Positions 1-64,000 of a DNA stretch of 64,000 nucleotides are shown here, in pieces. The first letter of the stretch is position 1. Each line of letters starts with the position of its first letter. The notes under the pieces are model-generated. The model was given only the letters and a program-made list of their open reading frames with translations, had not been told where the DNA came from and made no database searches. Source of the stretch: an uncultured virus (IMG/VR IMGVR_UViG_3300006173_000005) (taxonomy: Duplodnaviria; Heunggongvirae; Uroviricota; Caudoviricetes); the IMG/VR virus record IMGVR_UViG_3300006173_000005. One strand, 5' to 3'. The position numbers were made by a program, and so were the translations under genes.

Positions 1-470
1 GCGCGTTCGTAGCCTTGTTCGATATTGGACAGACGATAGTTCGTTTCGCATAGTCTGGATTTGACTAGATATTTCAAAAAACGATTGTCGATTTTAGCGG
101 CGATATACAAAACTGTTTCTTTTGGAGCCGCATCAGTTTTGTATCGCTTGCCATCCGAGGATAACATTTTCAACTGCTTGATACTGTCTACCAATTCCTC
201 GTCCTGCTCAGGCAGACCATTATCCCCAGTCTTTACCTGTTGGGTAACAACTGATTCAGTCATACGAGAATGACGTATAACCGAACTTTCCTTAGCCAAC
301 AGTTCGTATCGATTGTCAGTCCAAAACTTGCTAAGATTTCTGATGTCCGGTCTAACGTATGCGATTACATCCACAATGGAGTAATGCGCTACACCGTCAA
401 CTATTTCGTGACGGCAAGCCGCCATTAGCTTTGCTGCTAAATCGTGTGCGGGTTGAATTTGATTATTCAT
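1..470 (-). CDS. Bro-N-like (antirepressor-type) DNA-binding protein, runs off window edge
   Basis: Not in ORF track. Manual translation from ATG at 470 gives MNNQIQP...YSIVDVIAYV...KQLKMLSSDGKRYKTDAA, a Bro-N-like motif; open to position 1. Confidence 0.7.
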   Translation of the reverse strand, partial: MNNQIQPAHDLAAKLMAACRHEIVDGVAHYSIVDVIAYVRPDIRNLSKFWTDNRYELLAKESSVIRHSRMTESVVTQQVKTGDNGLPEQDEELVDSIKQLKMLSSDGKRYKTDAAPKETVLYIAAKIDNRFLKYLVKSRLCETNYRLSNIEQGYER

Positions 471-774
471 GCTTAATATCCCTTTCATTGACTGGAAACC
501 ATATCTTCTCACCGGATGAATTGAGTAAACCCACATAGATAGGCCATGTGTAATCTTTGGCTATCGACTTGTAACCAGCGGCTTCTACGAGATAGGATAC
601 TTCTACCTCTAACGCCCCTGCAATGTCTACAATCGTTTGCCATTCGATTGGCTTGTCATGCTCAATTCTGCTAATTGTCGAGTGGTCTGTATGTTTACAC
701 CTCCGTGCTAATTCGCGCTGAGATATACCTTTAGACTTTCGTTCCTCTTCTATAACTTTGCCTATAGGTTTCAT
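463..774 (-). CDS. XRE/Cro-CI family HTH repressor
   Basis: IEEERKSKGISQRELARR...STISRIE...IAGALEV HTH_3 pattern; divergent from the operon starting at 870. Confidence 0.85.
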   Translation of the reverse strand: MKPIGKVIEEERKSKGISQRELARRCKHTDHSTISRIEHDKPIEWQTIVDIAGALEVEVSYLVEAAGYKSIAKDYTWPIYVGLLNSSGEKIWFPVNERDIKHE

Positions 775-784
775 GAATATCCTC

Positions 785-833
785 GTTGACTACGTTATAC
801 AATGTTGACAGTTTACCACAATAGAGTTATGAT
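785..833. promoter_or_regulatory. Divergent promoter/operator region (switch-like)
   Basis: + strand TTGACA(805-810)-17-TATGAT(828-833); overlapping - strand TGG-TAAACT; GTTGAC occurs twice. Confidence 0.65.
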
Positions 834-869
834 TACAAGTATCGCAAGGTTATTTGAGGAGCGTTAAAC

Positions 870-1184
870 ATGTATATGGTTCATCAAGGTGACGTTATGC
901 TCGTGAAATTGGATGACAAAGAGGAGATTGCGCCCGGTTTTAGTGTCAAGCGAGACCCAGACGGACTACTCGTATTGGCGCATGGCGAATCGGGTCATCG
1001 TCATGGAATTGCAGTGAAGTCTGCCAATCTCATTGACAATGCAGAGGGGCAATTCTTGATCGTCAAGACGATTACTCCACTTACCCACGAAGAACACGAG
1101 ACGATCACTTTAGAGCCGGGACGTTACGGAGTGTTCATACAACACTCTTACGAACGCAAGCAAATTCAGCGTGTAATCGACTAA
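870..1184 (+). CDS. Conserved small phage protein (QGDV/HEEH family), usual partner of DUF6745
   Basis: HQGDV...LAHGESGHRH...LTHEEHETITLEPGRY motif; RBS GAGGAG. Confidence 0.7.
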   Translation: MYMVHQGDVMLVKLDDKEEIAPGFSVKRDPDGLLVLAHGESGHRHGIAVKSANLIDNAEGQFLIVKTITPLTHEEHETITLEPGRYGVFIQHSYERKQIQRVID

Positions 1185-1242
1185 TCGCGTAGCCTTGTGC
1201 GTAGGTGGTTAAACGCTCAATATTTATTTACCTAAATCGAAA

Positions 1243-2274
1243 GTGGAATGTATGAATAACAAATTGACCTACGAGGGATTACTGGCGCGATATAAAGAAG
1301 CATTGCTTTGTAAGCAAAATCCAAATGATGAAATCATTCAAGTCAAATTAACTGAATGGTTGTCGAACATGGGATTAAATTACAAAGTTGTAAAATTTAC
1401 CCTTGCCCGTGACCTTGACCGTGACCTTGCCCGTGCCCGTGACCTTGCCCTTGACCTTGCCCGTGCCCGTGACCTTGCCCGTGACGTTGCCGTTGCCCGT
1501 GACCTTGACCGTGACCTTGCCCGTGCCCGTGACGTTGCCGTTGCCCGTGACCTTGCCCGTAACCTTGCCCGTGTCCTTGCCCGTGACCTTGTTTATTGGG
1601 CGATGACTGTATTTTATTGGGCCGATGTATCTGTGTTAACCGTTGGTATTGACGATAAATTATGCCATAAATGGTTGCCGTTATTAGAAGCGATGGAGGC
1701 TGGTTGCTATCGCATGTACTTCACTGATACCGAACTCGTCTATATTGAATGTCCATCTATTGAAATGGACGACAATGGTTCGTTGCATAGCGATAGCAAG
1801 CCTGCTGTTAAATGGGTTCTAGATATTCAGTGGTATTTCTGGCATGGATTGCGCGTAGACAAGCGTATCATTATGAACCCAGAGACCATAACCGTCGCTG
1901 AAATAGAGAGCCAGAATAATGCAGAGATTCGACGTGTGCTTGTTCAGCGCTATGGATATGCGCGATACATTCAAGATAGTGGCGCTGTGCTTGTACATGA
2001 AGATTGGTCGGGGAAATTGTGGCGCAAAGATGAGCCTGACGACGAGCCAATTTATATGATTGAGCTTGATAATCACACTGTCGAATTGGATGGAACGCGC
2101 AAGAAATATTTCATCGGCATTGACCCATATTGCTATGGTGGCAACGAAGATAATGGCATCATTGGCGATGCGGGGAAAATAGCTCATGCGGCGTTAGCGA
2201 GTACATATCGTGGATCGCGCGGTCAATTAGTTTTTGTCGATTGGCGTGTAGTCAATTGGGCGCAAGCCAGTTAG
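1243..2274 (+). CDS. DUF6745-like protein with internal (L/R/V)(A/D) repeat
   Basis: LHSDSKPAVKW...YFWHGLRV...NAEIRRV signature; low-complexity LARD tract. Confidence 0.7.
   Translation: MECMNNKLTYEGLLARYKEALLCKQNPNDEIIQVKLTEWLSNMGLNYKVVKFTLARDLDRDLARARDLALDLARARDLARDVAVARDLDRDLARARDVAVARDLARNLARVLARDLVYWAMTVFYWADVSVLTVGIDDKLCHKWLPLLEAMEAGCYRMYFTDTELVYIECPSIEMDDNGSLHSDSKPAVKWVLDIQWYFWHGLRVDKRIIMNPETITVAEIESQNNAEIRRVLVQRYGYARYIQDSGAVLVHEDWSGKLWRKDEPDDEPIYMIELDNHTVELDGTRKKYFIGIDPYCYGGNEDNGIIGDAGKIAHAALASTYRGSRGQLVFVDWRVVNWAQAS
1402..1590 (+). repeat. In-frame tandem repeat (CTTGCCCGTGAC-like units)
   Basis: 189 nt built almost only from CTT/CGT/GTT alternating with GCC/GAC. Confidence 0.95.
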
Positions 2275-2304
2275 TTCGCGGTAATCAGCAAAGGAGTAGC
2301 AATC

Positions 2305-2613
2305 GTGGATGCTGGATACGAATCATTTAAGGAGACGGTGAGACAGTGGTCATCTCGTGGGCCGACCTATCGTTTCGTGAACGAGGGAACGGAATACGAG
2401 GCGATCATTGTGGTACATGGTAACGGTTCTCAATTCGGAGGATTTGTCACATTCAAAGATGTGCGATTTAGCCCTGTCGTGCCCGATACGTTTGGGATGC
2501 AGTATAAGCACGTTGTTGGCGATTTTTATACCCAATCCGGTTGCTTGAAACGTGCGGAACAAGTGTACGAAATGCTAGTCGGAATATTTAAGTCATTGCA
2601 AGTAAAGGAGTAG
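2305..2613 (+). CDS. Hypothetical protein, paralog of 4716-5030
   Basis: RBS AAGGAG; shares GTEYEA, GFxxFKDxRxSP and EMxVxxFKxLQ with 4716-5030. Confidence 0.7.
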   Translation: MDAGYESFKETVRQWSSRGPTYRFVNEGTEYEAIIVVHGNGSQFGGFVTFKDVRFSPVVPDTFGMQYKHVVGDFYTQSGCLKRAEQVYEMLVGIFKSLQVKE

Positions 2614-2620
2614 TCATATC

Positions 2621-3727
2621 ATGTCGGAAATCGTAATTAGTACCGATTTGGGTAACGGGGGAGATAGTACTGTTTCCAACGTCGGGAAGTATAAGTTCGA
2701 CAATCCACTTTCGTTTGAGCCTATCATGGCTCCACGTACTCACGCACGAGATGTATCCGAAAAGCAATCGCATCCTACCTTGACACTTCTCAAGGGAGAT
2801 CAGGTGATGGTCTTTGGGGCGGATGACGTGTTTAAGTTCGGCAATCGCAAGTTGCGCAGACGAGCGGCGAACGAACAGCGCTATGGTAGCAGTGACTACT
2901 ACGACCTACTGGCTGTATCGTTGCTACAAGTGCTTCACAACTATCGCGGCAAGGAGACAGTTTCACCACGCATCATTATCAGTATGCCCATTGATCAGTT
3001 CAACAAGGAGCATATGGTCAAGGAGATTAAAGCGGGTGTAGCCAATATGAAGCATATTGTTGGCGAGGACGGTTGCGTTCTCAATTTATCCATTGACCCT
3101 AAGCAAGTGCTTGTGGTTCCTGAGAGTTTAGGCACTGCAATCTACTACGCCTACCAGAAAAACCTGAACCCGCAAAAGGGAACATCGCTCTCTGGCGTGA
3201 CGATGGTAGCGGATATTGGTCTACTCACTTGCAACATTTCCCGATTTGAGAATGGAGCGTATGTTCCTGAGAGCAGTTTAACTGTTGGTCGTGGTGGGTT
3301 TAATACAGTGGTATATGCCATTATCAATTGGTTAAAAGAATCGGGATATACCAATCCAGACTTTACGCTAATTGACGTTGGACTGCGTAGTGTTTGCGAT
3401 AAACCGTTTGGTTCACCGAAGGTTATTGACATTGGCGGTGGCAATCGAGTGGACGTTCAACCTGCCTATGATCCTGCTATTCAGCAGTTAACGATGGCTA
3501 TCAATGATGCACTTGGTAACGCTGCGCCCGATACGGTCAATCGCGTTTTGATTACAGGCGGCACGTCTTACCACATAGGACGCTATCTCAAGGAGTACGT
3601 TGACGTTTATTCCAATGGGATACTCGTCAAAAATCCTGCCATTGCTAATGTGTGTGGGGCATATCTTTTCTATTGGCAGATGTTGGCTCGTAAGTCTATT
3701 TTCCAATCAGATGGCGATGATGAATAG
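2621..3727 (+). CDS. parM: ParM/StbA-family actin-like ATPase
   Basis: DLGNGG (phosphate 1), VVPESLG (connect 1), VADIG (phosphate 2), VLITGG (adenosine), ANVCG (connect 2). Confidence 0.85.
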   Translation: MSEIVISTDLGNGGDSTVSNVGKYKFDNPLSFEPIMAPRTHARDVSEKQSHPTLTLLKGDQVMVFGADDVFKFGNRKLRRRAANEQRYGSSDYYDLLAVSLLQVLHNYRGKETVSPRIIISMPIDQFNKEHMVKEIKAGVANMKHIVGEDGCVLNLSIDPKQVLVVPESLGTAIYYAYQKNLNPQKGTSLSGVTMVADIGLLTCNISRFENGAYVPESSLTVGRGGFNTVVYAIINWLKESGYTNPDFTLIDVGLRSVCDKPFGSPKVIDIGGGNRVDVQPAYDPAIQQLTMAINDALGNAAPDTVNRVLITGGTSYHIGRYLKEYVDVYSNGILVKNPAIANVCGAYLFYWQMLARKSIFQSDGDDE

Positions 3728-3787
3728 ATGCTTGTCCTATGGACTAGAGTGTCCGTAGGACTGGCTTGTCACTAAAGGACAGAGCTT

Positions 3788-4150
3788 ATGTCACGTCCAA
3801 AGTTAGAGCTTAAGTTAGGAGATAAGCCTATCGCACACGAAGCGAAGTCTATTGTTGATGCGTGGATTTTACTCAAGAAGATGAGCGAACATTTACCAAA
3901 AGCTATCTGTCTTTATCAGATGCTAGTGGCTGGTGAGTATGACAAATTCATGGATGCGCTCATTAGTTGGCAACCAGACGCCTATAGGTACTTCAATAGG
4001 CGCACAGGTGTAATTGAGCAACCTGTAAGCAGAATGGCGATTACAGAAACACCTAAGCCTATCGCTAAAGCGGTAGTAAAGGTAGAAGAGTTGAGCAGTG
4101 CGCAAATCGCCAATAACATGGCGAGTTCACTTGGAATAGACGATTTTTAG
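3788..4150 (+). CDS. Putative ParR-like RHH adaptor
   Basis: Directly downstream of parM; strand-helix-helix N-terminus, disordered linker, amphipathic acidic C-tail (NMASSLGIDDF). Confidence 0.5.
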   Translation: MSRPKLELKLGDKPIAHEAKSIVDAWILLKKMSEHLPKAICLYQMLVAGEYDKFMDALISWQPDAYRYFNRRTGVIEQPVSRMAITETPKPIAKAVVKVEELSSAQIANNMASSLGIDDF

Positions 4151-4162
4151 CAGGAGGATACT

Positions 4163-4711
4163 ATGCCAACCAATTTAACTGTTGACCTTGATGATATTGC
4201 ACTTAGGATGCGCGGATTGCTGGATACATGCAATGTCCATGTATGGGCAATTGGCAATCCAGAATCTATCAATAAAATGGACTATCGCCTCGGTGTAACC
4301 ACTGCGATTGAAGTTCATGCGATGACTGAACTTGTGTTAGATAATCTGCGACCTTCCGATGTTGATAACCGTGAACGATTTATGGCGCTCAACCAAGAGG
4401 CTAATCGGTTAACGAAACTCTTCTGGAAGCAGTACAACATCTCACTCAAAGGTACATCGCCAGCACCGCAACCAGTGGCAGTAGCGCCTAAAGTAGAACC
4501 GCGTCCTGTACGGAAAAATGAAGAACCGCAGCAAGAAGTTTCGTTTGCGCGTTTGCCACCAGAGACCGTGAAGTTGTTACACGAACTGTTCGATGTGGTA
4601 GGCACAAGCGCCTCCACCAAAGATATTGAAGAAATTGCTCGTGAGGCTAACGTGAAATTCAAAACTGCTTCGACAAGATACTACCGATGGCGCAATAATC
4701 AGAAGGGATAG
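4163..4711 (+). CDS. Hypothetical protein with possible C-terminal HTH
   Basis: RBS AGGAGG; IEEIAREANVKFKTASTRYYRW. Confidence 0.6.
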   Translation: MPTNLTVDLDDIALRMRGLLDTCNVHVWAIGNPESINKMDYRLGVTTAIEVHAMTELVLDNLRPSDVDNRERFMALNQEANRLTKLFWKQYNISLKGTSPAPQPVAVAPKVEPRPVRKNEEPQQEVSFARLPPETVKLLHELFDVVGTSASTKDIEEIAREANVKFKTASTRYYRWRNNQKG

Positions 4712-4715
4712 GTGA

Positions 4716-5030
4716 ATGCAAACGCTATATCAAAAGTTGCTTGAAGGTGTCGATAAGCCATTTGAATCTGATGAACATCACGAACTGCTAGGTGCTGGTA
4801 CTGAATATGAGGCGGTATCGCGCACGTTCTATAGCGAACATTCAGAGCGATGGGAAGGTTTTATCGTATTCAAGGACAATCGGTACAGTCCGCCTGACCC
4901 TGATGCGCCAATGATTGAACAGCGCTGGGATTGTCCCGGTGGCGGTAATGGTGTACTCGCAGAGGTGCGCAATCGAAACCATTGGGAGATGATGGTAAAA
5001 ATGTTCAAGGATTTGCAAGGACAAAGCTAG
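4716..5030 (+). CDS. Hypothetical protein, paralog of 2305-2613
   Basis: Motifs shared with 2305-2613. Confidence 0.7.
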   Translation: MQTLYQKLLEGVDKPFESDEHHELLGAGTEYEAVSRTFYSEHSERWEGFIVFKDNRYSPPDPDAPMIEQRWDCPGGGNGVLAEVRNRNHWEMMVKMFKDLQGQS

Positions 5031-5073
5031 TTCGTTATGTGAGATAACCCACTTTAGATGAGAGGTAATTCAG

Positions 5074-5319
5074 ATGGAAAACTTTGGAATGAAGGTTGTG
5101 TTAGCGGTTCTATTTATCGTAATTGTCATTGTTTTGTTTATTGTTGGCGCTTGGGCTGTTAGCCTGTTGTTGTGGTGGGTAGTGCCCGATGTGTTTTCTG
5201 GTGCGGTAGACAAGGGGATATTGCCAGCCACGATTACGCTTGTCCAAGCATTCAAGATGAGTTTGCTGTTAGGGATATTGGGATTAACGAGCGCCGCAAA
5301 TTCGTCTAGTAAAAAATAA
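5074..5319 (+). CDS. Small two-TM membrane protein
   Basis: Two hydrophobic stretches, RBS GAGG. Confidence 0.65.
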   Translation: MENFGMKVVLAVLFIVIVIVLFIVGAWAVSLLLWWVVPDVFSGAVDKGILPATITLVQAFKMSLLLGILGLTSAANSSSKK

Positions 5320-5347
5320 GCGTTTCGACAACTAAATAACACATTGG

Positions 5348-5376
5348 AACCCCGTGATGAGCGGGGTTCATTTTTG
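5348..5376. terminator. Terminator between convergent operons
   Basis: AACCCCG...CGGGGTT hairpin followed by CATTTTTG. Confidence 0.7.
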
Positions 5377-5389
5377 TCGTCGCCAATGG

Positions 5390-7963
5390 TTACAACTTAT
5401 CAGCAAGTACACAGCTATCGAACGTTGACTTAATCGGGTTCTTTGGCTGCTGTGCGTTATTGACAATCCCTGCTCTATCCATATTATCGCTCCACGCAAA
5501 CCACTGTACTTGAGTTCCAGTAGCCTTTGCCCAATTGAATATGGCTTGCATGTAATTGGCGATGATAGGCCATAGCGACGTATCATTGACATCTACCCTT
5601 GCAACGCCGATCTCGGTTATCCATACTGGTTTACCGAAACGATTAACAAATGCTTGTGTGTTGCTTGCTATTGTCTGGGGCCAACCAAATGCGGTTCCGC
5701 CCGGCGCATTTTGTCCGTAGGGATGATAACCAATCGCATCAGCACTGATTACCCCATTGGCATCTCTGACCTGTGTCATATACCCGAGTGGATCAGGGCC
5801 AGCGAGACCACCTGTGACAACCTTAGCGTCAGGGTCCACTGCTTTGATGGCATTGTATGCAGCAGTGAGTAGCTTGCTGTACGTAGCAGGCGGGATATAG
5901 ATAGACGTAGGTTGACCTGCTATATCCCCCTCGTTCCAGATTTCGTAGGCGTCGATAAGCCCCTTGAAAGCAGTGACGACCTGTGTACAGGCACTAGCAA
6001 ACCCTGTGATATAAGCATCCCAATTACCATTGTCCCAAGGGCCATTACCCCAATAGAGACTTTGGCACAGGATAGCGTTCGACTTAATGCCATTGGCATT
6101 GTAGGACTGCACCAGTGGCTTGTAAAAGTCAATCGCTTGTTGGATGGTGCCAGCGTATTTATTGTCAATTACATTACTAAGTACCCAACGAACATGACCA
6201 ACGCCCGTAAGTGTTTGGGCAGAAGGATTACCTGTAGGGTCTTTCTGGTTGATGTTAATGCCCCAAATCTTTTCCTTTACGGTTGGCTTAGGATTAGGCG
6301 GCGTTATAGGCGCTGTTGGATTACCCAAATAGACCATTGGAACGGTTGGGTTATCGAACGCTATCCAGTTACCTACATAGGTTCCCTCAGTGATTATCAC
6401 GAACCGTGCGCCGCTTCTGGCATCAGTGCGTTTGTCGTCAAGGTTGACTGTAACATTTGTGCCTACTGATACGGTTTTGACGATGCTGGCAATTGTCGTT
6501 GGATTAGTGCGGATATTCATCACTGCTAGGGTAACTTGTGGCGTACCCGTAGTGGATGTTGGCGGTTTGACTGTTGGTGGTAATGTCGTTAGGCGTGTAT
6601 AAGACGGATCAGCACTGACGAAATAGGTCGTTCCTGTTTCGTCGTACCAACCCGGTGTAGACTGAGGATTGTTGACCTGTATTACCCATCCTACAGGGAA
6701 AGGTAGGGGTTTAGTTGCGGTTCCTGCGCCGGGAGCGAGGGCGTAACCTGTGCCGGGGCCTTTGCGCTCGTTCAGTCCACCTTGTGCAATAACTTCTCTG
6801 TTCTGTGTACTGCCCATATTAGGCTCTATTCCTATCTGAGTTGGGTCAACGATGGCAATTGGGCCACCACTGCCTACGTTCATAAATGCGTCAAACTGCG
6901 CATAGGCGACTGCGCGAATACCAAGAAGAGGATCCATCACCCAGATGCGTCTATTGCTTGCGCCGATAGCGCATATGCAGTGATTGACGCCGGGACTGTC
7001 GGGGAATGAGCCCTCCCATCCAATGGCCATCACGGGTAGACCATAGATAAGCAATTGGTCGAGTACATCCTGTAGGGTAGCCCTGTCCTTTTGAATAAGA
7101 TATGCGCCATGATTAGCAGCAAGGGCGATACCTTGCTCTATGGTTAGCCCGTTGTCGTTGGTCATCAGCGTGGTTTCTCGTGTCCAACTGTCGATGGTAG
7201 CATTTGGAACAGAGATACCACCCTTCGCCATAATGAACTTCCACATCCACTGACTAGCGGCGACAACGCAATCATCTACACGCAGATACGCACCGGGTGC
7301 ATTCTGTAGGTTAGCCGGGATAGATGGCTCAACCATGATAGGTGTAGTTTCGGGTACAACTGCACTTTTGGCAGTCCAGTAACTTACTAGTCCATCATAA
7401 GTTCCCTGCCACCAATCGTTGTCAAGATTAGAGCCACCTGTAACAGATGACCCATTTTGCCAGAACGTTACAGGCTTCGCACCAGTTAACCAGGGTTCAC
7501 AAGCTGGCGGGAAACTGGTAGCACTGTAATCAGCAAGCCACAAATCGCACATCGCTAGGATGGCATTCTTAGTTCCACCAATAGCTTGGATGTAGTACTT
7601 GCTGGTATAGATGGCAGGGTATAGACCTGTTCTACCGTATATTTCAGCAATAGCAGCAAGTAGTTGCGATAGGGTTACGTTAGCTTCTACATCAAGATTG
7701 TAAGGGCCATTCGGGACAGCGTTGAGATAAGCATCAGCTTGCTTTGTGCCGTCCATGTAATCCATGAACCAGTAACTAGCGAATAGGATATTGGCGGCTT
7801 TCATGGTCGCTTGAGTGCTGGCAAAATTAGCATCAAGGGTTAGCCCTTGTCCCGCTTTGCTGATAACGAATTTGATGTTATTGGCGGTGAGTACAGAAGG
7901 GGGTGGTACTACGTTCCAATGGGAGGTATCAATACCGTGTACATAACTATCGAAAGGTTGCAT
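5390..7963 (-). CDS. Modular endolysin: GH25 muramidase + C39-like peptidase + 2 SH3b + clan GH-A glycoside hydrolase
   Basis: GIDTSHWN/LDVE/IYTS/LWLADY (GH25); DDCVVA..NHCIC..VMDPL (C39-like); LNERKGPGT, MNIRTNPT (SH3b); YEIWNE, DAIGYHPY, KPVWITEIG (GH-A). Confidence 0.85.
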   Translation of the reverse strand: MQPFDSYVHGIDTSHWNVVPPPSVLTANNIKFVISKAGQGLTLDANFASTQATMKAANILFASYWFMDYMDGTKQADAYLNAVPNGPYNLDVEANVTLSQLLAAIAEIYGRTGLYPAIYTSKYYIQAIGGTKNAILAMCDLWLADYSATSFPPACEPWLTGAKPVTFWQNGSSVTGGSNLDNDWWQGTYDGLVSYWTAKSAVVPETTPIMVEPSIPANLQNAPGAYLRVDDCVVAASQWMWKFIMAKGGISVPNATIDSWTRETTLMTNDNGLTIEQGIALAANHGAYLIQKDRATLQDVLDQLLIYGLPVMAIGWEGSFPDSPGVNHCICAIGASNRRIWVMDPLLGIRAVAYAQFDAFMNVGSGGPIAIVDPTQIGIEPNMGSTQNREVIAQGGLNERKGPGTGYALAPGAGTATKPLPFPVGWVIQVNNPQSTPGWYDETGTTYFVSADPSYTRLTTLPPTVKPPTSTTGTPQVTLAVMNIRTNPTTIASIVKTVSVGTNVTVNLDDKRTDARSGARFVIITEGTYVGNWIAFDNPTVPMVYLGNPTAPITPPNPKPTVKEKIWGININQKDPTGNPSAQTLTGVGHVRWVLSNVIDNKYAGTIQQAIDFYKPLVQSYNANGIKSNAILCQSLYWGNGPWDNGNWDAYITGFASACTQVVTAFKGLIDAYEIWNEGDIAGQPTSIYIPPATYSKLLTAAYNAIKAVDPDAKVVTGGLAGPDPLGYMTQVRDANGVISADAIGYHPYGQNAPGGTAFGWPQTIASNTQAFVNRFGKPVWITEIGVARVDVNDTSLWPIIANYMQAIFNWAKATGTQVQWFAWSDNMDRAGIVNNAQQPKNPIKSTFDSCVLADKL

Positions 7964-8008
7964 AAATCGTCACTCCGTTTATGTACAGTGTAGCACAGAT
8001 TGGATAAC

Positions 8009-8037
8009 AAAGGGTATCCATCAAACGGACACCCTTT
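8009..8037. terminator. Hairpin terminator upstream of lysin promoter
   Basis: AAAGGGTATCC...GGACACCCTTT. Confidence 0.55.
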
Positions 8038-8155
8038 ACTATGCAACATCATTTGAAATAATGTCATCAGGGTGTGGTGTTTTTACCCCAACCTATGATA
8101 TAATAAGCGAAAGCCTCTCAATCAAGAGAGGCTACCAAGAAAGGTTAGGACTTTC

Positions 8156-8851
8156 ATGGATAATTCAATTGTACCATTTCCTCATAATTCACCGATGTTT
8201 AATTTCAATGGTTTTGATATACGAACGCATATCAAAGATGATGAAACTTGGTTTTGCGCCGCTGATGTTTGCGCAGCTGTAAGTATCTCGGATACCAAAC
8301 AGGCCGTGTCTCGTTTAGACGATGATGAAAGGGGGGGGTATCCTATACTTACAGGGGGGGGTATACAAATCATGACTTGTGTCAATGAGCCAGGATTGTA
8401 TGCGTTACTTGGCAATAGTCGAAAAGAAGCCGCGAAAGTATTTAAGCGTTGGATCAATCATGAGGTTTTACCAGCTATCCGTAAGACTGGAACGTATTCG
8501 CTGTCAACAAATCCACCATCCTCATTAGACATTGCCGAGAATATGATAAAAACACTACGCGCTCATGAAGATTGGATGAAACGAACGGATGCTCGTTTAG
8601 ATACATCTGAGGAAAAACAGGCTTACTTCACAATTTTTGGATACGCGAATTACATTGGTCGCCATCTTGACAATAGTACGGCGTCCCAGCTCGGTAAACA
8701 ATGCACCAAGCTATCGTTACATGAAAATATCCATATTGGTAGTGCAAAAGACCCGAAATACGGTCAGATAAAAACGTACCATGAAAGCATTCTAAAGCGC
8801 GTGTTCGATGTGTGGTATTCACAACCACCATTGATTGTTGATGGGTTATAA
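8156..8851 (+). CDS. Bro-N antirepressor-like protein
   Basis: WFCAADVC...VNEPGLYALLGNSRKEAAKVFKRWINHEVLPAIRKTGTY. Confidence 0.9.
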   Translation: MDNSIVPFPHNSPMFNFNGFDIRTHIKDDETWFCAADVCAAVSISDTKQAVSRLDDDERGGYPILTGGGIQIMTCVNEPGLYALLGNSRKEAAKVFKRWINHEVLPAIRKTGTYSLSTNPPSSLDIAENMIKTLRAHEDWMKRTDARLDTSEEKQAYFTIFGYANYIGRHLDNSTASQLGKQCTKLSLHENIHIGSAKDPKYGQIKTYHESILKRVFDVWYSQPPLIVDGL

Positions 8852-8853
8852 CC

Positions 8854-9138
8854 ATGAACCAAGACGAGCAAATTCGTTGGCTGATGTTGCGGGCTGCAAA
8901 ATACCAACAGGGAATGGAGGTTATCGATCTGATTGCCGAAAAGGTTGATAAAGGGATAGGTGCATCAACCGACGATATTATTGAATTAATTATGCTTGCC
9001 GTGATCGGAATGACCGATGTCGAATTTGATTCAATTAACTTTGGCTGGGTTATTCACGATGATCCAATACTGCGAGATATGTTTGATCATCACCGCAGAA
9101 GATTTGCATTACCTAAAGGTAAAGGCGATGTACAATGA
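8854..9138 (+). CDS. Hypothetical protein
   Basis: Tightly packed between Bro and XRE genes. Confidence 0.6.
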   Translation: MNQDEQIRWLMLRAAKYQQGMEVIDLIAEKVDKGIGASTDDIIELIMLAVIGMTDVEFDSINFGWVIHDDPILRDMFDHHRRRFALPKGKGDVQ

Positions 9139-9437
9139 CACAGATTAGCACCTATCTACGCACTATCCGCAATGAGCGAGGATGGTCACTTAGTGAACTA
9201 AGCGCTAGGGCTGGTGGACTAGCAAAGGGTTATCTATCTGAACTAGAACATGGTCGCAGCGACCCATCACTAGAGACATTGTGCAAGTTAGCTGATGCTT
9301 ATGACGTAGGGGCTGGCGACTTGCTTGTGATGGCAGGGTATACTAAGCATCCTGTCGTGATACCAGAGACGATTAAGTTTACGGTAACAGTGACACCGAT
9401 GGGCGGTGTAGTGGCGGAGAGGGTTACGAAAGCGTGA
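9135..9437 (+). CDS. XRE-family HTH protein
   Basis: LRTIRNERGWSLSELS...YLSELEHGRSDPSLETLCKLADAY. Confidence 0.9.
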   Translation: MTQISTYLRTIRNERGWSLSELSARAGGLAKGYLSELEHGRSDPSLETLCKLADAYDVGAGDLLVMAGYTKHPVVIPETIKFTVTVTPMGGVVAERVTKA

Positions 9438-9568
9438 AACGTGGACGCAAGTACATCGGGATTGAACTTAAACCTGAGTACTTTGGTGTTGCTTGCAAAA
9501 ACCTGACCGAAGCTGAAAACAATAAGCAGCAAGGAACATTGTTCGACTCTCTACCTGATTTTGTATAA
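9410..9568 (+). pseudogene. C-terminal remnant of an N4/N6 DNA methyltransferase
   Basis: Frame reads SGGEGYESVKRGRKYIGIELKPEYFGVACKNLTEAE, the tail following the FxGxG motif of such MTases; catalytic part absent. Confidence 0.7.
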
Positions 9569-9589
9569 TCGAGCAATTGTTATACAAAT

Positions 9590-9622
9590 AGAATGCACAC
9601 GGGTCGATTGACCCGTGTATTC
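9590..9622. terminator. Convergent terminator hairpin
   Basis: ACACGGGTC GATT GACCCGTGT. Confidence 0.65.
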
Positions 9623-9623
9623 G

Positions 9624-10070
9624 TTATCCGTTAGAACCAGCAGGGGCGACATTTGTAGTAGACGCATCAATGGTCTTAACCAGTGATGTAGTAGCGCCAA
9701 CCGAACTAACGGTGATGGTATTGCTTGACTGTTTTCCGAACAGCGCTAAGAAGAAATCGCGCAGCCCCGGAATAGCGTTGAAAAACCCCCACGCGCTTTG
9801 ATTAGTAAACAGTAGCGCCAGTGCAGTAACGACCAGTAAATACCAACCGTTGCCAGTGGTCGGTAATCCATCGTTGGTGATAAACGTTGCACCTACAATC
9901 AGACCAAAGCAAATGATCGCCGCGACGGTAAACTTCTGCCAGTCAGGGCGCGCGCTATTGCGAAAGAATGGTACGTTATCAAGAAAGAATTTAAGCAAGA
10001 TACCATTCATCGCTTGTTGTGCAACGATGGTTAGTAAGTCGCTTAACGAGAGTGGAAATACGATTTGCAT
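9624..10070 (-). CDS. Putative holin
   Basis: 2-3 TM segments, lies between fibres and lysin; start moved to MQIVFPL. Confidence 0.55.
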   Translation of the reverse strand: MQIVFPLSLSDLLTIVAQQAMNGILLKFFLDNVPFFRNSARPDWQKFTVAAIICFGLIVGATFITNDGLPTTGNGWYLLVVTALALLFTNQSAWGFFNAIPGLRDFFLALFGKQSSNTITVSSVGATTSLVKTIDASTTNVAPAGSNG

Positions 10071-10072
10071 GG

Positions 10073-10237
10073 TTAACTCACTTTCACGAATAGAAGTACG
10101 AATCCGAACGTGAATAGCGCCAAGAAGAAGCACAGCCAATCAGCAGCGCTTAGTCGTTGGCAAATCCACCGCACAAGGGTTGCAAGTGCGGCGGCGAGAA
10201 TGACAATGAGAATAGCGGTCAATGGAAAAGTAATCAT
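10073..10237 (-). CDS. Small two-TM protein (holin/antiholin-like)
   Basis: MITFPLTAILIVIL...; 54 aa hydrophobic. Confidence 0.5.
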   Translation of the reverse strand: MITFPLTAILIVILAAALATLVRWICQRLSAADWLCFFLALFTFGFVLLFVKVS

Positions 10238-10269
10238 TAACGTCTTGTCTTTCTGTCTACAATTGTAGA

Positions 10270-12129
10270 CTACACTCCCTGAACAGATGTTACGAGCAAG
10301 GTTCCCCATGCAACGACTAACAGTGGTAGACCAGTGCTAGGGGTTCCTGTTACTGAGAATGATCCACGATTAATTGAGTATAACATCTCGGTTTGTGCCG
10401 ATGTTAACTCGAATTGCGCCTTAGTTCCACCTGCGATAACCGTTCCAGTTACCGTCAAGAGGGTGTTATTTACCGTTGGCCCTCCGAGTTTCAGCGTACA
10501 ATCGGTGATGGTTGTATCTGGTTGTAACACCGTGAACTCTAGTTGGGTTCCAGTGAGACTTGTGTATTGATTACCCTTGATGATAGACAACACGGACTGC
10601 GTTGCATCAACAGGGCTGATGAAATTAGCGGTGATAGGTACTGTACCAGTGCGCAGGAATGTTTGATAGAGGTCGTCGCCAGCGGAGTTAGCTGGGTAAG
10701 TTCCGAGAATGGTTGACCAGGGGTCTCCGCCGCTGCCAGATGAGCCACCGCCACTGATTACCACTTCGTAGGTCGCATTGCTCGATGGTGTTCCACCGGG
10801 CCAACTAGCTACAGTTGCTACTAGTCCAGAATAACCTGTAATGGGTACGGCCTGTGGACTATTGCTACCAGTCTTAATATGAAGCATTAGCCCCATAAAG
10901 TTGCCAACCGTTCCGGCTTGTAGAGTAAGCGATGTTGCGCTAGATGCTTGCGCTGTACCACTGGCGATGATGATAGATGGAGCAAGTACAGGGTTAGTCG
11001 GGATAGCGGCGATACCATCAGCTTCCGCTTTAATCGCGGCGATATTTGCCCCCGCAAATGGCGTAGCGTCACTCAGGATGTCAGTTGCTTTAGCTGGTGC
11101 ATATAGAGGCTGAGAGGCAGCGAGAGTTACGTTGCCAATAGTTGGTGTATTGGTCAAATTGGTTGTTGTATCGACCAGTGTGATTTCGTTCATGGTTGAT
11201 GTTGGTGTAGCAAGATTGAAGAACTTTTTGAACGCCGCAGCCAGCCAACCGCCAGTTGTTTCAGTTAACGCCGTACCGAGTATTTGCGCAAGGTTAGCGG
11301 AAACAGTAGAAACCACTGAACCTACACTGCCCACTACATTGCCGTTGACGTTTCCGCCGACATTGCCTGTAACTGAGCCTACTGCCCCGGTAACAGAAGC
11401 GGGAGTAGCGGCATTCAAGCTCGTTTTCATCGTTGCAGTGAAATCGCCGTTGGTAGGTGCATTGGTCAAGTTTGTCACAGTGGCAATAGCGTTATCCACG
11501 TTCTTGATAGTCGTACCGGATAAATCTACGACAGCGGTAGGCGCATTGATATGCCCCCAATCTAGCCCGACATAGCCAGCACTACCCGCTGATGCACTGC
11601 CGCCAACGTTGACGACATTTACCCCCAATTGAGCAGAAGAAGTGGATACTGCTGAACCTGCTATATCAACCATATCAGATTTAGCCAGGGCTGATGAACC
11701 TGTACCTGTAAAGTTTACAGGTTGCGTTGTGCCGATATTGGCATTAACTGTTGTCACTGAGGATGTGGATACGCCGTTGATCTGATCGGCATTAGCGGAT
11801 ACGTGAGACAGACCCAAATTGGAGTTAAACGGGTTGTATGCGACAATATTGTATTCTGTGTAATACGGATCGCAACCAGCAGCCGTTGCGTAAATGGTCA
11901 ACGGGCCTAACGTATTACTGTCGGTAGTATTTCCCGCCAGCTTGTATTGACCAGGCAAATTGGTCGAATCTGGTTCGGTGATTGCACCTGATGCAGTAAC
12001 CCCCGCTGCACCATTTTTGCCAAGTTTAACTGTTACCGTTCTTCCAGTAGCAGGAGTAATGTGGTCAATGGATTGCACCATAAAAATGGGGATATTGATT
12101 GTAGATGTCGATTGTTGTATTTCGCGCAT
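10270..12129 (-). CDS. Tail fibre / virion structural protein
   Basis: T/S/G/A-rich, VGSVTGNVGGNVNGNV repeats, position in tail region. Confidence 0.7.
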   Translation of the reverse strand: MREIQQSTSTINIPIFMVQSIDHITPATGRTVTVKLGKNGAAGVTASGAITEPDSTNLPGQYKLAGNTTDSNTLGPLTIYATAAGCDPYYTEYNIVAYNPFNSNLGLSHVSANADQINGVSTSSVTTVNANIGTTQPVNFTGTGSSALAKSDMVDIAGSAVSTSSAQLGVNVVNVGGSASAGSAGYVGLDWGHINAPTAVVDLSGTTIKNVDNAIATVTNLTNAPTNGDFTATMKTSLNAATPASVTGAVGSVTGNVGGNVNGNVVGSVGSVVSTVSANLAQILGTALTETTGGWLAAAFKKFFNLATPTSTMNEITLVDTTTNLTNTPTIGNVTLAASQPLYAPAKATDILSDATPFAGANIAAIKAEADGIAAIPTNPVLAPSIIIASGTAQASSATSLTLQAGTVGNFMGLMLHIKTGSNSPQAVPITGYSGLVATVASWPGGTPSSNATYEVVISGGGSSGSGGDPWSTILGTYPANSAGDDLYQTFLRTGTVPITANFISPVDATQSVLSIIKGNQYTSLTGTQLEFTVLQPDTTITDCTLKLGGPTVNNTLLTVTGTVIAGGTKAQFELTSAQTEMLYSINRGSFSVTGTPSTGLPLLVVAWGTLLVTSVQGV

Positions 12130-13634
12130 CAGGACGCTCCAAATCTTCGACTATGCGACGGCCCGGCATCATCAAACCGCTGACCTGCGAAATATTGCAT
12201 ATCACCATATGAGCTAGTCGCCGCTCTTGTTTTACTGTAGAGATCGTCGCCCGGTGGATTAAATCCAGTTATTGAGGCGACAGCAGACAATGAATTTAAT
12301 CCCGCGAAAAACGTTGAATGAAGTCCTAATGTCAACAGTGGCATCAACAGTAACGGCGGATAGGTTACGCTATTGGCGCCAGCCGTAACCGTATTTCTGT
12401 TTGTCGTATTGCCATAAAAAACATTCCGATCTTCGATAAATTCGGCGGTAGTGGTGGCGACCAGTCCGGTGGAAATAAACACGATGATACAATTATTCAT
12501 TGTTGTGGCTTGCCCAACGGACAATGCATTCTGTACACGCGCCGCATCAATTCCGCCGATTAGGGTGCAGTTTCGTATAAGAATGCCCCCAATCCTGCTC
12601 GACATAAAACCATTGCCTTGACTAGCTAGAATCGCCAGATTATTTTCCAGAAGTATCGCTGTGTTGTCTACCGTTGAGGCGTTTTGCGTTAGCACAGCGT
12701 TCGTATTGGCTGATGATCCGCCGATAAAAAAACACTTGCGGATGGTAATCGCAGAGGGGGCGCTACTATTGACGTTAATGTCATTGCCACCGCAGCCCTG
12801 AAAACCGCACTGTTGAACGATAATGTTTGTACCGGATGTAATACTGATACCATTGGTTGAAGTGGTATCTAAATGGAACCCTATAAAGGTGCGGTAGCTG
12901 TTTGCAATTACGATAGCATTGGCGCGGGTTGTAGTTTGGTCGTTATCGCTACCCGATATGCGCACTTCTCCACCAATCCCATCGGTGTTTACGCCCGATT
13001 CATCAGCAATGTATCGAATGTCCTTCCATGTGGTGAAAGCTAGGCCGGTGAGTGTCGGGCCTGACCACGCCGATGACAGTGTAAGTTGCGTGTTGCTGTC
13101 CACACTTGAAATGATATAGGGCGTTTCTGGCCCCACGTTATAAGCGAGTGACGACCCCGCCGATGGGGACGCTGCTCCACCACCAGGCAGAACAATGGTT
13201 ATGCTGGTTGCACTAGCGACGGCACTGATGGTATATGCGCCTTTTGTGCCGATACGGATGGTTAGTCCAATCATGCTTGACTGGAAATTGCCTGTTGCGC
13301 TCGTAAACGTTCCCGTTCCGTTGGTTACGCCGTCTGTGCCACTGGCGATGACGGTTACTTGGAACATGCCATTGGCAAAGGAATTGCCCGTGAAGGTTGT
13401 ACCTGACCCTGTAACAGTCGCGCTCCCATTGGTCACACTTACTGTGCCAGTCGTGTAGGTACTACCGCCGCTGGTTGTTGTTGTGAACGTTTCACGGAAA
13501 CTGCCAGGAGCGCAATAAACAATATCGCCAGCGGCGACCAATGTCTCAATAGAGGTAAGCGTAAGTCTGCGAAGGGCATAACTTAGTCCCGAATTTGTAT
13601 TATTTCCGCCTGTTCCAACGTAGTACGTGGCTAT
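12129..13634 (-). CDS. Beta-helix (pectin-lyase-like) tailspike/fibre; probable ATA start
   Basis: (M)ATYYVGTGGNN...GDIVYCAPG N-terminus and beta-helix-like repeats; RBS AAGGAGGG 7 nt before ATA at 13634. Confidence 0.7.
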   Translation of the reverse strand: MATYYVGTGGNNTNSGLSYALRRLTLTSIETLVAAGDIVYCAPGSFRETFTTTTSGGSTYTTGTVSVTNGSATVTGSGTTFTGNSFANGMFQVTVIASGTDGVTNGTGTFTSATGNFQSSMIGLTIRIGTKGAYTISAVASATSITIVLPGGGAASPSAGSSLAYNVGPETPYIISSVDSNTQLTLSSAWSGPTLTGLAFTTWKDIRYIADESGVNTDGIGGEVRISGSDNDQTTTRANAIVIANSYRTFIGFHLDTTSTNGISITSGTNIIVQQCGFQGCGGNDINVNSSAPSAITIRKCFFIGGSSANTNAVLTQNASTVDNTAILLENNLAILASQGNGFMSSRIGGILIRNCTLIGGIDAARVQNALSVGQATTMNNCIIVFISTGLVATTTAEFIEDRNVFYGNTTNRNTVTAGANSVTYPPLLLMPLLTLGLHSTFFAGLNSLSAVASITGFNPPGDDLYSKTRAATSSYGDMQYFAGQRFDDAGPSHSRRFGAS

Positions 13635-13654
13635 TGTTATACCCTCCTTTTTGC

Positions 13655-13909
13655 TTAGTTAGCTGGTTCGATACCCAAAATAACAAGCACGGCTTCATAC
13701 GCCAACGCTTCCAGTTTACCTGCCAGCCAACCAGCAGGGAGATTGACGTTGGCAAGAACATTCGGGAAAAGCACTGTTTGCGAATTCGATTGAGGCTGAT
13801 TGTTATCGTCAAGCCATGTTGCTGATATATCAAACGCCCGTTGAGCAATTGATACATTACTTCCAGTCAGACGGCGATTCGTGATAGTTACATTTAGATT
13901 GCTAGCCAT
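13655..13909 (-). CDS. Hypothetical tail-associated protein
   Basis: RBS AGGAG, operon context. Confidence 0.65.
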   Translation of the reverse strand: MASNLNVTITNRRLTGSNVSIAQRAFDISATWLDDNNQPQSNSQTVLFPNVLANVNLPAGWLAGKLEALAYEAVLVILGIEPAN

Positions 13910-13922
13910 TTTTATATCACTC

Positions 13923-14201
13923 CTAGATTACAGGTGGTTCATTAGTTTCGGGCATTGACGAAGCTGGGATCACTATCGACCCGGCAATAGTTCCGCTTTC
14001 GAGACTGGCGATAAATTGACGCAGTTCAGCGATGATCTCTAAGCTCGTTTGATTTTCTTCAAGCGCAGATTGTTTTGCAGCTAATTGCGTTTGAAGATCG
14101 GCTATTTCAGAAGATAATGTAGTGCCTATTTCGGTTAGCTCATTGAAATCATTGTTGAGTATAGCATCTATATCTGCGATTGGATTTACGGTTACTGTCA
14201 T
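13923..14201 (-). CDS. Acidic coiled-coil protein (fibre chaperone-like)
   Basis: RBS AAGGAG; preceded by TGA-TACAAT promoter-like motif. Confidence 0.6.
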   Translation of the reverse strand: MTVTVNPIADIDAILNNDFNELTEIGTTLSSEIADLQTQLAAKQSALEENQTSLEIIAELRQFIASLESGTIAGSIVIPASSMPETNEPPVI

Positions 14202-14237
14202 TAGGTATCTCCTTATTGATACATTGTATCATATAGT

Positions 14238-15623
14238 TTATTGTGCAACATGGTAGGCCCATGCGTATGCGGTTGAGGCTACCAGTCCAGTCGCGCCAGC
14301 GTTGATTGAAAAATCCGTTGTTGTGCTAGAGTAGTACACCATTGTTGCTCCTGAGAGTAATGCAGTAGCGGCATTGGCAGGCGCAAGTATCACAATGGGC
14401 GCTGTTCCGTAGGGAATGTTAAATGTAATAGTCGCTATCACACTAGCGGCGGTGGGTAATGTTCCGGTGGTCGCGTTGACAACGCCAGCCAAATCGGTAG
14501 CCGTAGTTAGTGATACAGTTGGGCCTGTACCTGCGCCTGTACCCGCCGCAATGGTTGGCGCTGCCGTCAATCCAATAAGGTGTTGAACGCCACCAGCGGT
14601 AATATCCCAAACCGCTGCGCCTGTCGATGCGTTTAAACAGATGTATTCTATTTTTGCAGCGGTATCTATCCATTGGCTGCCGACGCCATACCCAAGTGTA
14701 TTGTCATCACTTGTCGTTGGTGCGATGATTGCAGTCAGATTGCTTTTGAGAATAGCGACATTTGCACCGCTTGTAGTCTGCGTGAGATAACCGGGGCCAG
14801 TGGCGCTTAGGTCGCTACCTGTGCCACCATTGGCAAGCGCTACAATCGCTGCAGGGTTGCTACCCCCTAACCCTGTGTTCCATACACGACAATCGGTGAA
14901 ATCGCTTTGAAATGATGCGCCCGATGTCAGTCCAAAGGTTAATTGAACAGCAGCCAACGGAATTTTATTGGTAAAGGTAATCGAATCTAAATCCGCGTCT
15001 GTAAGCGGTACGGCAACAGGCACGCCAGCGCTAACTTCTACGTCAATCAGATTCGTTATTGGATCAACGCCAATCAGTACCCATTGATGCTCTCCACTAG
15101 CAACAGTCATATAGGTAGATAAGTCAAGCGACGGTAGACCGCCGTAGGTTGTACGAATACCGTTGTATTGATATTTGAACGGTTGAACGGTAATGGTCAA
15201 ACCATTATTAGGAATGCAGAGTCCAGTCAGAATTAGCCGTGCGTCTTCATAGTATTCAAGTCCACTGTTTAACGTGTGGGTGTGGGGTGCTACGCCCGAT
15301 AGCGGTACTCCACTAGGGCCAGCATAGGCTTGTGCGAGTACAGGGTCAACGCCAACAATTTTAGGCTGACCGTCCGTTGGGTCGTAGTAAATCCGAACGG
15401 GTGCATCGTACTTGAGCGCTACCCCCTGATTATAGGCGGCGATGGTTGTTCCCTGATCGCTTCCAGACACGATGCGAACTAGCGTGTAGCCAGGGCGTCC
15501 GGGCGCATTGAAGGTTACGGCATTCGTAATAGGGTCAACAGACCCTAGCCGACCAAGAACATATTTCTCTTTGGTCGTTTGATTAAATGCCGCTGTCCAT
15601 GCGCGTTTTAGTGCGTCTGCCAT
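14238..15623 (-). CDS. Tail fibre / baseplate protein
   Basis: Follows tail tip gene; APTTSDDNTLGYGVGSQW and PTIAAGTGAGT fibre motifs. Confidence 0.75.
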   Translation of the reverse strand: MADALKRAWTAAFNQTTKEKYVLGRLGSVDPITNAVTFNAPGRPGYTLVRIVSGSDQGTTIAAYNQGVALKYDAPVRIYYDPTDGQPKIVGVDPVLAQAYAGPSGVPLSGVAPHTHTLNSGLEYYEDARLILTGLCIPNNGLTITVQPFKYQYNGIRTTYGGLPSLDLSTYMTVASGEHQWVLIGVDPITNLIDVEVSAGVPVAVPLTDADLDSITFTNKIPLAAVQLTFGLTSGASFQSDFTDCRVWNTGLGGSNPAAIVALANGGTGSDLSATGPGYLTQTTSGANVAILKSNLTAIIAPTTSDDNTLGYGVGSQWIDTAAKIEYICLNASTGAAVWDITAGGVQHLIGLTAAPTIAAGTGAGTGPTVSLTTATDLAGVVNATTGTLPTAASVIATITFNIPYGTAPIVILAPANAATALLSGATMVYYSSTTTDFSINAGATGLVASTAYAWAYHVAQ

Positions 15624-15630
15624 GATATCC

Positions 15631-18600
15631 CTAGAAGATAGTATCGAACGTTATTATAGAACTTGGCATGTTTCTAATAAATGGAGTTCCAGTGGGTGTT
15701 TGCAATCCATAGCTGCTGTACCACATACTGCCATTGTCAGCCAAGTAGACCTGAATGCGAGACAGGTCGGTTCCTTGTCTTCTTACTCGAATGAAGGTCG
15801 GGCTAGTCAAGTTTTTGACGAATACCCAAGTAAAACCGCTTCCATTCCAAGTGCCTCTGTACAACTTTGGCGTTCCGCTAACGGTTCCAAACACGTAAAT
15901 CATTGTTCCGTAGAACGTGGTAACACAATTGCTTGAAGAAAATGTCATTCCGGCGACAGGCGTTATATCGTATTTAGTACCTGTTGCGCCATCTACCCAA
16001 TAAAGCGTACCGCCACCACTATCGGCGGCGCTAAGTGCAACAACTACATCTGGATTAGTCGCGCTTACTTGAGATACAGAGGTAGACCCACGCCGATAAT
16101 ATGGAATAATTACGCAAACGGCAATCGTGCCTGTAGTGTTGATGAAGTCGCTATATGTTCCACCGAGCGCCGTAGCCTTGCGCACTTTCCCTGAGCACGC
16201 CGAGTAGCTAGTGGCACTACTACTAGATACATCAAAGCCAGCGGTAGTTCCCGATGGATCGCCTACCGCTTGAGGCGTGCTAAATGTCGCGCCGTAATCT
16301 GTGCTTGTAGCAACGGATACGCCTACAGGTGACAGTATCACTTTGGTCAATGTAACCGATCCGGTTTCCGCCGAACTGGGGCTACCCGTTTGCGCTCGGA
16401 CGTTAAGCGTGTTGACCGTTTTGGGAATAATGACAGTCTGCGTAAGGGTTGGCGTAGCGGCAACGTTTGTTCCAGCCGCTACCCCCTGCGTTCCACCAGC
16501 GTCATCCCAAGCTGCCGCCATAATCATTGTGGAGTCGCCTACATATCCAGTAGCAGTAAATGTTGCCTTCACGGAAAGTGGAGTGGTCGGAGTGATTGAA
16601 AGCGAAGCAATAGCAAATAGATTTTCGGTTGGGCCAAAAGAAGTCCCTGAGCATACAAACCCAACGCCAGCAGTATAAGTCGTAGTGCTATTTACATAGT
16701 TAGTGGCAGTCCACCCATAATTACTGATGGTGAAATCATAGGTAGTGCCACTGCCTGAAATAACAGCACCTTCGATTGAAACTGTTCCGGGAATATCTGT
16801 CCCACGAATGATCGAGTAATGACCGTCTTGATCTGCCCCTTTTGACCACGCTGGCGATGCGATAGATATATCAGGTGCATACCACACCGCACTTGTATCA
16901 GTACTACTGTTGTAAGCAAGTATATAACCTGCTAGGCTAGTTGTTGTCGGTATGGGCGCGACAAGCACTTGCTGGATCGCGTACCCCGTTAACGTTCCCG
17001 GTGTAATAGCAATTGATTGCGGCGTAGTGAGATTGATAAAACTACGTAGCATATACGGAATGCTCGTTGACCCCGCAAAAATCTCTTGTCCGGTTAGTCC
17101 CGCTACTTGACCGGGCGGGGTTACATACGCATCTCCTGGATTGGTCGAACCCTGATCGCCTATGGGAGCAGGAGGGGCAGGTGTTGGAATAGGTTGAATG
17201 ACAGGTGGATTGCTATCTACTGGCTGCGGGTCAAGTACCGCAGGAAGTCCAACGGTTTCAACTTCAAGTATCCATTCTACGTCTTTAGTGTTTCCTTCGG
17301 GACTGACGTTGATCGTGGTATTGCATTCCCGAATATAACCACGAACTGAGGTGAATGTTATTTTGCGCTGTGCTGCATAAGCCGCCGTCAGGGTAATGGT
17401 TACCCATTGTCCGTAGGCGGGGTCTACTCCTGCGTTTCCTGTCCATATTGGCCTTACACTCAAATAACTTAGGTTTGAGTTTTCTCTAGCGCGGCGCATT
17501 CCCATACGAACGTATAATTCATTTTCATCGGTAACAAGTTGTTCGTTACGGTCATTGCTATCCTTGCCCTGTCCCGGTGCTCTACCGGGGGCTACACCAA
17601 AAGCGGTAAGCGGCGTAGGCGCACTACTAGCATTGGCGGTACTGGCAATAACCGCTGCGCCTCTATCCCAGTGAGAGCGCGGAGGTCGTTGCCCTGTAAA
17701 AGATAGGTGTTCAATATCCGCTTGGCTAATGGAGACTACGCTAACATTTGTTCGACTGGCAAGTGGCAAAAGCAAGGGATCAGGGCGAATAAACATCATC
17801 CCCTGCTGATTGGACGCCAGATGATAACCAATAGCATTATCGGCAAGTTTCTCTACTTGGCTATAAAGGTCATCAGCGTCACTACCGAGACGACTAAAGG
17901 CGTAAGTGTCACCCGTGTATGTCCAGTAGAAATCAGTCACGAACAATGCGGTACTATGCCAGAACAACAGATAATCGAAATATTTATCCATGTTGGCAGA
18001 TTGCATCTGTATCCATGTCGTAGGAAGCGTCTCGCGGTTGATTTCCTGCGAGAAGCCGGGAAGTGTCGCTAATCTACCAATTACATCCAAACAGCTTAGG
18101 GTAACACTAGTGGTTTCACCAACTGGCGAAGCATCCATTGTGTTAGGGTCAGTCTGATGGTAGCCAGCAAAAAGAATGTGCTCAAAGCCAGTCTGACCGA
18201 TAATGTCCGAAATGACATTGAGACTTCCTGTAGTATTGCCGTAGGTTTCGTCTTGCCACACGATGACTGTAGTGCCGTCTGGATAGGTGTAGTTAGGGAT
18301 ATTGCTCCATACGGTAATATCGCACGTCTGCCCCCCTGCTAGCGCGTTTTTTAGGGGGCTTAGGGTGAAGTTCTCAATAGGCGCATAACCTGAGCCTTTT
18401 TTTGCAGCAATGACAAGTAAATGTCGAGTAGTTGAATGTCCTCCACTATCGGTTGCCGTTAGATGAATATAGCGACGACCTACAGGAAAGGTAACGGTAA
18501 TTTGCGGGGTTGTAGTAGAGCCGCTGGTAATGGTTCCATCGGCTACGTCCCATAGCCACCCCGTAAAACTCGTCCCGCTGACAAGAATACTCAATTGGTC

Positions 18601-19158
18601 GGGCTTGAAGGTACAAGTAATCAGATCGGTGTTAGGGTCAACCAAATTGGCGTAGGCGATACCGCCACCTAAATTGACAATCGGATAGCCGTGATAGCCC
18701 TGTGTAATGTCAATATCCCAATCTTTATAAGTCGTACCGAGTGGTGGCGTAGAGCCGTTGACATCCGTTAATCCATCTGCAATAAATGGGATACGCGCCC
18801 AAACGCGATAGTCGTCAAGTACGGTGATATATGTACCAGCGGTAAGGTCTGCTTCACCATCCTGATAACCCCGCGATGAGCGACCAATGTATATTTTGGC
18901 CGAAGTGGCATTCAATCTAATGCGTCCACGTCCGAGGTCACTAGCTCCCGGTACGCTACCGAAGAGAATGGTCATATCCTTTTTTACGTCAGTATACGCG
19001 CCATAAGTTACTGAACCATATAGAAATTCTGGGGCAGGATACGCTGGTGTCGTTGAAATTTGAGCCAAAAATACAACAGTTGGTGCATCCAGATAGAGGT
19101 ACGCATTGAATTCATAGGGGTTGGTTCGCCAAAGGCTTGGACTGCTGATTTCTGGCAT
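15631..19158 (-). CDS. Large tail tip / hub protein
   Basis: ~1175 aa after distal-tail-sized gene; PKD-like segment; start MPEISSP abuts upstream stop. Confidence 0.75.
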   Translation of the reverse strand: MPEISSPSLWRTNPYEFNAYLYLDAPTVVFLAQISTTPAYPAPEFLYGSVTYGAYTDVKKDMTILFGSVPGASDLGRGRIRLNATSAKIYIGRSSRGYQDGEADLTAGTYITVLDDYRVWARIPFIADGLTDVNGSTPPLGTTYKDWDIDITQGYHGYPIVNLGGGIAYANLVDPNTDLITCTFKPDQLSILVSGTSFTGWLWDVADGTITSGSTTTPQITVTFPVGRRYIHLTATDSGGHSTTRHLLVIAAKKGSGYAPIENFTLSPLKNALAGGQTCDITVWSNIPNYTYPDGTTVIVWQDETYGNTTGSLNVISDIIGQTGFEHILFAGYHQTDPNTMDASPVGETTSVTLSCLDVIGRLATLPGFSQEINRETLPTTWIQMQSANMDKYFDYLLFWHSTALFVTDFYWTYTGDTYAFSRLGSDADDLYSQVEKLADNAIGYHLASNQQGMMFIRPDPLLLPLASRTNVSVVSISQADIEHLSFTGQRPPRSHWDRGAAVIASTANASSAPTPLTAFGVAPGRAPGQGKDSNDRNEQLVTDENELYVRMGMRRARENSNLSYLSVRPIWTGNAGVDPAYGQWVTITLTAAYAAQRKITFTSVRGYIRECNTTINVSPEGNTKDVEWILEVETVGLPAVLDPQPVDSNPPVIQPIPTPAPPAPIGDQGSTNPGDAYVTPPGQVAGLTGQEIFAGSTSIPYMLRSFINLTTPQSIAITPGTLTGYAIQQVLVAPIPTTTSLAGYILAYNSSTDTSAVWYAPDISIASPAWSKGADQDGHYSIIRGTDIPGTVSIEGAVISGSGTTYDFTISNYGWTATNYVNSTTTYTAGVGFVCSGTSFGPTENLFAIASLSITPTTPLSVKATFTATGYVGDSTMIMAAAWDDAGGTQGVAAGTNVAATPTLTQTVIIPKTVNTLNVRAQTGSPSSAETGSVTLTKVILSPVGVSVATSTDYGATFSTPQAVGDPSGTTAGFDVSSSSATSYSACSGKVRKATALGGTYSDFINTTGTIAVCVIIPYYRRGSTSVSQVSATNPDVVVALSAADSGGGTLYWVDGATGTKYDITPVAGMTFSSSNCVTTFYGTMIYVFGTVSGTPKLYRGTWNGSGFTWVFVKNLTSPTFIRVRRQGTDLSRIQVYLADNGSMWYSSYGLQTPTGTPFIRNMPSSIITFDTIF

Positions 19159-19160
19159 CG

Positions 19161-19538
19161 TTAGATTTCCACCATCGCAACGACCAATATTCGACTGTTC
19201 CAGTAGCCACCCTGTTTGCGTGTACCATCGCCTATATAACGGAACGTGCAATTATAGTTTATTGTCGAAGCGTCTGTATACGGAACTTGGACAGTGTTAT
19301 CTGAAAAGTAAATGTCACTTGCGATAGACAGTCCGCACTGAGTAAATACGGCGTTCCATAATGGGTCGTCAAGCCCTGGTTCGTATTCAAGCACTAAATG
19401 CTTACCAAGTAGTGCCAATTGACCGCTAAGTGATGGCTTGACACCAGCAAAGGTTCCCGGCGTCCAGCGTGGCTGCGTAGAAATATCAGCTAGACCGCCT
19501 GTATTGTTATGCCCAATGGCGACTTTCATGTTAGCCAT
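19161..19538 (-). CDS. Putative distal tail protein
   Basis: Small beta-rich ORF immediately after tape measure. Confidence 0.55.
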   Translation of the reverse strand: MANMKVAIGHNNTGGLADISTQPRWTPGTFAGVKPSLSGQLALLGKHLVLEYEPGLDDPLWNAVFTQCGLSIASDIYFSDNTVQVPYTDASTINYNCTFRYIGDGTRKQGGYWNSRILVVAMVEI

Positions 19539-22354
19539 TAATCGCCAAGCTCCTCTAGCATCTGAATGAGCACTTTACGTATTTCCGATTTAGGCGCGCT
19601 CATACCATTTAAGTTATATGTATTGCCGCCCGATTTTCCCGGTGTGTTTCTAATTCCTTGTGGCCCACCATCGCCACCGAGCATACGTGCGCTTTCCCGC
19701 GTTCCAACAACCGCTGGCGGATTGCTACCGAAGCGCAGTAGTTCAGGCCCATTCTCGCCAACAACGGCAAATGAGTTTGGACGCGGATTATCATCACCTT
19801 CTGCGAGATACGGTGTACCGCCGTCGCCAAAGCCACCTGTGGTAATACCCGTAATCGTACCACCCCCGGGTGCGGTTGTGCTCCCAAGCCCTTGTGCTCC
19901 TGTGGCCTGATTGGAAGTAGCACTAAGCCCTGTGATGATGTTGTTGTAGCCAGTCTGAAACGTTGTCTGCAAGTTATTGAGAAACGTTTGCGCGGCAGAC
20001 AGTTGATTGCTATATGATGTAGACTGTTGACCTGCCAGTAAGTCAAACTGAGCCTGTTCCGCGTCAGATTGCGCTTGATAGGCGACTTCTGCCTTGCGCT
20101 GTTCTTTGGCAATTTGCGTGTCAAGTGCATAGAGCGCTTTGTTGTAAGCCGTCTCTTGTGCTTGGGTCTGCTTACGATAAGCCTCTTCCTCATTGCGAAG
20201 CTGTTTTACATAAGCTTCATCCTGTTTGCGCTGTTGGACTTCAAAGGCAGCGTCTTCACGAGCCTGCTTTTGTTCAAACGCTGTAACCTGTTTGGCCCGT
20301 GAGGTTTCGTAGGCTTGCTGTTCATTGTCGAGCTTTTTGTTAAACGCCTCGGTTTGTTTAGCGATACTTTCGTTTTCGGCTTGCTGTTGGTCGGCAAGTT
20401 TTTGTTGTTCGGCTTGTTGAGAACGTTGACGCTGTTTCTCGTAGGTGTCAGTTTGGTCTTGTATCTGCTTAGACGCTTGACGCTGAGTAGCGGCAATAGC
20501 GCGTGCATCGAGACGACTGGCCTCGTCAAGTTCTGTATCTCTAGCGTCACGTTCGATTTTGCGAATGCTGTCAGCAAGGTCTTTGGCGTTGTTCGCCTGC
20601 TGAGTATTGAAATCACGGATTTCTTTAGCTTGGTTTTGCTGAAACGAACTCTGCGTCTGAGCGATACTGTTATTGAAATCGTCAATTTCATTGGCGCGTT
20701 TGGCGTAGTACGCAGCATCAGATTCCGCTAGGTTCGCATAGAAATCAGCGGTCTCCTGTAGACGCTTGGCTTCATAGTCTTGCGCCTGTTGGTATTGGTT
20801 AGCGTAAAAATCAACAGTGGTCTGCTTTTGCTGTGCGGCGAAATCAGCAGCACTGTTTAGGCGCTGTTGTTCATAGTCGCCATTAAGCTGCATCTCCTGT
20901 GCGTAGAGGTCGGTGAGCTTGGCTTGTGCTGATGCAAGGTCATCAGTGGCTTGCTTGAGGGCATCAGCGGCACGCTTTTCGTCTTCGCGCTTACGAGCCG
21001 CATCAACAACCACCGTGTTAAGCTGTTGGTCTTCGGCGGAAAGTTTCCCGATATTGAGCGACAGTTCGGCGACCTTGACTAGATATTGGTCAAGTGTCAC
21101 TTTCCCTTCGGCGTAAGCAGCACTAAGTACCGCCATCTCATCTTTGGTGGCTTGCTCTTTAACGGCGTTTGCGTCAAGCTGATCTTGTACTTGTTTGGTA
21201 GTAGCAGTTTTAATTAACTGAGATGTTTTTTCGTAATCTGTAGCAAGTTGGTCTAAATTGGCGATAAACGAGCGACTTTTAGCGTCCGCACTATTGTATG
21301 CCGCATTAAGGCGATCTATGGCATTAGCGGCTTCTGTTGAGGTTCCGCGCAACTTATCAATATCAATAAGTAATTGTCGAATACCTGCTTGTTCTTCTAC
21401 TTTGGCAGACAGTGTATTTCCGCTGGCAAATTCACCAGCGATTTGTGCAGTTGTCTTACCTTGATTGCCTGGTAGAGAGGCGGCTTCTTCTGCAAATGCG
21501 TTTAATTTATCTTGCAGTACAGCAATGGCTTGGTCGTTACCAGCTTGTATATTACGCTGTTTAACTAACTCTTGTGCGATTTGATCCTGAGTGCCACTGG
21601 CTACAAGTTCGTAATATTTTTCAAGACCTTTAGTGGCATCATCAACAGCGGTAGTTTCTTTTTTAAGTTGATCGATAAAACTAGCGGTGGCGATAGCTGC
21701 TGCGCCAATGGCAATACCAACAGGCACTATAACAGCAAGTAACGCCTCTACTCCCGATACCATACCCAGTAGAGGCAAGTTAACTGCGCCGATAGATTCA
21801 GATATTTTGTTAAATGCGTTGGCGGCATAAATAGCCGCACTTACATCGGTAAATCCTCTATCACCAGTAGCGCGACCAATCCCAGAGAAGGCGCGAGCAG
21901 CGGCGTAGGCGTTTCCACGACCTGAGCCTCCACCGCCCGTATCATCACCTGTATCATCTGGCGCTTCAGAAGGGCCAATCTGCCCACCAAATACACCATA
22001 GTTAGACTTCTGGGGATTGGCGAGTAAGTCTTGTTGTGCTTGGTCGTAAACAGCTTGACGAGCAGATTTCAATTGCTCGTAGGCGTCAACTTCTTTTAAT
22101 AGCTGATCGATTTCAGTCTGTGATGTAGACTGAAATTCTTGACTTAACTTATTAATTTCATCTAATTGAGCATTGTAAGCAGCGATACTAGCAGTGGCAT
22201 CAGCCATTTTGCTATCAAGTAATTCTGATTGCGCAATAATTCTATCCATCGCTTCGACGGTGATTGTCGAAAACTGATCGATATTTTCATCAGCACTGGT
22301 GGTATCTGCTTCAACGCCTAATTGGATAATAGGTTCATCTGGATTATTGCTCAT
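19538..22354 (-). CDS. Tape measure protein
   Basis: 938 aa, A/Q/E-rich helical with periodic aromatics and a hydrophobic segment; C-terminal VVGENGPEL motif. Confidence 0.85.
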   Translation of the reverse strand: MSNNPDEPIIQLGVEADTTSADENIDQFSTITVEAMDRIIAQSELLDSKMADATASIAAYNAQLDEINKLSQEFQSTSQTEIDQLLKEVDAYEQLKSARQAVYDQAQQDLLANPQKSNYGVFGGQIGPSEAPDDTGDDTGGGGSGRGNAYAAARAFSGIGRATGDRGFTDVSAAIYAANAFNKISESIGAVNLPLLGMVSGVEALLAVIVPVGIAIGAAAIATASFIDQLKKETTAVDDATKGLEKYYELVASGTQDQIAQELVKQRNIQAGNDQAIAVLQDKLNAFAEEAASLPGNQGKTTAQIAGEFASGNTLSAKVEEQAGIRQLLIDIDKLRGTSTEAANAIDRLNAAYNSADAKSRSFIANLDQLATDYEKTSQLIKTATTKQVQDQLDANAVKEQATKDEMAVLSAAYAEGKVTLDQYLVKVAELSLNIGKLSAEDQQLNTVVVDAARKREDEKRAADALKQATDDLASAQAKLTDLYAQEMQLNGDYEQQRLNSAADFAAQQKQTTVDFYANQYQQAQDYEAKRLQETADFYANLAESDAAYYAKRANEIDDFNNSIAQTQSSFQQNQAKEIRDFNTQQANNAKDLADSIRKIERDARDTELDEASRLDARAIAATQRQASKQIQDQTDTYEKQRQRSQQAEQQKLADQQQAENESIAKQTEAFNKKLDNEQQAYETSRAKQVTAFEQKQAREDAAFEVQQRKQDEAYVKQLRNEEEAYRKQTQAQETAYNKALYALDTQIAKEQRKAEVAYQAQSDAEQAQFDLLAGQQSTSYSNQLSAAQTFLNNLQTTFQTGYNNIITGLSATSNQATGAQGLGSTTAPGGGTITGITTGGFGDGGTPYLAEGDDNPRPNSFAVVGENGPELLRFGSNPPAVVGTRESARMLGGDGGPQGIRNTPGKSGGNTYNLNGMSAPKSEIRKVLIQMLEELGD

Positions 22355-22878
22355 TAGGCGTCAACTCCTTTTGTGGCAAGCTGAAAGGAGTCGCGCCATA
22401 TGCGAATGATTTGTTTACGCGCTTCTTCCTCAATAAGTTGACGCGCAATTTCAAGTTCATCACCCCAACCAGCAAGTTTATGCGACGCCACCTGAAAAGG
22501 CCCGTACACATATTTTGCTCGTGGATGCACGTTGGCAATTGTGAACAGGCTTTCCTCAATGCCCCCTGTAAACCGAACCTCCCACGCATTCTCAATGTCA
22601 CCCGTGCGTATCCAATGTGAACCATCGGTCAACGTGTCGTCTTGTCCAATAAGCCAAAAATAGTATTTGCGGCTTGCGTCTGAACCGAATATAAACGGCG
22701 ATATTGGCCCATCGGGAACAAGTTCGGGAAACAGGTTGTCAACATACTCTTGCAAGATGGGGCGTATCTCGGTCTGCATCTTATTGCGGAATATCCGTTT
22801 AGCACGCGCAGGAAGTTCTCTCAATTTGTAATTGAGGACTTCCTGATTGACCGTGAGTTTCATCTTAAAAAAGGGCAT
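22354..22878 (-). CDS. HK97 gp10-like tail completion protein (displaced position)
   Basis: RTGDIENAW...NVHPRAKYV motif. Confidence 0.55.
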   Translation of the reverse strand: MPFFKMKLTVNQEVLNYKLRELPARAKRIFRNKMQTEIRPILQEYVDNLFPELVPDGPISPFIFGSDASRKYYFWLIGQDDTLTDGSHWIRTGDIENAWEVRFTGGIEESLFTIANVHPRAKYVYGPFQVASHKLAGWGDELEIARQLIEEEARKQIIRIWRDSFQLATKGVDA

Positions 22879-22879
22879 G

Positions 22880-23209
22880 TTATTGTCCGCCGATGGACGC
22901 CAAATAGCTTTCTAGCATTCGTTGGTTGTAAGCGCGTTTTTCTTGGTCGGTGGCCAGTTTGGGTTTTTCCTTCAACAGTTCACTTAGTTGATACTTAGGG
23001 CTGCCACTACTATCGCGCTCGTTCAGCTTATTCTCGATAGCTATCCCCAAGTGCATCACCGCCGAGTCGAACTGGATCGCCGTCCACACGTCCGGGCAAT
23101 TGAGCAGTTGCGATGAAATCCGACTGACTTTCAGGCGTCGGCTGGCTGGAATGCCCGTTTGTTGTTGCAGCATCCACTGCTCCCACATTGCTGATTTGTT
23201 GCGGACGAA
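22880..23209 (-). CDS. Tail assembly chaperone frameshift extension (gpGT-like)
   Basis: Overlaps chaperone ORF in +1 frame, no good RBS, TTT CGT junction. Confidence 0.6.
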   Translation of the reverse strand, partial: FVRNKSAMWEQWMLQQQTGIPASRRLKVSRISSQLLNCPDVWTAIQFDSAVMHLGIAIENKLNERDSSGSPKYQLSELLKEKPKLATDQEKRAYNQRMLESYLASIGGQ

Positions 23210-23609
23210 ATCGGGCAAGGAATTCAGCAGGGCGAGTGAAATACATGTAGAGTTGCAGCTTTGACTGATAGCTGATGTCGTCTACCGTAATTTCGTTATC
23301 GCCTAGCGGTTCATCCCCTTCCTCTAGCCGCACTTCTGGTGAAACAAAAGCGTAGTGGCATAGTTCGTTCAAAAACGCTATCCACTCTCTCATCTGCACC
23401 ATTTGTTCTGCACGTGGTACTTCGATGCGGTAGCTCTGATTGTTAAGCGCACTCAGAACCACATCTACGAGTGGTTCTGGGATATGCCCTACACGAAAAA
23501 AGAAATCAACCTGGATAGGACGAATGAACGCAGTCTGCCCTGACGCAAATACGAACTCGAATCCTTCTACACGGGGTTTGCGCCATTCGATTGCTGATGT
23601 AATCGCCAT
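23028..23609 (-). CDS. Tail assembly chaperone (gpG-like)
   Basis: Directly after tail tube; RBS GGAGG before MAITSAIEW. Confidence 0.7.
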   Translation of the reverse strand: MAITSAIEWRKPRVEGFEFVFASGQTAFIRPIQVDFFFRVGHIPEPLVDVVLSALNNQSYRIEVPRAEQMVQMREWIAFLNELCHYAFVSPEVRLEEGDEPLGDNEITVDDISYQSKLQLYMYFTRPAEFLARFRPQQISNVGAVDAATTNGHSSQPTPESQSDFIATAQLPGRVDGDPVRLGGDALGDSYRE

Positions 23610-23620
23610 AGACCCTCCCA

Positions 23621-24157
23621 TTAAACAATTTGTGGCGGGAAGGTAATTGCGCCACTGTTCGGACGGATGAACAAGCGGAACATATAGCCAAGTGATGTGT
23701 CGTTAATCGCCTCTGCCTTAAACTGAGGTATAACAATTTTGCCGTAGCTATTTTTCCAAGTAACGCCAGTCATGAGCTTGCAATTGGGCCACCACAGCAA
23801 TACATCTCCATTGTCGGGAAAGGCTTGTGCGACTAGTCCAAAAATAGGCGAACGCTGCTGATCGTCAATGGTTTGGTAGTAACCACCATTGGATGATGTG
23901 ACCGACTTGTTGAATAAGATAGCCCATACATCTAAATCGAAGCTGGCAGTACCAAGCGAAAGCTGATACTTCTCGGTTTGGCTGGCGCGAGAAGTGATTA
24001 CGGCGTTACCTTTGGTTTCGTCGCTAACCATTGATTGATTAACGTCTACGGTTTCGGTAGATGCTCCGGTCACTCCGGTTCCGAAAGTGCCGTTCCCGTT
24101 GTTGGTGGCGACAACGATTTTTTGAAGGCTAAAAGTGTACTGAGGCGTTGTGGTCAT
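23621..24157 (-). CDS. Major tail tube protein
   Basis: 178 aa beta-rich, RBS AAGGAG, canonical position. Confidence 0.75.
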   Translation of the reverse strand: MTTTPQYTFSLQKIVVATNNGNGTFGTGVTGASTETVDVNQSMVSDETKGNAVITSRASQTEKYQLSLGTASFDLDVWAILFNKSVTSSNGGYYQTIDDQQRSPIFGLVAQAFPDNGDVLLWWPNCKLMTGVTWKNSYGKIVIPQFKAEAINDTSLGYMFRLFIRPNSGAITFPPQIV

Positions 24158-24189
24158 TTGAATATCTCCTTATGCCCTAACGGGCGTTT

Positions 24190-24645
24190 TTACGTGTGCC
24201 CGTAGGCATAACAAACGAACTGGTAATAACAAGCGTCCTCAAGTAGAGGTTCGCGTTTGTACTTAATGGTGTCTCCCCACAATATCTGATAGCCATTGGT
24301 GAGACGAAATCCATAAAGGGTGCTATAAATTAAATCATTAGCGGCGTCGATGGCGTCATATCCAGCATCGCCATCGTCATATATCCACATTGATATTGGT
24401 GTTTTGGTCGATTGGAACTTTCGTTCCATACTAACCGCTTCACCTGTAAAGCTAGTTTTAGTCTGATACATGATACATACAGGTTGAATAAGCCCTGTAG
24501 TAGTAGAAAACGCTTGGACAAGTTGAAGTCGCGTTAATCCCTTGCGTCCACTGTCGGGGAATAGGTGTATTCCGCCTGTCAATAATGCCACGAGTTGCGG
24601 ATTGGCAAGTAGTGCAGCTTGAGCTTGTTCGATATAAGTAGTCAT
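24190..24645 (-). CDS. Tail terminator-like protein
   Basis: ALLANPQLVALLTGGIH N-terminus, position. Confidence 0.7.
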   Translation of the reverse strand: MTTYIEQAQAALLANPQLVALLTGGIHLFPDSGRKGLTRLQLVQAFSTTTGLIQPVCIMYQTKTSFTGEAVSMERKFQSTKTPISMWIYDDGDAGYDAIDAANDLIYSTLYGFRLTNGYQILWGDTIKYKREPLLEDACYYQFVCYAYGHT

Positions 24646-25043
24646 GGTCTAAGCTCTACTGAAATGAGCATACGACCTGGTACGGTATCAATAATCTCAT
24701 TGACGATATACATACGGTTGTGATAAAACCACCTATCCGCACGCTGAATATCAAGCGTAACGTCACCAATGACGACAACATATTGCTTTGAGACATCCAT
24801 CGCTACGTCGCGCTGATCGCTACTAGTACGCGGATTTTGAGCCACTTCAAGACGAACCATTTGCGGTGCAAGTTGATAATTCGTGCGCGTAGCTTCGTCA
24901 CGACGCGTAATCACAATGGCACTAGAGCGTTCGTCGATACGACGCACGGTATCAAAGTCGCGGCGCTCTGTATTTCCACGCTGTGCATTTGGAGCGGTAA
25001 GCCCTAGCCATGTATCGGCGCGATTGTTTCCAGTGCCACTCAT
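24642..25043 (-). CDS. Head closure/stopper-like protein
   Basis: LDIQRADRWFYHNRMYIV motif, position. Confidence 0.65.
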   Translation of the reverse strand: MSGTGNNRADTWLGLTAPNAQRGNTERRDFDTVRRIDERSSAIVITRRDEATRTNYQLAPQMVRLEVAQNPRTSSDQRDVAMDVSKQYVVVIGDVTLDIQRADRWFYHNRMYIVNEIIDTVPGRMLISVELRP

Positions 25044-26194
25044 ATCGTTAGCCTATGCTTTATTCCGTTTGATGAAGCCGAACTCGAACGAATAGGTTCA
25101 TAAATCGGCTCAACAATTTTGGTTATGACGTGTATATCGCCAATTTTTCCTTGTGGCGTTTCATCAATTGGCACAGGCCCACCTAACCACTCATTAAGCG
25201 TTTTAACGAGCTTATTTGCACTATGGGCATAGGTTTCATTGTCACGCATCCACTGAGCAGCCTTGAGCGCCTTAGCCTTTGCGTCGTCTTGGTGTAGATA
25301 TAGATAACGCATAGTCTCTACGAGTTCATCAAGACTTGGCTCTGCCCATAGTCCACCTGACCCTTCCATGCTACTTTCGGTAAGTTTGTAATTCTCAAGC
25401 GGGATAGCCCATTTGTCGCAGTTATCTGCCGTGCCACTAAACCGCTGCACTACAACAGGTAACCCACACGCCGCCGCTTCACGCTGACTCATGCCATAGC
25501 CTTCGCATTTGGCAGGACAGATATAGGCGTCGATTTGAGCATAAAAATCGGTCATGCTCTCTAAATCGGATGACCAATAAGTGTAGCGACTGTCGGGGGC
25601 ATACGACCAATCTAGTTGGCGCGGTCTGCTTTCGGGACGGCACTTGATAAGCAGTGCGACATCTTTATTCTTCCAGTCGAATGCTTTGTAGAATGCCATC
25701 TCAACTTTTTGATGGCCTTTGCGTCCGCCTCTATCCGCTAGTGCGCCAAATGTATAAGGACGATAATGATTTTGTCCGAGTACTGGACATTCGTCAGGAT
25801 TAATACCTCCGGGAACAATCGCCATTGGCACTTTAACCCCAGCCTCTTCAAACACGGGGATAAGCCAACCAGATGGAACGATGCACCATTGACTGTTTTT
25901 ATTGATGTATTCAGCCCATTTGGGAGGAAGCGTCATTGATTCGTGCATTGTCCAGCCAACCGAGCGTCCCGGTACTGACCACCAGCAATTAGGTGGAGCG
26001 AGTTGTACGGTAACATGACTAAAATCAAGCCCTTGTGCTCGATAAAACCACGCTGGCTTTTTACTAATGCGCTGATCGAGTTCCACTGGATACATTTGAT
26101 GACCAGATCGGATAAGCGCTTGTGCTACACCATAAGCCATACCGCCGTATCCGTCGTATTTCAGCCATTGATTCGCGGCTAAATTAAGTTTCAT
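25040..26194 (-). CDS. GT-B (GT4-like) glycosyltransferase
   Basis: DGYG, RKGH, YICPAKCEGYGMSQREAAACGLPVV. Confidence 0.9.
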   Translation of the reverse strand: MKLNLAANQWLKYDGYGGMAYGVAQALIRSGHQMYPVELDQRISKKPAWFYRAQGLDFSHVTVQLAPPNCWWSVPGRSVGWTMHESMTLPPKWAEYINKNSQWCIVPSGWLIPVFEEAGVKVPMAIVPGGINPDECPVLGQNHYRPYTFGALADRGGRKGHQKVEMAFYKAFDWKNKDVALLIKCRPESRPRQLDWSYAPDSRYTYWSSDLESMTDFYAQIDAYICPAKCEGYGMSQREAAACGLPVVVQRFSGTADNCDKWAIPLENYKLTESSMEGSGGLWAEPSLDELVETMRYLYLHQDDAKAKALKAAQWMRDNETYAHSANKLVKTLNEWLGGPVPIDETPQGKIGDIHVITKIVEPIYEPIRSSSASSNGIKHRLTI

Positions 26195-26197
26195 GAC

Positions 26198-26938
26198 TTA
26201 CCATCCACTCCTGCCGCGCCATGCGCTACGAGGGCCATAGGGAGGGGCGTAGGTGAGCGATGTGGCAGGTTGCGATGGGTTCCAGGGTACAGCCCGAAGT
26301 CGCGGCGGTTCTGGCACAATGGTAGCCGTGAGGAATTGGCGGTCTGCATTAGCCCATTGATGCCACCAAACCGAACTGTCTTTTACATGATCTCGTATTT
26401 GCGCCTTGTCTTCTTTTGTTTGTCCGGCGACGTAGTTATTAAATTTATTGGCATCGCCCACCAGCGCATCGTACCCCTTAGCTATGGCTAAAGAAAAATT
26501 AGACTGAGCGTCAGAATACAGTAGATTTAAGTCTGTATCCGAAAATGCCCTTATACCACCAGCCAAAACCTGACTAACAGTTGATGTAACACCAACTCCG
26601 GTTAGCAGACTTGTGTCACAAGTAAACATAGGTTGTGCTGAATTACCAAGTGTTCCAATTAAACACAAATTGAAATATACTGCTCCTACTGCATTCGGAG
26701 TACTAGTTTGAATAACCTCTATTTGCCCAAGTCCAATATTAGATAAAGCACTTAACGCATTCTGTATTGTGTTTGCTCCCAGCCCGACCCATGCGATTCC
26801 CGATGTTGTTCGCCCACTAAATGTCAGCGTAAAAGTACCGCCAGTAGCATTGTCTATCGTTAACGATTGGACAGAGGATGTACCCGGATCGGCTAAGTAC
26901 ATTCTAGCCAACGTTAATTGATCTGTTGACATACTCAT
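26198..26938 (-). CDS. Head-tail adaptor with inserted beta-rich domain
   Basis: ARMYLAD...FSDTDL adaptor halves split by a VQSLTI-ATGGTFTLTF domain. Confidence 0.6.
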   Translation of the reverse strand: MSMSTDQLTLARMYLADPGTSSVQSLTIDNATGGTFTLTFSGRTTSGIAWVGLGANTIQNALSALSNIGLGQIEVIQTSTPNAVGAVYFNLCLIGTLGNSAQPMFTCDTSLLTGVGVTSTVSQVLAGGIRAFSDTDLNLLYSDAQSNFSLAIAKGYDALVGDANKFNNYVAGQTKEDKAQIRDHVKDSSVWWHQWANADRQFLTATIVPEPPRLRAVPWNPSQPATSLTYAPPYGPRSAWRGRSGW

Positions 26939-27069
26939 TGAACCGCACTCCATTTTGTGGTATAATATTGAGCGTGAGCTAGGTCGGCATAATTACCCGA
27001 TTGAAAGCCTAACCTTAGCAGGTTGCTCACATCTTCTATCAAGCTAAGGATAGCTAAGGTAAAACTGCG

Positions 27070-27735
27070 ATGATCTATCAACCGTTTCCAATTGGTCGCG
27101 TATGTCACATTTGCAATACTTGGTATCCTCGCGCCGATCTTGTCAAAAACAAGAGAGTGCAAGTCGGTGTCACATCCACTTGTCTTAATTGCGCCAAATC
27201 TAAAAATGACGCTTGGGCACACAGTCATCCAGAAAAAGTACGTGCGAGTCGCCAGAGATGGGAAAAAGCGAATCCTGGTAAAACTGAAATTGCTATTAAA
27301 AATTGGGTCAAGCGCAATCCTGATAAAGTTCGTGAAATCGGAAAGCGCACCGCTAAAAACAATCCAGAAAAAGCTCGCGCCAAAGTTCAATTGCGCAATG
27401 CACGTAAAAAGGCGCTCCCTCACACATTCAGTTTGAATGATTGGCAATACGCGCTTGAATATTGGAATAATCGTTGTGCGTATTGCGGAAATACCCCGAA
27501 CCCATCTCAAAAAACTAAAGTTTTGGTTCAGGAACATTTCTATCCTCTTGTGCATGGAGGCCCATATACGAAAAGTAACATCCTCCCGGCTTGCAAGTCC
27601 TGTAATTCTCAAAAACAGAACTTCGATCCAGTCGAATGGATTATTAACCATTTCGGAGAAACCGAATCGGTTAATATCCTTGCTCGTATTCATACTTATT
27701 TCGACCTGATCGAAGTTCTTCATGGTAGCGATTAG
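27070..27735 (+). CDS. HNH endonuclease, antisense to late operon
   Basis: CAYCG...EHFYPLVHGG...NILPACKSCNSQK; own TGTGGTATAAT promoter. Confidence 0.9.
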   Translation: MIYQPFPIGRVCHICNTWYPRADLVKNKRVQVGVTSTCLNCAKSKNDAWAHSHPEKVRASRQRWEKANPGKTEIAIKNWVKRNPDKVREIGKRTAKNNPEKARAKVQLRNARKKALPHTFSLNDWQYALEYWNNRCAYCGNTPNPSQKTKVLVQEHFYPLVHGGPYTKSNILPACKSCNSQKQNFDPVEWIINHFGETESVNILARIHTYFDLIEVLHGSD

Positions 27736-27736
27736 C

Positions 27737-28915
27737 CTACGAAATCGTCGGGTTAGTGTAGGTTGTGCCAATACTGGCGGCGAATTGGAATGCTGCGCCC
27801 TGATAGCGCATTGATCCGCACGAAACCCCGAATTCCATTTCAAGATCACACTCTTTCAAAGGAAAGGTTGTGTTAAAGTCTGGAATTTCCAACAGTTTTA
27901 CTCCAAGCCCGAAGCTCGGACGGTAATTAACCGCGAGAGCATTCTGGACACTGCCCTGTTCGCCGGGACGGTACATCGTGCCGTACCCCTTCGGGATACG
28001 ATACGTCGCCACGAGTTCAACTTCGCCGTAGTCTGTTTGTAGGCTACCGATAACACGACCGCCCATTGGCGGTGTGCGACCCGGTTGACCATCACGGAAA
28101 TACTGAGCGCCGCTGGTAGAACCGCCGCGATCAATTGTTAATCCGCTTAGACGAACGAGCTTGGTGAACTCTGACAGCGCCGCAATGGTTGAAACATCAG
28201 ATTCTGACACATAGCACTTATACAGCCCCACGATACCATGTTGACTGATGTTCTGAACAGTCAAATTGACGGCATCGTAGTATGTATAGTTCGCGCCAGT
28301 GTTCGGATTATTGACGGTGCTATCATAGGCGGTATAGTGGTTGTGAGATGCGTCAAACACTTGACCGTTCCACTGTGGCGGCGCATATTGCAAGGTTGAG
28401 TATGAGCCTGAGCACCAGCCGACATCAAAGCCTGATGTGCCAAGCGCGGTTTCAGTGTAGTTGGTCATTCGAGTGAGGATTTTAGTTTCCCACAAGTTGC
28501 GCAACATCTGATTGCCTGCTTGCACCTCAGCCAAAATGTATTCTGGGTCAGCGTCTTCCATTGCACGCCAATCACCACCAATGGCGTATGAATACACCTG
28601 ACGGTCAATCATATGCCCAATCACGTTACCGCGAATAAGTGTAGGACGCGCTCCACCTGATGTGGCCTCCAGTGTCGGCAATGTACCGCCATTGGGATAA
28701 ACCACGTCAATTTTAGTCGTTGGGTAAAAGAGGTCACCCGCCGCTGTCATCATTTCTTCGTTGAAGTCCTGCGCTCCGGCCCCAATCATTGCGCGAAGTT
28801 GCTCATAGGTCATATTACCCTTGAGCATGACGAGAGCTAGACGCCCTCCGTCAACACCTGCTGGAATGGGTTGGTTGGCAGCGAGGACACCTTGAAACGC
28901 TTGTGCTAATGCCAT
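27737..28915 (-). CDS. Major capsid protein
   Basis: 392 aa after scaffold and decoration genes; RBS GGGAG. Confidence 0.75.
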   Translation of the reverse strand: MALAQAFQGVLAANQPIPAGVDGGRLALVMLKGNMTYEQLRAMIGAGAQDFNEEMMTAAGDLFYPTTKIDVVYPNGGTLPTLEATSGGARPTLIRGNVIGHMIDRQVYSYAIGGDWRAMEDADPEYILAEVQAGNQMLRNLWETKILTRMTNYTETALGTSGFDVGWCSGSYSTLQYAPPQWNGQVFDASHNHYTAYDSTVNNPNTGANYTYYDAVNLTVQNISQHGIVGLYKCYVSESDVSTIAALSEFTKLVRLSGLTIDRGGSTSGAQYFRDGQPGRTPPMGGRVIGSLQTDYGEVELVATYRIPKGYGTMYRPGEQGSVQNALAVNYRPSFGLGVKLLEIPDFNTTFPLKECDLEMEFGVSCGSMRYQGAAFQFAASIGTTYTNPTIS

Positions 28916-28928
28916 TTCTCAGTCTCCC

Positions 28929-29381
28929 TTAGACGCTTGCCGGAGTTGATTGTCCGGGGTCTACAAATATCGACGTACCATCAATTGCATTGCCTACAAC
29001 GTAGTCATAGGCGGGTGTACCGGGGATAGTAGTATCCAGTCCACCTGCGACAGTTTTGGAAACATATACGACCTGACCATCTGCGAACGTACCCCACGAA
29101 CCAATGAAACCATAAACGGGGCCACGAACACAAACTGCTACCCAAGCATTAGCGGGAGCACTGGTTTCGGCGTAAAAGTTAGTTACACCAACCACAATCC
29201 CAAACGCATGAGCTTTTATGCTAGTGCTATTTCCGATAGCGGGTTGCACTTTGTTGTTGTCATCCATATAGACAACATCGCCAAGATTGACAGTCGCGCC
29301 AGCCTGACGATTAACGATAACGGAAGCACGATCCCAATCGGCGCTAATCGTATTCCGTAGAGCGATAGTTACTGCGGTCAT
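28929..29381 (-). CDS. Capsid decoration/cement protein
   Basis: AGATVNLGDVVY...FGIVV...CVRGPV...GQVVYVS pattern. Confidence 0.7.
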   Translation of the reverse strand: MTAVTIALRNTISADWDRASVIVNRQAGATVNLGDVVYMDDNNKVQPAIGNSTSIKAHAFGIVVGVTNFYAETSAPANAWVAVCVRGPVYGFIGSWGTFADGQVVYVSKTVAGGLDTTIPGTPAYDYVVGNAIDGTSIFVDPGQSTPASV

Positions 29382-29393
29382 TGATTATGCTCC

Positions 29394-30947
29394 TTAATGG
29401 GGTGCGACTACGCCGCGTGCATTACGCGCAGCTTCATCGGTATAACGTCCGGTTTTGGCGTCCCAACCCAAGTTGTTTGAGTGCCCTTGTTCCGAAACGT
29501 TGCCAGCAATAACATTGCCACCACTTAGAGCGGTGCGCAGAAGTGCGGCTTGTGGCTCATACTTAGGCCACGCGGCTTCTGCGGCAGATTCAATGTTTTC
29601 GAGTTTTTGTCCACCGTCCATGCCTGCCATCTGTGCGACGATGTACATTTTGAAATTGTCCGTCGCAGACGCAATTGCAGCCTTACCCTCTGGCTTGTTG
29701 ACATTCCATGAGGCGAAGCGCTTTGCGGCGGCAGCAGTAAGGGTATTGTCGAACTTCTCTTGAGCGTAAACAGCCAGTTGGCTTTCGCTAACCGAGTTAC
29801 GCTGTTGAAGTTCTGCAATAGCCTTCTTAAGCGCCGTTAGTTCGGCGACACTGGTTCCGCTAAATTCAGCGGCAGATTCCTTTGGCGCAAACTCTTTATT
29901 GTAGAGTTCTGCGCATGATTTCTTATGATCCATTGGCATCATTTCGTAAACTAAACCCGGCTCCATTTCACGCACGGTACATTCCGTGACGTGCTTGCGC
30001 TGCTCAGGTGTCATCATTCCGTGAAGTGCCGATGGAGCAGTCTTGGCAATTTCGGTAGCCATATCTCCGTCCATTTCTTGTACTCCTGTTTTCATTTCAC
30101 TCGTTGTCTCAAATTGACCACCCAACGCTTCAAGCGCAGCACGCTCAAACGGGGCAAAGTCGATACTTTCAAGTTCAAGTCCACTAAGACGCTGTGTGCC
30201 ATCGCCGTTGGTTTCAAAATGACCTTTTCCCCAAATGGAATTAGACAGCGTCGAACCAGCAGCCCTACGCTTCACAACCATCTGATGAAACGGCGTACCG
30301 GGATATATGTAACATTTCCCCCAAAGTGTGTCGCCAGATCGTTTTGCGCCAACCCACAGCCCTACATCGTCAGGAAACTCCCAACTTGAATTCTCTTCGC
30401 TAACATGACCCTTGCGTGCAGGTCTAGCCGAGGTGTTAACTTGCCTCTCTATTTCCCGTAACAAGTTCTCATCATATTTCAAGCCGTTATCAGAAACGGC
30501 GTTAAGTACAGCGAGTGGACGTACCACAAATAGAGGCTTTGCATCGCCCTCGGTGAGTTGCGTTTCGTTTACACTCGCTGAAACTGGCACATTAGGAAAT
30601 TGCCCACGAAAAGCAAAGTTAGGCGTAGATAAGCTAATTTCCTTAACCGAACTTGGTTCGTCGGGCTTCTTGCCAGAATGTAACCATGATTCGTAATAGG
30701 TAGCCTTATCTCCACTATAAAACTTATGTATCGCAACGCTAATTTTGGCTTTAACTGACGCCATATGCTCACTTGGAACCTGAGCTTTATTCCCCTCAAG
30801 ACCAGTGGCAATAGCTTGTACTGCAAGACGAGCGTGCTCTGCATCGCCAATCGGTAAATGCTTGCTACCATCGTCAGCAATATAGGCGTATTCAGTTTCT
30901 TGCACGTCATCAACATCATTGTCGATGTCTATGGCTGTAGTAGTCAT
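29394..30947 (-). CDS. Prohead protease/scaffold with N-terminal DUF6582-like domain
   Basis: KHLPIGDAEHARLA; VSDNGLKY, GH, SIWG, SIDF protease-like motifs; helical C-terminus. Confidence 0.7.
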   Translation of the reverse strand: MTTTAIDIDNDVDDVQETEYAYIADDGSKHLPIGDAEHARLAVQAIATGLEGNKAQVPSEHMASVKAKISVAIHKFYSGDKATYYESWLHSGKKPDEPSSVKEISLSTPNFAFRGQFPNVPVSASVNETQLTEGDAKPLFVVRPLAVLNAVSDNGLKYDENLLREIERQVNTSARPARKGHVSEENSSWEFPDDVGLWVGAKRSGDTLWGKCYIYPGTPFHQMVVKRRAAGSTLSNSIWGKGHFETNGDGTQRLSGLELESIDFAPFERAALEALGGQFETTSEMKTGVQEMDGDMATEIAKTAPSALHGMMTPEQRKHVTECTVREMEPGLVYEMMPMDHKKSCAELYNKEFAPKESAAEFSGTSVAELTALKKAIAELQQRNSVSESQLAVYAQEKFDNTLTAAAAKRFASWNVNKPEGKAAIASATDNFKMYIVAQMAGMDGGQKLENIESAAEAAWPKYEPQAALLRTALSGGNVIAGNVSEQGHSNNLGWDAKTGRYTDEAARNARGVVAPH

Positions 30948-32524
30948 AATGTCTCTCCGAACAATAGCCCTATAAATTTCTTACTAAGTGGCCCTATCCA
31001 ATCGGCGATAGAGGTCTTAGCATTCGATAGAGCTTGATTGATCTGCTCTCGTAGCGATAAGGTAATAGCATCTGGTTCATCCGCTACATTCCACCTAACC
31101 CCATCTATGCAGTGCGGGTGAAATGGCGGTAGATGATCGGGGTCTTTAATATCATACGGGCCATTCTTTTCCTCAATATCGCACTGATCGCAGCATTTAT
31201 GCTGGGGTGCAGTAAATGGGTTATAAGAAACCACGTAAGGATTTTTCTGCGCAGCAGCCCATCCTGCTCGACTACCCGCCGCTGATACTTCGGTTCGCGC
31301 TAGTCTCATTGGCTCATAGCGAATGGTTCCGGTTTCATCTGATGCTACACGTCCCGGTAGCAGAGAACTTTCAAGCTCACCAACCATCGTCTGAACAGAC
31401 TTTGACTGCTGGATGGCTTGCGTAATATACATATCCAGTTTACGGAACGTATCACCAGCCACATTCCATATGCTGTCCACAAGACGCTTTCCCCCACGTC
31501 CAACCCACAAATGAAGCGGATCAACCTTTGGCGCAAGCTGTTCGTGTACATGAGTTGCATACGGGTTAAGCGTTGCGTACTCAAATGCCCGTTGAAGGTC
31601 TTGTGGCATATGTTCACGCATGATACTAGCCTGCTGGTCAACCGCAATTGCAGCGGCTTGTCTCATTAGGGTGTATAGCGTTGCAAAGTACGGCGAATTA
31701 GGCGTCAATCGTCCGTGTTGCATCAGGTAGGGTTGTAGCGTCCCATCGGGTCGAGGCTTACCTAGAATGTAGCTACTCACTAGCGCGTACACCTGCTGGC
31801 GAATAGGTTCAATTCGCTCTAGGGGAATAATCCCCTTAGCACCACCATTCAACACGAGTAATTTGGCAATCTCAGCACTAATGGGAGCAAATACCTGATC
31901 GCGCATTACATTTTCGACCTGCGCAATATTATCTAGGCGCAATTCTTCATGAGACGCGCCAATGGCAGGTTTCATCTCATGAATAGAAGTGACCGTACTC
32001 GGCAAACGATAGCGACTATAGGTAAATCCAAGCGCTTGCGATAAATCGAATATTGCTAGATTGCGTGCTTCACGTTCGACTTTATAAGGGTTTAGTCCGT
32101 TATTCCCAAGTCGTGCCGTATAGCCAATCACAAGCTCATCGAACTGCTTTTCGATAGTTCGTGCTATTTGCTCAGAGGGCGCTTGGAAGTGCGCTTCATA
32201 CAACCACGCTTCACCATCAGGCGTGGTTCCGAATGCGCGAATAATCAACGCATTACGAGCGGCAAGGGCTAAGTCTTCACTTGAAAACGGCTTGCCGTGC
32301 GGATGCCCATGTGTAAGCAATCCGCCGCAAGCGCGATTAAGTTCTTGCAGGCTAAATGTAACCGAATCAATATCGCCAACCTTAGCGATAACCAGATTGC
32401 CCCACGTATCATAAAGCGCGGCGTGCTCTTGCTGTTTATCGTTCCAATAGCATTGTTCAAATCGCTGAATATCCTTTACGTGATCGGGCGCAGTAATCAC
32501 CTTGTACCTACTTCGCCTTCCCAT
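30944..32524 (-). CDS. MuF/head morphogenesis protein with N-terminal JAB/MPN-like domain
   Basis: RLARTE...CCDQC...PPFHPHC (MuF); EHA...THGHP...FSSED (JAB-like). Confidence 0.75.
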   Translation of the reverse strand: MGRRSRYKVITAPDHVKDIQRFEQCYWNDKQQEHAALYDTWGNLVIAKVGDIDSVTFSLQELNRACGGLLTHGHPHGKPFSSEDLALAARNALIIRAFGTTPDGEAWLYEAHFQAPSEQIARTIEKQFDELVIGYTARLGNNGLNPYKVEREARNLAIFDLSQALGFTYSRYRLPSTVTSIHEMKPAIGASHEELRLDNIAQVENVMRDQVFAPISAEIAKLLVLNGGAKGIIPLERIEPIRQQVYALVSSYILGKPRPDGTLQPYLMQHGRLTPNSPYFATLYTLMRQAAAIAVDQQASIMREHMPQDLQRAFEYATLNPYATHVHEQLAPKVDPLHLWVGRGGKRLVDSIWNVAGDTFRKLDMYITQAIQQSKSVQTMVGELESSLLPGRVASDETGTIRYEPMRLARTEVSAAGSRAGWAAAQKNPYVVSYNPFTAPQHKCCDQCDIEEKNGPYDIKDPDHLPPFHPHCIDGVRWNVADEPDAITLSLREQINQALSNAKTSIADWIGPLSKKFIGLLFGETL

Positions 32525-34257
32525 GTCCCGTAGCCAACGATTGACCAGGGATTAAAGCCCGGTTGACCATTATCCTGTAAGGTTACAGGATTGGGATACG
32601 GATAATCAGTTGTCCAGCCATCTCCATTGTCATCTGCTGGGAATGTAGACGCTTTGGCGGCATCCAAACGAGCCTGCTTAAGTTTGGCGTCATAGTCATC
32701 ATACTGAGGTCTACGCTGCGGCTCACCAGTCGCACGAGCGGTCACCGCCGCTGGATCATCCCATAATCCAGTCTTGGCGTTAAAGTCTTCATCGGTAATC
32801 TTTCCTGTGCTAGAAGCAAAGGTTAGATATTGATATTTAACAAGTTCATCCATTGCATCAATTTCAGGCCATTCAATTTTGACTGGCCCCACAACAATAG
32901 ATGGATTGAGCAACTTATAGGTGCGGAGCCAAATATCAAATAACTCAAGCAGACCACCGCGCGCTTCTGAGTGCAATTCATTGTCAGCGCCAATACCTTC
33001 GAGCAGCAGGCGACGATACTTAATGTATTTTACAAAGGGTGGTAACTGTGTCTCAGTACTCGCCTTAGACGAAGTAATTGCACCGCCCCAGATAAATTGA
33101 GGAATTCTCGTATGATTAAGCAGCAATAAAAATAGTTGATTAAGTGTATCGAGACTATCTTTAGTAAACCCAACCGGAGGCGCAACGAGCTTTACATCGC
33201 CACCTTTACCAAGCACGAGACCTGTATTTCGGTCAAAGCGAAGCAAATTTCGCGTTTGTGTATTGCCTTGCTCATCAATATACTGTTCTTGCGTGCTGTT
33301 GAGCGCCAATGATTCCTGTGGGTTATCCAGTCCGATAAACGCCGGAATGGGATTACCCATCATTGCCACGCCATCGGTAGTGCGAAACATTACATCGTCG
33401 TAGCGATACATAAGCGGGAGCGCTGCATCGTAAATAGCGCGTCCATGTACTTCATTTGGCCCCATGTCGGTAGCCAGATGAATCATTGGAATGCGACCAA
33501 TTAGATTTTCGTAGTGCTCCTCAACCGGAGGGCGACCATCATAGTATTTGATATACACTGAACGTTCGGTATCAGTATATACGTCCTGAACAATACTACC
33601 GGGATACTTGGTAGTTACCGTCACATCGAGGATTCGACGGAAATCAGATTTACTGTAATTGACATTAACGGTTTCAGGAGATGCGACACTAAGCGTACAA
33701 TCTGGATTAACGAATATGTATTGTTCGGCAAGGCTGTAAGAATCTACTACTGTATTTACAAGAAAACCTTCGTATCGCTCTACAAAACGCCTAAGTTGCA
33801 TGTTGGTATAGTCAATGGGACTGCCTGTAACCGCTGTGGTCTTCGCAGGTTTAACTACCGCTGCTGTTTTAAGCGCTTTGGTTGGCTTGCCATCCTCATG
33901 AACCGTTGTAGGCTTGTCGGGGGAAACTGTATCAATAAGCGAAACACTAATGCCACCAGAAAACGCATAAGAAGCAATAGTTTGCGCAATCGGCATACAA
34001 AATAGTCCGCCGATCTCAAGTCCGGGAGCCTTTCCGCGCCGAAGTGCATCGAGGAAGACATAATCGGGCCAACTTGTGTCTTTCGACAACAAGACGCGGG
34101 ATTGCCACATCGGTTTAACGAGCGTCCAAACCCCAATCATCTCAGCTACACGCTTGGTATAGCCCTTACTCAACCCACCAATAAAACGACCAACGCTCTC
34201 TGCGACGGTCAGTTTTTGTGGCTTTTTCGGTTGAAGTAGTAGAGACGGACTTGGCAC
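32497..34257 (-). CDS. Portal protein
   Basis: 586 aa before MuF; ENLIGRIPMIH, TRIPQFIWG, KIEWP motifs. Confidence 0.8.
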   Translation of the reverse strand: MPSPSLLLQPKKPQKLTVAESVGRFIGGLSKGYTKRVAEMIGVWTLVKPMWQSRVLLSKDTSWPDYVFLDALRRGKAPGLEIGGLFCMPIAQTIASYAFSGGISVSLIDTVSPDKPTTVHEDGKPTKALKTAAVVKPAKTTAVTGSPIDYTNMQLRRFVERYEGFLVNTVVDSYSLAEQYIFVNPDCTLSVASPETVNVNYSKSDFRRILDVTVTTKYPGSIVQDVYTDTERSVYIKYYDGRPPVEEHYENLIGRIPMIHLATDMGPNEVHGRAIYDAALPLMYRYDDVMFRTTDGVAMMGNPIPAFIGLDNPQESLALNSTQEQYIDEQGNTQTRNLLRFDRNTGLVLGKGGDVKLVAPPVGFTKDSLDTLNQLFLLLLNHTRIPQFIWGGAITSSKASTETQLPPFVKYIKYRRLLLEGIGADNELHSEARGGLLELFDIWLRTYKLLNPSIVVGPVKIEWPEIDAMDELVKYQYLTFASSTGKITDEDFNAKTGLWDDPAAVTARATGEPQRRPQYDDYDAKLKQARLDAAKASTFPADDNGDGWTTDYPYPNPVTLQDNGQPGFNPWSIVGYGTWEGEVGTR

Positions 34258-34360
34258 TGATCACCTGTATAAACAAATATAAGCACTCTGCCAATAATGG
34301 TAGGGTGCTCATACACAGTTGTACAGATGTCGCTTAGGCGTGTACGCTGTAGCGTGCTAG

Positions 34361-34675
34361 TTACGCTTCGACAATATCCCTAATGGCCTCGTGGGTGTAA
34401 GTAGCCTTACGTAAAGCAAACTTCCCATTGATTTTAACGGCGCGATTTTCAGCAATAAGGGCTACCATTGCAATCTCAATGGTTCGTTTACTGATAGACA
34501 ACACTTCCGCTATTTCGCTGGCGTATGGCCCCTGTCCATTGTGTGCTTTGGAGTAAAATGCGTAGACAAGCTCTACTTTATCACGAGTGCGAAGTCGATT
34601 ATCGGATAGTAGATTGAGCAGGTCGTCAGGAGGTTCCCAACGATCATACTGAGGCTGAAATGGCAATGCGGTCAT
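34361..34675 (-). CDS. Winged-HTH protein (LexA N-domain-like)
   Basis: HNGQGPYASEIAEVLSISKRTI. Confidence 0.6.
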   Translation of the reverse strand: MTALPFQPQYDRWEPPDDLLNLLSDNRLRTRDKVELVYAFYSKAHNGQGPYASEIAEVLSISKRTIEIAMVALIAENRAVKINGKFALRKATYTHEAIRDIVEA

Positions 34676-34979
34676 TTATATTTTTCCATCAACTTTTTCA
34701 TGAACAGATCATAATCCACTGGCGCTTGCTCTGCTATTTCGCAAACTTCGAGATAATGACGCCATGCCAACGAGATAACTTTGGCTTTTTCTCTGATGGA
34801 TTTCGATAATTCGGTTTCGGGCGGTGGTGTAAAATCGCTAAATTTTATGCCATCTGGTGTATATGGAATTTCGTTGATGGCATATCCAAATTGTGTGCCA
34901 ATAGGCGTATAACCAGTACACCAATATTGACAATTTGGACATCCGGCGGTTGTGAGTTCGCTACCACAATTCAAGCATT

Positions 34980-35507
34980 TCATTTTATCGCCACCAATGT
35001 AAAGTCTCTAATCGGAATATGATAGTGCCCCTGTTCAATCATTATACCATCTTGATTAAACCCGGCCTCTACTACGAGCTTAGTTAAGGTTTCTGGTGTA
35101 TATCCGTATTTGTGTCCCATAAGTGGATGGACGTAAGGTTCGCCATAAATGCCCTGAATTCCCATTTGCTCACGCGAATATCCCTCAGGAGGGTCGATGT
35201 AGCCGAGATAGACCCGACAACAATAATCCATGTTGGGTTGATCGAACTCAATTACGCCACCTTCGTCAAGTATCTCGTAGCACTCTTTAATTAAGATGAG
35301 TGCATCTTGGCGCGTAAGATGCTCTACGAAATGCGACATAAGTATAAAATCAAATCGCATCACCTTAATCGCATCTGGCAAAGGCGGAACCGTCGCTACT
35401 ACATCGGGATGGTTATCTGTATCGCCGTCGAGCATAATCCAGTCGCCACCCCAATGCCATGACCCGCTCCCTATGCACAACTTCATAGTCCGGTATTCCG
35501 TACCCAC
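34980..35507 (-). CDS. Class I SAM-dependent methyltransferase
   Basis: KLCIGSG, FDFILMSHFVEHL, ILDEGG. Confidence 0.8.
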   Translation of the reverse strand: MGTEYRTMKLCIGSGSWHWGGDWIMLDGDTDNHPDVVATVPPLPDAIKVMRFDFILMSHFVEHLTRQDALILIKECYEILDEGGVIEFDQPNMDYCCRVYLGYIDPPEGYSREQMGIQGIYGEPYVHPLMGHKYGYTPETLTKLVVEAGFNQDGIMIEQGHYHIPIRDFTLVAIK

Positions 35508-35914
35508 GATACATCATCGCCCAATTCGGCCCATTCTCGCTCAATGGCTTTCAATTCATCAGATCGCTCTTTAATTTGTTTGGCGGTTAAATCAAGACGC
35601 TCTTGCTCTTGACGCTTTATCAATTCGTCGTGTCTCCTCATCTGATTGGAGAGCAACATAGCCTTATCAAATTGCTCGTTTTTCATAGTCTCGCCTTACG
35701 CTCATCTTCTTCGTATTGCCACTGCGCTAACTCACACGCCTGTTGGTACTTCAAATTGATATTCTCTTGATTGTGGCGCTCGTTAAGCTCCCATTGTTCT
35801 CGCTCGTGGCGTCTAATAATTTCGCTTTTGGATACAGGTTTAACCTTTTGATACACAGTTGTCATCAAATCTGTTGCGCCTGTTACAAGCTTCCGATCTG
35901 ATGGTATTATCCAA

Positions 35915-36817
35915 TCAAATATTCGCATCAACCATAACCTCCAACCATTTATTTACCACTTTATCCGCTCTGTACTCACCAGCAATCTTTGAGCCGCGCT
36001 GCGCATCCTTAAACCGAACCTGCGAACTTTCCATTGCCGTTAGCGCATTGCACCATTCCTCAATCGAAGTCGCCATATAGTCAAGTCCAACTTCGACATA
36101 GGATAGTATCGGCGTACCAATTGTCGGCAAGCCCAACGACCAGCTTTTGAGTAGCTTGTTGGCACTTTTGCTCTCTACCCACTCTTTGCTCCATGCGCCG
36201 TCAAATACGTAGGGCATTACCGCAATGTCATGCTGCACCATGAGTTTATCGACAGTGGCTAAATCCCATTGCTTAAGCGTTACACCGCCAAGCTGTACTA
36301 AATTATCGCATATTTGCTTCGCTTGAGGATTGAGCAGATTAGTGATAATGGTCAACTCAACGCCAACCCAGCGACAAGCCTCTGCACACGCACGCACATG
36401 ATAAACGTTATCTGGACTTCCTGTCCATACCGCCGTGCGTAACATGTCTTCATGATGGGACTTAAATGGACTGGACTGCTCAGCGTCAAGGCAGTCTGGA
36501 ATAACAACCGAACCCGGTAGTTTCTGCTGCTTGTACCTTGTGTCTACGGTGATGCAGTCTACATCAGCAATGGGTAGCGGTATCATGTCATCTAGGTCAA
36601 ATATCACACGAATACCTTGACTGCGCCATTTGGCTATCTCAGCATCAAGGTTGTAGCGCTTTTGTACAACAACCACATGGGTATCGTTGCTGACCTCATT
36701 GAACGAAACCCGATGACCAAGTTTGGTAAGCTCATCGGCAACCTTGTAGACGCGAAGTCTACTGCTGGCTGCGCTTCGGTCACTCATTGGAAAGTAGGAT
36801 ATGTTCACAGTTGCCAC
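35915..36817 (-). CDS. Glycosyltransferase-like protein
   Basis: ASSRLRV, IFDLDD, KSANKLLKSWSLGLPTI. Confidence 0.75.
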   Translation of the reverse strand: MATVNISYFPMSDRSAASSRLRVYKVADELTKLGHRVSFNEVSNDTHVVVVQKRYNLDAEIAKWRSQGIRVIFDLDDMIPLPIADVDCITVDTRYKQQKLPGSVVIPDCLDAEQSSPFKSHHEDMLRTAVWTGSPDNVYHVRACAEACRWVGVELTIITNLLNPQAKQICDNLVQLGGVTLKQWDLATVDKLMVQHDIAVMPYVFDGAWSKEWVESKSANKLLKSWSLGLPTIGTPILSYVEVGLDYMATSIEEWCNALTAMESSQVRFKDAQRGSKIAGEYRADKVVNKWLEVMVDANI

Positions 36818-37076
36818 CCATTTTGTGCTGTCGCTTCTTCGAGTTCGGTACTATCCCACTCTTCTAGTTCGCTTTCGTATCGCCATTCGGTACGATGTTT
36901 TTCATAAATTTGCAATTCAATGGTTCGTATACCAAGATCGTTTCGGTAACACAAATTCGGTGATGTCAATAATGCCACGCATATATACCATCCTTCATCA
37001 CGAAACTCTTGCGCAACAGTAGTTTGTCCATAAAGTATACCGGGATTAGATTTCAATTGAACGAATAAATCTGACT

Positions 37077-38045
37077 TCATGCAACCTCCACTATGCTCAA
37101 TAGCTCTACCAATCGTTCACGGCAAGCATCAAAGCTAAACGTATTTTTTATTGCCAGATAGCCATCTTCTATTAACACCTTTCGATTTCCACGATTGATA
37201 TATTTATCAAAGCGGAATACGCCCTGATCGCCCTCAAATGGATCAATCAAAAATCCCGGTGCATCATCACACCAATTACTACCAAGTGTAGGTGTGCCAA
37301 CCATTGCTGCAAGAACTTGCTGTCTGCCGTAGCTGTGGCGCATATAAATATCGACGCAATATTGCGCCCGTGCCGTCAAATCAACCATTTCAGTAAACGG
37401 AATGTGTCCCAACCAAGTGCATTCAAGACCTGCTAAATCCGCATAACGCTTTGTCCATTCTCGCGCCGCCACATAAACGACACGTAGTTTAGTCATGCGT
37501 GATAACTCTTGGACTGCAGCCACATTGCACATCGTATTGGCTGGTGACATGCTATGATCGAGCGTAATAATATAATCCTCTTTAGGTAATTCTCGGAATG
37601 GCAGGAACCACTCTGTAGCCCCTATCGGAGAAGGAAAATAATGAGACTTTTTGCCAAGCAATGCACTATATACATTGCAGTCGGCTAGTGTGCGTCCACC
37701 AATAGCATCAGCAGCAAGCAGTTGACGATGAATGTTTAGCCACTCAGGATGGTCGAGTACAAGGTCAATGGGTGCATCAGGACACGCCAGCACATAGCAG
37801 GATGGATCAACCTGCTTAATCTGCTCAACATGGATGCTATCAGCAGTATGAAAAATGTTAACAATACAGACCTTCGCACTGCGTACCACGTCGGGCATAT
37901 TGCGAATGTCACTTGTGTTCCAGCGTATCCACTCAGAACCGACTATCTCTTGCCAGAGACCGACTGACACGGATGGAGATTTAGCTGGCATCCCCGAACT
38001 TTCCGATTCGCCCCAGACTAATACGACATCATTGAAGTTAATCAC
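37077..38045 (-). CDS. Glycosyltransferase-like protein
   Basis: HSYGRQQVLAAMVGTPTL degenerate GT-B C-terminal motif. Confidence 0.65.
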   Translation of the reverse strand: MINFNDVVLVWGESESSGMPAKSPSVSVGLWQEIVGSEWIRWNTSDIRNMPDVVRSAKVCIVNIFHTADSIHVEQIKQVDPSCYVLACPDAPIDLVLDHPEWLNIHRQLLAADAIGGRTLADCNVYSALLGKKSHYFPSPIGATEWFLPFRELPKEDYIITLDHSMSPANTMCNVAAVQELSRMTKLRVVYVAAREWTKRYADLAGLECTWLGHIPFTEMVDLTARAQYCVDIYMRHSYGRQQVLAAMVGTPTLGSNWCDDAPGFLIDPFEGDQGVFRFDKYINRGNRKVLIEDGYLAIKNTFSFDACRERLVELLSIVEVA

Positions 38046-38542
38046 CGTTTTATTGCGCTCCCTGCTACATTAACGCCATCGTTCATTTCGATTTCATAAC
38101 CCATTAGGCATTTAGTTTCATCAAACAATGACCGTAATCCATTATCAGAGTATCTAAAGTAATCCTTCGGGTACTCGTTTATCCCCCAATTGAACACGGT
38201 GACCACGATTAACAATCCGCTTGGTCTAAGAACCCTCGTCATTTCCGGTAATAATAACCAGGGTTTTTCAACGCAGTGGAGCATATTCCCACAAACAACC
38301 ACGTCAAAATATTCTGAAACTGGAAAACTATAAGGTTTGGATACTATATCAACATTAGGCCCCGGCTCAATATCCAAGCCCGTATAGCTCATGCCCAATC
38401 CATTGCAAAGCGCGCGGTAATCACCATTTATATTTCTGCTTCCCACATCGAGCACCTTTGGCGGAAACCTTGTTTTTGATAACAAAGGAAAAGGTATGCG
38501 CTTCAAATGCTTCTCCATGAACGCCATCGACTCAGTGTGCAT
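38042..38542 (-). CDS. Class I SAM-dependent methyltransferase (Methyltransf_11-like)
   Basis: VLDVGS, YTGLDIEPGPNVD, EMTRVLRPSG, YPKDYFR. Confidence 0.9.
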   Translation of the reverse strand: MHTESMAFMEKHLKRIPFPLLSKTRFPPKVLDVGSRNINGDYRALCNGLGMSYTGLDIEPGPNVDIVSKPYSFPVSEYFDVVVCGNMLHCVEKPWLLLPEMTRVLRPSGLLIVVTVFNWGINEYPKDYFRYSDNGLRSLFDETKCLMGYEIEMNDGVNVAGSAIKR

Positions 38543-38841
38543 TATTCATCTTCTCGCTTGCATATAGCAAATACGCCAACATTAGACACATACGACCCAA
38601 TAGAATATTGAAACACCCAATCGGCTCGTTTGATAAATCGAGGTAAACAGCACATTGGGTAAACTTCCTCACCAGAAATAGTTATCCAATCTTGTCCACT
38701 AGCTCTGGCCCATTCGCATCGACGTTCAATGTCATCAGCAAATGTAAAATGCTCAGGTTTCGGTTTATCTTTTGGTTCTTCAACCGATGCTGATTTACCT
38801 AGTAGCCAACTGATAATATTTGTCACCATTGGTTACAACTC

Positions 38842-39282
38842 CTACTCAACACCCAAACGAACAACCATTACCTCCCCCAAATTGATACCGCGCTGTGTAC
38901 CACTAATGCACCGCGTAACGTACACGTAGCACTTACGAGTAGCGCTGGTACTATATACGGGAATACTTAGGCCATGCGCTTCACTTACATACCAATTTCC
39001 AATATGGTCATGCTCAGGTTTTAGTCTAATGCTTCCCAAGAAGGATGACATGTCTGGTGAAAATCGTTCGCCGTCTACACTTGTAGACTTATCTGCAAAC
39101 AAATACAAATTCACCGTCACTGCTCGTGTGGTTAATATCACCACATCGGTCAACCTATCAGCAATACCGTTGGCAAGTGCTACAGGAGACGGTGTTAGTT
39201 CGCAAGCGCTGCCTAACTGCGAACCTTGCCCGTATTCGACCTGTGTAAGTTTTTGCGTGAATTGACAAATACGAAGCGTCAT
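38842..39282 (-). CDS. Hypothetical protein
   Basis: Coupled to terL stop. Confidence 0.6.
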   Translation of the reverse strand: MTLRICQFTQKLTQVEYGQGSQLGSACELTPSPVALANGIADRLTDVVILTTRAVTVNLYLFADKSTSVDGERFSPDMSSFLGSIRLKPEHDHIGNWYVSEAHGLSIPVYSTSATRKCYVYVTRCISGTQRGINLGEVMVVRLGVE

Positions 39283-40967
39283 TTACGTAACCTCATTTGA
39301 TTAGCCCAATCTAGTTTATCGTCGCGGTTGTTTCGTTTCTGTAGACCATCATTACCTATTGGTAATCGCTGTACTGCTTGGGGATTGCGCGAGTTTAGCT
39401 TATTTTGAGGGTATAGCCCTGTATGTGGAACAAATTGCATCGACGGCATCCCTCGACCAATACACATTTGCATCAGCGCCCATGCTACCGCCCTGTCGTC
39501 GTGCGCCCCTTCAGGGGCCGACAGTGGCTTAGGTGCATTGGGGTCTGGGTGCTGCGGGTCACCAGCGGCAATAGATTCGAGTTCAGTTTTGGTGTCAGGG
39601 TCATGAATGAGCTTAAAGGGTTCGCCGCCACCCTCGAATGCCTGCTCACGGAGCGCCTTGATAATTTTGACTGTGTTGTCATACATTGACACCTTAGACG
39701 CCGCGTTGGTGTGCCAGCCAGCCTGACCATCAGTGTATGTACCCAGCGTGATATGCGAATACTCTTTGCGCATCTCGGAGATGAACACCAGACCGTGATT
39801 ATTGCGTTCAGGCAGCACCTTTGCCCCGTTGTAGTACTCGGCAATTTCTGTCGCCAGTTTAGCAAGACGTTCAGGGATAACCTTTACCGCCAAGATTGCC
39901 ACCTGTTCACGGGTTTCGTTATCGCCTACTTGCACCACCGACCAGTCCGAATGTGGGTTACTTTGCGCAGGGTCTACTCCTAGCGAATACTTTCGTCCCG
40001 GTTCAGGGTGCTTAAAGATATGAAAATCGCTACTCGCCAAAATGTTGTAATCGGTCAGTGGTGTCCATTTTTCGTAGACGGCTTCGATGCTTCCCGGTGG
40101 AAACAGCTTATCGCTAGACCGTCCAGCGAGGGCTTCTGTGTCGGTAGATGGAAAGTGACTGATGAACTCATCCAATGACCCTGTAGCCGCAGCCTTAGCG
40201 CGTTCACGGTCATGTTCTTCCTGTGTTCTACCCGGTCTCGCCATCCAGCCGTAAAATACCGATACGGTCAGTGGGTCTGGGTTATCCCGTGCTTCAATAT
40301 ACGACTTCTGGAAGTAGGAGCCGTTTACCTCCGCATTACGAGTAGACAGCATTACGAGTTTGTTGCGTTTGCCGTCACGGATACCCGGTGCAGCAGAGTT
40401 ATAAAGCGCCTTACAGTTAAGCACATAATCCGCCTCATCGATCAGGACGAGGTTAGGGGAGCGTCCACGACCACCAGCGCTCCCCGGCGACACCGTATAA
40501 TCACTCTGGTTATCAAATTTAAGTTGATGGTTGTTGCTGGTATCAATACCCGGTCTGATCCAATCGGGAAGTTGCTGGTAAGCCCCTTCAAAGCGCTCAA
40601 GCACCGCCATTGCGTCATCGTCACGCTGCGAAAACATCACTACGCTAAAAATGGGATGGAATATCATTTCCCAGAGCGGTATTGCTACACATAGTAGCCA
40701 CGTAAAGCCCTCCTGACGCGCCTTAAGCACAAATAGGTACTTGTACTTCTGATATAGACGTACCGTATCTTCTTGGGCAGGCCAGAGATTGAATGGTATC
40801 CATGACATCGCATCATTGTCTAGGATTTTTACGTAAGTCTTGATGAAATAGATAGGGTCGGCGGCACATCTAGCCCATTCTGTCTCTTGTTGCGATTTAG
40901 AGGGTGGGCGCTTGCGTTTAGCGTTACGGGCGAGTGCCGCCTCGATGAGTTCTGAGTTATTGGGCAT
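39279..40967 (-). CDS. terL: Terminase large subunit
   Basis: VLKARQEGFT (Walker A), VLIDEAD (Walker B), GVDPA and HDDRAVA (nuclease). Confidence 0.95.
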   Translation of the reverse strand: MPNNSELIEAALARNAKRKRPPSKSQQETEWARCAADPIYFIKTYVKILDNDAMSWIPFNLWPAQEDTVRLYQKYKYLFVLKARQEGFTWLLCVAIPLWEMIFHPIFSVVMFSQRDDDAMAVLERFEGAYQQLPDWIRPGIDTSNNHQLKFDNQSDYTVSPGSAGGRGRSPNLVLIDEADYVLNCKALYNSAAPGIRDGKRNKLVMLSTRNAEVNGSYFQKSYIEARDNPDPLTVSVFYGWMARPGRTQEEHDRERAKAAATGSLDEFISHFPSTDTEALAGRSSDKLFPPGSIEAVYEKWTPLTDYNILASSDFHIFKHPEPGRKYSLGVDPAQSNPHSDWSVVQVGDNETREQVAILAVKVIPERLAKLATEIAEYYNGAKVLPERNNHGLVFISEMRKEYSHITLGTYTDGQAGWHTNAASKVSMYDNTVKIIKALREQAFEGGGEPFKLIHDPDTKTELESIAAGDPQHPDPNAPKPLSAPEGAHDDRAVAWALMQMCIGRGMPSMQFVPHTGLYPQNKLNSRNPQAVQRLPIGNDGLQKRNNRDDKLDWANQMRLRK

Positions 40968-41197
40968 TAGTCAACATTCTCGTATACTAACTCATCGCTC
41001 ACTCGTAACTGTTTCGATGCAGACTTCTTGATATTGCGCAGCGGTAAAGCCCCTTGTAATACTTCACGCGCCCATTTGGACGCCTGTCCACTGCGCGTCA
41101 AGAACTGCCAGTACTCCCAGATAAGCCGTTGGGCAGCATCGTCAAGGTCTAGCTCAATGCTAATCTTACCGACCTGTGACCGTCCCTCCCTACTCAT
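40967..41197 (-). CDS. RHH-like small protein, paralog of 42908-43189
   Basis: ISIELDL..AQRLIWEYW..ASKWAREVLQ..SASKQLRV; start MSREG. Confidence 0.65.
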   Translation of the reverse strand: MSREGRSQVGKISIELDLDDAAQRLIWEYWQFLTRSGQASKWAREVLQGALPLRNIKKSASKQLRVSDELVYENVD

Positions 41198-42907
41198 CCG
41201 TATCATCCCACTCGAAGTCGGCTTCGTCAAAACCCCAGTCGTCATCATCGAAATTAGGTTCGTCGCTATCGTCGGGGAGTTCAGGGGTAGCACTATCGGT
41301 CATGCGAGGAAATCTATCATAATCCCATACTGTTTTATTTTGAATGAGCTTTAAAGCTTCTTTGCCGTTCATTAGATGCTATCCTCCGTATAGTTTTCGC
41401 GTGGAAACCAATCCTTACGTATAGAGTCATACGGGTAATTGCGCTGCGGATTAGCAGGGTCAAAGGGCATCGGGATACCGCGAACATCAGCAGGAGTTGT
41501 AGCAGTTAAAGTGACGCTTGCTGTATCCGTAAAGCCCAATGGCTTGGTATCATCCTCATGACGACGTTTGTATTCGTCTATGACCGCTTGTGCGGCTTTA
41601 TTTAAGCACAACTTAGCAAAATCATCCAAGTGCTCCCATCGCTTTTCCCATTCGTCAGTCAAACTTGTATCATCTATCGTTTCAAACAATATTTGTCCGT
41701 AAGATTTATCGCTGTCACTCATCGACGCCTACCTTTATATACTTATCTTGAGCATCAGACCATACCCATGAACCATAATCGTTCTCAAAGTACCGAGGCT
41801 GGTCATCTTGCGTTTTAGCGCTGGATACAATGTGACCAATAACGATTTCGATGCTATGCTGAAACTCATCCTGATACTCTTTGGGTATATTGTCCCAATC
41901 GCATCCATACCACGCTAACGCTTCATCCGTCGAAATGGCATTCCATACAGTTTCACCGAGCGATTTCACTATTTACCTCGCTATTATGATAGATTCGATA
42001 AGCATAAGTACACCCCACACTATCAACGCAACTGCGGTTGCTTTCACGAATATCCATAAAATAGAGTAATCCACGTTCTTGTTTATGTATTTCCCCCCAG
42101 TCTTTATAAGACGCAATTTTAATGGAGCGCGCTTATTGGGCGGTTCAATATTCACTGTTTACCTCGCTATCATATGCTGAATAACCAACAGTATCATATA
42201 CACTAGACCACCACCTGTAAACGCTATCCCTAGCGCCATAACGAGCTTCCATATCGTCCATGAACCATAATATCGCTGGCGAACATCATCATTGGCGTAT
42301 ATGTAACCCGATGGTTTATGTTCAGCAGGAATAGGCTCTGGCGGCGATGTTCGCTGCCCCATATCAGCAATCCTTTCACTCTCAATTGGATGCGGCTTGT
42401 CATCTGGTGGCGGATTAGGTGGAACGTAACCCATTACTTACCTCTTTGCTGCTCAATAAGCTCATCAATATGTTCTATTTCTCGCTCAATCACCCTAATA
42501 TTTCTGCGAGTGCGGATAATATCAACTATCCCAGAAACACTGAATACGATACACACGATAATGACCATCACGTAAAATAGGTTATCCATTATTCAACCTC
42601 TCCTTCGCGGCATCATTCAAATCCTCTAACTTAAATTTCATCGGTGGCGGTGGATTGTAGTTAATCATCGGCGTAACATAAAACACCATCAACTTGCTCA
42701 ATCCATCAGTAAATGCTTCAGTGTAGGTGGTGTAATTGAATTCACCTGACCCATTAGCCTCGTAGAGCTTCCATATGCCGTTGTACTCAAATATCCACCA
42801 TCCGCACTTAATGAGACGTTCATTGAACGCTTGACATACTTCCCTGAACCGAGCACCGTCAACCATTAGTTCTTTGGCGGATACCAGTATTTCGCTGTCA
42901 TTATCCA

Positions 42908-43189
42908 TCATTCAATATCCTCATAAGTCGGATCGTCCTGCACCCGCAGTTGTTTCGATGCAGAATGCGCAGGGCTATAGGGTACAGCACTCGTATTTCT
43001 TGGATTCCGATACGGATTAGCTATATTCAACAGTGGCAATCCTTTCTGTAGTACATCGCGTACCCACTGCGAGGCTTCACCCTTTTGGGTTAGTGATGAC
43101 CAGTGCTCCCATATCATCTTCTGTGCAGGATCACTGAGGTCAAGCTCTATCGTTATCCTGCATATATCTATTCGAGGTACTCTAGGCAT
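42908..43189 (-). CDS. RHH-like small protein, paralog of 40967-41197
   Basis: ITIELDL..AQKMIWEHW..ASQWVRDVLQ..SASKQLRV. Confidence 0.65.
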   Translation of the reverse strand: MPRVPRIDICRITIELDLSDPAQKMIWEHWSSLTQKGEASQWVRDVLQKGLPLLNIANPYRNPRNTSAVPYSPAHSASKQLRVQDDPTYEDIE

Positions 43190-43204
43190 TAGGGTTTCTC
43201 ATGT

Positions 43205-43268
43205 GGTTATCATACTCCCATCATACGGTTAGAATACTATGATAACCGATTGATAACCCATTGGTCAA
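43205..43268 (-). promoter_or_regulatory. Promoter with three GGTTATCA operator-like boxes
   Basis: GGTTATCATA 43205-14 inverted against TATGATAACC 43238-47, plus TGATAACC 43251-58; TTGACC-18-TATCAT. Confidence 0.55.
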
Positions 43269-43289
43269 TGTAGGGACGCTCATGAAATA

Positions 43290-43802
43290 TCAAACGGTTG
43301 GTTTTTCGAGTCGCTTAAACACAGCAGTCGTGTTTACTCCATTGTTCATTTCTTCATCACAGTAACAATCCGAAAGGTTGACGTATTCTATCGACATCGT
43401 ATTAAACCGTCCCCTTCTTACTTGACATACGAATAATTGATCTCCACTACCTCGCCAGTTCGTTTCGTAGCGCTGATACCCCAGATACAGCCCATACGCC
43501 TTCGGTCTTCCCTTCGTCCATTTATCATCAGGGATAATCAAACTGTCCAATACCGCTTGCCCCTCTGGCGATATACTATGTATCCACTTAAATCCGTTGG
43601 CGTTATCCCAATTGAACAGTCCATTGTCGATTATAGCGCGTCTCGCATCCCCCAGTAGTCTTAAATCATCAGGATAGCCATCGTTGACTACCGTCCTCGG
43701 ACAGGGTTGCAATTCCTTGATGCGATACAGCGCAATAATTACTGTATCAAACCATTCATCAGCTAATTCTACTACTACCCCATTCTCATTGGTCGTTAAC
43801 AT
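43290..43802 (-). CDS. Hypothetical protein
   Basis: RBS AAGGAG. Confidence 0.65.
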   Translation of the reverse strand: MLTTNENGVVVELADEWFDTVIIALYRIKELQPCPRTVVNDGYPDDLRLLGDARRAIIDNGLFNWDNANGFKWIHSISPEGQAVLDSLIIPDDKWTKGRPKAYGLYLGYQRYETNWRGSGDQLFVCQVRRGRFNTMSIEYVNLSDCYCDEEMNNGVNTTAVFKRLEKPTV

Positions 43803-44018
43803 GAAAGACTCCTTTGTAAATTTTTGTGAAAATCTAGTGTGGGGTCACGGTAAAACCCATCCCCGGGTTCTTAGACACAAGATTACTTGACTATTACCTA
43901 CTTGGTATCTAATATTGGTAATATCACAACTTTGTGGTACAATACACCTATCGCATAATCACCACAGGATATAAAAGGTATCCTGTGGTGCAAGTAACAC
44001 AGATAGGATGTATTACCA

Positions 44019-44459
44019 ATGGATAGTTTACCACAATCTCAACCTTCGGATGATATAGACGACAATGATTTGTTTGGTCACCTACTAACCGAAGCCGTTC
44101 CCATAATCAAGGCTGTGCCGAGTGAAGCCAAACGATTGTATGTGTATGATCGTGAGAGCCAATTGGATAGCAAACCGGATACATTCACGCCAAAACAATA
44201 TCGTTATTGTTTCGACTATTGGCATAATGCTTGCTGTTTATGTGGGAGTGATGACCATTTACAACTCGACCATTGGATACCTGTAATCTCAAATAACTTC
44301 CCTGGTACGATTGTAGATAACATGCTTCCTCTGTGCCGTGACTGCAATATAGGTAAATCCAACTATGAACCTAAGCAATGGGTAATCAAACGATTCGGTA
44401 AGGGTAAGCTCAAACAAATCGAGGATTATCTTAAACTGGCTAGATTGTGTAATTGGTAG
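44019..44459 (+). CDS. HNH endonuclease
   Basis: CCLCG...LDHWIP...NMLPLCRDCNIGK. Confidence 0.9.
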   Translation: MDSLPQSQPSDDIDDNDLFGHLLTEAVPIIKAVPSEAKRLYVYDRESQLDSKPDTFTPKQYRYCFDYWHNACCLCGSDDHLQLDHWIPVISNNFPGTIVDNMLPLCRDCNIGKSNYEPKQWVIKRFGKGKLKQIEDYLKLARLCNW

Positions 44460-44511
44460 AACATGTATTCGCTTACTTTTAATTAGCGTTATATTGGTGA
44501 TTATCACGAAT

Positions 44512-44562
44512 AAAACAACCGTTCTAAATGACAGTATAACTAGCGTCAGTCGGTTGTTTTTT
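44512..44562. terminator. Bidirectional terminator
   Basis: AAAACAACCG...CGGTTGTTTTTT. Confidence 0.6.
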
Positions 44563-44602
44563 ACAAGTCTTTATATTATCACTTCTAATTGTCTGGGAAT
44601 TG

Positions 44603-45181
44603 TCAAGATTTTTCAATATCCGTAAAACTTTGCTCATTTCGCGCTTTGGCGAGACGCTGATCTCTGAGCGTATCTCGATAATCATTTATCATCTCAATGC
44701 TATCAAATCCAGATAGCTCGCACTCATTATGGAATAGCTTCCAAGCCTGTATCATCTCCGGCGTAAGACCGGACATTTTTTCTATCTTATCCCATAGTAT
44801 CCCGAAGGTAACAAACCGCTGCTGCAAGGTAGCATTAGCGATAGAGTTATCATCTTTAGTAGTATCAACAATGCGAGACATTAAGTCTTGCATATCCTGC
44901 AAGTGTAGCGCTTTTGTTTCCGCTACTACCTGAGGGATATTGACAGGTTGTTTGGCTAGACTATTATCGGCTGTCTCAACCTTATCCCCATAATTATCCC
45001 ACCAATGCTTCATGGTATAGGTTGATACGTTACGACCTAATAACTTGCGAACAGCTTCTATGCTGGCGTTGGTCGCCATGCCTCCGTGTAGTTTCATCGT
45101 AGTCACGGCACGTATTTTGTCCTGTTCGCTGTACGGGCCTTGATGGGTAATAGGTCGTGTGCGTTTTGGGTCTTTGGTCAC
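44603..45181 (-). CDS. Putative terminase small subunit (HTH N-terminus)
   Basis: YSEQDKIRA...AVRKLLGRNVSTYTMKHW HTH then helices; first gene of late strand. Confidence 0.5.
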   Translation of the reverse strand: MTKDPKRTRPITHQGPYSEQDKIRAVTTMKLHGGMATNASIEAVRKLLGRNVSTYTMKHWWDNYGDKVETADNSLAKQPVNIPQVVAETKALHLQDMQDLMSRIVDTTKDDNSIANATLQQRFVTFGILWDKIEKMSGLTPEMIQAWKLFHNECELSGFDSIEMINDYRDTLRDQRLAKARNEQSFTDIEKS

Positions 45182-45342
45182 GTTTGGACGTTCACCTTAT
45201 TATCACTTACTAAAAGTAGCTTACCTACAAATATTGTATCACGATTATTCTGTAATATGCAAATTAATTTCAGATGATCATCTTATGCTCATTCAATGAT
45301 AACCGTATTCAATTATCCCCTCAACCTGTTATGTTTTCGTTA

Positions 45343-45379
45343 TTGACAACTAATCATAGTGGATATATACTAGTAATCA
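45343..45379 (+). promoter_or_regulatory. Early promoter P1
   Basis: TTGACA-17-TATACT followed by AGTAATCA. Confidence 0.85.
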
Positions 45380-45410
45380 TAGTCAAATAAACAAGGTAAC
45401 AGGGTGTTCT

Positions 45411-45599
45411 ATGTCTAAGCTCTCTGAACTGAACCAAGCCAATAAACGTATCGCTGAAAAACTCTCAACTGGCAAGTTTAAGGATACTGGCGTTAAGTAT
45501 AGTGCGGAACAAGCAGTGGCCGATCATATCAATCCTGCCCTACGCTTGACTGCACAAACATCAACCAATGGTCAATTAACATGGAAACAAGGTAGCTAA
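45411..45599 (+). CDS. Small early protein
   Basis: First ORF after P1. Confidence 0.65.
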   Translation: MSKLSELNQANKRIAEKLSTGKFKDTGVKYSAEQAVADHINPALRLTAQTSTNGQLTWKQGS

Positions 45600-45601
45600 C
45601 A

Positions 45602-45850
45602 ATGAACAACAAATATTTCTGCCCTTGCTGTGGACATTTTTACGGTCAAGATGATAGCGATGGGCATATCGGCGTTGATAAGATGATTAGAGTACGGGAT
45701 AACAGCATCGTACTTATGCTTACATGCTGGAATAGCGATTGTACTTTAAACACAGCAACAACAACCATACGCAGTCTTGAGAATGGCGATTTATGCGAAC
45801 GCTTTGAGTGTTGCGAATCGTTTGATTATCAGACCGGATTATCTAAATAA
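45602..45850 (+). CDS. Cys-rich zinc-ribbon-like early protein
   Basis: CPCCG...CWNSDC. Confidence 0.6.
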   Translation: MNNKYFCPCCGHFYGQDDSDGHIGVDKMIRVRDNSIVLMLTCWNSDCTLNTATTTIRSLENGDLCERFECCESFDYQTGLSK

Positions 45851-46000
45851 GGTCGTGATATGAACAGAAAACAGCGTCGGGCAGTTCTACACAGTCAATT
45901 GGTTGTCAAGCGATACATAGCCCAAAACTCTATGTATCATGCGTGGGAAGTTGCCCTACACCATTTGTCAAACCTTTATGGTCATAAGGATTTATAAATC

Positions 46001-46660
46001 ATGTATAACAAACCGGATGAATTCGCTAACCTAGAGGAAACACTTATCCATTGGAAGTATCAATATGAGCGCTATCATACAACGCGATTGCGATCATGGC
46101 GGACGATTACAGGTAAATGGATTGATCCCGCTTGCTTGTTTCAATTGGTAGAACTTGGACTAGCTACAGTCAAACTATTTAACGATATGTGGCTAGACAA
46201 TCAATTCTATTTAACCGACTTAACCCCATTGGTTGATCCCGATAACGACTATTGGTGGCAAAACGACAATAACGATTATCCACGCGATACAGTTGAGTAT
46301 ATTGTCTATCTTGAGCCGCGTGTATGGGGCAAAAGACGCCAATTAGCCATTAATCTAATCTACGATCTAGGCAATGGTCATAATCCCCTAGATCGTATCA
46401 ATTCAGGATTTTATGACATTGTACTGGATGCTGATATTTATCAATTCATCATGACCGAAGTCAAGCCGTTTAACGAAACATTGCAATCTAATCTTGCCTG
46501 GTCGAGTATTCAACGTGAAATAGGCGAATTGAACCAAAAAACCGCTGACGTATATGCCTTAACTGATAATTTCAAATTAGAAGCTAATAAGCTATCGAAT
46601 TGGCGCAAGTCCCTGATAGATACAATGCTAATTTTGGTTTATGGGCGCAGCGATAACTAG
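46001..46660 (+). CDS. Hypothetical early protein
   Basis: RBS AAGGA. Confidence 0.65.
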   Translation: MYNKPDEFANLEETLIHWKYQYERYHTTRLRSWRTITGKWIDPACLFQLVELGLATVKLFNDMWLDNQFYLTDLTPLVDPDNDYWWQNDNNDYPRDTVEYIVYLEPRVWGKRRQLAINLIYDLGNGHNPLDRINSGFYDIVLDADIYQFIMTEVKPFNETLQSNLAWSSIQREIGELNQKTADVYALTDNFKLEANKLSNWRKSLIDTMLILVYGRSDN

Positions 46661-46683
46661 GTAGTACTTTAGTACCAATTCTA

Positions 46684-46720
46684 TTGACAACCAATCAAGA
46701 GCACTTTATACTAGTAATCA
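46684..46720 (+). promoter_or_regulatory. Early promoter P2
   Basis: TTGACA-17-TATACT AGTAATCA. Confidence 0.85.
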
Positions 46721-46757
46721 TAGTAAGGTTGATGATTAATAAGGAATAAGGTGTTCT

Positions 46758-46919
46758 ATGTCTAAGCGCTCACTGTTCAAGATGATTTTAGCGGTTGCAG
46801 AACTAGACCGCGAATTCGCAATCTTTTACATCGAATCTGCGATCAAACAAGCTGATATTTGCCCCGATGAAAACGTTAGCTATTACCATGAGCTATTAGC
46901 GCTCATTGAGGGTAATTAA
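46758..46919 (+). CDS. 53-aa early protein (below ORF-track cutoff)
   Basis: MSKRSLFKM...; start context GGTGTTCTATGTCTAAGC identical to gene at 45411. Confidence 0.7.
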   Translation: MSKRSLFKMILAVAELDREFAIFYIESAIKQADICPDENVSYYHELLALIEGN

Positions 46920-46924
46920 CCAAT

Positions 46925-47221
46925 ATGACACAATCACAGCGTGCTTTACTTGCAGTGGCGGATATGACACAAGGTGAGTATCTAACCTATCTTGAAGATG
47001 AGTACATGATGCTGCTAAAGAGTAGCAATCCTTATCAGGCAATGGATAGCCTAATCGAATTATCCTCATTTATTGCTCGCATTGAGGATATTACACCAAA
47101 GCAGTTTAACCACTATCGCAAGTTGTATTTACAGGAGAATCCGTATACACAAATCGAGGTTATCGCCAGTCCATTGCCAATTGCAGAAGAATCAACCGAA
47201 GTGCAGTTAAGTTTATTCTAA
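46925..47221 (+). CDS. Hypothetical early protein
   Basis: C-terminus QLSLF resembles a sliding-clamp-binding motif. Confidence 0.6.
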   Translation: MTQSQRALLAVADMTQGEYLTYLEDEYMMLLKSSNPYQAMDSLIELSSFIARIEDITPKQFNHYRKLYLQENPYTQIEVIASPLPIAEESTEVQLSLF

Positions 47222-47307
47222 ATTTAACGGAATAGGCCATAAGTGAGGACTTATGGCTTAACCCGTGCAATTTAGCACGATAAGCAAAGTATGAGGGAAT
47301 AACTATC

Positions 47308-47796
47308 ATGTCTTACTCAAGTAAAGTTAACAACTGGCGTCGTGAATTTATGGACAAGTTCGGAAAAATGGCGGTGAAATATACTCCATATACTGAACAT
47401 GGCAATCTGATCGCCTACGATCAAGCGCGGGAAGTGGCTAAATTGATTATGCGTCATGCTGCTACTCACCAACGATTGCAAGAGGAAGAATGCAACGGCG
47501 TTGATTTTATGGCCCCATATTCATCAGCCTATATGCTGAATCTATACAATAATGATCGCCCCGCTCATACAGCGCTTATGGCAAAAATTTCACAGCGCTA
47601 TGATCGTTGGGAGAAACGTCTACAGCACCGCCAAGAACTAATTGAACGTCGTATCTTGCAACTTGCTGCACAATTTGGATTTAGTGCTGTGTTTGAAGGC
47701 GATCCACGCGGGGCAACCGTCAAAATCATATTTCCCGATGGGTCATACGATGACTCTGCACATGAGGGCTGGTGCGTTCCGACCAATAATCGATAA
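47308..47796 (+). CDS. Conserved phage hypothetical (GDPRG family)
   Basis: ECNG...FEGDPRG motif. Confidence 0.65.
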   Translation: MSYSSKVNNWRREFMDKFGKMAVKYTPYTEHGNLIAYDQAREVAKLIMRHAATHQRLQEEECNGVDFMAPYSSAYMLNLYNNDRPAHTALMAKISQRYDRWEKRLQHRQELIERRILQLAAQFGFSAVFEGDPRGATVKIIFPDGSYDDSAHEGWCVPTNNR

Positions 47797-47875
47797 TCTC
47801 GTTTAATCCCTCACACACTGCGCATTAAGGTAATAGTGCGCAGTAGTGAGCGAATAAGCATAAGGATAACGCACC

Positions 47876-48232
47876 ATGACCACCAACGATATTGAAATTT
47901 TAGCCCTAGCCTATAAAGCCTCTCAAGCATGGCGCGAATATGCTGCAATGCGTGCTATCGTGGATCGGGCAGAAGAGTATATGAATTCAATTCCATTGCT
48001 AAATAATCCTAAAGACAATTTTGATGAATACGAAGCTGCATACAATATCTTGTGCGATTTTAGGGTAACACTAGACTGCTACGCCAGTGTGCGCGATAAC
48101 GCTTTTCTTAACTGGCGTCACAAACTGCCAGAGATGAATAGTTTCATCGCTTACAATCGCTGTAACACAATGGCGCGACAATATGAAACACTGCTACAAA
48201 ACAGCTATCTACAGTTTATCAAGTCGGTTTAA
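47876..48232 (+). CDS. Hypothetical early protein
   Basis: RBS AAGGA. Confidence 0.6.
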   Translation: MTTNDIEILALAYKASQAWREYAAMRAIVDRAEEYMNSIPLLNNPKDNFDEYEAAYNILCDFRVTLDCYASVRDNAFLNWRHKLPEMNSFIAYNRCNTMARQYETLLQNSYLQFIKSV

Positions 48233-48544
48233 GGACTATACGCTCATGTATAAGCAGATTTATAAAAATCAATATGGTATGCACCGCAAAAATAAGACGC
48301 TATGTACTCCTGATGATAGCTGCCCTGTTGGTGGACGTAGTAACTTACATCACGTTATGCAAGCTGCTTATAAAACCTATGTATACGAGCGCTGTTATCT
48401 GTGTGATCCACTAACTTTTATGGATCGTTATCCGGTTGAGTACATTAAGCAGCACATGGACTATTTCAAGCAAGAAATTAGAAACACTTATCAGCTATCC
48501 AATAGCTTCAAGTATAGCAAAGCAGCACAAGGATAAGGTGTACT

Positions 48545-49633
48545 ATGTCTCAGGTGGAATTAAAACAAGTAAACATATCAGATGTTCGAATCCGGTTTAA
48601 CTACCGAGAAGAATATAATCAAGAATTCCTCTCATGGTTAACTGATCAAATTGCCACTAAGGGTTTTAATCCCGCTAAACCATTGGACGTTTACCTTGAA
48701 GACGGTATCTACTGGATTGTAGATGGCAATACGCGCTATACAGCCGCTATGCGTGTCGCACTAGCAAAGCCCTATACACTCTATCCAGAATGTCCCATAT
48801 GGGTAGCTGTACGCCGACATAAGCCTAGCGACGCTGAATTTGCACTATACAGCGCGCAGGGCAACGAAACTAACCGTGAGGTTGATATTGTCTCTCAAGC
48901 AAAGAATTATCAACGCATCCTAGACGGCGGTCTGACCATTGCCGATATTTGTAAGCAACTAAACCACACGACTACCTATGTTGAAGATAGACTTGCTATC
49001 CTTAAACTGGCAGATGGTATTCAGGATTATGTCAAAAAAGGCAGTTTAACTATTAAGTTTGCCGTAACCATGTCCAAGCTAAATTTCAACCGCCAATGGA
49101 TTGCATTTAAGGCTTACAACTTACGCAATCTCAAACTGTGCGATTTTGAAGATATGGTCAACGATTTATACATGCAGCAAGAAAAAGAGAATCAAAAAGA
49201 CTTCTTTGGTCTGATGTCAATTGAAGAAATAGAGGCAAAAGCGCAAGAACTCGCCAGCACTATACAGACCACCAAGACACCAAAGATCAGCGACTTAGAA
49301 GCACAGCTAGAGCTAGAGCGCAAAGCACGGCTAGAGGCTGAACAAAAAGCACTAGCCGAAGCACAGGAGCGCGAACGCATCTATAAGGCTGGCGAACAGC
49401 TATACAATCGCTATACAGCCCTGCTTAAAGAATTCGAGTACCAAAAGACTACACTCAATCTACTCGAAGTCCATAACGCAGCACTTGAGATACAACTAGA
49501 GACACCAAAATCGAAATCTACCAAACGCACCAGCAAAGCTAAACAGGCTTCTCTCAATTTCGACGAGATGACAGAAGAAGAAAAGATTAAGTTTATCGTC
49601 AACAATCCAGACCTAATCAATCCGAAGGACTAA
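48545..49633 (+). CDS. ParB/Srx-domain protein with HTH and coiled coil
   Basis: NYRE, PLDV, WIVDGNTRYTAA, N..R.V...QAKNYQRIL..G.T..DI...L. Confidence 0.85.
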   Translation: MSQVELKQVNISDVRIRFNYREEYNQEFLSWLTDQIATKGFNPAKPLDVYLEDGIYWIVDGNTRYTAAMRVALAKPYTLYPECPIWVAVRRHKPSDAEFALYSAQGNETNREVDIVSQAKNYQRILDGGLTIADICKQLNHTTTYVEDRLAILKLADGIQDYVKKGSLTIKFAVTMSKLNFNRQWIAFKAYNLRNLKLCDFEDMVNDLYMQQEKENQKDFFGLMSIEEIEAKAQELASTIQTTKTPKISDLEAQLELERKARLEAEQKALAEAQERERIYKAGEQLYNRYTALLKEFEYQKTTLNLLEVHNAALEIQLETPKSKSTKRTSKAKQASLNFDEMTEEEKIKFIVNNPDLINPKD

Positions 49634-49639
49634 ACTATC

Positions 49640-50143
49640 ATGACCACCACATTACTACTACCCGCTACAGCCTCACGCACCAAACACGAACGCCGGATGA
49701 TTCTTTGGGCGCTTGCCAAAGCTGGCAATAACGTCAAAGGTAATAGTCCACGCCAGTACGATACAAATTGTCATTATCCTGTTATTTATCTGCCTGCGCC
49801 TATACAGCCTATCAGCGACGATCCATTTGAATCCGATGAAGCTGATATCGTAGCGACCTACGATGGGGCTTATTGCAGCATCCGCGTACTTATCGGTAGA
49901 CTGCTGCCACAAAGCACCCAAAACGCTCTCTTTACTCGCATCGGTACAATTGGCTCTCATATCGCCCGATGCACCGTTAATCTGTCCACAAACGCCAATA
50001 ACACCGTACTGGTTATTACACCTAACAAAACTATACAGGCCCGTGAAATCGACACCCTAAAAGCACTGGCGGTTTCCGTTGTACGTGGCTTTATCATTGA
50101 ACTCGATAACACACCTGTCGCTATACAGACCAGTCTATTCTAA
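49640..50143 (+). CDS. Hypothetical early protein
   Basis: RBS AAGGA; ends QTSLF. Confidence 0.6.
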   Translation: MTTTLLLPATASRTKHERRMILWALAKAGNNVKGNSPRQYDTNCHYPVIYLPAPIQPISDDPFESDEADIVATYDGAYCSIRVLIGRLLPQSTQNALFTRIGTIGSHIARCTVNLSTNANNTVLVITPNKTIQAREIDTLKALAVSVVRGFIIELDNTPVAIQTSLF

Positions 50144-50163
50144 GTTGTAACCATTGGCGACAG

Positions 50164-50200
50164 TTGACAAGTAATCATTAAACGGCTATACTAGAAATCA
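50164..50200 (+). promoter_or_regulatory. Early promoter P3
   Basis: TTGACA-17-TATACT AGAAATCA. Confidence 0.85.
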
Positions 50201-50220
50201 AGATAAATTGGGAGGTAAAC

Positions 50221-50436
50221 ATGAATCGCACCGTCAAAGAAATTATTAGGCTGCACAAGTCCGGTTACACAAACCATCGTATCGCAGAAGCGCTGAATGT
50301 AGAGCATGGACTTGTGCGCGACACCATCAATAAGTTGTACGACCAGAAAGCCCAAGTAGGTCAACACAAAGACCTAGCCAAGAATACGGCTAATTATCGA
50401 ACCGCATCAACACGCAAAGCAAAGAACAGGGGTTAA
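50221..50436 (+). CDS. Small HTH protein
   Basis: IIRLHKSGYTNHRIAEALNV. Confidence 0.75.
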   Translation: MNRTVKEIIRLHKSGYTNHRIAEALNVEHGLVRDTINKLYDQKAQVGQHKDLAKNTANYRTASTRKAKNRG

Positions 50437-50664
50437 CCATGAAGCGAATTGCTATTGCTACATTCATTCTATTTGTCGCATTGTTCTGTCTGACAATGCA
50501 AAGCGACACAGAACTATCTTATACATGCCAACTTAACAAACAGCAACTACAAGTCATCGCGCTACTCAAATCGCGTAGTGACACACCTGCCAATTTTATC
50601 AGCGCAGAACAAGCGCGATTCTGCGATGAAAACAAAATTCGCTCCATGATGAATATTTCACACA

Positions 50665-51243
50665 GTGAGCCTGTCTACAATGACCAGTAGTACTATACTT
50701 GCAAAACCTATACAGTCTACAAATGTAGACGGCGCTATGCAGGAACTACGAGCGCTGCTCCTACTCAGTAACGCACCAGCCGTCGAAGTAGACTACTATA
50801 CAGCCCGATTAGACGCACTGGCGTTCGTTAGCCTGCCAGATCGCCAGCCCGATGAACCTGACATAGCAATCGCATGGGCTTATGGTCTGCTTTCAGTGAT
50901 TGGCGTAGACCCCTATTATCCTGCCCAGAAGGGCGACCAAGCCTTCTGGTTATCCGATGGTGGTCAACTACTGGCAGGCGTGCTATACAACGCCTATACG
51001 GGCCGATTGATAGCCATTAAAGATGCAGCGGAAATGTTGGGAATATTCCCACAGAACATCGGGCGCTGGGTAAAGCCCGGAATGCTGACTGCTGTACCAC
51101 TACCGCGCTGGACGCAGACCAAGTGGAGCGCCTATTACCGTGAACGTCGTGGGGATACTGAGCGCGTCCATTATATGCTCGTGCGCAGTGAAGTGATGAA
51201 GCTCAAACGGCATCGCACCCAAGCAAAAAAGCACAAGGAATAA
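50665..51243 (+). CDS. Protein with excisionase/MerR-like HTH
   Basis: AIKDAAEMLGIFPQNIGRWVKPGML. Confidence 0.6.
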   Translation: MSLSTMTSSTILAKPIQSTNVDGAMQELRALLLLSNAPAVEVDYYTARLDALAFVSLPDRQPDEPDIAIAWAYGLLSVIGVDPYYPAQKGDQAFWLSDGGQLLAGVLYNAYTGRLIAIKDAAEMLGIFPQNIGRWVKPGMLTAVPLPRWTQTKWSAYYRERRGDTERVHYMLVRSEVMKLKRHRTQAKKHKE

Positions 51244-51645
51244 CACTATGGACACCGAATGGTATCTACGAGGTCGGGGTGTCACGATTAAGGCAGGTGC
51301 AGTGTCCAAGTTTGGCGCAAAGTTTGAGCGCGATACGAAGGGTACACTGGCCCGTGACACCGAACCTGATGCAGAGAAATTCTCAGTATGGCTATACGAG
51401 CCGGTGAGTAATCGGTATATCGACAATGTGAAAACTGTCGTTATACCACGTGAATTCGTTGAATTTGAGCAGGGAGGATAAATGTTTCTATTACTAGTAT
51501 TATCCATCGTGGTTCATTTTGGTCTATACATCCATCGTCGTGCGCAGTTCCAAAAGCGCGCCAACATTCCTATGCCAACGCATCAACTACCGAAGTATCG
51601 CTAAGTCTATACTGTCCATATTGCACAAAGAAGAAATATCTAATC

Positions 51646-51882
51646 ATGACCAATCATATTACTCATCAAGCGCTCGATCAGAGTGAAACTTACTGCTATT
51701 CATGGTGGGAAGATGGCACAGTTACCCGCAGTTTACTTGATCGTCCTACCGCACACAGAGATGAACACGGCTATTACGTTTATGGCTCACTTCGCATCAA
51801 TCCACATGTACCAGTGATTCCACCGCCCACTTGGAACAATGTCGAATTCAAGTCCCGCATTGCAACTAAGTATGCCAAATAA
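51646..51882 (+). CDS. Hypothetical early protein
   Basis: Start context AATCATGACC shared with neighbours. Confidence 0.6.
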   Translation: MTNHITHQALDQSETYCYSWWEDGTVTRSLLDRPTAHRDEHGYYVYGSLRINPHVPVIPPPTWNNVEFKSRIATKYAK

Positions 51883-51965
51883 TCTCCACAATCACTAACA
51901 ATCATTGGGGGCTGCGCATCCATGATTACGCAGAATTTCAGCAATAAGAAGGAAATCTAACTATC

Positions 51966-52259
51966 ATGTCTGACAATCTACAGGTTTACGTTATCACTTG
52001 GCACGGCGTTGTTGTGGCAATATTCACCGACCAACGGCAAGCCCTGTTACATGCACGTGGACTAGCGCGTACAGAAATGGGTGATTATCGAGAGCAAGGG
52101 TCTCCTGAACATTTCATGAACTTCTATAACGAAATAGGAGAAAACGCACCAATCACTTTATCTGGACATCTAGTTAATGCACCAGACAGATTAGATGAAG
52201 CCTATCACGATGCTGCCATCTCGTATGAAATAGCTCAACGTATCGTATCAGGCTACTAA
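51966..52259 (+). CDS. Hypothetical early protein; candidate sRNA target
   Basis: RBS AGAAGGA; last gene before convergent terminator. Confidence 0.65.
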   Translation: MSDNLQVYVITWHGVVVAIFTDQRQALLHARGLARTEMGDYREQGSPEHFMNFYNEIGENAPITLSGHLVNAPDRLDEAYHDAAISYEIAQRIVSGY

Positions 52260-52271
52260 TCCTCCACCACC

Positions 52272-52300
52272 AAAACGGGCTACCCATCAGTAGCCCGTTC
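52272..52300. terminator. Bidirectional terminator at early/middle convergence
   Basis: AAAACGGGCTAC CCATCA GTAGCCCGTT. Confidence 0.8.
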
Positions 52301-54090
52301 TCATTTATACACCATATCTCTCCGTAAGATACTCCAGCGCATCAACCAATCTATCTACAGTATCAATGTCAAAAACGTCAGTTTCCATAGCGCTTAAAAA
52401 CATTAAATGCTTCTTGCATTGATCGCAGTAAACTTCTATCTCCCAGACATCAATATGCCCTTCCTCGGTAACGTAGCTCACATCTATGCTAATATCGTGC
52501 GCCTGATGAACTTCAAATTTATCACTGTATCCATATGCGTACAGTCTATTCAGTAGATCGTAAATGCGCGGATCGTCATTGATATGGTAACTCATCACTT
52601 CTCATCCAATAATGCCTGTATCGTCAAATCTATACTCGCAAGCTGCTTTCTCGTAAATGCTAGAGGCGCTCCCGGCTTTTGTAACAATTGAATTAGCCGT
52701 TCACGTTCCGCCTGTAATTTGGCTATCTGCTCTTGCTTTGCCCATTGCCTCTGCGAAAATAACTTATCCATCGTGATTAATTGTCCTCCCAAAAGTTTAT
52801 CCAGGCTTGATAGATACTCTCACGCTCATCTGGCGACACCCCGCGACATTCATGCTCAACCGCCGCTCTTGCAGCATCAGGGTCGGGCTGCTGGCTAATA
52901 AGTTCGTTTAATCGCTTCACCCTGCCTATACGGGCGTCTGCCTCATCCATATCGGACTTCGCTAGTTCAAGGGCGTCCTTGAGGGCGCTGAACGCCTCCG
53001 TGATACCCTCAGCGATTTGTCGAAACTCATCCTGAAAGTGTGCGATCATCTCTTGTTCGGTTAAGTAAATTTGCCGTTGCCGCTCATCATCAAAGTAGAT
53101 TTTATTGCTCATTGTCATCACCTTCGTCTAATTCATCTAAGATTAACTGGATGCGCTGTGCTTCCTTCTCCTTGATCTCAACCTTATCCAGCAGGTTTAC
53201 GATTTATGTATGCAGGGTCGTCAATCGCTGCTCAAGTTTTTCACGTGGGGTGTCTTCGTCAATGGTCATGACTTATTCCTCGCCAAGCAATCTGTCTAAA
53301 GTTTCCTTTGGTATACGCACAGCTTCCATGTACCCACGCCATATACGGTCTAGCGCGTTCTGTACATCTATCTCTGCTAAATCCGGCACGTCAAACGGCG
53401 GATTGACACCATAGCGCAGGTCTAGCGTATCGTCGCACTTCGGACAGGTGAACAGCATGTCATCGCGCTCGACCATCCACTGACCACAATTAGGACATCG
53501 TTGCTCAGTCATAGCTTCCCATCCTCTCTGCGCTTTTCCATCCATCGTTTCGCTAACGGGAACCCTATCTGCTTACCAATGTCTACCATCATGCCGATCA
53601 CCGCAGCAGTTTTAGGTAGCAGTTCTAGCTCACGATACATTTGGATGAACTTACTGTAAGGTTTGGTCATCTCCGTGAACGCCGGGTGAACTCCTTCTGG
53701 CCCAACTACCTCTAATTCAAAAAGTCTGCCTATTTGTTCACCCTCTAACATCAGATAAAAAACGTCGGGATGAACGGCAATTGACATAAACGCAACCGCC
53801 AATTCATCGGTGATACCCAACTCCTGAATGTTACTCATGATTTAACTACACCTTTCATCGCCATTAGTCCTTTCACCTTATTCTTTGCTGACTCTTTGGC
53901 CCCATCCATGCTCGTAAACCCTCGCTCATGGAAGTCTGCGCTCCGTAGCATGTCATCGCCAGCCCTATCCACAATAGCGTAATGCCAACGACGATCAACG
54001 GGGCTACCATCAGTCCACACTGTGATATGCGCGGGGCCTATCCATGCCTCACAGCACTCGTCGCCGCCAATGTCCTTAAAGTACGTCCAT

Positions 54091-54528
54091 CTAACCATGA
54101 CTACCTACCAATCGGTGATACATCACAATACTACCAGCAACCGCAACGTTATATGACATTAGATTGACACTCTCGATTGATACCACACACTGACAAATCG
54201 ACAACGCATCAGGCGATAATCCATGATCTTCTGCGCCTAACAAATAGACGCATTGTTTGGGATGCACAAAAGCACTCAGGGTAACTCCACCAAATTCAAC
54301 ACCAACTAGCAGACAATCAATCGGTCTATGTGTCTGAAAATCATCCAATGTCTCGTAGTGTCGCAGTGGAATATGTCGCGTAGCCTTGCAAGTATCACTG
54401 GCTTGCGCCTTGTAGCGACGACCAATAGTGAAGATACCAGACGCACCGAGTTGATATGCACTGCGCCATAGCGTGCCAATATTCTCTTCTGTTTTCGGGT
54501 GATAAATGCCAATCTCAAAATATCCCAT
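54091..54528 (-). CDS. SpoU/TrmH/TrmL-family SPOUT RNA 2'-O-methyltransferase
   Basis: ENIGTLWRSA, LLGAEDHGL, SYNVAVAGSIVMY. Confidence 0.9.
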   Translation of the reverse strand: MGYFEIGIYHPKTEENIGTLWRSAYQLGASGIFTIGRRYKAQASDTCKATRHIPLRHYETLDDFQTHRPIDCLLVGVEFGGVTLSAFVHPKQCVYLLGAEDHGLSPDALSICQCVVSIESVNLMSYNVAVAGSIVMYHRLVGSHG

Positions 54529-54761
54529 GATGTGCTATTCATCCTCCCCTAGTAATGGCAATTGCCCTAAATGTCCACTCGCAGATTTCACACTTGTATA
54601 CCTCAATCTCATCGCTCATTCCATCGAACACTGCCCTATGACGATGACAACGTTCGCACTCGATAGAGTCTTCATTAACCACAAATTCACCGTGAGTATT
54701 ACAAAACCAGCCATCGTCTTTCCAGATGAGCAACGAACCACAGTGTTCGCAGTAAATAGGC

Positions 54762-55688
54762 TCACTCATTGCCGCCTCCGATTAATGGCACATTGCGATT
54801 AATGAGTATACGCCCATTATCATCAATAGACGCCCCGCTCAGATAATCCTCGCCAGCATAAGCCGCAAGGTCACGAAACGTAGGCCCAATGATATAAACC
54901 ACATCATGTACAATTTGGGCTTGTTCATCAGTCGTCAACTCTCGTTTCATTGACTTCATACGTTTCGCACAAGCCTTATTCGCCTCTTTAAGTGCAGTCA
55001 ACGCATAATACCCTAGACGATCACGATACTTATCTTCGTCTTTGGGTAGCAATCCAAAGTATTTCACAATCTCCGCTTTGCTCATATCAAATAGACCACG
55101 ATTTTGGATAGCGCCTATCTCCCCAAAGTTAGGCGTATGTTCTTCGTGAGTAGCCAGTAGTGCGTTAGTCAATTCTTTTTGAGACTGTTTGCTTTCAACC
55201 CGTGCCGTTGCACGGTCTTCATCGAAACCTTTTAGCAGGTAAGCATTGATAGACTTAGTTGTTTCTAGCTTGGCTTGTTCGTCTGCAAGTTCCTGACGGC
55301 GCGTTTGACTAGCAAAATAGAGTTGCGCCTCAGCAATTATCGCTTTACTTGCATCGCTGTTCATGGCAATGAGATAACACGCCAACCGAGATAACTTGTA
55401 ATCGTCAATCTCTCGGATAACGCTATTGCCTAATTCGACCTTTTTCGCGATAGTAAGAAAATGTCTATCCGAGCCGCTTCCTGACTTATTACAAGAGATG
55501 ATCGCTTTAGAGATAGACTTACTAAAATTTTCCCATCGGCTGTACTCATAGACAGGCATAAGCTCACGAGCATACCAATACTCGTTGCCATCATCGTCTA
55601 TATGCTTAATGCTCTCAAATGGAATGCGAAGCTGAGGGATTGCAAGTTGAATATCTGAGGGGTTTGTGTTACGATTCTTCTTGGACAT
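54762..55688 (-). CDS. DinD-like Bro-N protein
   Basis: FESIKH..GNEYWYARELM..Y.RWENF, LSRLACYLIAMN, YFASQTRRQE; start MSKKN after RBS AAGGAAG. Confidence 0.85.
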   Translation of the reverse strand: MSKKNRNTNPSDIQLAIPQLRIPFESIKHIDDDGNEYWYARELMPVYEYSRWENFSKSISKAIISCNKSGSGSDRHFLTIAKKVELGNSVIREIDDYKLSRLACYLIAMNSDASKAIIAEAQLYFASQTRRQELADEQAKLETTKSINAYLLKGFDEDRATARVESKQSQKELTNALLATHEEHTPNFGEIGAIQNRGLFDMSKAEIVKYFGLLPKDEDKYRDRLGYYALTALKEANKACAKRMKSMKRELTTDEQAQIVHDVVYIIGPTFRDLAAYAGEDYLSGASIDDNGRILINRNVPLIGGGNE

Positions 55689-55828
55689 GGAACTACATCT
55701 TCCTTGTTTACGCCGATAGTTGATCCTATCGGCTTTTTCGTTTATATACGCCTGTACCGTCTGGGCGGATAGAACGGCTAAACCCACGCGCCTAACTCGT
55801 GTCAAACTTTCGTCACAGGCAATCTTAA

Positions 55829-56386
55829 TTATACACCCCATCTGCAATAATTCAACGCATACAGCGTATCTGTCAACGCTTCATAACCTATCGCAATGTC
55901 AATCGCATCAAGTCTATCCATCCCACTGTAGAACAACCTTCGTTCTTTATAATCCATTTGACGCCGAAGCATAAAGCGTTCTAATTTCACGGTAGATGTA
56001 AAAACATCGCCAATCACCCGCTCTAACTTCCACTCGTAGCCTTTTTGTCGATGCCTATCCTTATTGGTTAATGCGTACACTAGTCGCCACAGGGTAGCCT
56101 TAACGCCCTTGCTTGGCTCCCAGTGCCCAGTATACCGAGGTTGTTCCCAATCATCGAAAAAGAATTGAGTGCGAACAATCGTATCATTCACAACGCGCAA
56201 ATTAGATTGCGGATTGAATTGAGGATACTTGCCTTTTACGTAACGATTGAACTCATACAGTTCGTGAACTAGATAATCTATTCTGCCGATGACATTGGAG
56301 CCGTATTCACTTTTAATCCAATTGCAAAATTGAACGTTTACATCAGGTGGATAACTGGAGATTGTGTTATTATTGAGTGCAGACAT
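55829..56386 (-). CDS. Hypothetical protein
   Basis: RBS AAGGA, own promoter and leader hairpin. Confidence 0.65.
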   Translation of the reverse strand: MSALNNNTISSYPPDVNVQFCNWIKSEYGSNVIGRIDYLVHELYEFNRYVKGKYPQFNPQSNLRVVNDTIVRTQFFFDDWEQPRYTGHWEPSKGVKATLWRLVYALTNKDRHRQKGYEWKLERVIGDVFTSTVKLERFMLRRQMDYKERRLFYSGMDRLDAIDIAIGYEALTDTLYALNYCRWGV

Positions 56387-56494
56387 GAGGCTACTATCCT
56401 TGTGTCTATGAGATTACTTGCATGTTGAGTGCGGTAATCTCGTTTCATTTGATGCTTAATTGTACACCCAAATCCACTTACGCGCTACAACAAC

Positions 56495-56575
56495 AAAAGC
56501 CGCCTACGTGTACCTCCGCAGGCGGGTCTTATCCACAGTCACCATAACCGTCAAGTCGAGGTGGTTGCGAATGAT
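56495..56575 (-). ncRNA. Predicted sRNA-3 (~80 nt)
   Basis: -10 TACAAT (56587-82), GCAACCACCT 5' motif, CCGCCTGCG/CGTAGGCGG terminator + TTTT. Confidence 0.55.
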
Positions 56576-56592
56576 GAGTTAATTGTACACCT

Positions 56593-56660
56593 AAAACACA
56601 AACGGCGATACGTGAATATCGCCGCTTATGCCTGTCAAACATTAGCAAAGGAGGTTGCTG
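56593..56660 (-). ncRNA. Predicted sRNA-2 (~68 nt) with CCUCCU loop
   Basis: TGG-TATAAT; AGCAA-CCTCCT-TTGCT hairpin; CGGCGATA/TATCGCCG terminator. Confidence 0.65.
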
Positions 56661-56683
56661 GTAATCATTATACCATGAAAACG

Positions 56684-56713
56684 AAAACCACTAACTAGTT
56701 AGGTTAGTGGTTT
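56684..56713 (-). terminator. Terminator of tRNA-Met transcript
   Basis: AACCACTAAC...GTTAGTGGTT TTCGTTTT. Confidence 0.75.
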
Positions 56714-56747
56714 ATCCGAGTCGTGGAGCCTCTTTAATATTGGGTTG

Positions 56748-56819
56748 TAGCGCGGAAAGGAATTGCACCTTCGACCTTCTGGTTATGAGCCAGACGAGCT
56801 ACTACTGCTCTACCCCGCC
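56748..56819 (-). tRNA. tRNA-Met (CAT)
   Basis: Cloverleaf GGCGGGG..TCTGG-CTCATAA-CCAGA..GAAGG-TGCAATT-CCTTT; one acceptor mismatch, no encoded CCA. Confidence 0.85.
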
Positions 56820-56958
56820 ATAAACTCGCTCACGGTTTTACAAAGACGTGAGCGATAACCTTTGCTGCCATTTACCGTCATACAGTGACCATAGTAACGC
56901 ACCTAGCAGATACGTCCTATATCCTGCTGCTTAGGTCAGGATACTTACTACATGGTTA

Positions 56959-56987
56959 ATCATAATCCCTACTGCAAAATCTGTCAA
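56959..56987 (-). promoter_or_regulatory. Promoter for leader RNA + tRNA-Met
   Basis: TTGACA-17-TATGAT. Confidence 0.8.
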
Positions 56988-57058
56988 CCGCACAAAAAAA
57001 CAACCCGCAATCCTCTATGGGTATCGCAGGTTATTACGCACAGTCATCGTGTGCGATG

Positions 57059-57128
57059 TTGGGATGGCAAGAATCGAACTTGCGACGACGGAATCGCATC
57101 CGCTGTTTTACCACTAAACTACCACCCA
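57059..57128 (-). tRNA. tRNA-like RNA (Gln-like body) with 6-nt anticodon loop TGCGAT
   Basis: Intact D arm and GCAAG-TTCGATT-CTTGC T arm; two acceptor mismatches. Confidence 0.7.
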
Positions 57129-57179
57129 CGTTCACAGTATAAATCTACAGTTGCGCACCTGTTTTACTCCGTGAACTTG

Positions 57180-57254
57180 TCGGGCTGCGCAGATTTGAAC
57201 TGCGCTCCTATAGGCTCTAAATCCTATCGTGCTAACCGTATACACCATTACCCG
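57180..57254 (-). tRNA. tRNA-like RNA (Pro-like body) with 8-nt anticodon loop ATTTAGAG
   Basis: Intact D arm and CGCAG-TTCAAAT-CTGCG T arm; C1-G72, A73; two acceptor mismatches. Confidence 0.7.
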
Positions 57255-57336
57255 CATACATGGGACCAACGACCAAACCCTACAACCCATGTACTGCTCA
57301 GTACGATATTGGTCTCATGCGCCTATCATACATCAT

Positions 57337-57424
57337 AAAAACGGAACGCGCCACACTCTATTGGGGGAGTAGGTGGCGCGTCCGCTATCGTAAAGCAATC
57401 AGAAGGAAACTAATCATCACGACC
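57337..57424 (-). ncRNA. Predicted sRNA-1 (~88 nt), antisense to translation-initiation regions
   Basis: TTGACA(57459-54)-17-TAGACT(57436-31); GC-rich terminator + TTTTT. Confidence 0.7.
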
Positions 57425-57634
57425 AATTACAGTCTACTTGGTTATCGTTTGCGTGTCAACAAATACCCTATAACCGATACAATGGCAAGTGTTACAGCGA
57501 ATGTTACACAGTGCCAGGTGAGTAGTTCCCCAGGGCTTACTGAGAAAACGGGAACCATACCATCCCTACGATGAGTGTAATCAGGCACGCGATAATAATC
57601 GCTAATACATTGTAAATATGTTCACGCTTGATTG

Positions 57635-57763
57635 TCATAGATTACGGAACCCTCCACTTACTTTTGCCAACCAGTTGACGACAATAACACTAACGATAAT
57701 TAGCGTCAAAATGGCCCCAGCGAGGCCACCGCAGACTAGCAATAATAAATCGTGTACATTCAT
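57635..57763 (-). CDS. 42-aa single-TM peptide
   Basis: MNVHDLLLLVCGGLAGAILTLII...; ATGA-coupled to upstream gene. Confidence 0.55.
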   Translation of the reverse strand: MNVHDLLLLVCGGLAGAILTLIIVSVIVVNWLAKVSGGFRNL

Positions 57764-58518
57764 GGCATCGTGGTCGTTTCAGGGGGTGCAGTAGGCTTCT
57801 GGGCGTCAAGCTGGTTCTGTAAATCTCTCACTTGACCTTGTAACTGCCTTACTTGCGTCTCAAGCTGAACCACTTTCTCATTAGCTGTTGCTAAATCTTT
57901 TTCGACTTGAGCTTTTTCAGTCACCGCCGTCGCGTACTGCCTTTCAAGTTCCACGATACGCGCCTTCGCCAACTCAAGTTCAATCTGAGTAAGTCTCAAT
58001 TTCTCTAGCAGTTCGGACTTAGTAGTCTCAAGTTCGACCTGTGCTTCGGTGAGCGCCTTTTGCGTTCCTCTTAGTGCATCATCCATACTGCCCACCTTTT
58101 CCACAAGCTCGGCTATTTGGGCATCCCGCGCTTGGCTATCCAACGCTCGCTGCTTGAGCAAAGAATCAACTTCACTGGTAAACTTCTTTATCTTATCTTC
58201 GTTGTCTTCAACCCGTTTGTGGTAGGCTTGGTTTTCAGTGAGAACCGCTGCTTTTTGTGCAGCGAGTTCCCGGTTTGCATCTGCGAGGTAGGTAAGTACG
58301 GATGTCATCTGACTGCTAAACTGATTGACCGTTGTCAGCGTATCTTGAGCAGTGCTTTGCGTGGCCTGCGCCGTCACTTTCGCTTCAATCGCTGGCAGTT
58401 TTAATTGATCAATCAGACGTTCAAAATTCTTTTGATTGCGTACTAGAAATAAGGTAATGGGGCCACCAACTGCAATTACACTACCAATGAGTGTCCCAAT
58501 AATAACATTAACGTCCAT
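57760..58518 (-). CDS. Membrane-anchored long coiled-coil protein
   Basis: N-terminal TM then heptad-rich helix. Confidence 0.75.
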   Translation of the reverse strand: MDVNVIIGTLIGSVIAVGGPITLFLVRNQKNFERLIDQLKLPAIEAKVTAQATQSTAQDTLTTVNQFSSQMTSVLTYLADANRELAAQKAAVLTENQAYHKRVEDNEDKIKKFTSEVDSLLKQRALDSQARDAQIAELVEKVGSMDDALRGTQKALTEAQVELETTKSELLEKLRLTQIELELAKARIVELERQYATAVTEKAQVEKDLATANEKVVQLETQVRQLQGQVRDLQNQLDAQKPTAPPETTTMP

Positions 58519-58864
58519 TGGATGTCACCCGCTGGATCATTTGTGGAAGCAAAGTCAAATCGGATTTGACGATAAATCCCTGTGCGCCTAAATTGATTAA
58601 AGTAGTCATCGAGTCTTCTTGTAAAAAACCCGTGACGATAATCATCGGGATACGCAGCGTCGTAAACTTAGGTTCATTCAGCGCTAAGAGGGCGTTGTAC
58701 TGCGGCAAATTGTAATCCGCGAGTATAATGTCCCACCGCTCCTCTAATGCGTCTAAAAACGCTTTTTCAGTGGCAACAAGAAGCGACGTATACTCTAACC
58801 CGCGTAAACTGTAACGGATTAGCTGCACATCGTTAGGATTGTCCTCTAGGATAAGTATACGCAA
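58508..58864 (-). CDS. Single-domain response regulator (CheY-like receiver)
   Basis: ILILEDN, DIILADYNLP, IIVTG, GAQGFIVK; upstream TTGACT-17-TATGCT. Confidence 0.9.
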   Translation of the reverse strand: MRILILEDNPNDVQLIRYSLRGLEYTSLLVATEKAFLDALEERWDIILADYNLPQYNALLALNEPKFTTLRIPMIIVTGFLQEDSMTTLINLGAQGFIVKSDLTLLPQMIQRVTSNGR

Positions 58865-60352
58865 GTGTCACCTAAGTAAGTGTTATTGAGTTCCCCTTAA
58901 GCATATGCGATAGTTAATCGAAAGTCAAGGAAGTGTTAATAGAACAACGAAATACTAACGATTATTGAAATGATATATCGCGGCTTGGGTTTGCCTATCA
59001 ATCGCATTCAGGTCAAGTATATAAGCAGAATCTTTGGGTAAAAACCCGCTAACATAAACGCACTCAATTCGTTGATGTCCAGTTATATCAAATATCGACA
59101 ATTTACCGCGACGTTTAATGGTACATCCCCCTCTCTTAAACATATGCAAAAAGAATAGCACCTCTACCATAGGAATAACCGCAGCCTCACGAGGATGTAA
59201 TATATCATGCAGTTTATTGAAATGGTCGGCAAAATTACCACCAGCAGTATAATTCATAGCTTAATCCTCTTTTGACGCTCTGTAATAATTCCAATCTATC
59301 GGTGGAATAATCGTGTATTCCGGTAATGTATCTAATACCTTATCTAACGGAACGCCCATCATGATAGATTCCGCAGCACTCATGAGAACATGCTTGTAAT
59401 CATGAATAGTGTACCCATACCTGGCTGGGTGAAAGTTGCTGTAAATACTCGCTTGACAAGCGTGCATGATAGCAAATACCAAAGCGCCAACGCGCTCTTG
59501 CTCATCACGCTTGTGATTTTTAGCAGTATCGACCATTCCTACCATACCGCGTAACTGCTCAATCGTATCATCTAATTGCATCGTTACATTGTCTCCACAT
59601 AGTATTCTTCGTTAGTCAGTGTACTTTCGTGACCACAATCCATGCAATGACATACGCACAATCCCTCATCGTTACGTGAAATCTTGATGTATATCAGACT
59701 GTGGCACTTAGGGCAGGTGGGTTTCTCGTGTTTAACCCCCAACGGAAACAGGACAGCCCAACCGAGTTCATTTAGATATTCCTCAGTCATGCGCAAATAG
59801 AAATTGGTGCGGTTGAGACTATTCTGCTGAACATGGATAGACTTTCGTTCATCGAGCGACATATACGGATAACGTTCGCTGAGATAAGCAATTACGGGCT
59901 TCTCATCGTCTTCAAATTCAATGTCCTGCGGTACTGTGTAGACAATCGGATCGGGCATATGGTCTTGCTGATAGGTAATGGTAATCACTGCTTAATTCCT
60001 CTTGATTGCACTGCTCAACTTGCGGTTTGTTCCACGTTCAATGGCAAGTTCTTCTAGCCTGCGATACAACCAGTTACGTGCGTCCTCTTTCGCCTGGGCA
60101 AAGCTCGTAGCAGGCTTACGCTGAATAGTCTCTAACTTGAGTTGGCGTTTGTTGTGCTTTAAGTCGCGCACGGTGAAATAATATTCACCTTGAATGAAAT
60201 CGGGCGTACTATTGCCCATCCAAACCGCTACTAGGAACTGGTAGTGCAGTCCCGGTTGTTCAAAGACAGCAGAGAAGCGCACGCCACCCCACTTGTCACC
60301 GTCCTTTTGACCAATTCCGTCCTTGTGCCAAACTAGTAATTCATCCACAATG

Positions 60353-60688
60353 TTAGTCTCCTATGCCGGGTCGGGTAATATGGGTCGGGTCAGGGTCATC
60401 CATTGCGCCAATGGTAATAAGCAAATCTTCAATGGTGCGCCAAAATGGAATAGCATCAGGGGCAACAAGTATATCCCATTCACTTTGTAAGTCAGTAGCT
60501 TTACCCTTCTTTTGCTTAATGTCTCCCACAAACCAGCGACCAGTTGGGGGCCAGTAAACAAGTAGGTCAGGCTTGCCGGGAGCGCTGATATAAATCACCT
60601 TCGCCCCAGCCTGACGAGCTTGCTTTACAATTGGCTTCTCGTTGTCATCTCGCCTTGCGCCATACTTGGGCATTCGACCAATACTCAT
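60353..60688 (-). CDS. VRR-NUC-like nuclease / resolvase
   Basis: RRDDNEKPIV...GKPDLLV...VGDIK. Confidence 0.8.
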   Translation of the reverse strand: MSIGRMPKYGARRDDNEKPIVKQARQAGAKVIYISAPGKPDLLVYWPPTGRWFVGDIKQKKGKATDLQSEWDILVAPDAIPFWRTIEDLLITIGAMDDPDPTHITRPGIGD

Positions 60689-60691
60689 CGC

Positions 60692-61366
60692 CTACTCGCT
60701 TTCCGTGTAAATAACAATCTTGATTCTTGCCGATTCTTTTAATCCCCGTAACTTATTAGGAAGTTCGTCTAACACCTGCTCAACAGTGGTAATTAACTCA
60801 TTGTGGTACTGCCCAAACCTACGACTAACTATCTGTTTCTCGCTCACCTGCGCATCATGAGCAATTGCCGCCTCATTAAGTGTATCCGCTTTTAGCCTAT
60901 TGGACAGTGGCCCATGCGCTATTTTAATCACCGCATCCGCCGCAGCTTGCAGCATCGGGGCATTAATTTTACCCTCCGGGGCACTTCCATAAGCTACTGC
61001 AAGGATAGCCTGACGCTGCTCCACCGGATAATGTTTGAGCACCTCGGTTTCAGCGACGGTTAATAACTTGTAGCCATATGGAGACAATTCTTGATTAATG
61101 TCGGCGTTGTTAATCCATTCGTACAGAGTATTACGCGCCTGCTGGAACTCAGCGGCAACATAAGCGCTAAAGCTACGATACGTACCCAAATAGAGCTTCT
61201 CGCGCTTAACATGGGATAACAGTGCAATAGCTTTATCGAAGTGGTCTGCGCCCTGTTCAAAATGATATTTAGCATTCAATGTGGATTCGACATAATCCCG
61301 TTGCTGTGCCAATGTAAGCACAGCTAATTCCGCTTCAATATCAATCGTAGTCATCGCTGTGGTCAT
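60692..61366 (-). CDS. DUF3102-like DNA-binding protein
   Basis: KLYLGTYRSFSAYVAAEF..ARNTLYEWI. Confidence 0.5.
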   Translation of the reverse strand: MTTAMTTIDIEAELAVLTLAQQRDYVESTLNAKYHFEQGADHFDKAIALLSHVKREKLYLGTYRSFSAYVAAEFQQARNTLYEWINNADINQELSPYGYKLLTVAETEVLKHYPVEQRQAILAVAYGSAPEGKINAPMLQAAADAVIKIAHGPLSNRLKADTLNEAAIAHDAQVSEKQIVSRRFGQYHNELITTVEQVLDELPNKLRGLKESARIKIVIYTESE

Positions 61367-61402
61367 GTTGACAAATCCCTTTACCTATCCTACACTGTAT
61401 AC

Positions 61403-61465
61403 GCCAATGAGTAACCTGCGTAACAAAACACGCGAGATATCAACCACCTCGCGTGTTTCTATTTT
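61403..61465 (+). ncRNA. Predicted counter-transcribed sRNA (~63 nt)
   Basis: TTGACA(61368-73)-17-TACACT(61391-96); AAACACGCGAG/CTCGCGTGTTT terminator. Confidence 0.55.
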
Positions 61466-61699
61466 ACCGCTATTCTAAAGTACTATCCCAATCAGGATGT
61501 AAGTCTTTGAGCGCACTTTGAACCAGCGCATGATCCCAATATCTACTTTCACCTACGCACATCCAGCCGTGCTTTTGCAGCGTTCTAATCAATCCAACGA
61601 TGAGTGAATACAAATCCACACTGTCATTCAGATTGTCAAGTTGAATTAAACTATCCATCACCGTATCGAATATCTCTGTACCATCTACGCAATTCAAGC

Positions 61700-62386
61700 T
61701 CATTGTGAACCCCCTCCTGCTGACAGTGCTGACATTAACTGTTTGCCGATATATTCAGTGTAAGCAGGCGGAATGCTTTCGCTAATCTCATGTCGAGTGA
61801 TGTCATCCCAATCAATCCCCATTGCCATTTTTGCATATTCCATATAAGGCACAGTCAATCCCTGCGCCCCACCGCTCCCTGTAATGCTGATAATCCCATG
61901 CACTTTACTAGGCCCACGTCCGCTCGGTGGACACGGCTCAGGATGCTTAATGTGATGCGGTGACATGATATATAGATTGCTCTCAAACAGACGGTGGCGA
62001 TAGACTTTTAATCCAAACGTGTAACCACATAGTTCAAACGGATTGCACATGTCAGGATAAGCACCCTTGACATTCTCGATTACGTAAGGCTTGCCAAGTT
62101 TATCCAGTAGCGCCCTAAACTGCGCAATCAGCTTAGGGTACGATAACGGATCATAGGTTCCGAGTTTGCTTAAATTACTGTAGCCCTGACACTGGGGTGA
62201 TACATGAATAGCATCGTATTCATAACCATGAGCCGCGAGGTAATCCAGTGCATCACCTAAAATAAATTCGTAAGGGTAGTTCGGCTGCGGTTCAATATCT
62301 ACGCCAGTGCAAGTAAAACCAGCGCGACGATACCCACGACTTGCTACACCACTACAACAGCACAAATCGAGCAGCCTGTAAGTCAT
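61700..62386 (-). CDS. C5 DNA cytosine methyltransferase-like (short phage type)
   Basis: LLDLCCCSG, SPQCQ, YVIENV, RHRLFE. Confidence 0.85.
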   Translation of the reverse strand: MTYRLLDLCCCSGVASRGYRRAGFTCTGVDIEPQPNYPYEFILGDALDYLAAHGYEYDAIHVSPQCQGYSNLSKLGTYDPLSYPKLIAQFRALLDKLGKPYVIENVKGAYPDMCNPFELCGYTFGLKVYRHRLFESNLYIMSPHHIKHPEPCPPSGRGPSKVHGIISITGSGGAQGLTVPYMEYAKMAMGIDWDDITRHEISESIPPAYTEYIGKQLMSALSAGGGSQ

Positions 62387-63105
62387 TATTTGTCACCATT
62401 CGATAGCAGTGGCAATTGACCATTCAGTTTAGGTTTAGGTACGCACACGAGCTTCAATACGTCTTTGTGATACGTATTCAGAGAACCATATTGAGCATCA
62501 GCAATAGGGATTACCTCAATCTGATGTTCTATGCTATATTGCTTCGCGGCCTTACCCCACAACTGCAACAGCGCTACAGTCCACTTAATTCCGTTAACAT
62601 TGCAATACTGTTTGACGGTCATCCAATCAGCATTATCCAACCGTTCTACGATCTCGCCAACATCTTTACGCAGGGATTTTACCTCACGTTCAATCTTGAC
62701 CATAAACTGAGCCTGCGCAAGTATCATTTCAGCTTCAGTCAAAGATGACATTGAATATGTACCAGTCGATTGCAATGCAGGTAACACCTCATGGGTCAAC
62801 CAACGTTTGAACGCCTTCGACTCTGGCTTCCGACTACCAAGAACCAATGAGAATAACCCTGCTTGATTAACTACAGAATTCCGCACAGGTACACCATTCA
62901 ATACATTAATGATAATGGTGTGTTCATCGTCATCTAATCGACTAACGGCTTGTGAAACATTGGCTATTTCAAGAACATTGCATACAGGGGAAGCGTCCCA
63001 CCACTTTTGCCCCTTGTGATTGCGAACCGGAATATCTATTCCATTGAAAGTGAATATCTGTGGGTCGTTGTCTGAATTGTCTGGGGATGGTAAACTTGTA
63101 TTCAT
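62386..63105 (-). CDS. Bro-N antirepressor-like protein, paralog of 8156-8851
   Basis: SQAVSRLDDDE, SRKPESKAFKRWLTHEVLP; start MNTSLP after RBS AAAGGA. Confidence 0.85.
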   Translation of the reverse strand: MNTSLPSPDNSDNDPQIFTFNGIDIPVRNHKGQKWWDASPVCNVLEIANVSQAVSRLDDDEHTIIINVLNGVPVRNSVVNQAGLFSLVLGSRKPESKAFKRWLTHEVLPALQSTGTYSMSSLTEAEMILAQAQFMVKIEREVKSLRKDVGEIVERLDNADWMTVKQYCNVNGIKWTVALLQLWGKAAKQYSIEHQIEVIPIADAQYGSLNTYHKDVLKLVCVPKPKLNGQLPLLSNGDK

Positions 63106-63205
63106 AAGCTGGTGTCCTTTACACACTAGAACCCTCGGATGTTTGTCGCATCGCGGAGGGATTTTTGTTGATGCGCTTATTTTATCACAGAACTGTCGTC
63201 TTGTG

Positions 63206-63997
63206 CTAAAAGTCGCCCCACATTTCACTTGGATAATAATCAGGTTCGTATTCTGGATAGTCGGGTTCGTCATCGTCACTTGGCTGCTCAGTTGGCTCAA
63301 TGCTGACCACTTCACCGCCATAACTGCACATGAGTTCAGCCACAATTGGGTCGTCAATAATCGCCTGTAACTTGTCATCTTCAAGATTTGCCAGATACGC
63401 GAGTGTGTCGCAGTGGCACGCCTCACCGTCCTTTTTGCACCAGCAACCTAGTAGCTTGCCACGCAGTTCAGGAATGCGTCGTAGCATCTCTGGATTGCTA
63501 AATAGGTGTACGCGGTACTGCGTAATAACTTCCTCGCGAGTGCCATCTTCGCCTATCTTGTAGGGATTGTGCCAATAGCTTTCAGCGAAACCATGTGAGA
63601 AGTTGGCGCGACCACAATACATCTTCTGTTCATTTGGCGTGGACTTCCATAACTCGCTACGCACATCGCAAACAACGGTGTATGGAATAGTGTTATTATC
63701 ATTGACCATTTCATCGGACGCGGTAACTTGGTCAGATTGCTCAGTCTGACTATCTTCCCACTGCTTATTAACTATTGGGTTATCCGATACACCGAACGGT
63801 GTATCATCCATTGGTTCGTCTAACATAGCATCCTCCTGATTTTTACCATTTAGCAAGTCGAACATCTCCCATTGTACTACCATTTCAATTGGTAGCGTTG
63901 GGTCAACTGGCACACATTCTGTGTCGATTAACGCATGGAACTGACCTACCCACTTTTCAGCGGGCTTGCGCTGCTTGCGTTGTTTCTTTTCTTTCAC
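63206..63997 (-). CDS. DUF4326-domain protein
   Basis: YCGR...WHNPYKIG...LRGKLLGCWC...CHCD. Confidence 0.8.
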   Translation of the reverse strand: MKEKKQRKQRKPAEKWVGQFHALIDTECVPVDPTLPIEMVVQWEMFDLLNGKNQEDAMLDEPMDDTPFGVSDNPIVNKQWEDSQTEQSDQVTASDEMVNDNNTIPYTVVCDVRSELWKSTPNEQKMYCGRANFSHGFAESYWHNPYKIGEDGTREEVITQYRVHLFSNPEMLRRIPELRGKLLGCWCKKDGEACHCDTLAYLANLEDDKLQAIIDDPIVAELMCSYGGEVVSIEPTEQPSDDDEPDYPEYEPDYYPSEMWGDF

Positions 63998-64000
63998 TGG

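Follow-up and report, generated by a model that had tools for sequence, protein, structure and literature searches.

The stretch of DNA analysed here (the window, 64,000 nt) makes up most of a 64,787-bp contig of an uncultured, tailed soil phage whose genome probably extends past the contig. A scan of 20 of its proteins recovered the terminase, portal, major head protein, endolysin and BRO/Ant-type antirepressors, together with a ParB-like protein and a partition protein of PHROG 691. XRE-type HTH genes and an SpoU RNA methylase were found in a scan of 25 proteins, and no integrase was found among the proteins of either scan. The phage is probably temperate and perhaps plasmid-like in its life style. 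Its head protein matched a MAG labelled Aggregatilineales at 34%, and a capsid match was present in 3 of 401 genomes of that MAG's class, which makes a host in the Anaerolineae (Chloroflexota) plausible, if weakly based. Small genes without known function form a rightward cluster at 45412-52259, downstream of three TTGACA promoters; we refer to the genes of this cluster as early-type. Two soil DNA sequencing runs (shares 0.10 and 0.05) cover short pieces of the window only. Low-depth contigs of one of them, run X2, which may itself be the source sample of the window, match 57029-57179 (0 differences) and 57246-57396 (1 difference).

About 1 kb of the window is a non-coding RNA island that parses on the minus strand into five consecutive promoter-RNA-terminator units. 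The features of the island and the genes that follow it are:

57431..57459, minus strand: P1, sigma-70-type promoter TTGACA-17-TAGACT, its -35 overlapping the end (inside the last codons) of the small, membrane-type ORF 57442-57588
57337..57424, minus strand: U1, 88-nt sRNA candidate, +1 placed from the -10 box
57325..57330, minus strand: P2, lone -10 box TATGAT, adjoining terminator 1
56994..57318, minus strand: U2, with leader hairpin, tRNA-like a, spacer hairpin, tRNA-like b, trailer hairpin and terminator with U7
57179..57254, minus strand: tRNA-like a (ARAGORN; RF00005 32.9 bits)
57058..57128, minus strand: tRNA-like b (ARAGORN; RF00005 48.8 bits)
56959..56987, minus strand: P3, promoter TTGACA-17-TATGAT (11/12), adjoining terminator 2
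56676..56952, minus strand: U3, with 133-nt leader containing three hairpins, tRNA-Met and terminator
56747..56819, minus strand: tRNA-Met(CAT) (ARAGORN; RF00005 60.2 bits)
56667..56675, minus strand: P4, extended -10 box TGGTATAAT, adjoining terminator 3
56592..56662, minus strand: U4, sRNA candidate of about 70 nt, a 5-bp hairpin with loop CCUCCU and then a long terminator
56582..56590, minus strand: P5, TGTACAATTAA-type -10 box, the same motif standing before the next two genes (56466, 55835)
56492..56576, minus strand: U5, sRNA candidate of about 85 nt, with 5' anti-AUG, spacer, CCACCUC, weak stem and terminator
55829..56386, minus strand: gene after the island, 185 aa, singleton
54762-55688: BRO-N antirepressor-type gene, next after gene 55829
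54091-54528: SpoU-family RNA methylase, beyond the BRO-N gene

The anatomy described in a first-pass annotation of this DNA held up on inspection. All five -10 boxes lie on the minus strand as claimed (TAGACT at 57436, TATGAT at 57330, TATGAT at 56964, TATAAT at 56672 and TACAAT at 56587), and the perfect TTGACA said to stand 17 nt upstream of two of them was located before the first and the third. Every unit ends in a hairpin and a U-tract, with the next -10 or -35 within about 0-15 nt. Judged by reading, P2 and P5 have no recognisable -35, and because P2 has none, transcription of unit 2 may simply continue from unit 1. Terminator 1 doubles as the natural end of the upstream operon. The stretch of about 1 kb is, as claimed, without a credible protein gene: plus-strand ORFs with an SD have 2-3, 27 and 128 codons only, the 128-codon ORF running antisense to both tRNA-like genes, and all of them lack credibility. 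U1, U4 and U5 enclose no ORF, and on the plus strand their 5' ends resemble an SD followed by a start codon. Apart from an 11-17-nt -10 motif, the units are unrelated in sequence.

A strict terminator scan of both strands of the 64-kb window found eight sites, four of them inside the island; among 500 dinucleotide shuffles of the island, 486 contained none, 13 contained one and a single shuffle contained two. The TTGACA-17-TAxxxT promoter, present twice in the island, occurred once in 11 of 2000 shuffles and twice in none of the 2000. A generic promoter scan of 55500-58500 was not above chance (8 found against 6.0 expected). Scanning the whole window for a -10 box, an anti-SD tract and a terminator in series returned three units, all three within the island. 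Folding z-scores were -6.1 for U1, -5.3 for U4 and -4.1 for U5, mostly owed to the terminators. An Rfam search (cmscan, 55500-58000, E<=10), predicted to return no sRNA family, gave only tRNA and two chance matches. Likenesses to Box C/D, SAM-I, c-di-GMP and SRP RNAs that were noticed by eye had no Rfam support and were dropped.

Two units do carry tRNA or tRNA-like RNAs, as had been stated, but the genes number three, two in unit 2 and one in unit 3. All three cloverleaves score above the RF00005 cut-off of 29 bits, and none of the three genes encodes CCA. The tRNA-Met(CAT) has a 7-nt anticodon loop and one G.G in the acceptor stem. We take it to be initiator-like from A11-U24 and a weak 1:72 pair. 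Among the matches listed, phage tRNA-Met genes resemble it at 75-86%, and it probably functions as an initiator-type tRNA. The other two genes depart from a canonical 7-nt loop and paired acceptor stem. In tRNA-like a (C1-G72) the D and T arms are intact, the anticodon loop has 8 nt and two non-pairs lie at the base of the acceptor stem; in tRNA-like b (U1-A72) the D and T arms are again intact, a 6-nt anticodon loop, one base short, sits on a 5-bp stem, and the acceptor stem has two non-pairs. The 6-nt loop was read also in soil run X2 (possibly the source sample), since the low-depth contig is unchanged there. All five non-pairs of the three cloverleaves fall in acceptor stems, at pairs 5-7, and the D and T stems are complete; the chance of this is (7/21)^5, about 0.004, a post hoc calculation by hand that ignores detection bias. 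In a comparison for isotype, the best matches of a and b were of mixed type and at most 76%. Their shape suggests tRNA-like RNAs unable to decode normally, which may serve as decoys or processing scaffolds or may be decaying genes.

The three remaining units are the sRNA candidates, each of which had been reported to carry an anti-SD tract. U1 folds into an interrupted 5' hairpin with the loop UUUCCUU, followed by a long terminator hairpin with a C-rich tract in its loop and then the U-tract. The tracts of U1 and U4 are presented in hairpin loops; CCACCUC of U5 lies in a weak, interrupted stem of the MFE structure and not in a loop.

For about 28 nt, SD and AUG among them, the leader of gene 51966 looks like the complement of the U1 5' domain. 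This likeness was first spotted by eye among the leaders and the tests were chosen afterwards, several of them against 87 hand-picked start regions, a few of which are off by some bases. The predicted targets of U1 are:

51940..51972, plus strand: target 1, SD and AUG of gene 51966-52259 (97 aa)
49618..49646, plus strand: target 2, SD and AUG of gene 49640-50143 (167 aa)
51612..51651, plus strand: target 3, SD and AUG of gene 51646-51882 (78 aa)

With RNAduplex, the starts of 51966 and 49640 ranked third and ninth among the non-self sites of U1, and in a strict duplex model of both strands of the 64 kb they ranked first and fifth. Full-length cofolding of U1 with the 87 start regions placed 49640, 51646, 51966 and 50221 at the top. 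When full-length U1 was cofolded, in a blind scan, with 3654 windows from both strands, the three best distinct non-self sites were the starts of 51966 (-19.7), 49640 (-17.3) and 51646 (-16.0), followed by a site at -13.7 (mean -1.0, SD 3.0); these energies vary with window placement, for 51966 from -12.7 to -19.7.

Shuffled U1 sequences provided several nulls. Against the 87 start regions, 3 of 400 core-kept shuffles were as good as U1. When hairpin and loop were preserved, 19 of 1500 shuffles equalled the best site, 5 of 1500 the second best and 8 of 1500 the sum of the top three; with cofolding the counts were 3/309 and 3/309, and 1/39 with the full RNA. A null that destroys the hairpin was weak: in a prefiltered genome-wide scan two starts stood among the top three sites of U1, the same was seen for 6 of 96 shuffles, and 70 of the 96 bound as strongly as U1. 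The best energy of U1 against 91 start regions of a related phage (G001, below) was -11.9, compared with -19.1, -18.4 and -15.4 in the home genome. Clustering of the U1 targets in the early region was not significant by itself (29/309 and 193/1500 shuffles), because those genes share an RBS motif. Since three RNAs were tried, the chance of about 1% for U1 becomes about 3%, which gives the predicted target match moderate support.

U1 has no plus-strand gene across from it, which excludes a role as cis-antisense RNA to any gene now there. It mirrors the ribosome-landing sites of three early-type genes and so probably turns these down, lowering the translation of 51966, 49640 and 51646. The proposal that the RNAs are trans-acting repressors of the phage's own early genes is supported for U1 only, by specific and moderately significant complementarity (about 1% of shuffles); U4 and U5 remain at shuffle level. 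Searches with two of the target proteins returned no usable family. In part, the sequence through which U1 pairs is also similar to a repeat of three early promoters that could be a DNA operator.

Against the 87 phage starts, 307 of 400 core-kept shuffles were as good as U4 and 311 of 400 as good as U5; in a later shuffle set the counts were 406 and 423 of 500. The best cofold start for U4 was the ParM-like partition gene 2621 (-15.0), a value reached by 3 of 31 shuffles, and in the genome-wide cofold, which covered U1 and U4, this start was the sixth distinct non-self site, no better than unrelated places. A 13-nt match of U4 inside the BRO gene is weak, with a net -4.6 after paying for the U4 stem. 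An 11-nt stretch of U5 can pair with the terminator at 61441-61451, in its loop and 5' arm, and a plus-strand promoter at 61368 would give a 65-nt RNA with the U5-complementary 11-mer. The pairing energy is -11 while arm and loop are nascent and -0.6 once the terminator has folded. Comparable 11-mer matches are common, about 45 being listed. Across 301 genomes from the putative host order, which do not include the true host, the host-target pattern of U5 was about as common as its control (29/301 genomes, no shared gene start). Neither U1 nor U4 nor U5 had the BRO gene start as one of its best partners, and the hairpins of U2 and U3, scored without shuffles, gave no standout among the 87 starts. 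Even so, U4 and U5 are probably also sRNAs of the U1 type.

No relative of the island was found among 50,697 phage records, where the 20 matches listed of 284 cover the tRNA region only. The two-part pattern of U4 had no match in viral contigs. A U4 16-mer had 47 matches in 19 distinct contexts, none with a terminator downstream, and a U1 18-mer had 24, all in one unrelated coding context. Six short matches of U4 and U5 DNA in the 301 genomes of the putative host order were read as chance. The flanking proteins 55829 and 49640 had no relative in viral contigs, and 55829 had none among 5.8 billion proteins; the BRO gene matched two contigs. As far as tested, the locus is not a described one, in line with the earlier statement: no Rfam family but tRNA appeared at E<=10, no homologue was found, and no publication describing such a locus came up, judged by title and opening of the abstract, in a search of mainly open-access literature.

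The related phage G001 (71 kb, 63% complete) has a head protein matching at 76% and a structural module common to both phages. It has neither the island DNA nor a tRNA, and the island is absent at the matching position; ARAGORN output obtained from it at a relaxed threshold was noise. Four other viral records found through the capsid were structural fragments, three of which were scanned for terminators, and the island is likewise missing around the capsid genes of two MAGs, over 120 kb of G002 and 80 kb of G355. G002 contains a degenerate tRNA trio that is unrelated to the island. The scanner for -10 box, anti-SD tract and terminator returned three units in G001, two distinct units in the 120 kb of G002 and none in the 80 kb of G355. 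One G001 unit (47046-47150) comprises a promoter, an anti-AUG, a 5-bp hairpin with loop CUCCUCU and a terminator, and at 47075-47150 it opposes a leader ORF of 21 codons; the stop of this ORF overlaps the GTG of the gene that precedes a primase-helicase. A second candidate, 300 nt off, opposes the start of a 73-codon gene. These predicted units show that this phage group uses putative anti-RBS RNAs. They are to be seen as analogues and not homologues of the island units, and they are no sign that the island is conserved. By analogy, they suggest that the island units arose from cis units like those of G001.

We lean, without strong conviction, towards reading the island as a phage RNA station in which U1 is a trans-acting repressor of distal early-type genes, U4 and U5 are RNAs of like kind, the Met tRNA works and the other two tRNAs are shapes that do not decode. 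The anatomy of the sequence, the folds and the complementarity with its nulls form the ground for this reading. The stacked units would be transcribed by host RNA polymerase. The U1 loop UUUCCUU would then seed on the AAGGA-type Shine-Dalgarno sequences of 49640, 51646 and 51966, at the end of the early-type cluster, after which the weak 5' stem of U1 would unzip and SD, spacer and AUG would be covered (about 24-30 nt). Such pairing would block 30S loading, as c4 RNA of P1/P7 does on ant, and could silence the early-type genes in the lysogen or at the early-to-late switch. Targets of U4 and U5 might lie in the part of the phage outside the window, in the host or in other phages. The tRNA-likes a and b could be decoys, processing scaffolds or decaying genes. 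Transcription, repression and its timing, like the host and the roles of U4, U5 and the tRNA-likes, are what we infer from these data.

A possible but less probable explanation is that the locus is an ordinary or decaying phage tRNA cluster, with promoters and terminators there to serve the tRNA genes and the operons on either side. U1 would then be no more than the 3' UTR of the upstream operon with its terminator, U4 and U5 would be leftovers, and the U1 match would have come about by chance or as the relic of an inverted copy of an early-gene leader. The leftovers might stem, for example, from cis-antisense units or deleted gene starts. Two of the three tRNAs are indeed defective, the island is absent from G001 at the matching position, U4 and U5 have no above-chance target and the genome-wide null for U1 is weak. 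The plus-strand likeness of the sRNA 5' ends to SD and start codon points the same way, as do the G001 units, which oppose real genes. U4 and U5, however, each run from a -10 box to a terminator of their own without enclosing a tRNA or an ORF. The promoters and terminators show no decay, and every D and T stem in the tRNA-likes is intact. Even an RNA that began as an inverted copy may be functional now, and U1 matches three separate leaders.

Alternatively, though this seems unlikely to us, the sRNAs could be aimed mainly outward, as generic anti-SD RNAs of the aR14/cuckoo or RsaE kind that damp the mRNAs of the host or of a superinfecting relative, while the tRNA-likes would distract anticodon nucleases as decoys. 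The whole would then be a host-takeover or exclusion module. The bare CCUCCU in the U4 loop, which has no phage target, resembles the loops of aR14 (PMC10746234), and PMC12197685 reviews phage sRNAs that target the host or take part in superinfection exclusion. Two anticodon loops of abnormal length and the adjacent SpoU RNA methylase would also fit. Against this, U1 fits its own genome better than that of G001, and in the genomes searched from the putative host order (301) the U5 pattern is no commoner than the control and points to no common gene start. As regards U4 and U5, outward action is compatible with the RNA-station reading.

We give slightly less credit still to a wider scheme, an RNA-only control panel of a Chloroflexota phage-plasmid, in which three separately promoted sRNAs each address a different operon: U1 would govern the early cluster, U4 the partition operon 2305-2621 and U5 the terminator 61441-61451, the sRNAs being former cis-antisense RNAs, like those of G001 but detached from their sense genes, and the tRNA mimics nuclease decoys or RNase P scaffolds. 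U5 would here act by loop invasion. The mimics would be deliberately non-decoding, the elbow intact and the anticodon loop and acceptor stem broken, and as RNase P scaffolds they would free the hairpin RNAs lying between them. Very improbable, finally, is control by a protein, with TAATCAT-type repeats as operators of a phage repressor and the likeness of U1 to early leaders due to shared DNA sites: the motif is directly repeated, with copies in the spacer and at +1, at promoters 45343, 46684 and 50164, has inverted copies at 57411, 56957 and 56662 (in or beside U1, P3 and P4) and occurs in a phage with XRE-type HTH genes, but at P3 and P4 it is merely the -10 box plus two bases, its exact form is missing from the 51966 leader, and the U1-51966 match covers SD and AUG and is far longer than a 7-9-nt motif.

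If the RNA-station reading is true, multi-target anti-RBS control reaches a phage probably of Chloroflexota. In the review PMC12197685, few phage sRNAs have known targets, and nearly all of these belong to enterobacterial or Vibrio phages. What the present analysis adds is a predicted own-genome target set for U1; the 'battery' of repressors originally proposed is supported for one of the three RNAs, and the rest is anatomy. The island would offer three stand-alone sRNA genes in a compact space, one of them with named, testable targets in its own genome, and the cis-acting units of G001 suggest a route by which trans-acting RNAs may originate. Side by side, a longer and a shorter anticodon loop on tRNA-shaped RNAs would let the decoy idea be tested on a natural pair. 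All this carries the weight of one genome.

Several known systems can be compared with the island. A type I toxin-antitoxin pair does not fit, the island having no credible plus-strand ORF; the start of the small hydrophobic ORF 57635-57763 was not among the top partners of U1, U4 and U5, and that of ORF 57442-57588, outside the 87-region set, was absent from the genome-wide top lists. In phage T4, species 1 and 2 are stable RNAs interspersed in the tRNA cluster, in a dispensable region. The island likewise mixes tRNA genes with structured non-tRNA RNAs, but its units each have a promoter and a terminator, anti-RBS tracts are present and two of its tRNAs have abnormal anticodon loops. The PeSL cassettes of T4-type phages (PMC2839356) are also compact modules of sigma-70 promoter and terminator stem-loop in variable regions. 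Those cassettes are repeated and sequence-related, drive ORFs and recombine, whereas the island units share only a short -10 motif and U1, U4 and U5 enclose RNAs and not ORFs; the island is not a PeSL array. The CopA/tap-repA control of plasmids (PMC8053102) has the layout seen in the G001 unit with its leader ORF, and the island units are of the same build. The island differs in having only a mini-ORF of 2-3 codons opposite U5, not coupled to any gene; its units have no sense gene opposite and must therefore act in trans if at all.

The aR14/cuckoo sRNAs (NfeR1) of Alphaproteobacteria carry three identical CCUCCUCCC loops and act by RBS occlusion (PMC10746234), and they share with U4 (loop CCUCCU) an anti-SD motif in a hairpin loop. 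The island RNAs differ in that each has a single tract, every tract is different and none is CCUCCUCCC; they are without an Rfam match, phage-borne and from another phylum. Tandem arrays occur among aR14/cuckoo sRNAs too. The c4 RNA blocks ant translation by loops that pair near the RBS, and c4 of P1/P7 and sar of P22 are, like U1, small phage RNAs whose loop pairs at the RBS of the phage's own genes (PMC12197685). The BRO-N antirepressor-type gene close downstream of the island adds to the likeness to antirepressor control by c4. A loop complementary to an own-gene RBS is found in U1 only (about 1% of shuffles) and not in U4 or U5, and the island RNAs have no C4 match in Rfam (cmscan E<=10, 55500-58000). 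The predicted U1 targets are three early-type genes 5-8 kb away and not the adjacent antirepressor. U1 also has its own promoter and terminator, and the island stacks three different seeds with tRNA genes, whereas c4 is processed from its target operon, with RNase P processing. U1 would act like c4 and sar and the U4 loop like aR14/cuckoo, but by the Rfam search the island is a member of neither group.

At and beyond the downstream end of the island (56490..57460, minus strand), the -10 motif TGTAYAATTAA occurs on the minus strand at 56589, 56466 and 55835, ahead of the sRNA candidate U5 (56492..56576), a 185-aa singleton gene and the antirepressor-type BRO gene (54762-55688), respectively. 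We found no further copy within the window. These sites are a possible class of co-regulated promoters. Promoters were also found on the opposite strand:

45343-45385, plus strand: early-type promoter, 12-nt near-palindromic repeat, spacer and +1
46684-46726, plus strand: early-type promoter, same elements
50164-50205, plus strand: early-type promoter, same elements
61368-61470, plus strand: promoter TTGACA-17-TACACT, directed against the leftward operon

The 12-nt repeat of the three early-type promoters is likely an operator for one of the phage HTH proteins. Transcription from the 61368 promoter would yield an RNA of roughly 65 nt, with its end point at a two-way terminator (61428-61460). 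This predicted RNA and the 5' domain of U5 have an 11-mer in common. A terminator arm of U4 (56624-56636), the neighbouring sRNA candidate, is an exact 13-nt complement of the BRO coding region (55551-55563); net binding of U4 to this match is only -4.6. Separately, the stretch just past the U5 terminator (56471-56491) shows a 21-nt inverted likeness (81%) to the 3'-terminal stretch of the gene for tRNA-Met (56744-56764), which is probably due to chance.

Genes around the island and elsewhere in the window include the following:

54091-54528, minus strand: SpoU/TrmH-family RNA methylase (E 3.7e-20)
58508-58864, minus strand: stand-alone response-regulator receiver domain
2621-4150, plus strand: partition protein, PHROG 691 (E 1.5e-21)

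The methylase gene follows the tRNA genes at a distance of 2.2 kb on their downstream side. The receiver-domain gene is the first of an operon that extends into the island; the operon also holds two small ORFs for hydrophobic products and a gene for a membrane-anchored coiled-coil protein. Because the partition protein, which we read as ParM-like, is present together with a small gene after it, a plasmid-like prophage is suggested. Several genes at 34980-38542 and 25040-26194 (both minus strand), between terminase and portal and past the head genes, read like glycosyltransferases and methyltransferases.

An Aggregatilineales MAG (G002:C62, L126 2162-2399) carries three tandem tRNA genes (Ser, Arg, Trp) with low scores and odd T loops.

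The related phage G001 has cis-antisense units:

G001:C1 47011-47150 (L013 7011-7150): cis-antisense RNA candidate opposite a 21-codon leader ORF
G001, about 47401-47470: second cis unit

The leader ORF is coupled to a probable replication gene. In layout, the 47011-47150 unit of G001, a Chloroflexota-type phage, is similar to CopA/tap copy control.

Follow-up and report, generated by a model that had tools for sequence, protein, structure and literature searches.

Gene content of the phage contig

We analyzed a 64,000-nucleotide stretch of DNA (the window), which is almost the whole of a 64,787-base contig of a tailed phage. It carries genes for terminase, portal, head, tape-measure and endolysin proteins, three Bro-N/Ant genes (8156, 55847 and 63426), a ParM-like gene (2621–3727), a ParB-like gene (48545–49633) and two repressor-like HTH genes. 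One of the latter, at 463–774, faces a divergent TTGACA-17-TATGAT promoter in a layout that resembles an immunity switch (region 463–870). None of the 102 ORFs scanned against PHROGs was an integrase, hence the phage may be a plasmid-like prophage.

The right half of the window reads almost wholly leftward, except for a plus-strand cluster at 45343–52299. This cluster contains 18 mostly unknown genes (45411–52259), three TTGACA-17-TATACT promoters (at 45343, 46684 and 50164) and a terminator (52274–52299). From the promoter and operon layout we infer that it is of early type. The three promoters (45343–45385, 46684–46725 and 50164–50205) have AATCA boxes in common just past their −35 and −10 elements, which may represent an operator. 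Strong intergenic hairpins were found at 47218–47275, just upstream of gene 47308, and at 43960–43990, between the divergent genes 43802 and 44019.

At least 80 terminase relatives were listed, mostly from Chloroflexota, with some from Gemmataceae and other groups. As their identities were only 23–36%, a Chloroflexota host is a guess. None of 121 Chloroflexota genomes had Hfq over the cut-off (5 of 14 for the control rings), a figure that applies to this phage only via the same 23–36% terminase matches.

A candidate small RNA in a gene-free block

In the gene-free block 56387–57759 we identified a sigma-70-type promoter on the minus strand, TTGACA-17-TAGACT (57431–57459), that agrees with the consensus at 10 of 12 positions. 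Counting 7 nt on from the −10 hexamer, we predict the +1 at 57424. Together with the terminator and the fold, this promoter points to a candidate small RNA of about 88 nt with two hairpins (57337–57424, minus strand). A preliminary description of this DNA had assigned an sRNA to 57337–57459. The sequence elements of such a unit are indeed present, but this span takes in the promoter, whereas the RNA itself would occupy about 57424–57337.

The 31-nt 5′ pairing domain (57394–57424, minus strand) is predicted to form a weak hairpin with a 7-nt loop, UUUCCUU, which is unpaired with a predicted probability of at least 0.9. The loop is complementary to the AAGGAAA/GAAGGA ribosome site of the target genes discussed below, and the 5′ arm covers their AUG. 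At the other end, a run of five U follows a GC-rich 3′ hairpin (57337–57385, minus strand). The two probably form an intrinsic terminator, given that a U-run lies 3′ of the stem on the minus strand only; the hairpin was missing from the output of a simple terminator scan. The segment 57335–57430 folds at −37.7 kcal/mol (z −5.6), and none of 200 shuffles matched this value.

Consensus scans on their own prove little; they gave 45 promoter-like sites in the window with 36.7 expected. The exact form TTGACA-17-TAnnnT, however, occurs in only seven of the 14 sigma-70-like sites scoring at least 10/12. All seven lie outside called genes, and the site at 57459–57431 is one of them. When the 5′ ends downstream of all 14 sites were compared, 57424 was the only one that paired unusually well with two gene starts (z −5.4 against 40 shuffles per site, with −2.2 for the runner-up). 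At gathering score, Rfam families in the window were limited to tRNA matches, with none for the small RNA. A DNA sequencing run gave five short near-identical pieces, none of which covered the small RNA.

The candidate small RNA is complementary to the starts of early-type genes

The first 24 nt of the small RNA, i.e., the minus strand of 57424–57401, pair with the start of gene 51966–52259 (97 aa) exactly as the preliminary description had counted by hand, at 22 of 24 positions with 3 G-U pairs, 2 mismatches and 1 bulge in the target. The helix in fact runs on to 28 pairs over 31 nt (51940–51971, plus strand; −31.5 kcal/mol) and spans the ribosome site and AUG. The good pairing claimed for 49624–49645 was likewise confirmed. 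Here 20 pairs fall within nt 1–24 and 25 form in all (49618–49645, plus strand; −29.8 kcal/mol), again over the ribosome site and AUG, of gene 49640–50143 (167 aa). For both genes pairing stops at the predicted +1, 57424, which is the first base of the pairing sequence, and covers exactly the ribosome site and AUG. The two sites lie 5.4 and 7.8 kb from the small RNA, and the duplexes contain mismatches and bulges.

Both genes end a transcription unit. Gene 51966 is the last gene of the operon read from promoter 50164. Gene 49640 is the last one before that promoter, and the ParB-like gene 48545–49633 has its stop codon within the 49640 target site.

Partial pairing had also been noted with the starts at 51646 and 47308. 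It is there for both (18/21 and 19/25, respectively), although the two are not equivalent. Gene 51646–51882 (78 aa) forms 21 pairs (51623–51651, plus strand; −24.6 kcal/mol) and is a probable third target. At gene 47308–47796 (162 aa) the 25 pairs include 5 G-U (47283–47313, plus strand) and the stability is lower (−20.6 kcal/mol), which leaves a weak candidate.

We ranked all start regions of the window by several measures, using a list of 101 starts made from our own heuristic calls with hand edits. By duplex energy, 49640 was first, 51966 second, 51646 fourth and 47308 fourteenth. Cofolding of the whole RNA with the 101 starts placed 51966, 49640, 51646 and 50221 on top, all of them in the plus-strand cluster, and 47308 below the top 15. 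Among 2346 ATG contexts, 51966 ranked first and 49640 second, with a gap of 4 kcal/mol before the third. The lead was narrow among 2524 windows from both strands, where the starts of 49640 and 51966 were the two best non-self hits (−29.8 and −29.8, then −28.3). Plain DNA alignment of the locus with 873 tiles also gave the 51966 and 49640 starts as best (scores 47 and 44; third 39). The same type of alignment in 125 unrelated loci (1.68 Mb) reached at most 40. The third-best tile (39) is the start of an unlisted minus-strand ORF of about 21 codons, 53269–53204, whose ribosome site is clear.

The strongest three predicted targets encode proteins of 97, 167 and 78 amino acids. Neither these nor the 47308 product could be assigned to a Pfam or PHROG family, and atlas searches with 49640 and 51966 named none. 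In type I toxin-antitoxin systems, the target encodes a small toxin that usually acts on the membrane.

Pairing with two starts exceeds the chance level

Of 1000 dinucleotide shuffles, a single one equalled the score of the second-best duplex; with the anti-Shine-Dalgarno (anti-SD) and anti-AUG letters held fixed, 16 of 1000 did so. With accessibility included, the corresponding numbers were 3 and 21 of 292 shuffles. For the third-best score they were 52 and 70 of 292. The top three targets all fell into the plus-strand cluster in 0 of 292 shuffles, or in 8 of 292 with the anti-SD and anti-AUG letters fixed. Among 2323 SD-bearing starts of unrelated loci, none reached −31.5 kcal/mol and four reached −29.8 kcal/mol, so that the binomial probability of at least two in 101 is 0.013. 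The −20.6 kcal/mol of 47308 was reached by 216 of these 2323 starts. Raw duplex energy is not unique to the locus: when 305 intergenic 24-mers were ranked by it, the one offset by a single base came 26th, and most of those ahead of it had a higher GC content.

We conclude that the complementarity to 51966 and 49640 is real and exceeds chance, by a modest amount when generic anti-SD and anti-AUG letters are taken into account. The ranking against shuffled RNAs that the preliminary description had proposed as a check thus held for these two genes, top of the 101 starts and rarely equalled, but not for the third-best score, which shuffles often equalled. Pairing above chance is not established for 51646 and 47308. 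Scores as good as that of 51646 are common in shuffles; 51646 is plausible as a third target, whereas the case for 47308 as a target is weak.

Three of the candidate targets share a start tag

The motif AACTATCATG is present at exactly three places in the window, all of them gene starts, 47308, 49640 and 51966 (3 of 81 ATG starts; 48 of 20,000 column shuffles). A common start context for the four genes had been proposed, and it applies strictly to these three, while 51646 carries a variant. The C of the tag, kept in all three AACTATCATG genes, is mismatched by the small RNA (A11 opposite C). Because the RNA mispairs with this conserved C, it cannot be the sole reason for the tag, and would act as a compromise partner.

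A second start tag, GGTGT[A/T]CTATGTCT, is found at 45399–45419, 46746–46766 and 48533–48553, i.e., at the starts of 45411, 46758 and 48545. These are two promoter-first genes and the ParB-like gene, and the small RNA does not match this tag. A search of the window for a mirror RNA of the second tag turned up no suitable unit; the best complements lay opposite coding or leader DNA. The leader of gene 44603–45181, on the opposite strand, resembles the second start tag.

Proposed mode of action and alternative explanations

The promoter, the terminator and several null models all favor a small RNA that acts in trans on the starts of 51966 and 49640, and probably of 51646. Read from the sequence, it is probably a phage-encoded antisense RNA that would keep ribosomes off the final genes of two early-type operons, with c4-like action and without being a C4 member; we hold this reading with some, not high, confidence. 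Host sigma-70 polymerase would initiate at about 57424 and end at the hairpin and U5 at about 57337. The exposed UUUCCUU loop would then seed on AAGGA, the ribosome site in a target mRNA, whereupon the weak 5′ hairpin would unzip. The resulting duplex of 25–28 pairs would hide about −26 to +6 around the AUG of 51966 and 49640, and would be less stable at 51646. It would block 30S loading and perhaps invite double-strand cleavage. The RNA might act in this way early in infection, or while the phage persists as a plasmid-like prophage. The absence of Hfq over the cut-off from the Chloroflexota genomes fits long unaided pairing. A second contact between the 3′ loop and 51904–51911 was dropped, because this stretch is folded in the target and the cofold did not use it.

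As both strong targets are operon-last genes, the RNA would dim a few operon-distal products, not the whole early programme. This bears on the role proposed in the preliminary description, where one sRNA shuts off a set of early genes in an early-to-late or lysogeny switch. The set shrinks to 51966, 49640 and probably 51646, as only 2–3 of the 18 cluster genes score well. The switch itself found no backing: no regulator is among the targets, and the promoter of the RNA is of sigma-70 type, as are the early ones, and bears no late or lysogenic mark. In its full form, with one RNA silencing the early programme for an early-to-late transition or lysogeny, we consider it quite unlikely, even though the phage looks temperate, like the c4-using P1. 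The repressor-like gene 463–774 beside its divergent promoter, the three Bro-N/Ant genes, the ParM-like and ParB-like genes and the missing integrase in 102 ORFs all give it this look, and the best three or four targets all lie within the early-type cluster. Against such a master role, the 2–3 matched genes include no known regulator, the repressor-like and three antirepressor-like genes are outside the top 15 targets, and the first genes of two operons bear the other, unmatched tag.

Alternatively, the RNA could be real and have host messages as its working targets. Its match to the phage would then only reflect how it arose, from a duplicated gene leader that came under an opposite-strand promoter. 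Two small-RNA-like units in the same block, described below as A and B, would suit this explanation, having extended −10 boxes and strong folds and no significant phage targets. So would the mismatch at the conserved C of the tag, and the alignment of the locus plus strand with the 51966 leader over about 75 nt, well past the pairing domain. At 51646 the similarity extends 3 nt beyond the predicted +1; this looks like a relic copy and would count against the antisense reading. Against a relic, pairing with the two best targets ends at the predicted +1 and covers exactly the ribosome site and AUG, and the loop fits the AGAAGGA site of the targets and not the GGAGG consensus. Also, three of the four transitions between the locus and the 51966 site still pair as G-U, a weak argument. 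We regard host targets with a relic phage match as unlikely.

We judge it very unlikely that no functional RNA is made at all. On this view the plus strand would carry the remnant of a small gene start, or else repeat the operator-like AATCA box at the DNA level, and the adjacent hairpin would simply terminate read-through from 57760–58518. The copy does have the orientation of the targets on the DNA, with ACG in place of ATG and a frame open for 51 codons from 57419. Yet no plus-strand promoter of at least 9/12 lies between 54198 and 57456, the flanking genes and tRNAs are all on the minus strand, and the overlapping plus-strand ORFs are absent from the protein collection and have no PHROG match. 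As for an operator copy, the box A[CG][CT]AATCA[TA] occurs 10 times: the three early promoters account for five copies, and single copies lie at 51649 and, within the small RNA gene, at 57409; but a box of 7–8 bases cannot yield 25–28 pairs. Moreover, the minus-strand promoter belongs to the best class in this genome.

Search for relatives

Searches in viral contigs, metagenomes, phages and Chloroflexota gave no homolog of the small RNA or its targets, and as the RNA has no relatives, its case is weak on its own. An exact 19-mer had no match in viral contigs, nor did an exact 29-mer in metagenomes. Queries with the response-regulator and terminase found nothing in viral contigs, and 55829–56386 was in none of 97 metagenome candidates. 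blastn of 56300–58900 against phages returned 105 records; the 20 listed all matched at tRNA-Met. Terminase alignment gave at most 38%; apart from these alignments, one terminase relative at 80% and one relative of 57760–58518 at 53% exist. No real homolog was found for the 51966 protein or the ParB-like protein, and none of the plasmids searched matched the ParM-like protein. In 401 Chloroflexota genomes the only matches were 2 short ones within the Bro-N gene, and 151 family-level genomes had no match. Pattern searches gave 16 loci with the promoter plus seed, none judged by eye to have a terminator and a matching start, 4 loci with the tag in one copy each, and 2 unrelated loci with the hairpin.

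Comparison with known phage RNAs and start tags

The closest known parallel in mode of action is the c4 antisense RNA of P1 and P7, which has 77 nt and pairs in trans around the ribosome site of a message of its own phage with loop-exposed letters (PMC12197685). P1 is a plasmid prophage (PMC8201110). The small RNA is of similar size, has predicted loop-exposed letters that pair over SD and AUG, and its phage may be a plasmid prophage too. The Rfam C4 covariance model did not match it, neither in the window at gathering score nor in 56380–57800 at E values up to 10. Also, the Bro-N/Ant starts (8156, 55847 and 63426) are outside the top 15 of 101, so that a c4-type antirepressor target (icd-ant) was not found. 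Unlike for c4, the targets are early-type genes 5–8 kb away on the other strand, pairing is by one continuous helix of 25–28 pairs, and two or three messages are involved.

The P22 RNA sar is encoded opposite its target. Like lambda OOP and aQ, it is a short phage RNA repressing a phage gene by pairing; OOP and aQ are tabulated as cis-acting and sar as trans (PMC12197685). In contrast to a cis-encoded RNA, the small RNA lies far from its targets and its complementarity is imperfect. The trans-acting phage sRNAs PreS of lambda and VpdS of VP882 have 50–90 nt and are Hfq-linked; VpdS affects phage and host messages (PMC12197685; bioRxiv 10.1101/2024.10.31.621285), and PreS activates a host gene (bioRxiv 10.1101/2024.10.31.621285). 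Those RNAs need Hfq, whereas in the probable host phylum none of the 121 genomes had it over the cut-off.

In a 2025 review, none of the about 22 tabulated phage sRNAs is described as repressing several distant early genes of its own phage via their start regions (PMC12197685). We found no published phage RNA that represses several distant early genes of its own phage in a literature search with few subscription papers and no supplements; the 38 uncharacterised sRNAs of PMC12197685 may bear on this novelty.

Start tags longer than the SD core have been described as start-associated sequences (SAS) of cluster K phages (Pope 2011, PMC3203893). They lie at the starts of non-structural genes, and the authors left open whether an RNA or a protein binds them. 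One SAS copy is in opposite orientation, away from any start (PMC3203893), and the role of SAS was still called unknown in 2024 (PMC11373665; SAS are also treated in PMC12699233). The AACTATCATG tag is alike in being a repeated tag beyond the SD core at three non-structural starts, with one imperfect copy read in antisense. It differs in sequence, not having the 13-bp SAS consensus, in copy number (3–4 compared with 11–19), in including the AUG and in its imperfect mirror copy.

In phage Anaya we counted 16 SAS matches in the 30.8 kb examined, 15 forward and 1 inverted. The inverted copy folds as the loop of a long hairpin in an intergenic element (29760–29960 of the locus examined) that was matched in 215 Mycobacterium phage records. 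This cluster K element, near the right genome end, combines a TAGACT box that resembles a promoter with several hairpins whose stems vary. The box and several hairpins are kept in 15 genomes that we chose to span the 60 listed. Read from the element alignment, the anti-tag loop is in 5 of the 15 and a CU-rich variant in 3; the other 7 have neither. The parallel with cluster K is thus suggestive and not general. An undescribed general phage module, with an early-type start tag and one separately transcribed mirror-image RNA that represses without Hfq, present here in a Chloroflexota phage and also explaining the cluster K SAS, is a tentative proposal that we consider possible but doubtful.

Should the small RNA work as predicted, phages could use RNA, with neither Hfq nor a regulatory protein, to control scattered genes as one set. 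What start-associated tags do, a question dating from 2011, could then be tested directly, and the held-down targets would be prime candidates for host-takeover proteins.

Neighboring elements in the gene-free block

Two more small-RNA-like units lie on the minus strand, unit A at about 56662–56593 and unit B at about 56576–56495. Each has an extended −10 box (56675 and 56589, respectively), a hairpin with a U-run, a strong fold (z −5.1 and −4.1) and an anti-Shine-Dalgarno near the 5′ end. Neither has significant phage targets, with second-best scores equalled by 17 of 120 (A) and 19 of 120 (B) shuffles, and they therefore serve as internal negatives for the small RNA. Possibly they are aimed at host messages. 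With these similarly built neighbors, the block can be understood as a cluster of sRNAs.

The block also contains a normal tRNA-Met (56747–56819) and two tRNA-like genes on the minus strand, 57179–57254 and 57058–57128, with abnormal anticodon loops. ARAGORN assigned them the four-letter anticodons ttag and gcga, the first in an 8-nt loop, and they could be frameshift-type, decoy or decayed tRNAs. Structured leaders on the minus strand precede tRNA-Met (56952–56822, with its own promoter at 56987) and the first tRNA-like gene (57335–57255), each with a non-significant z of −1.6.
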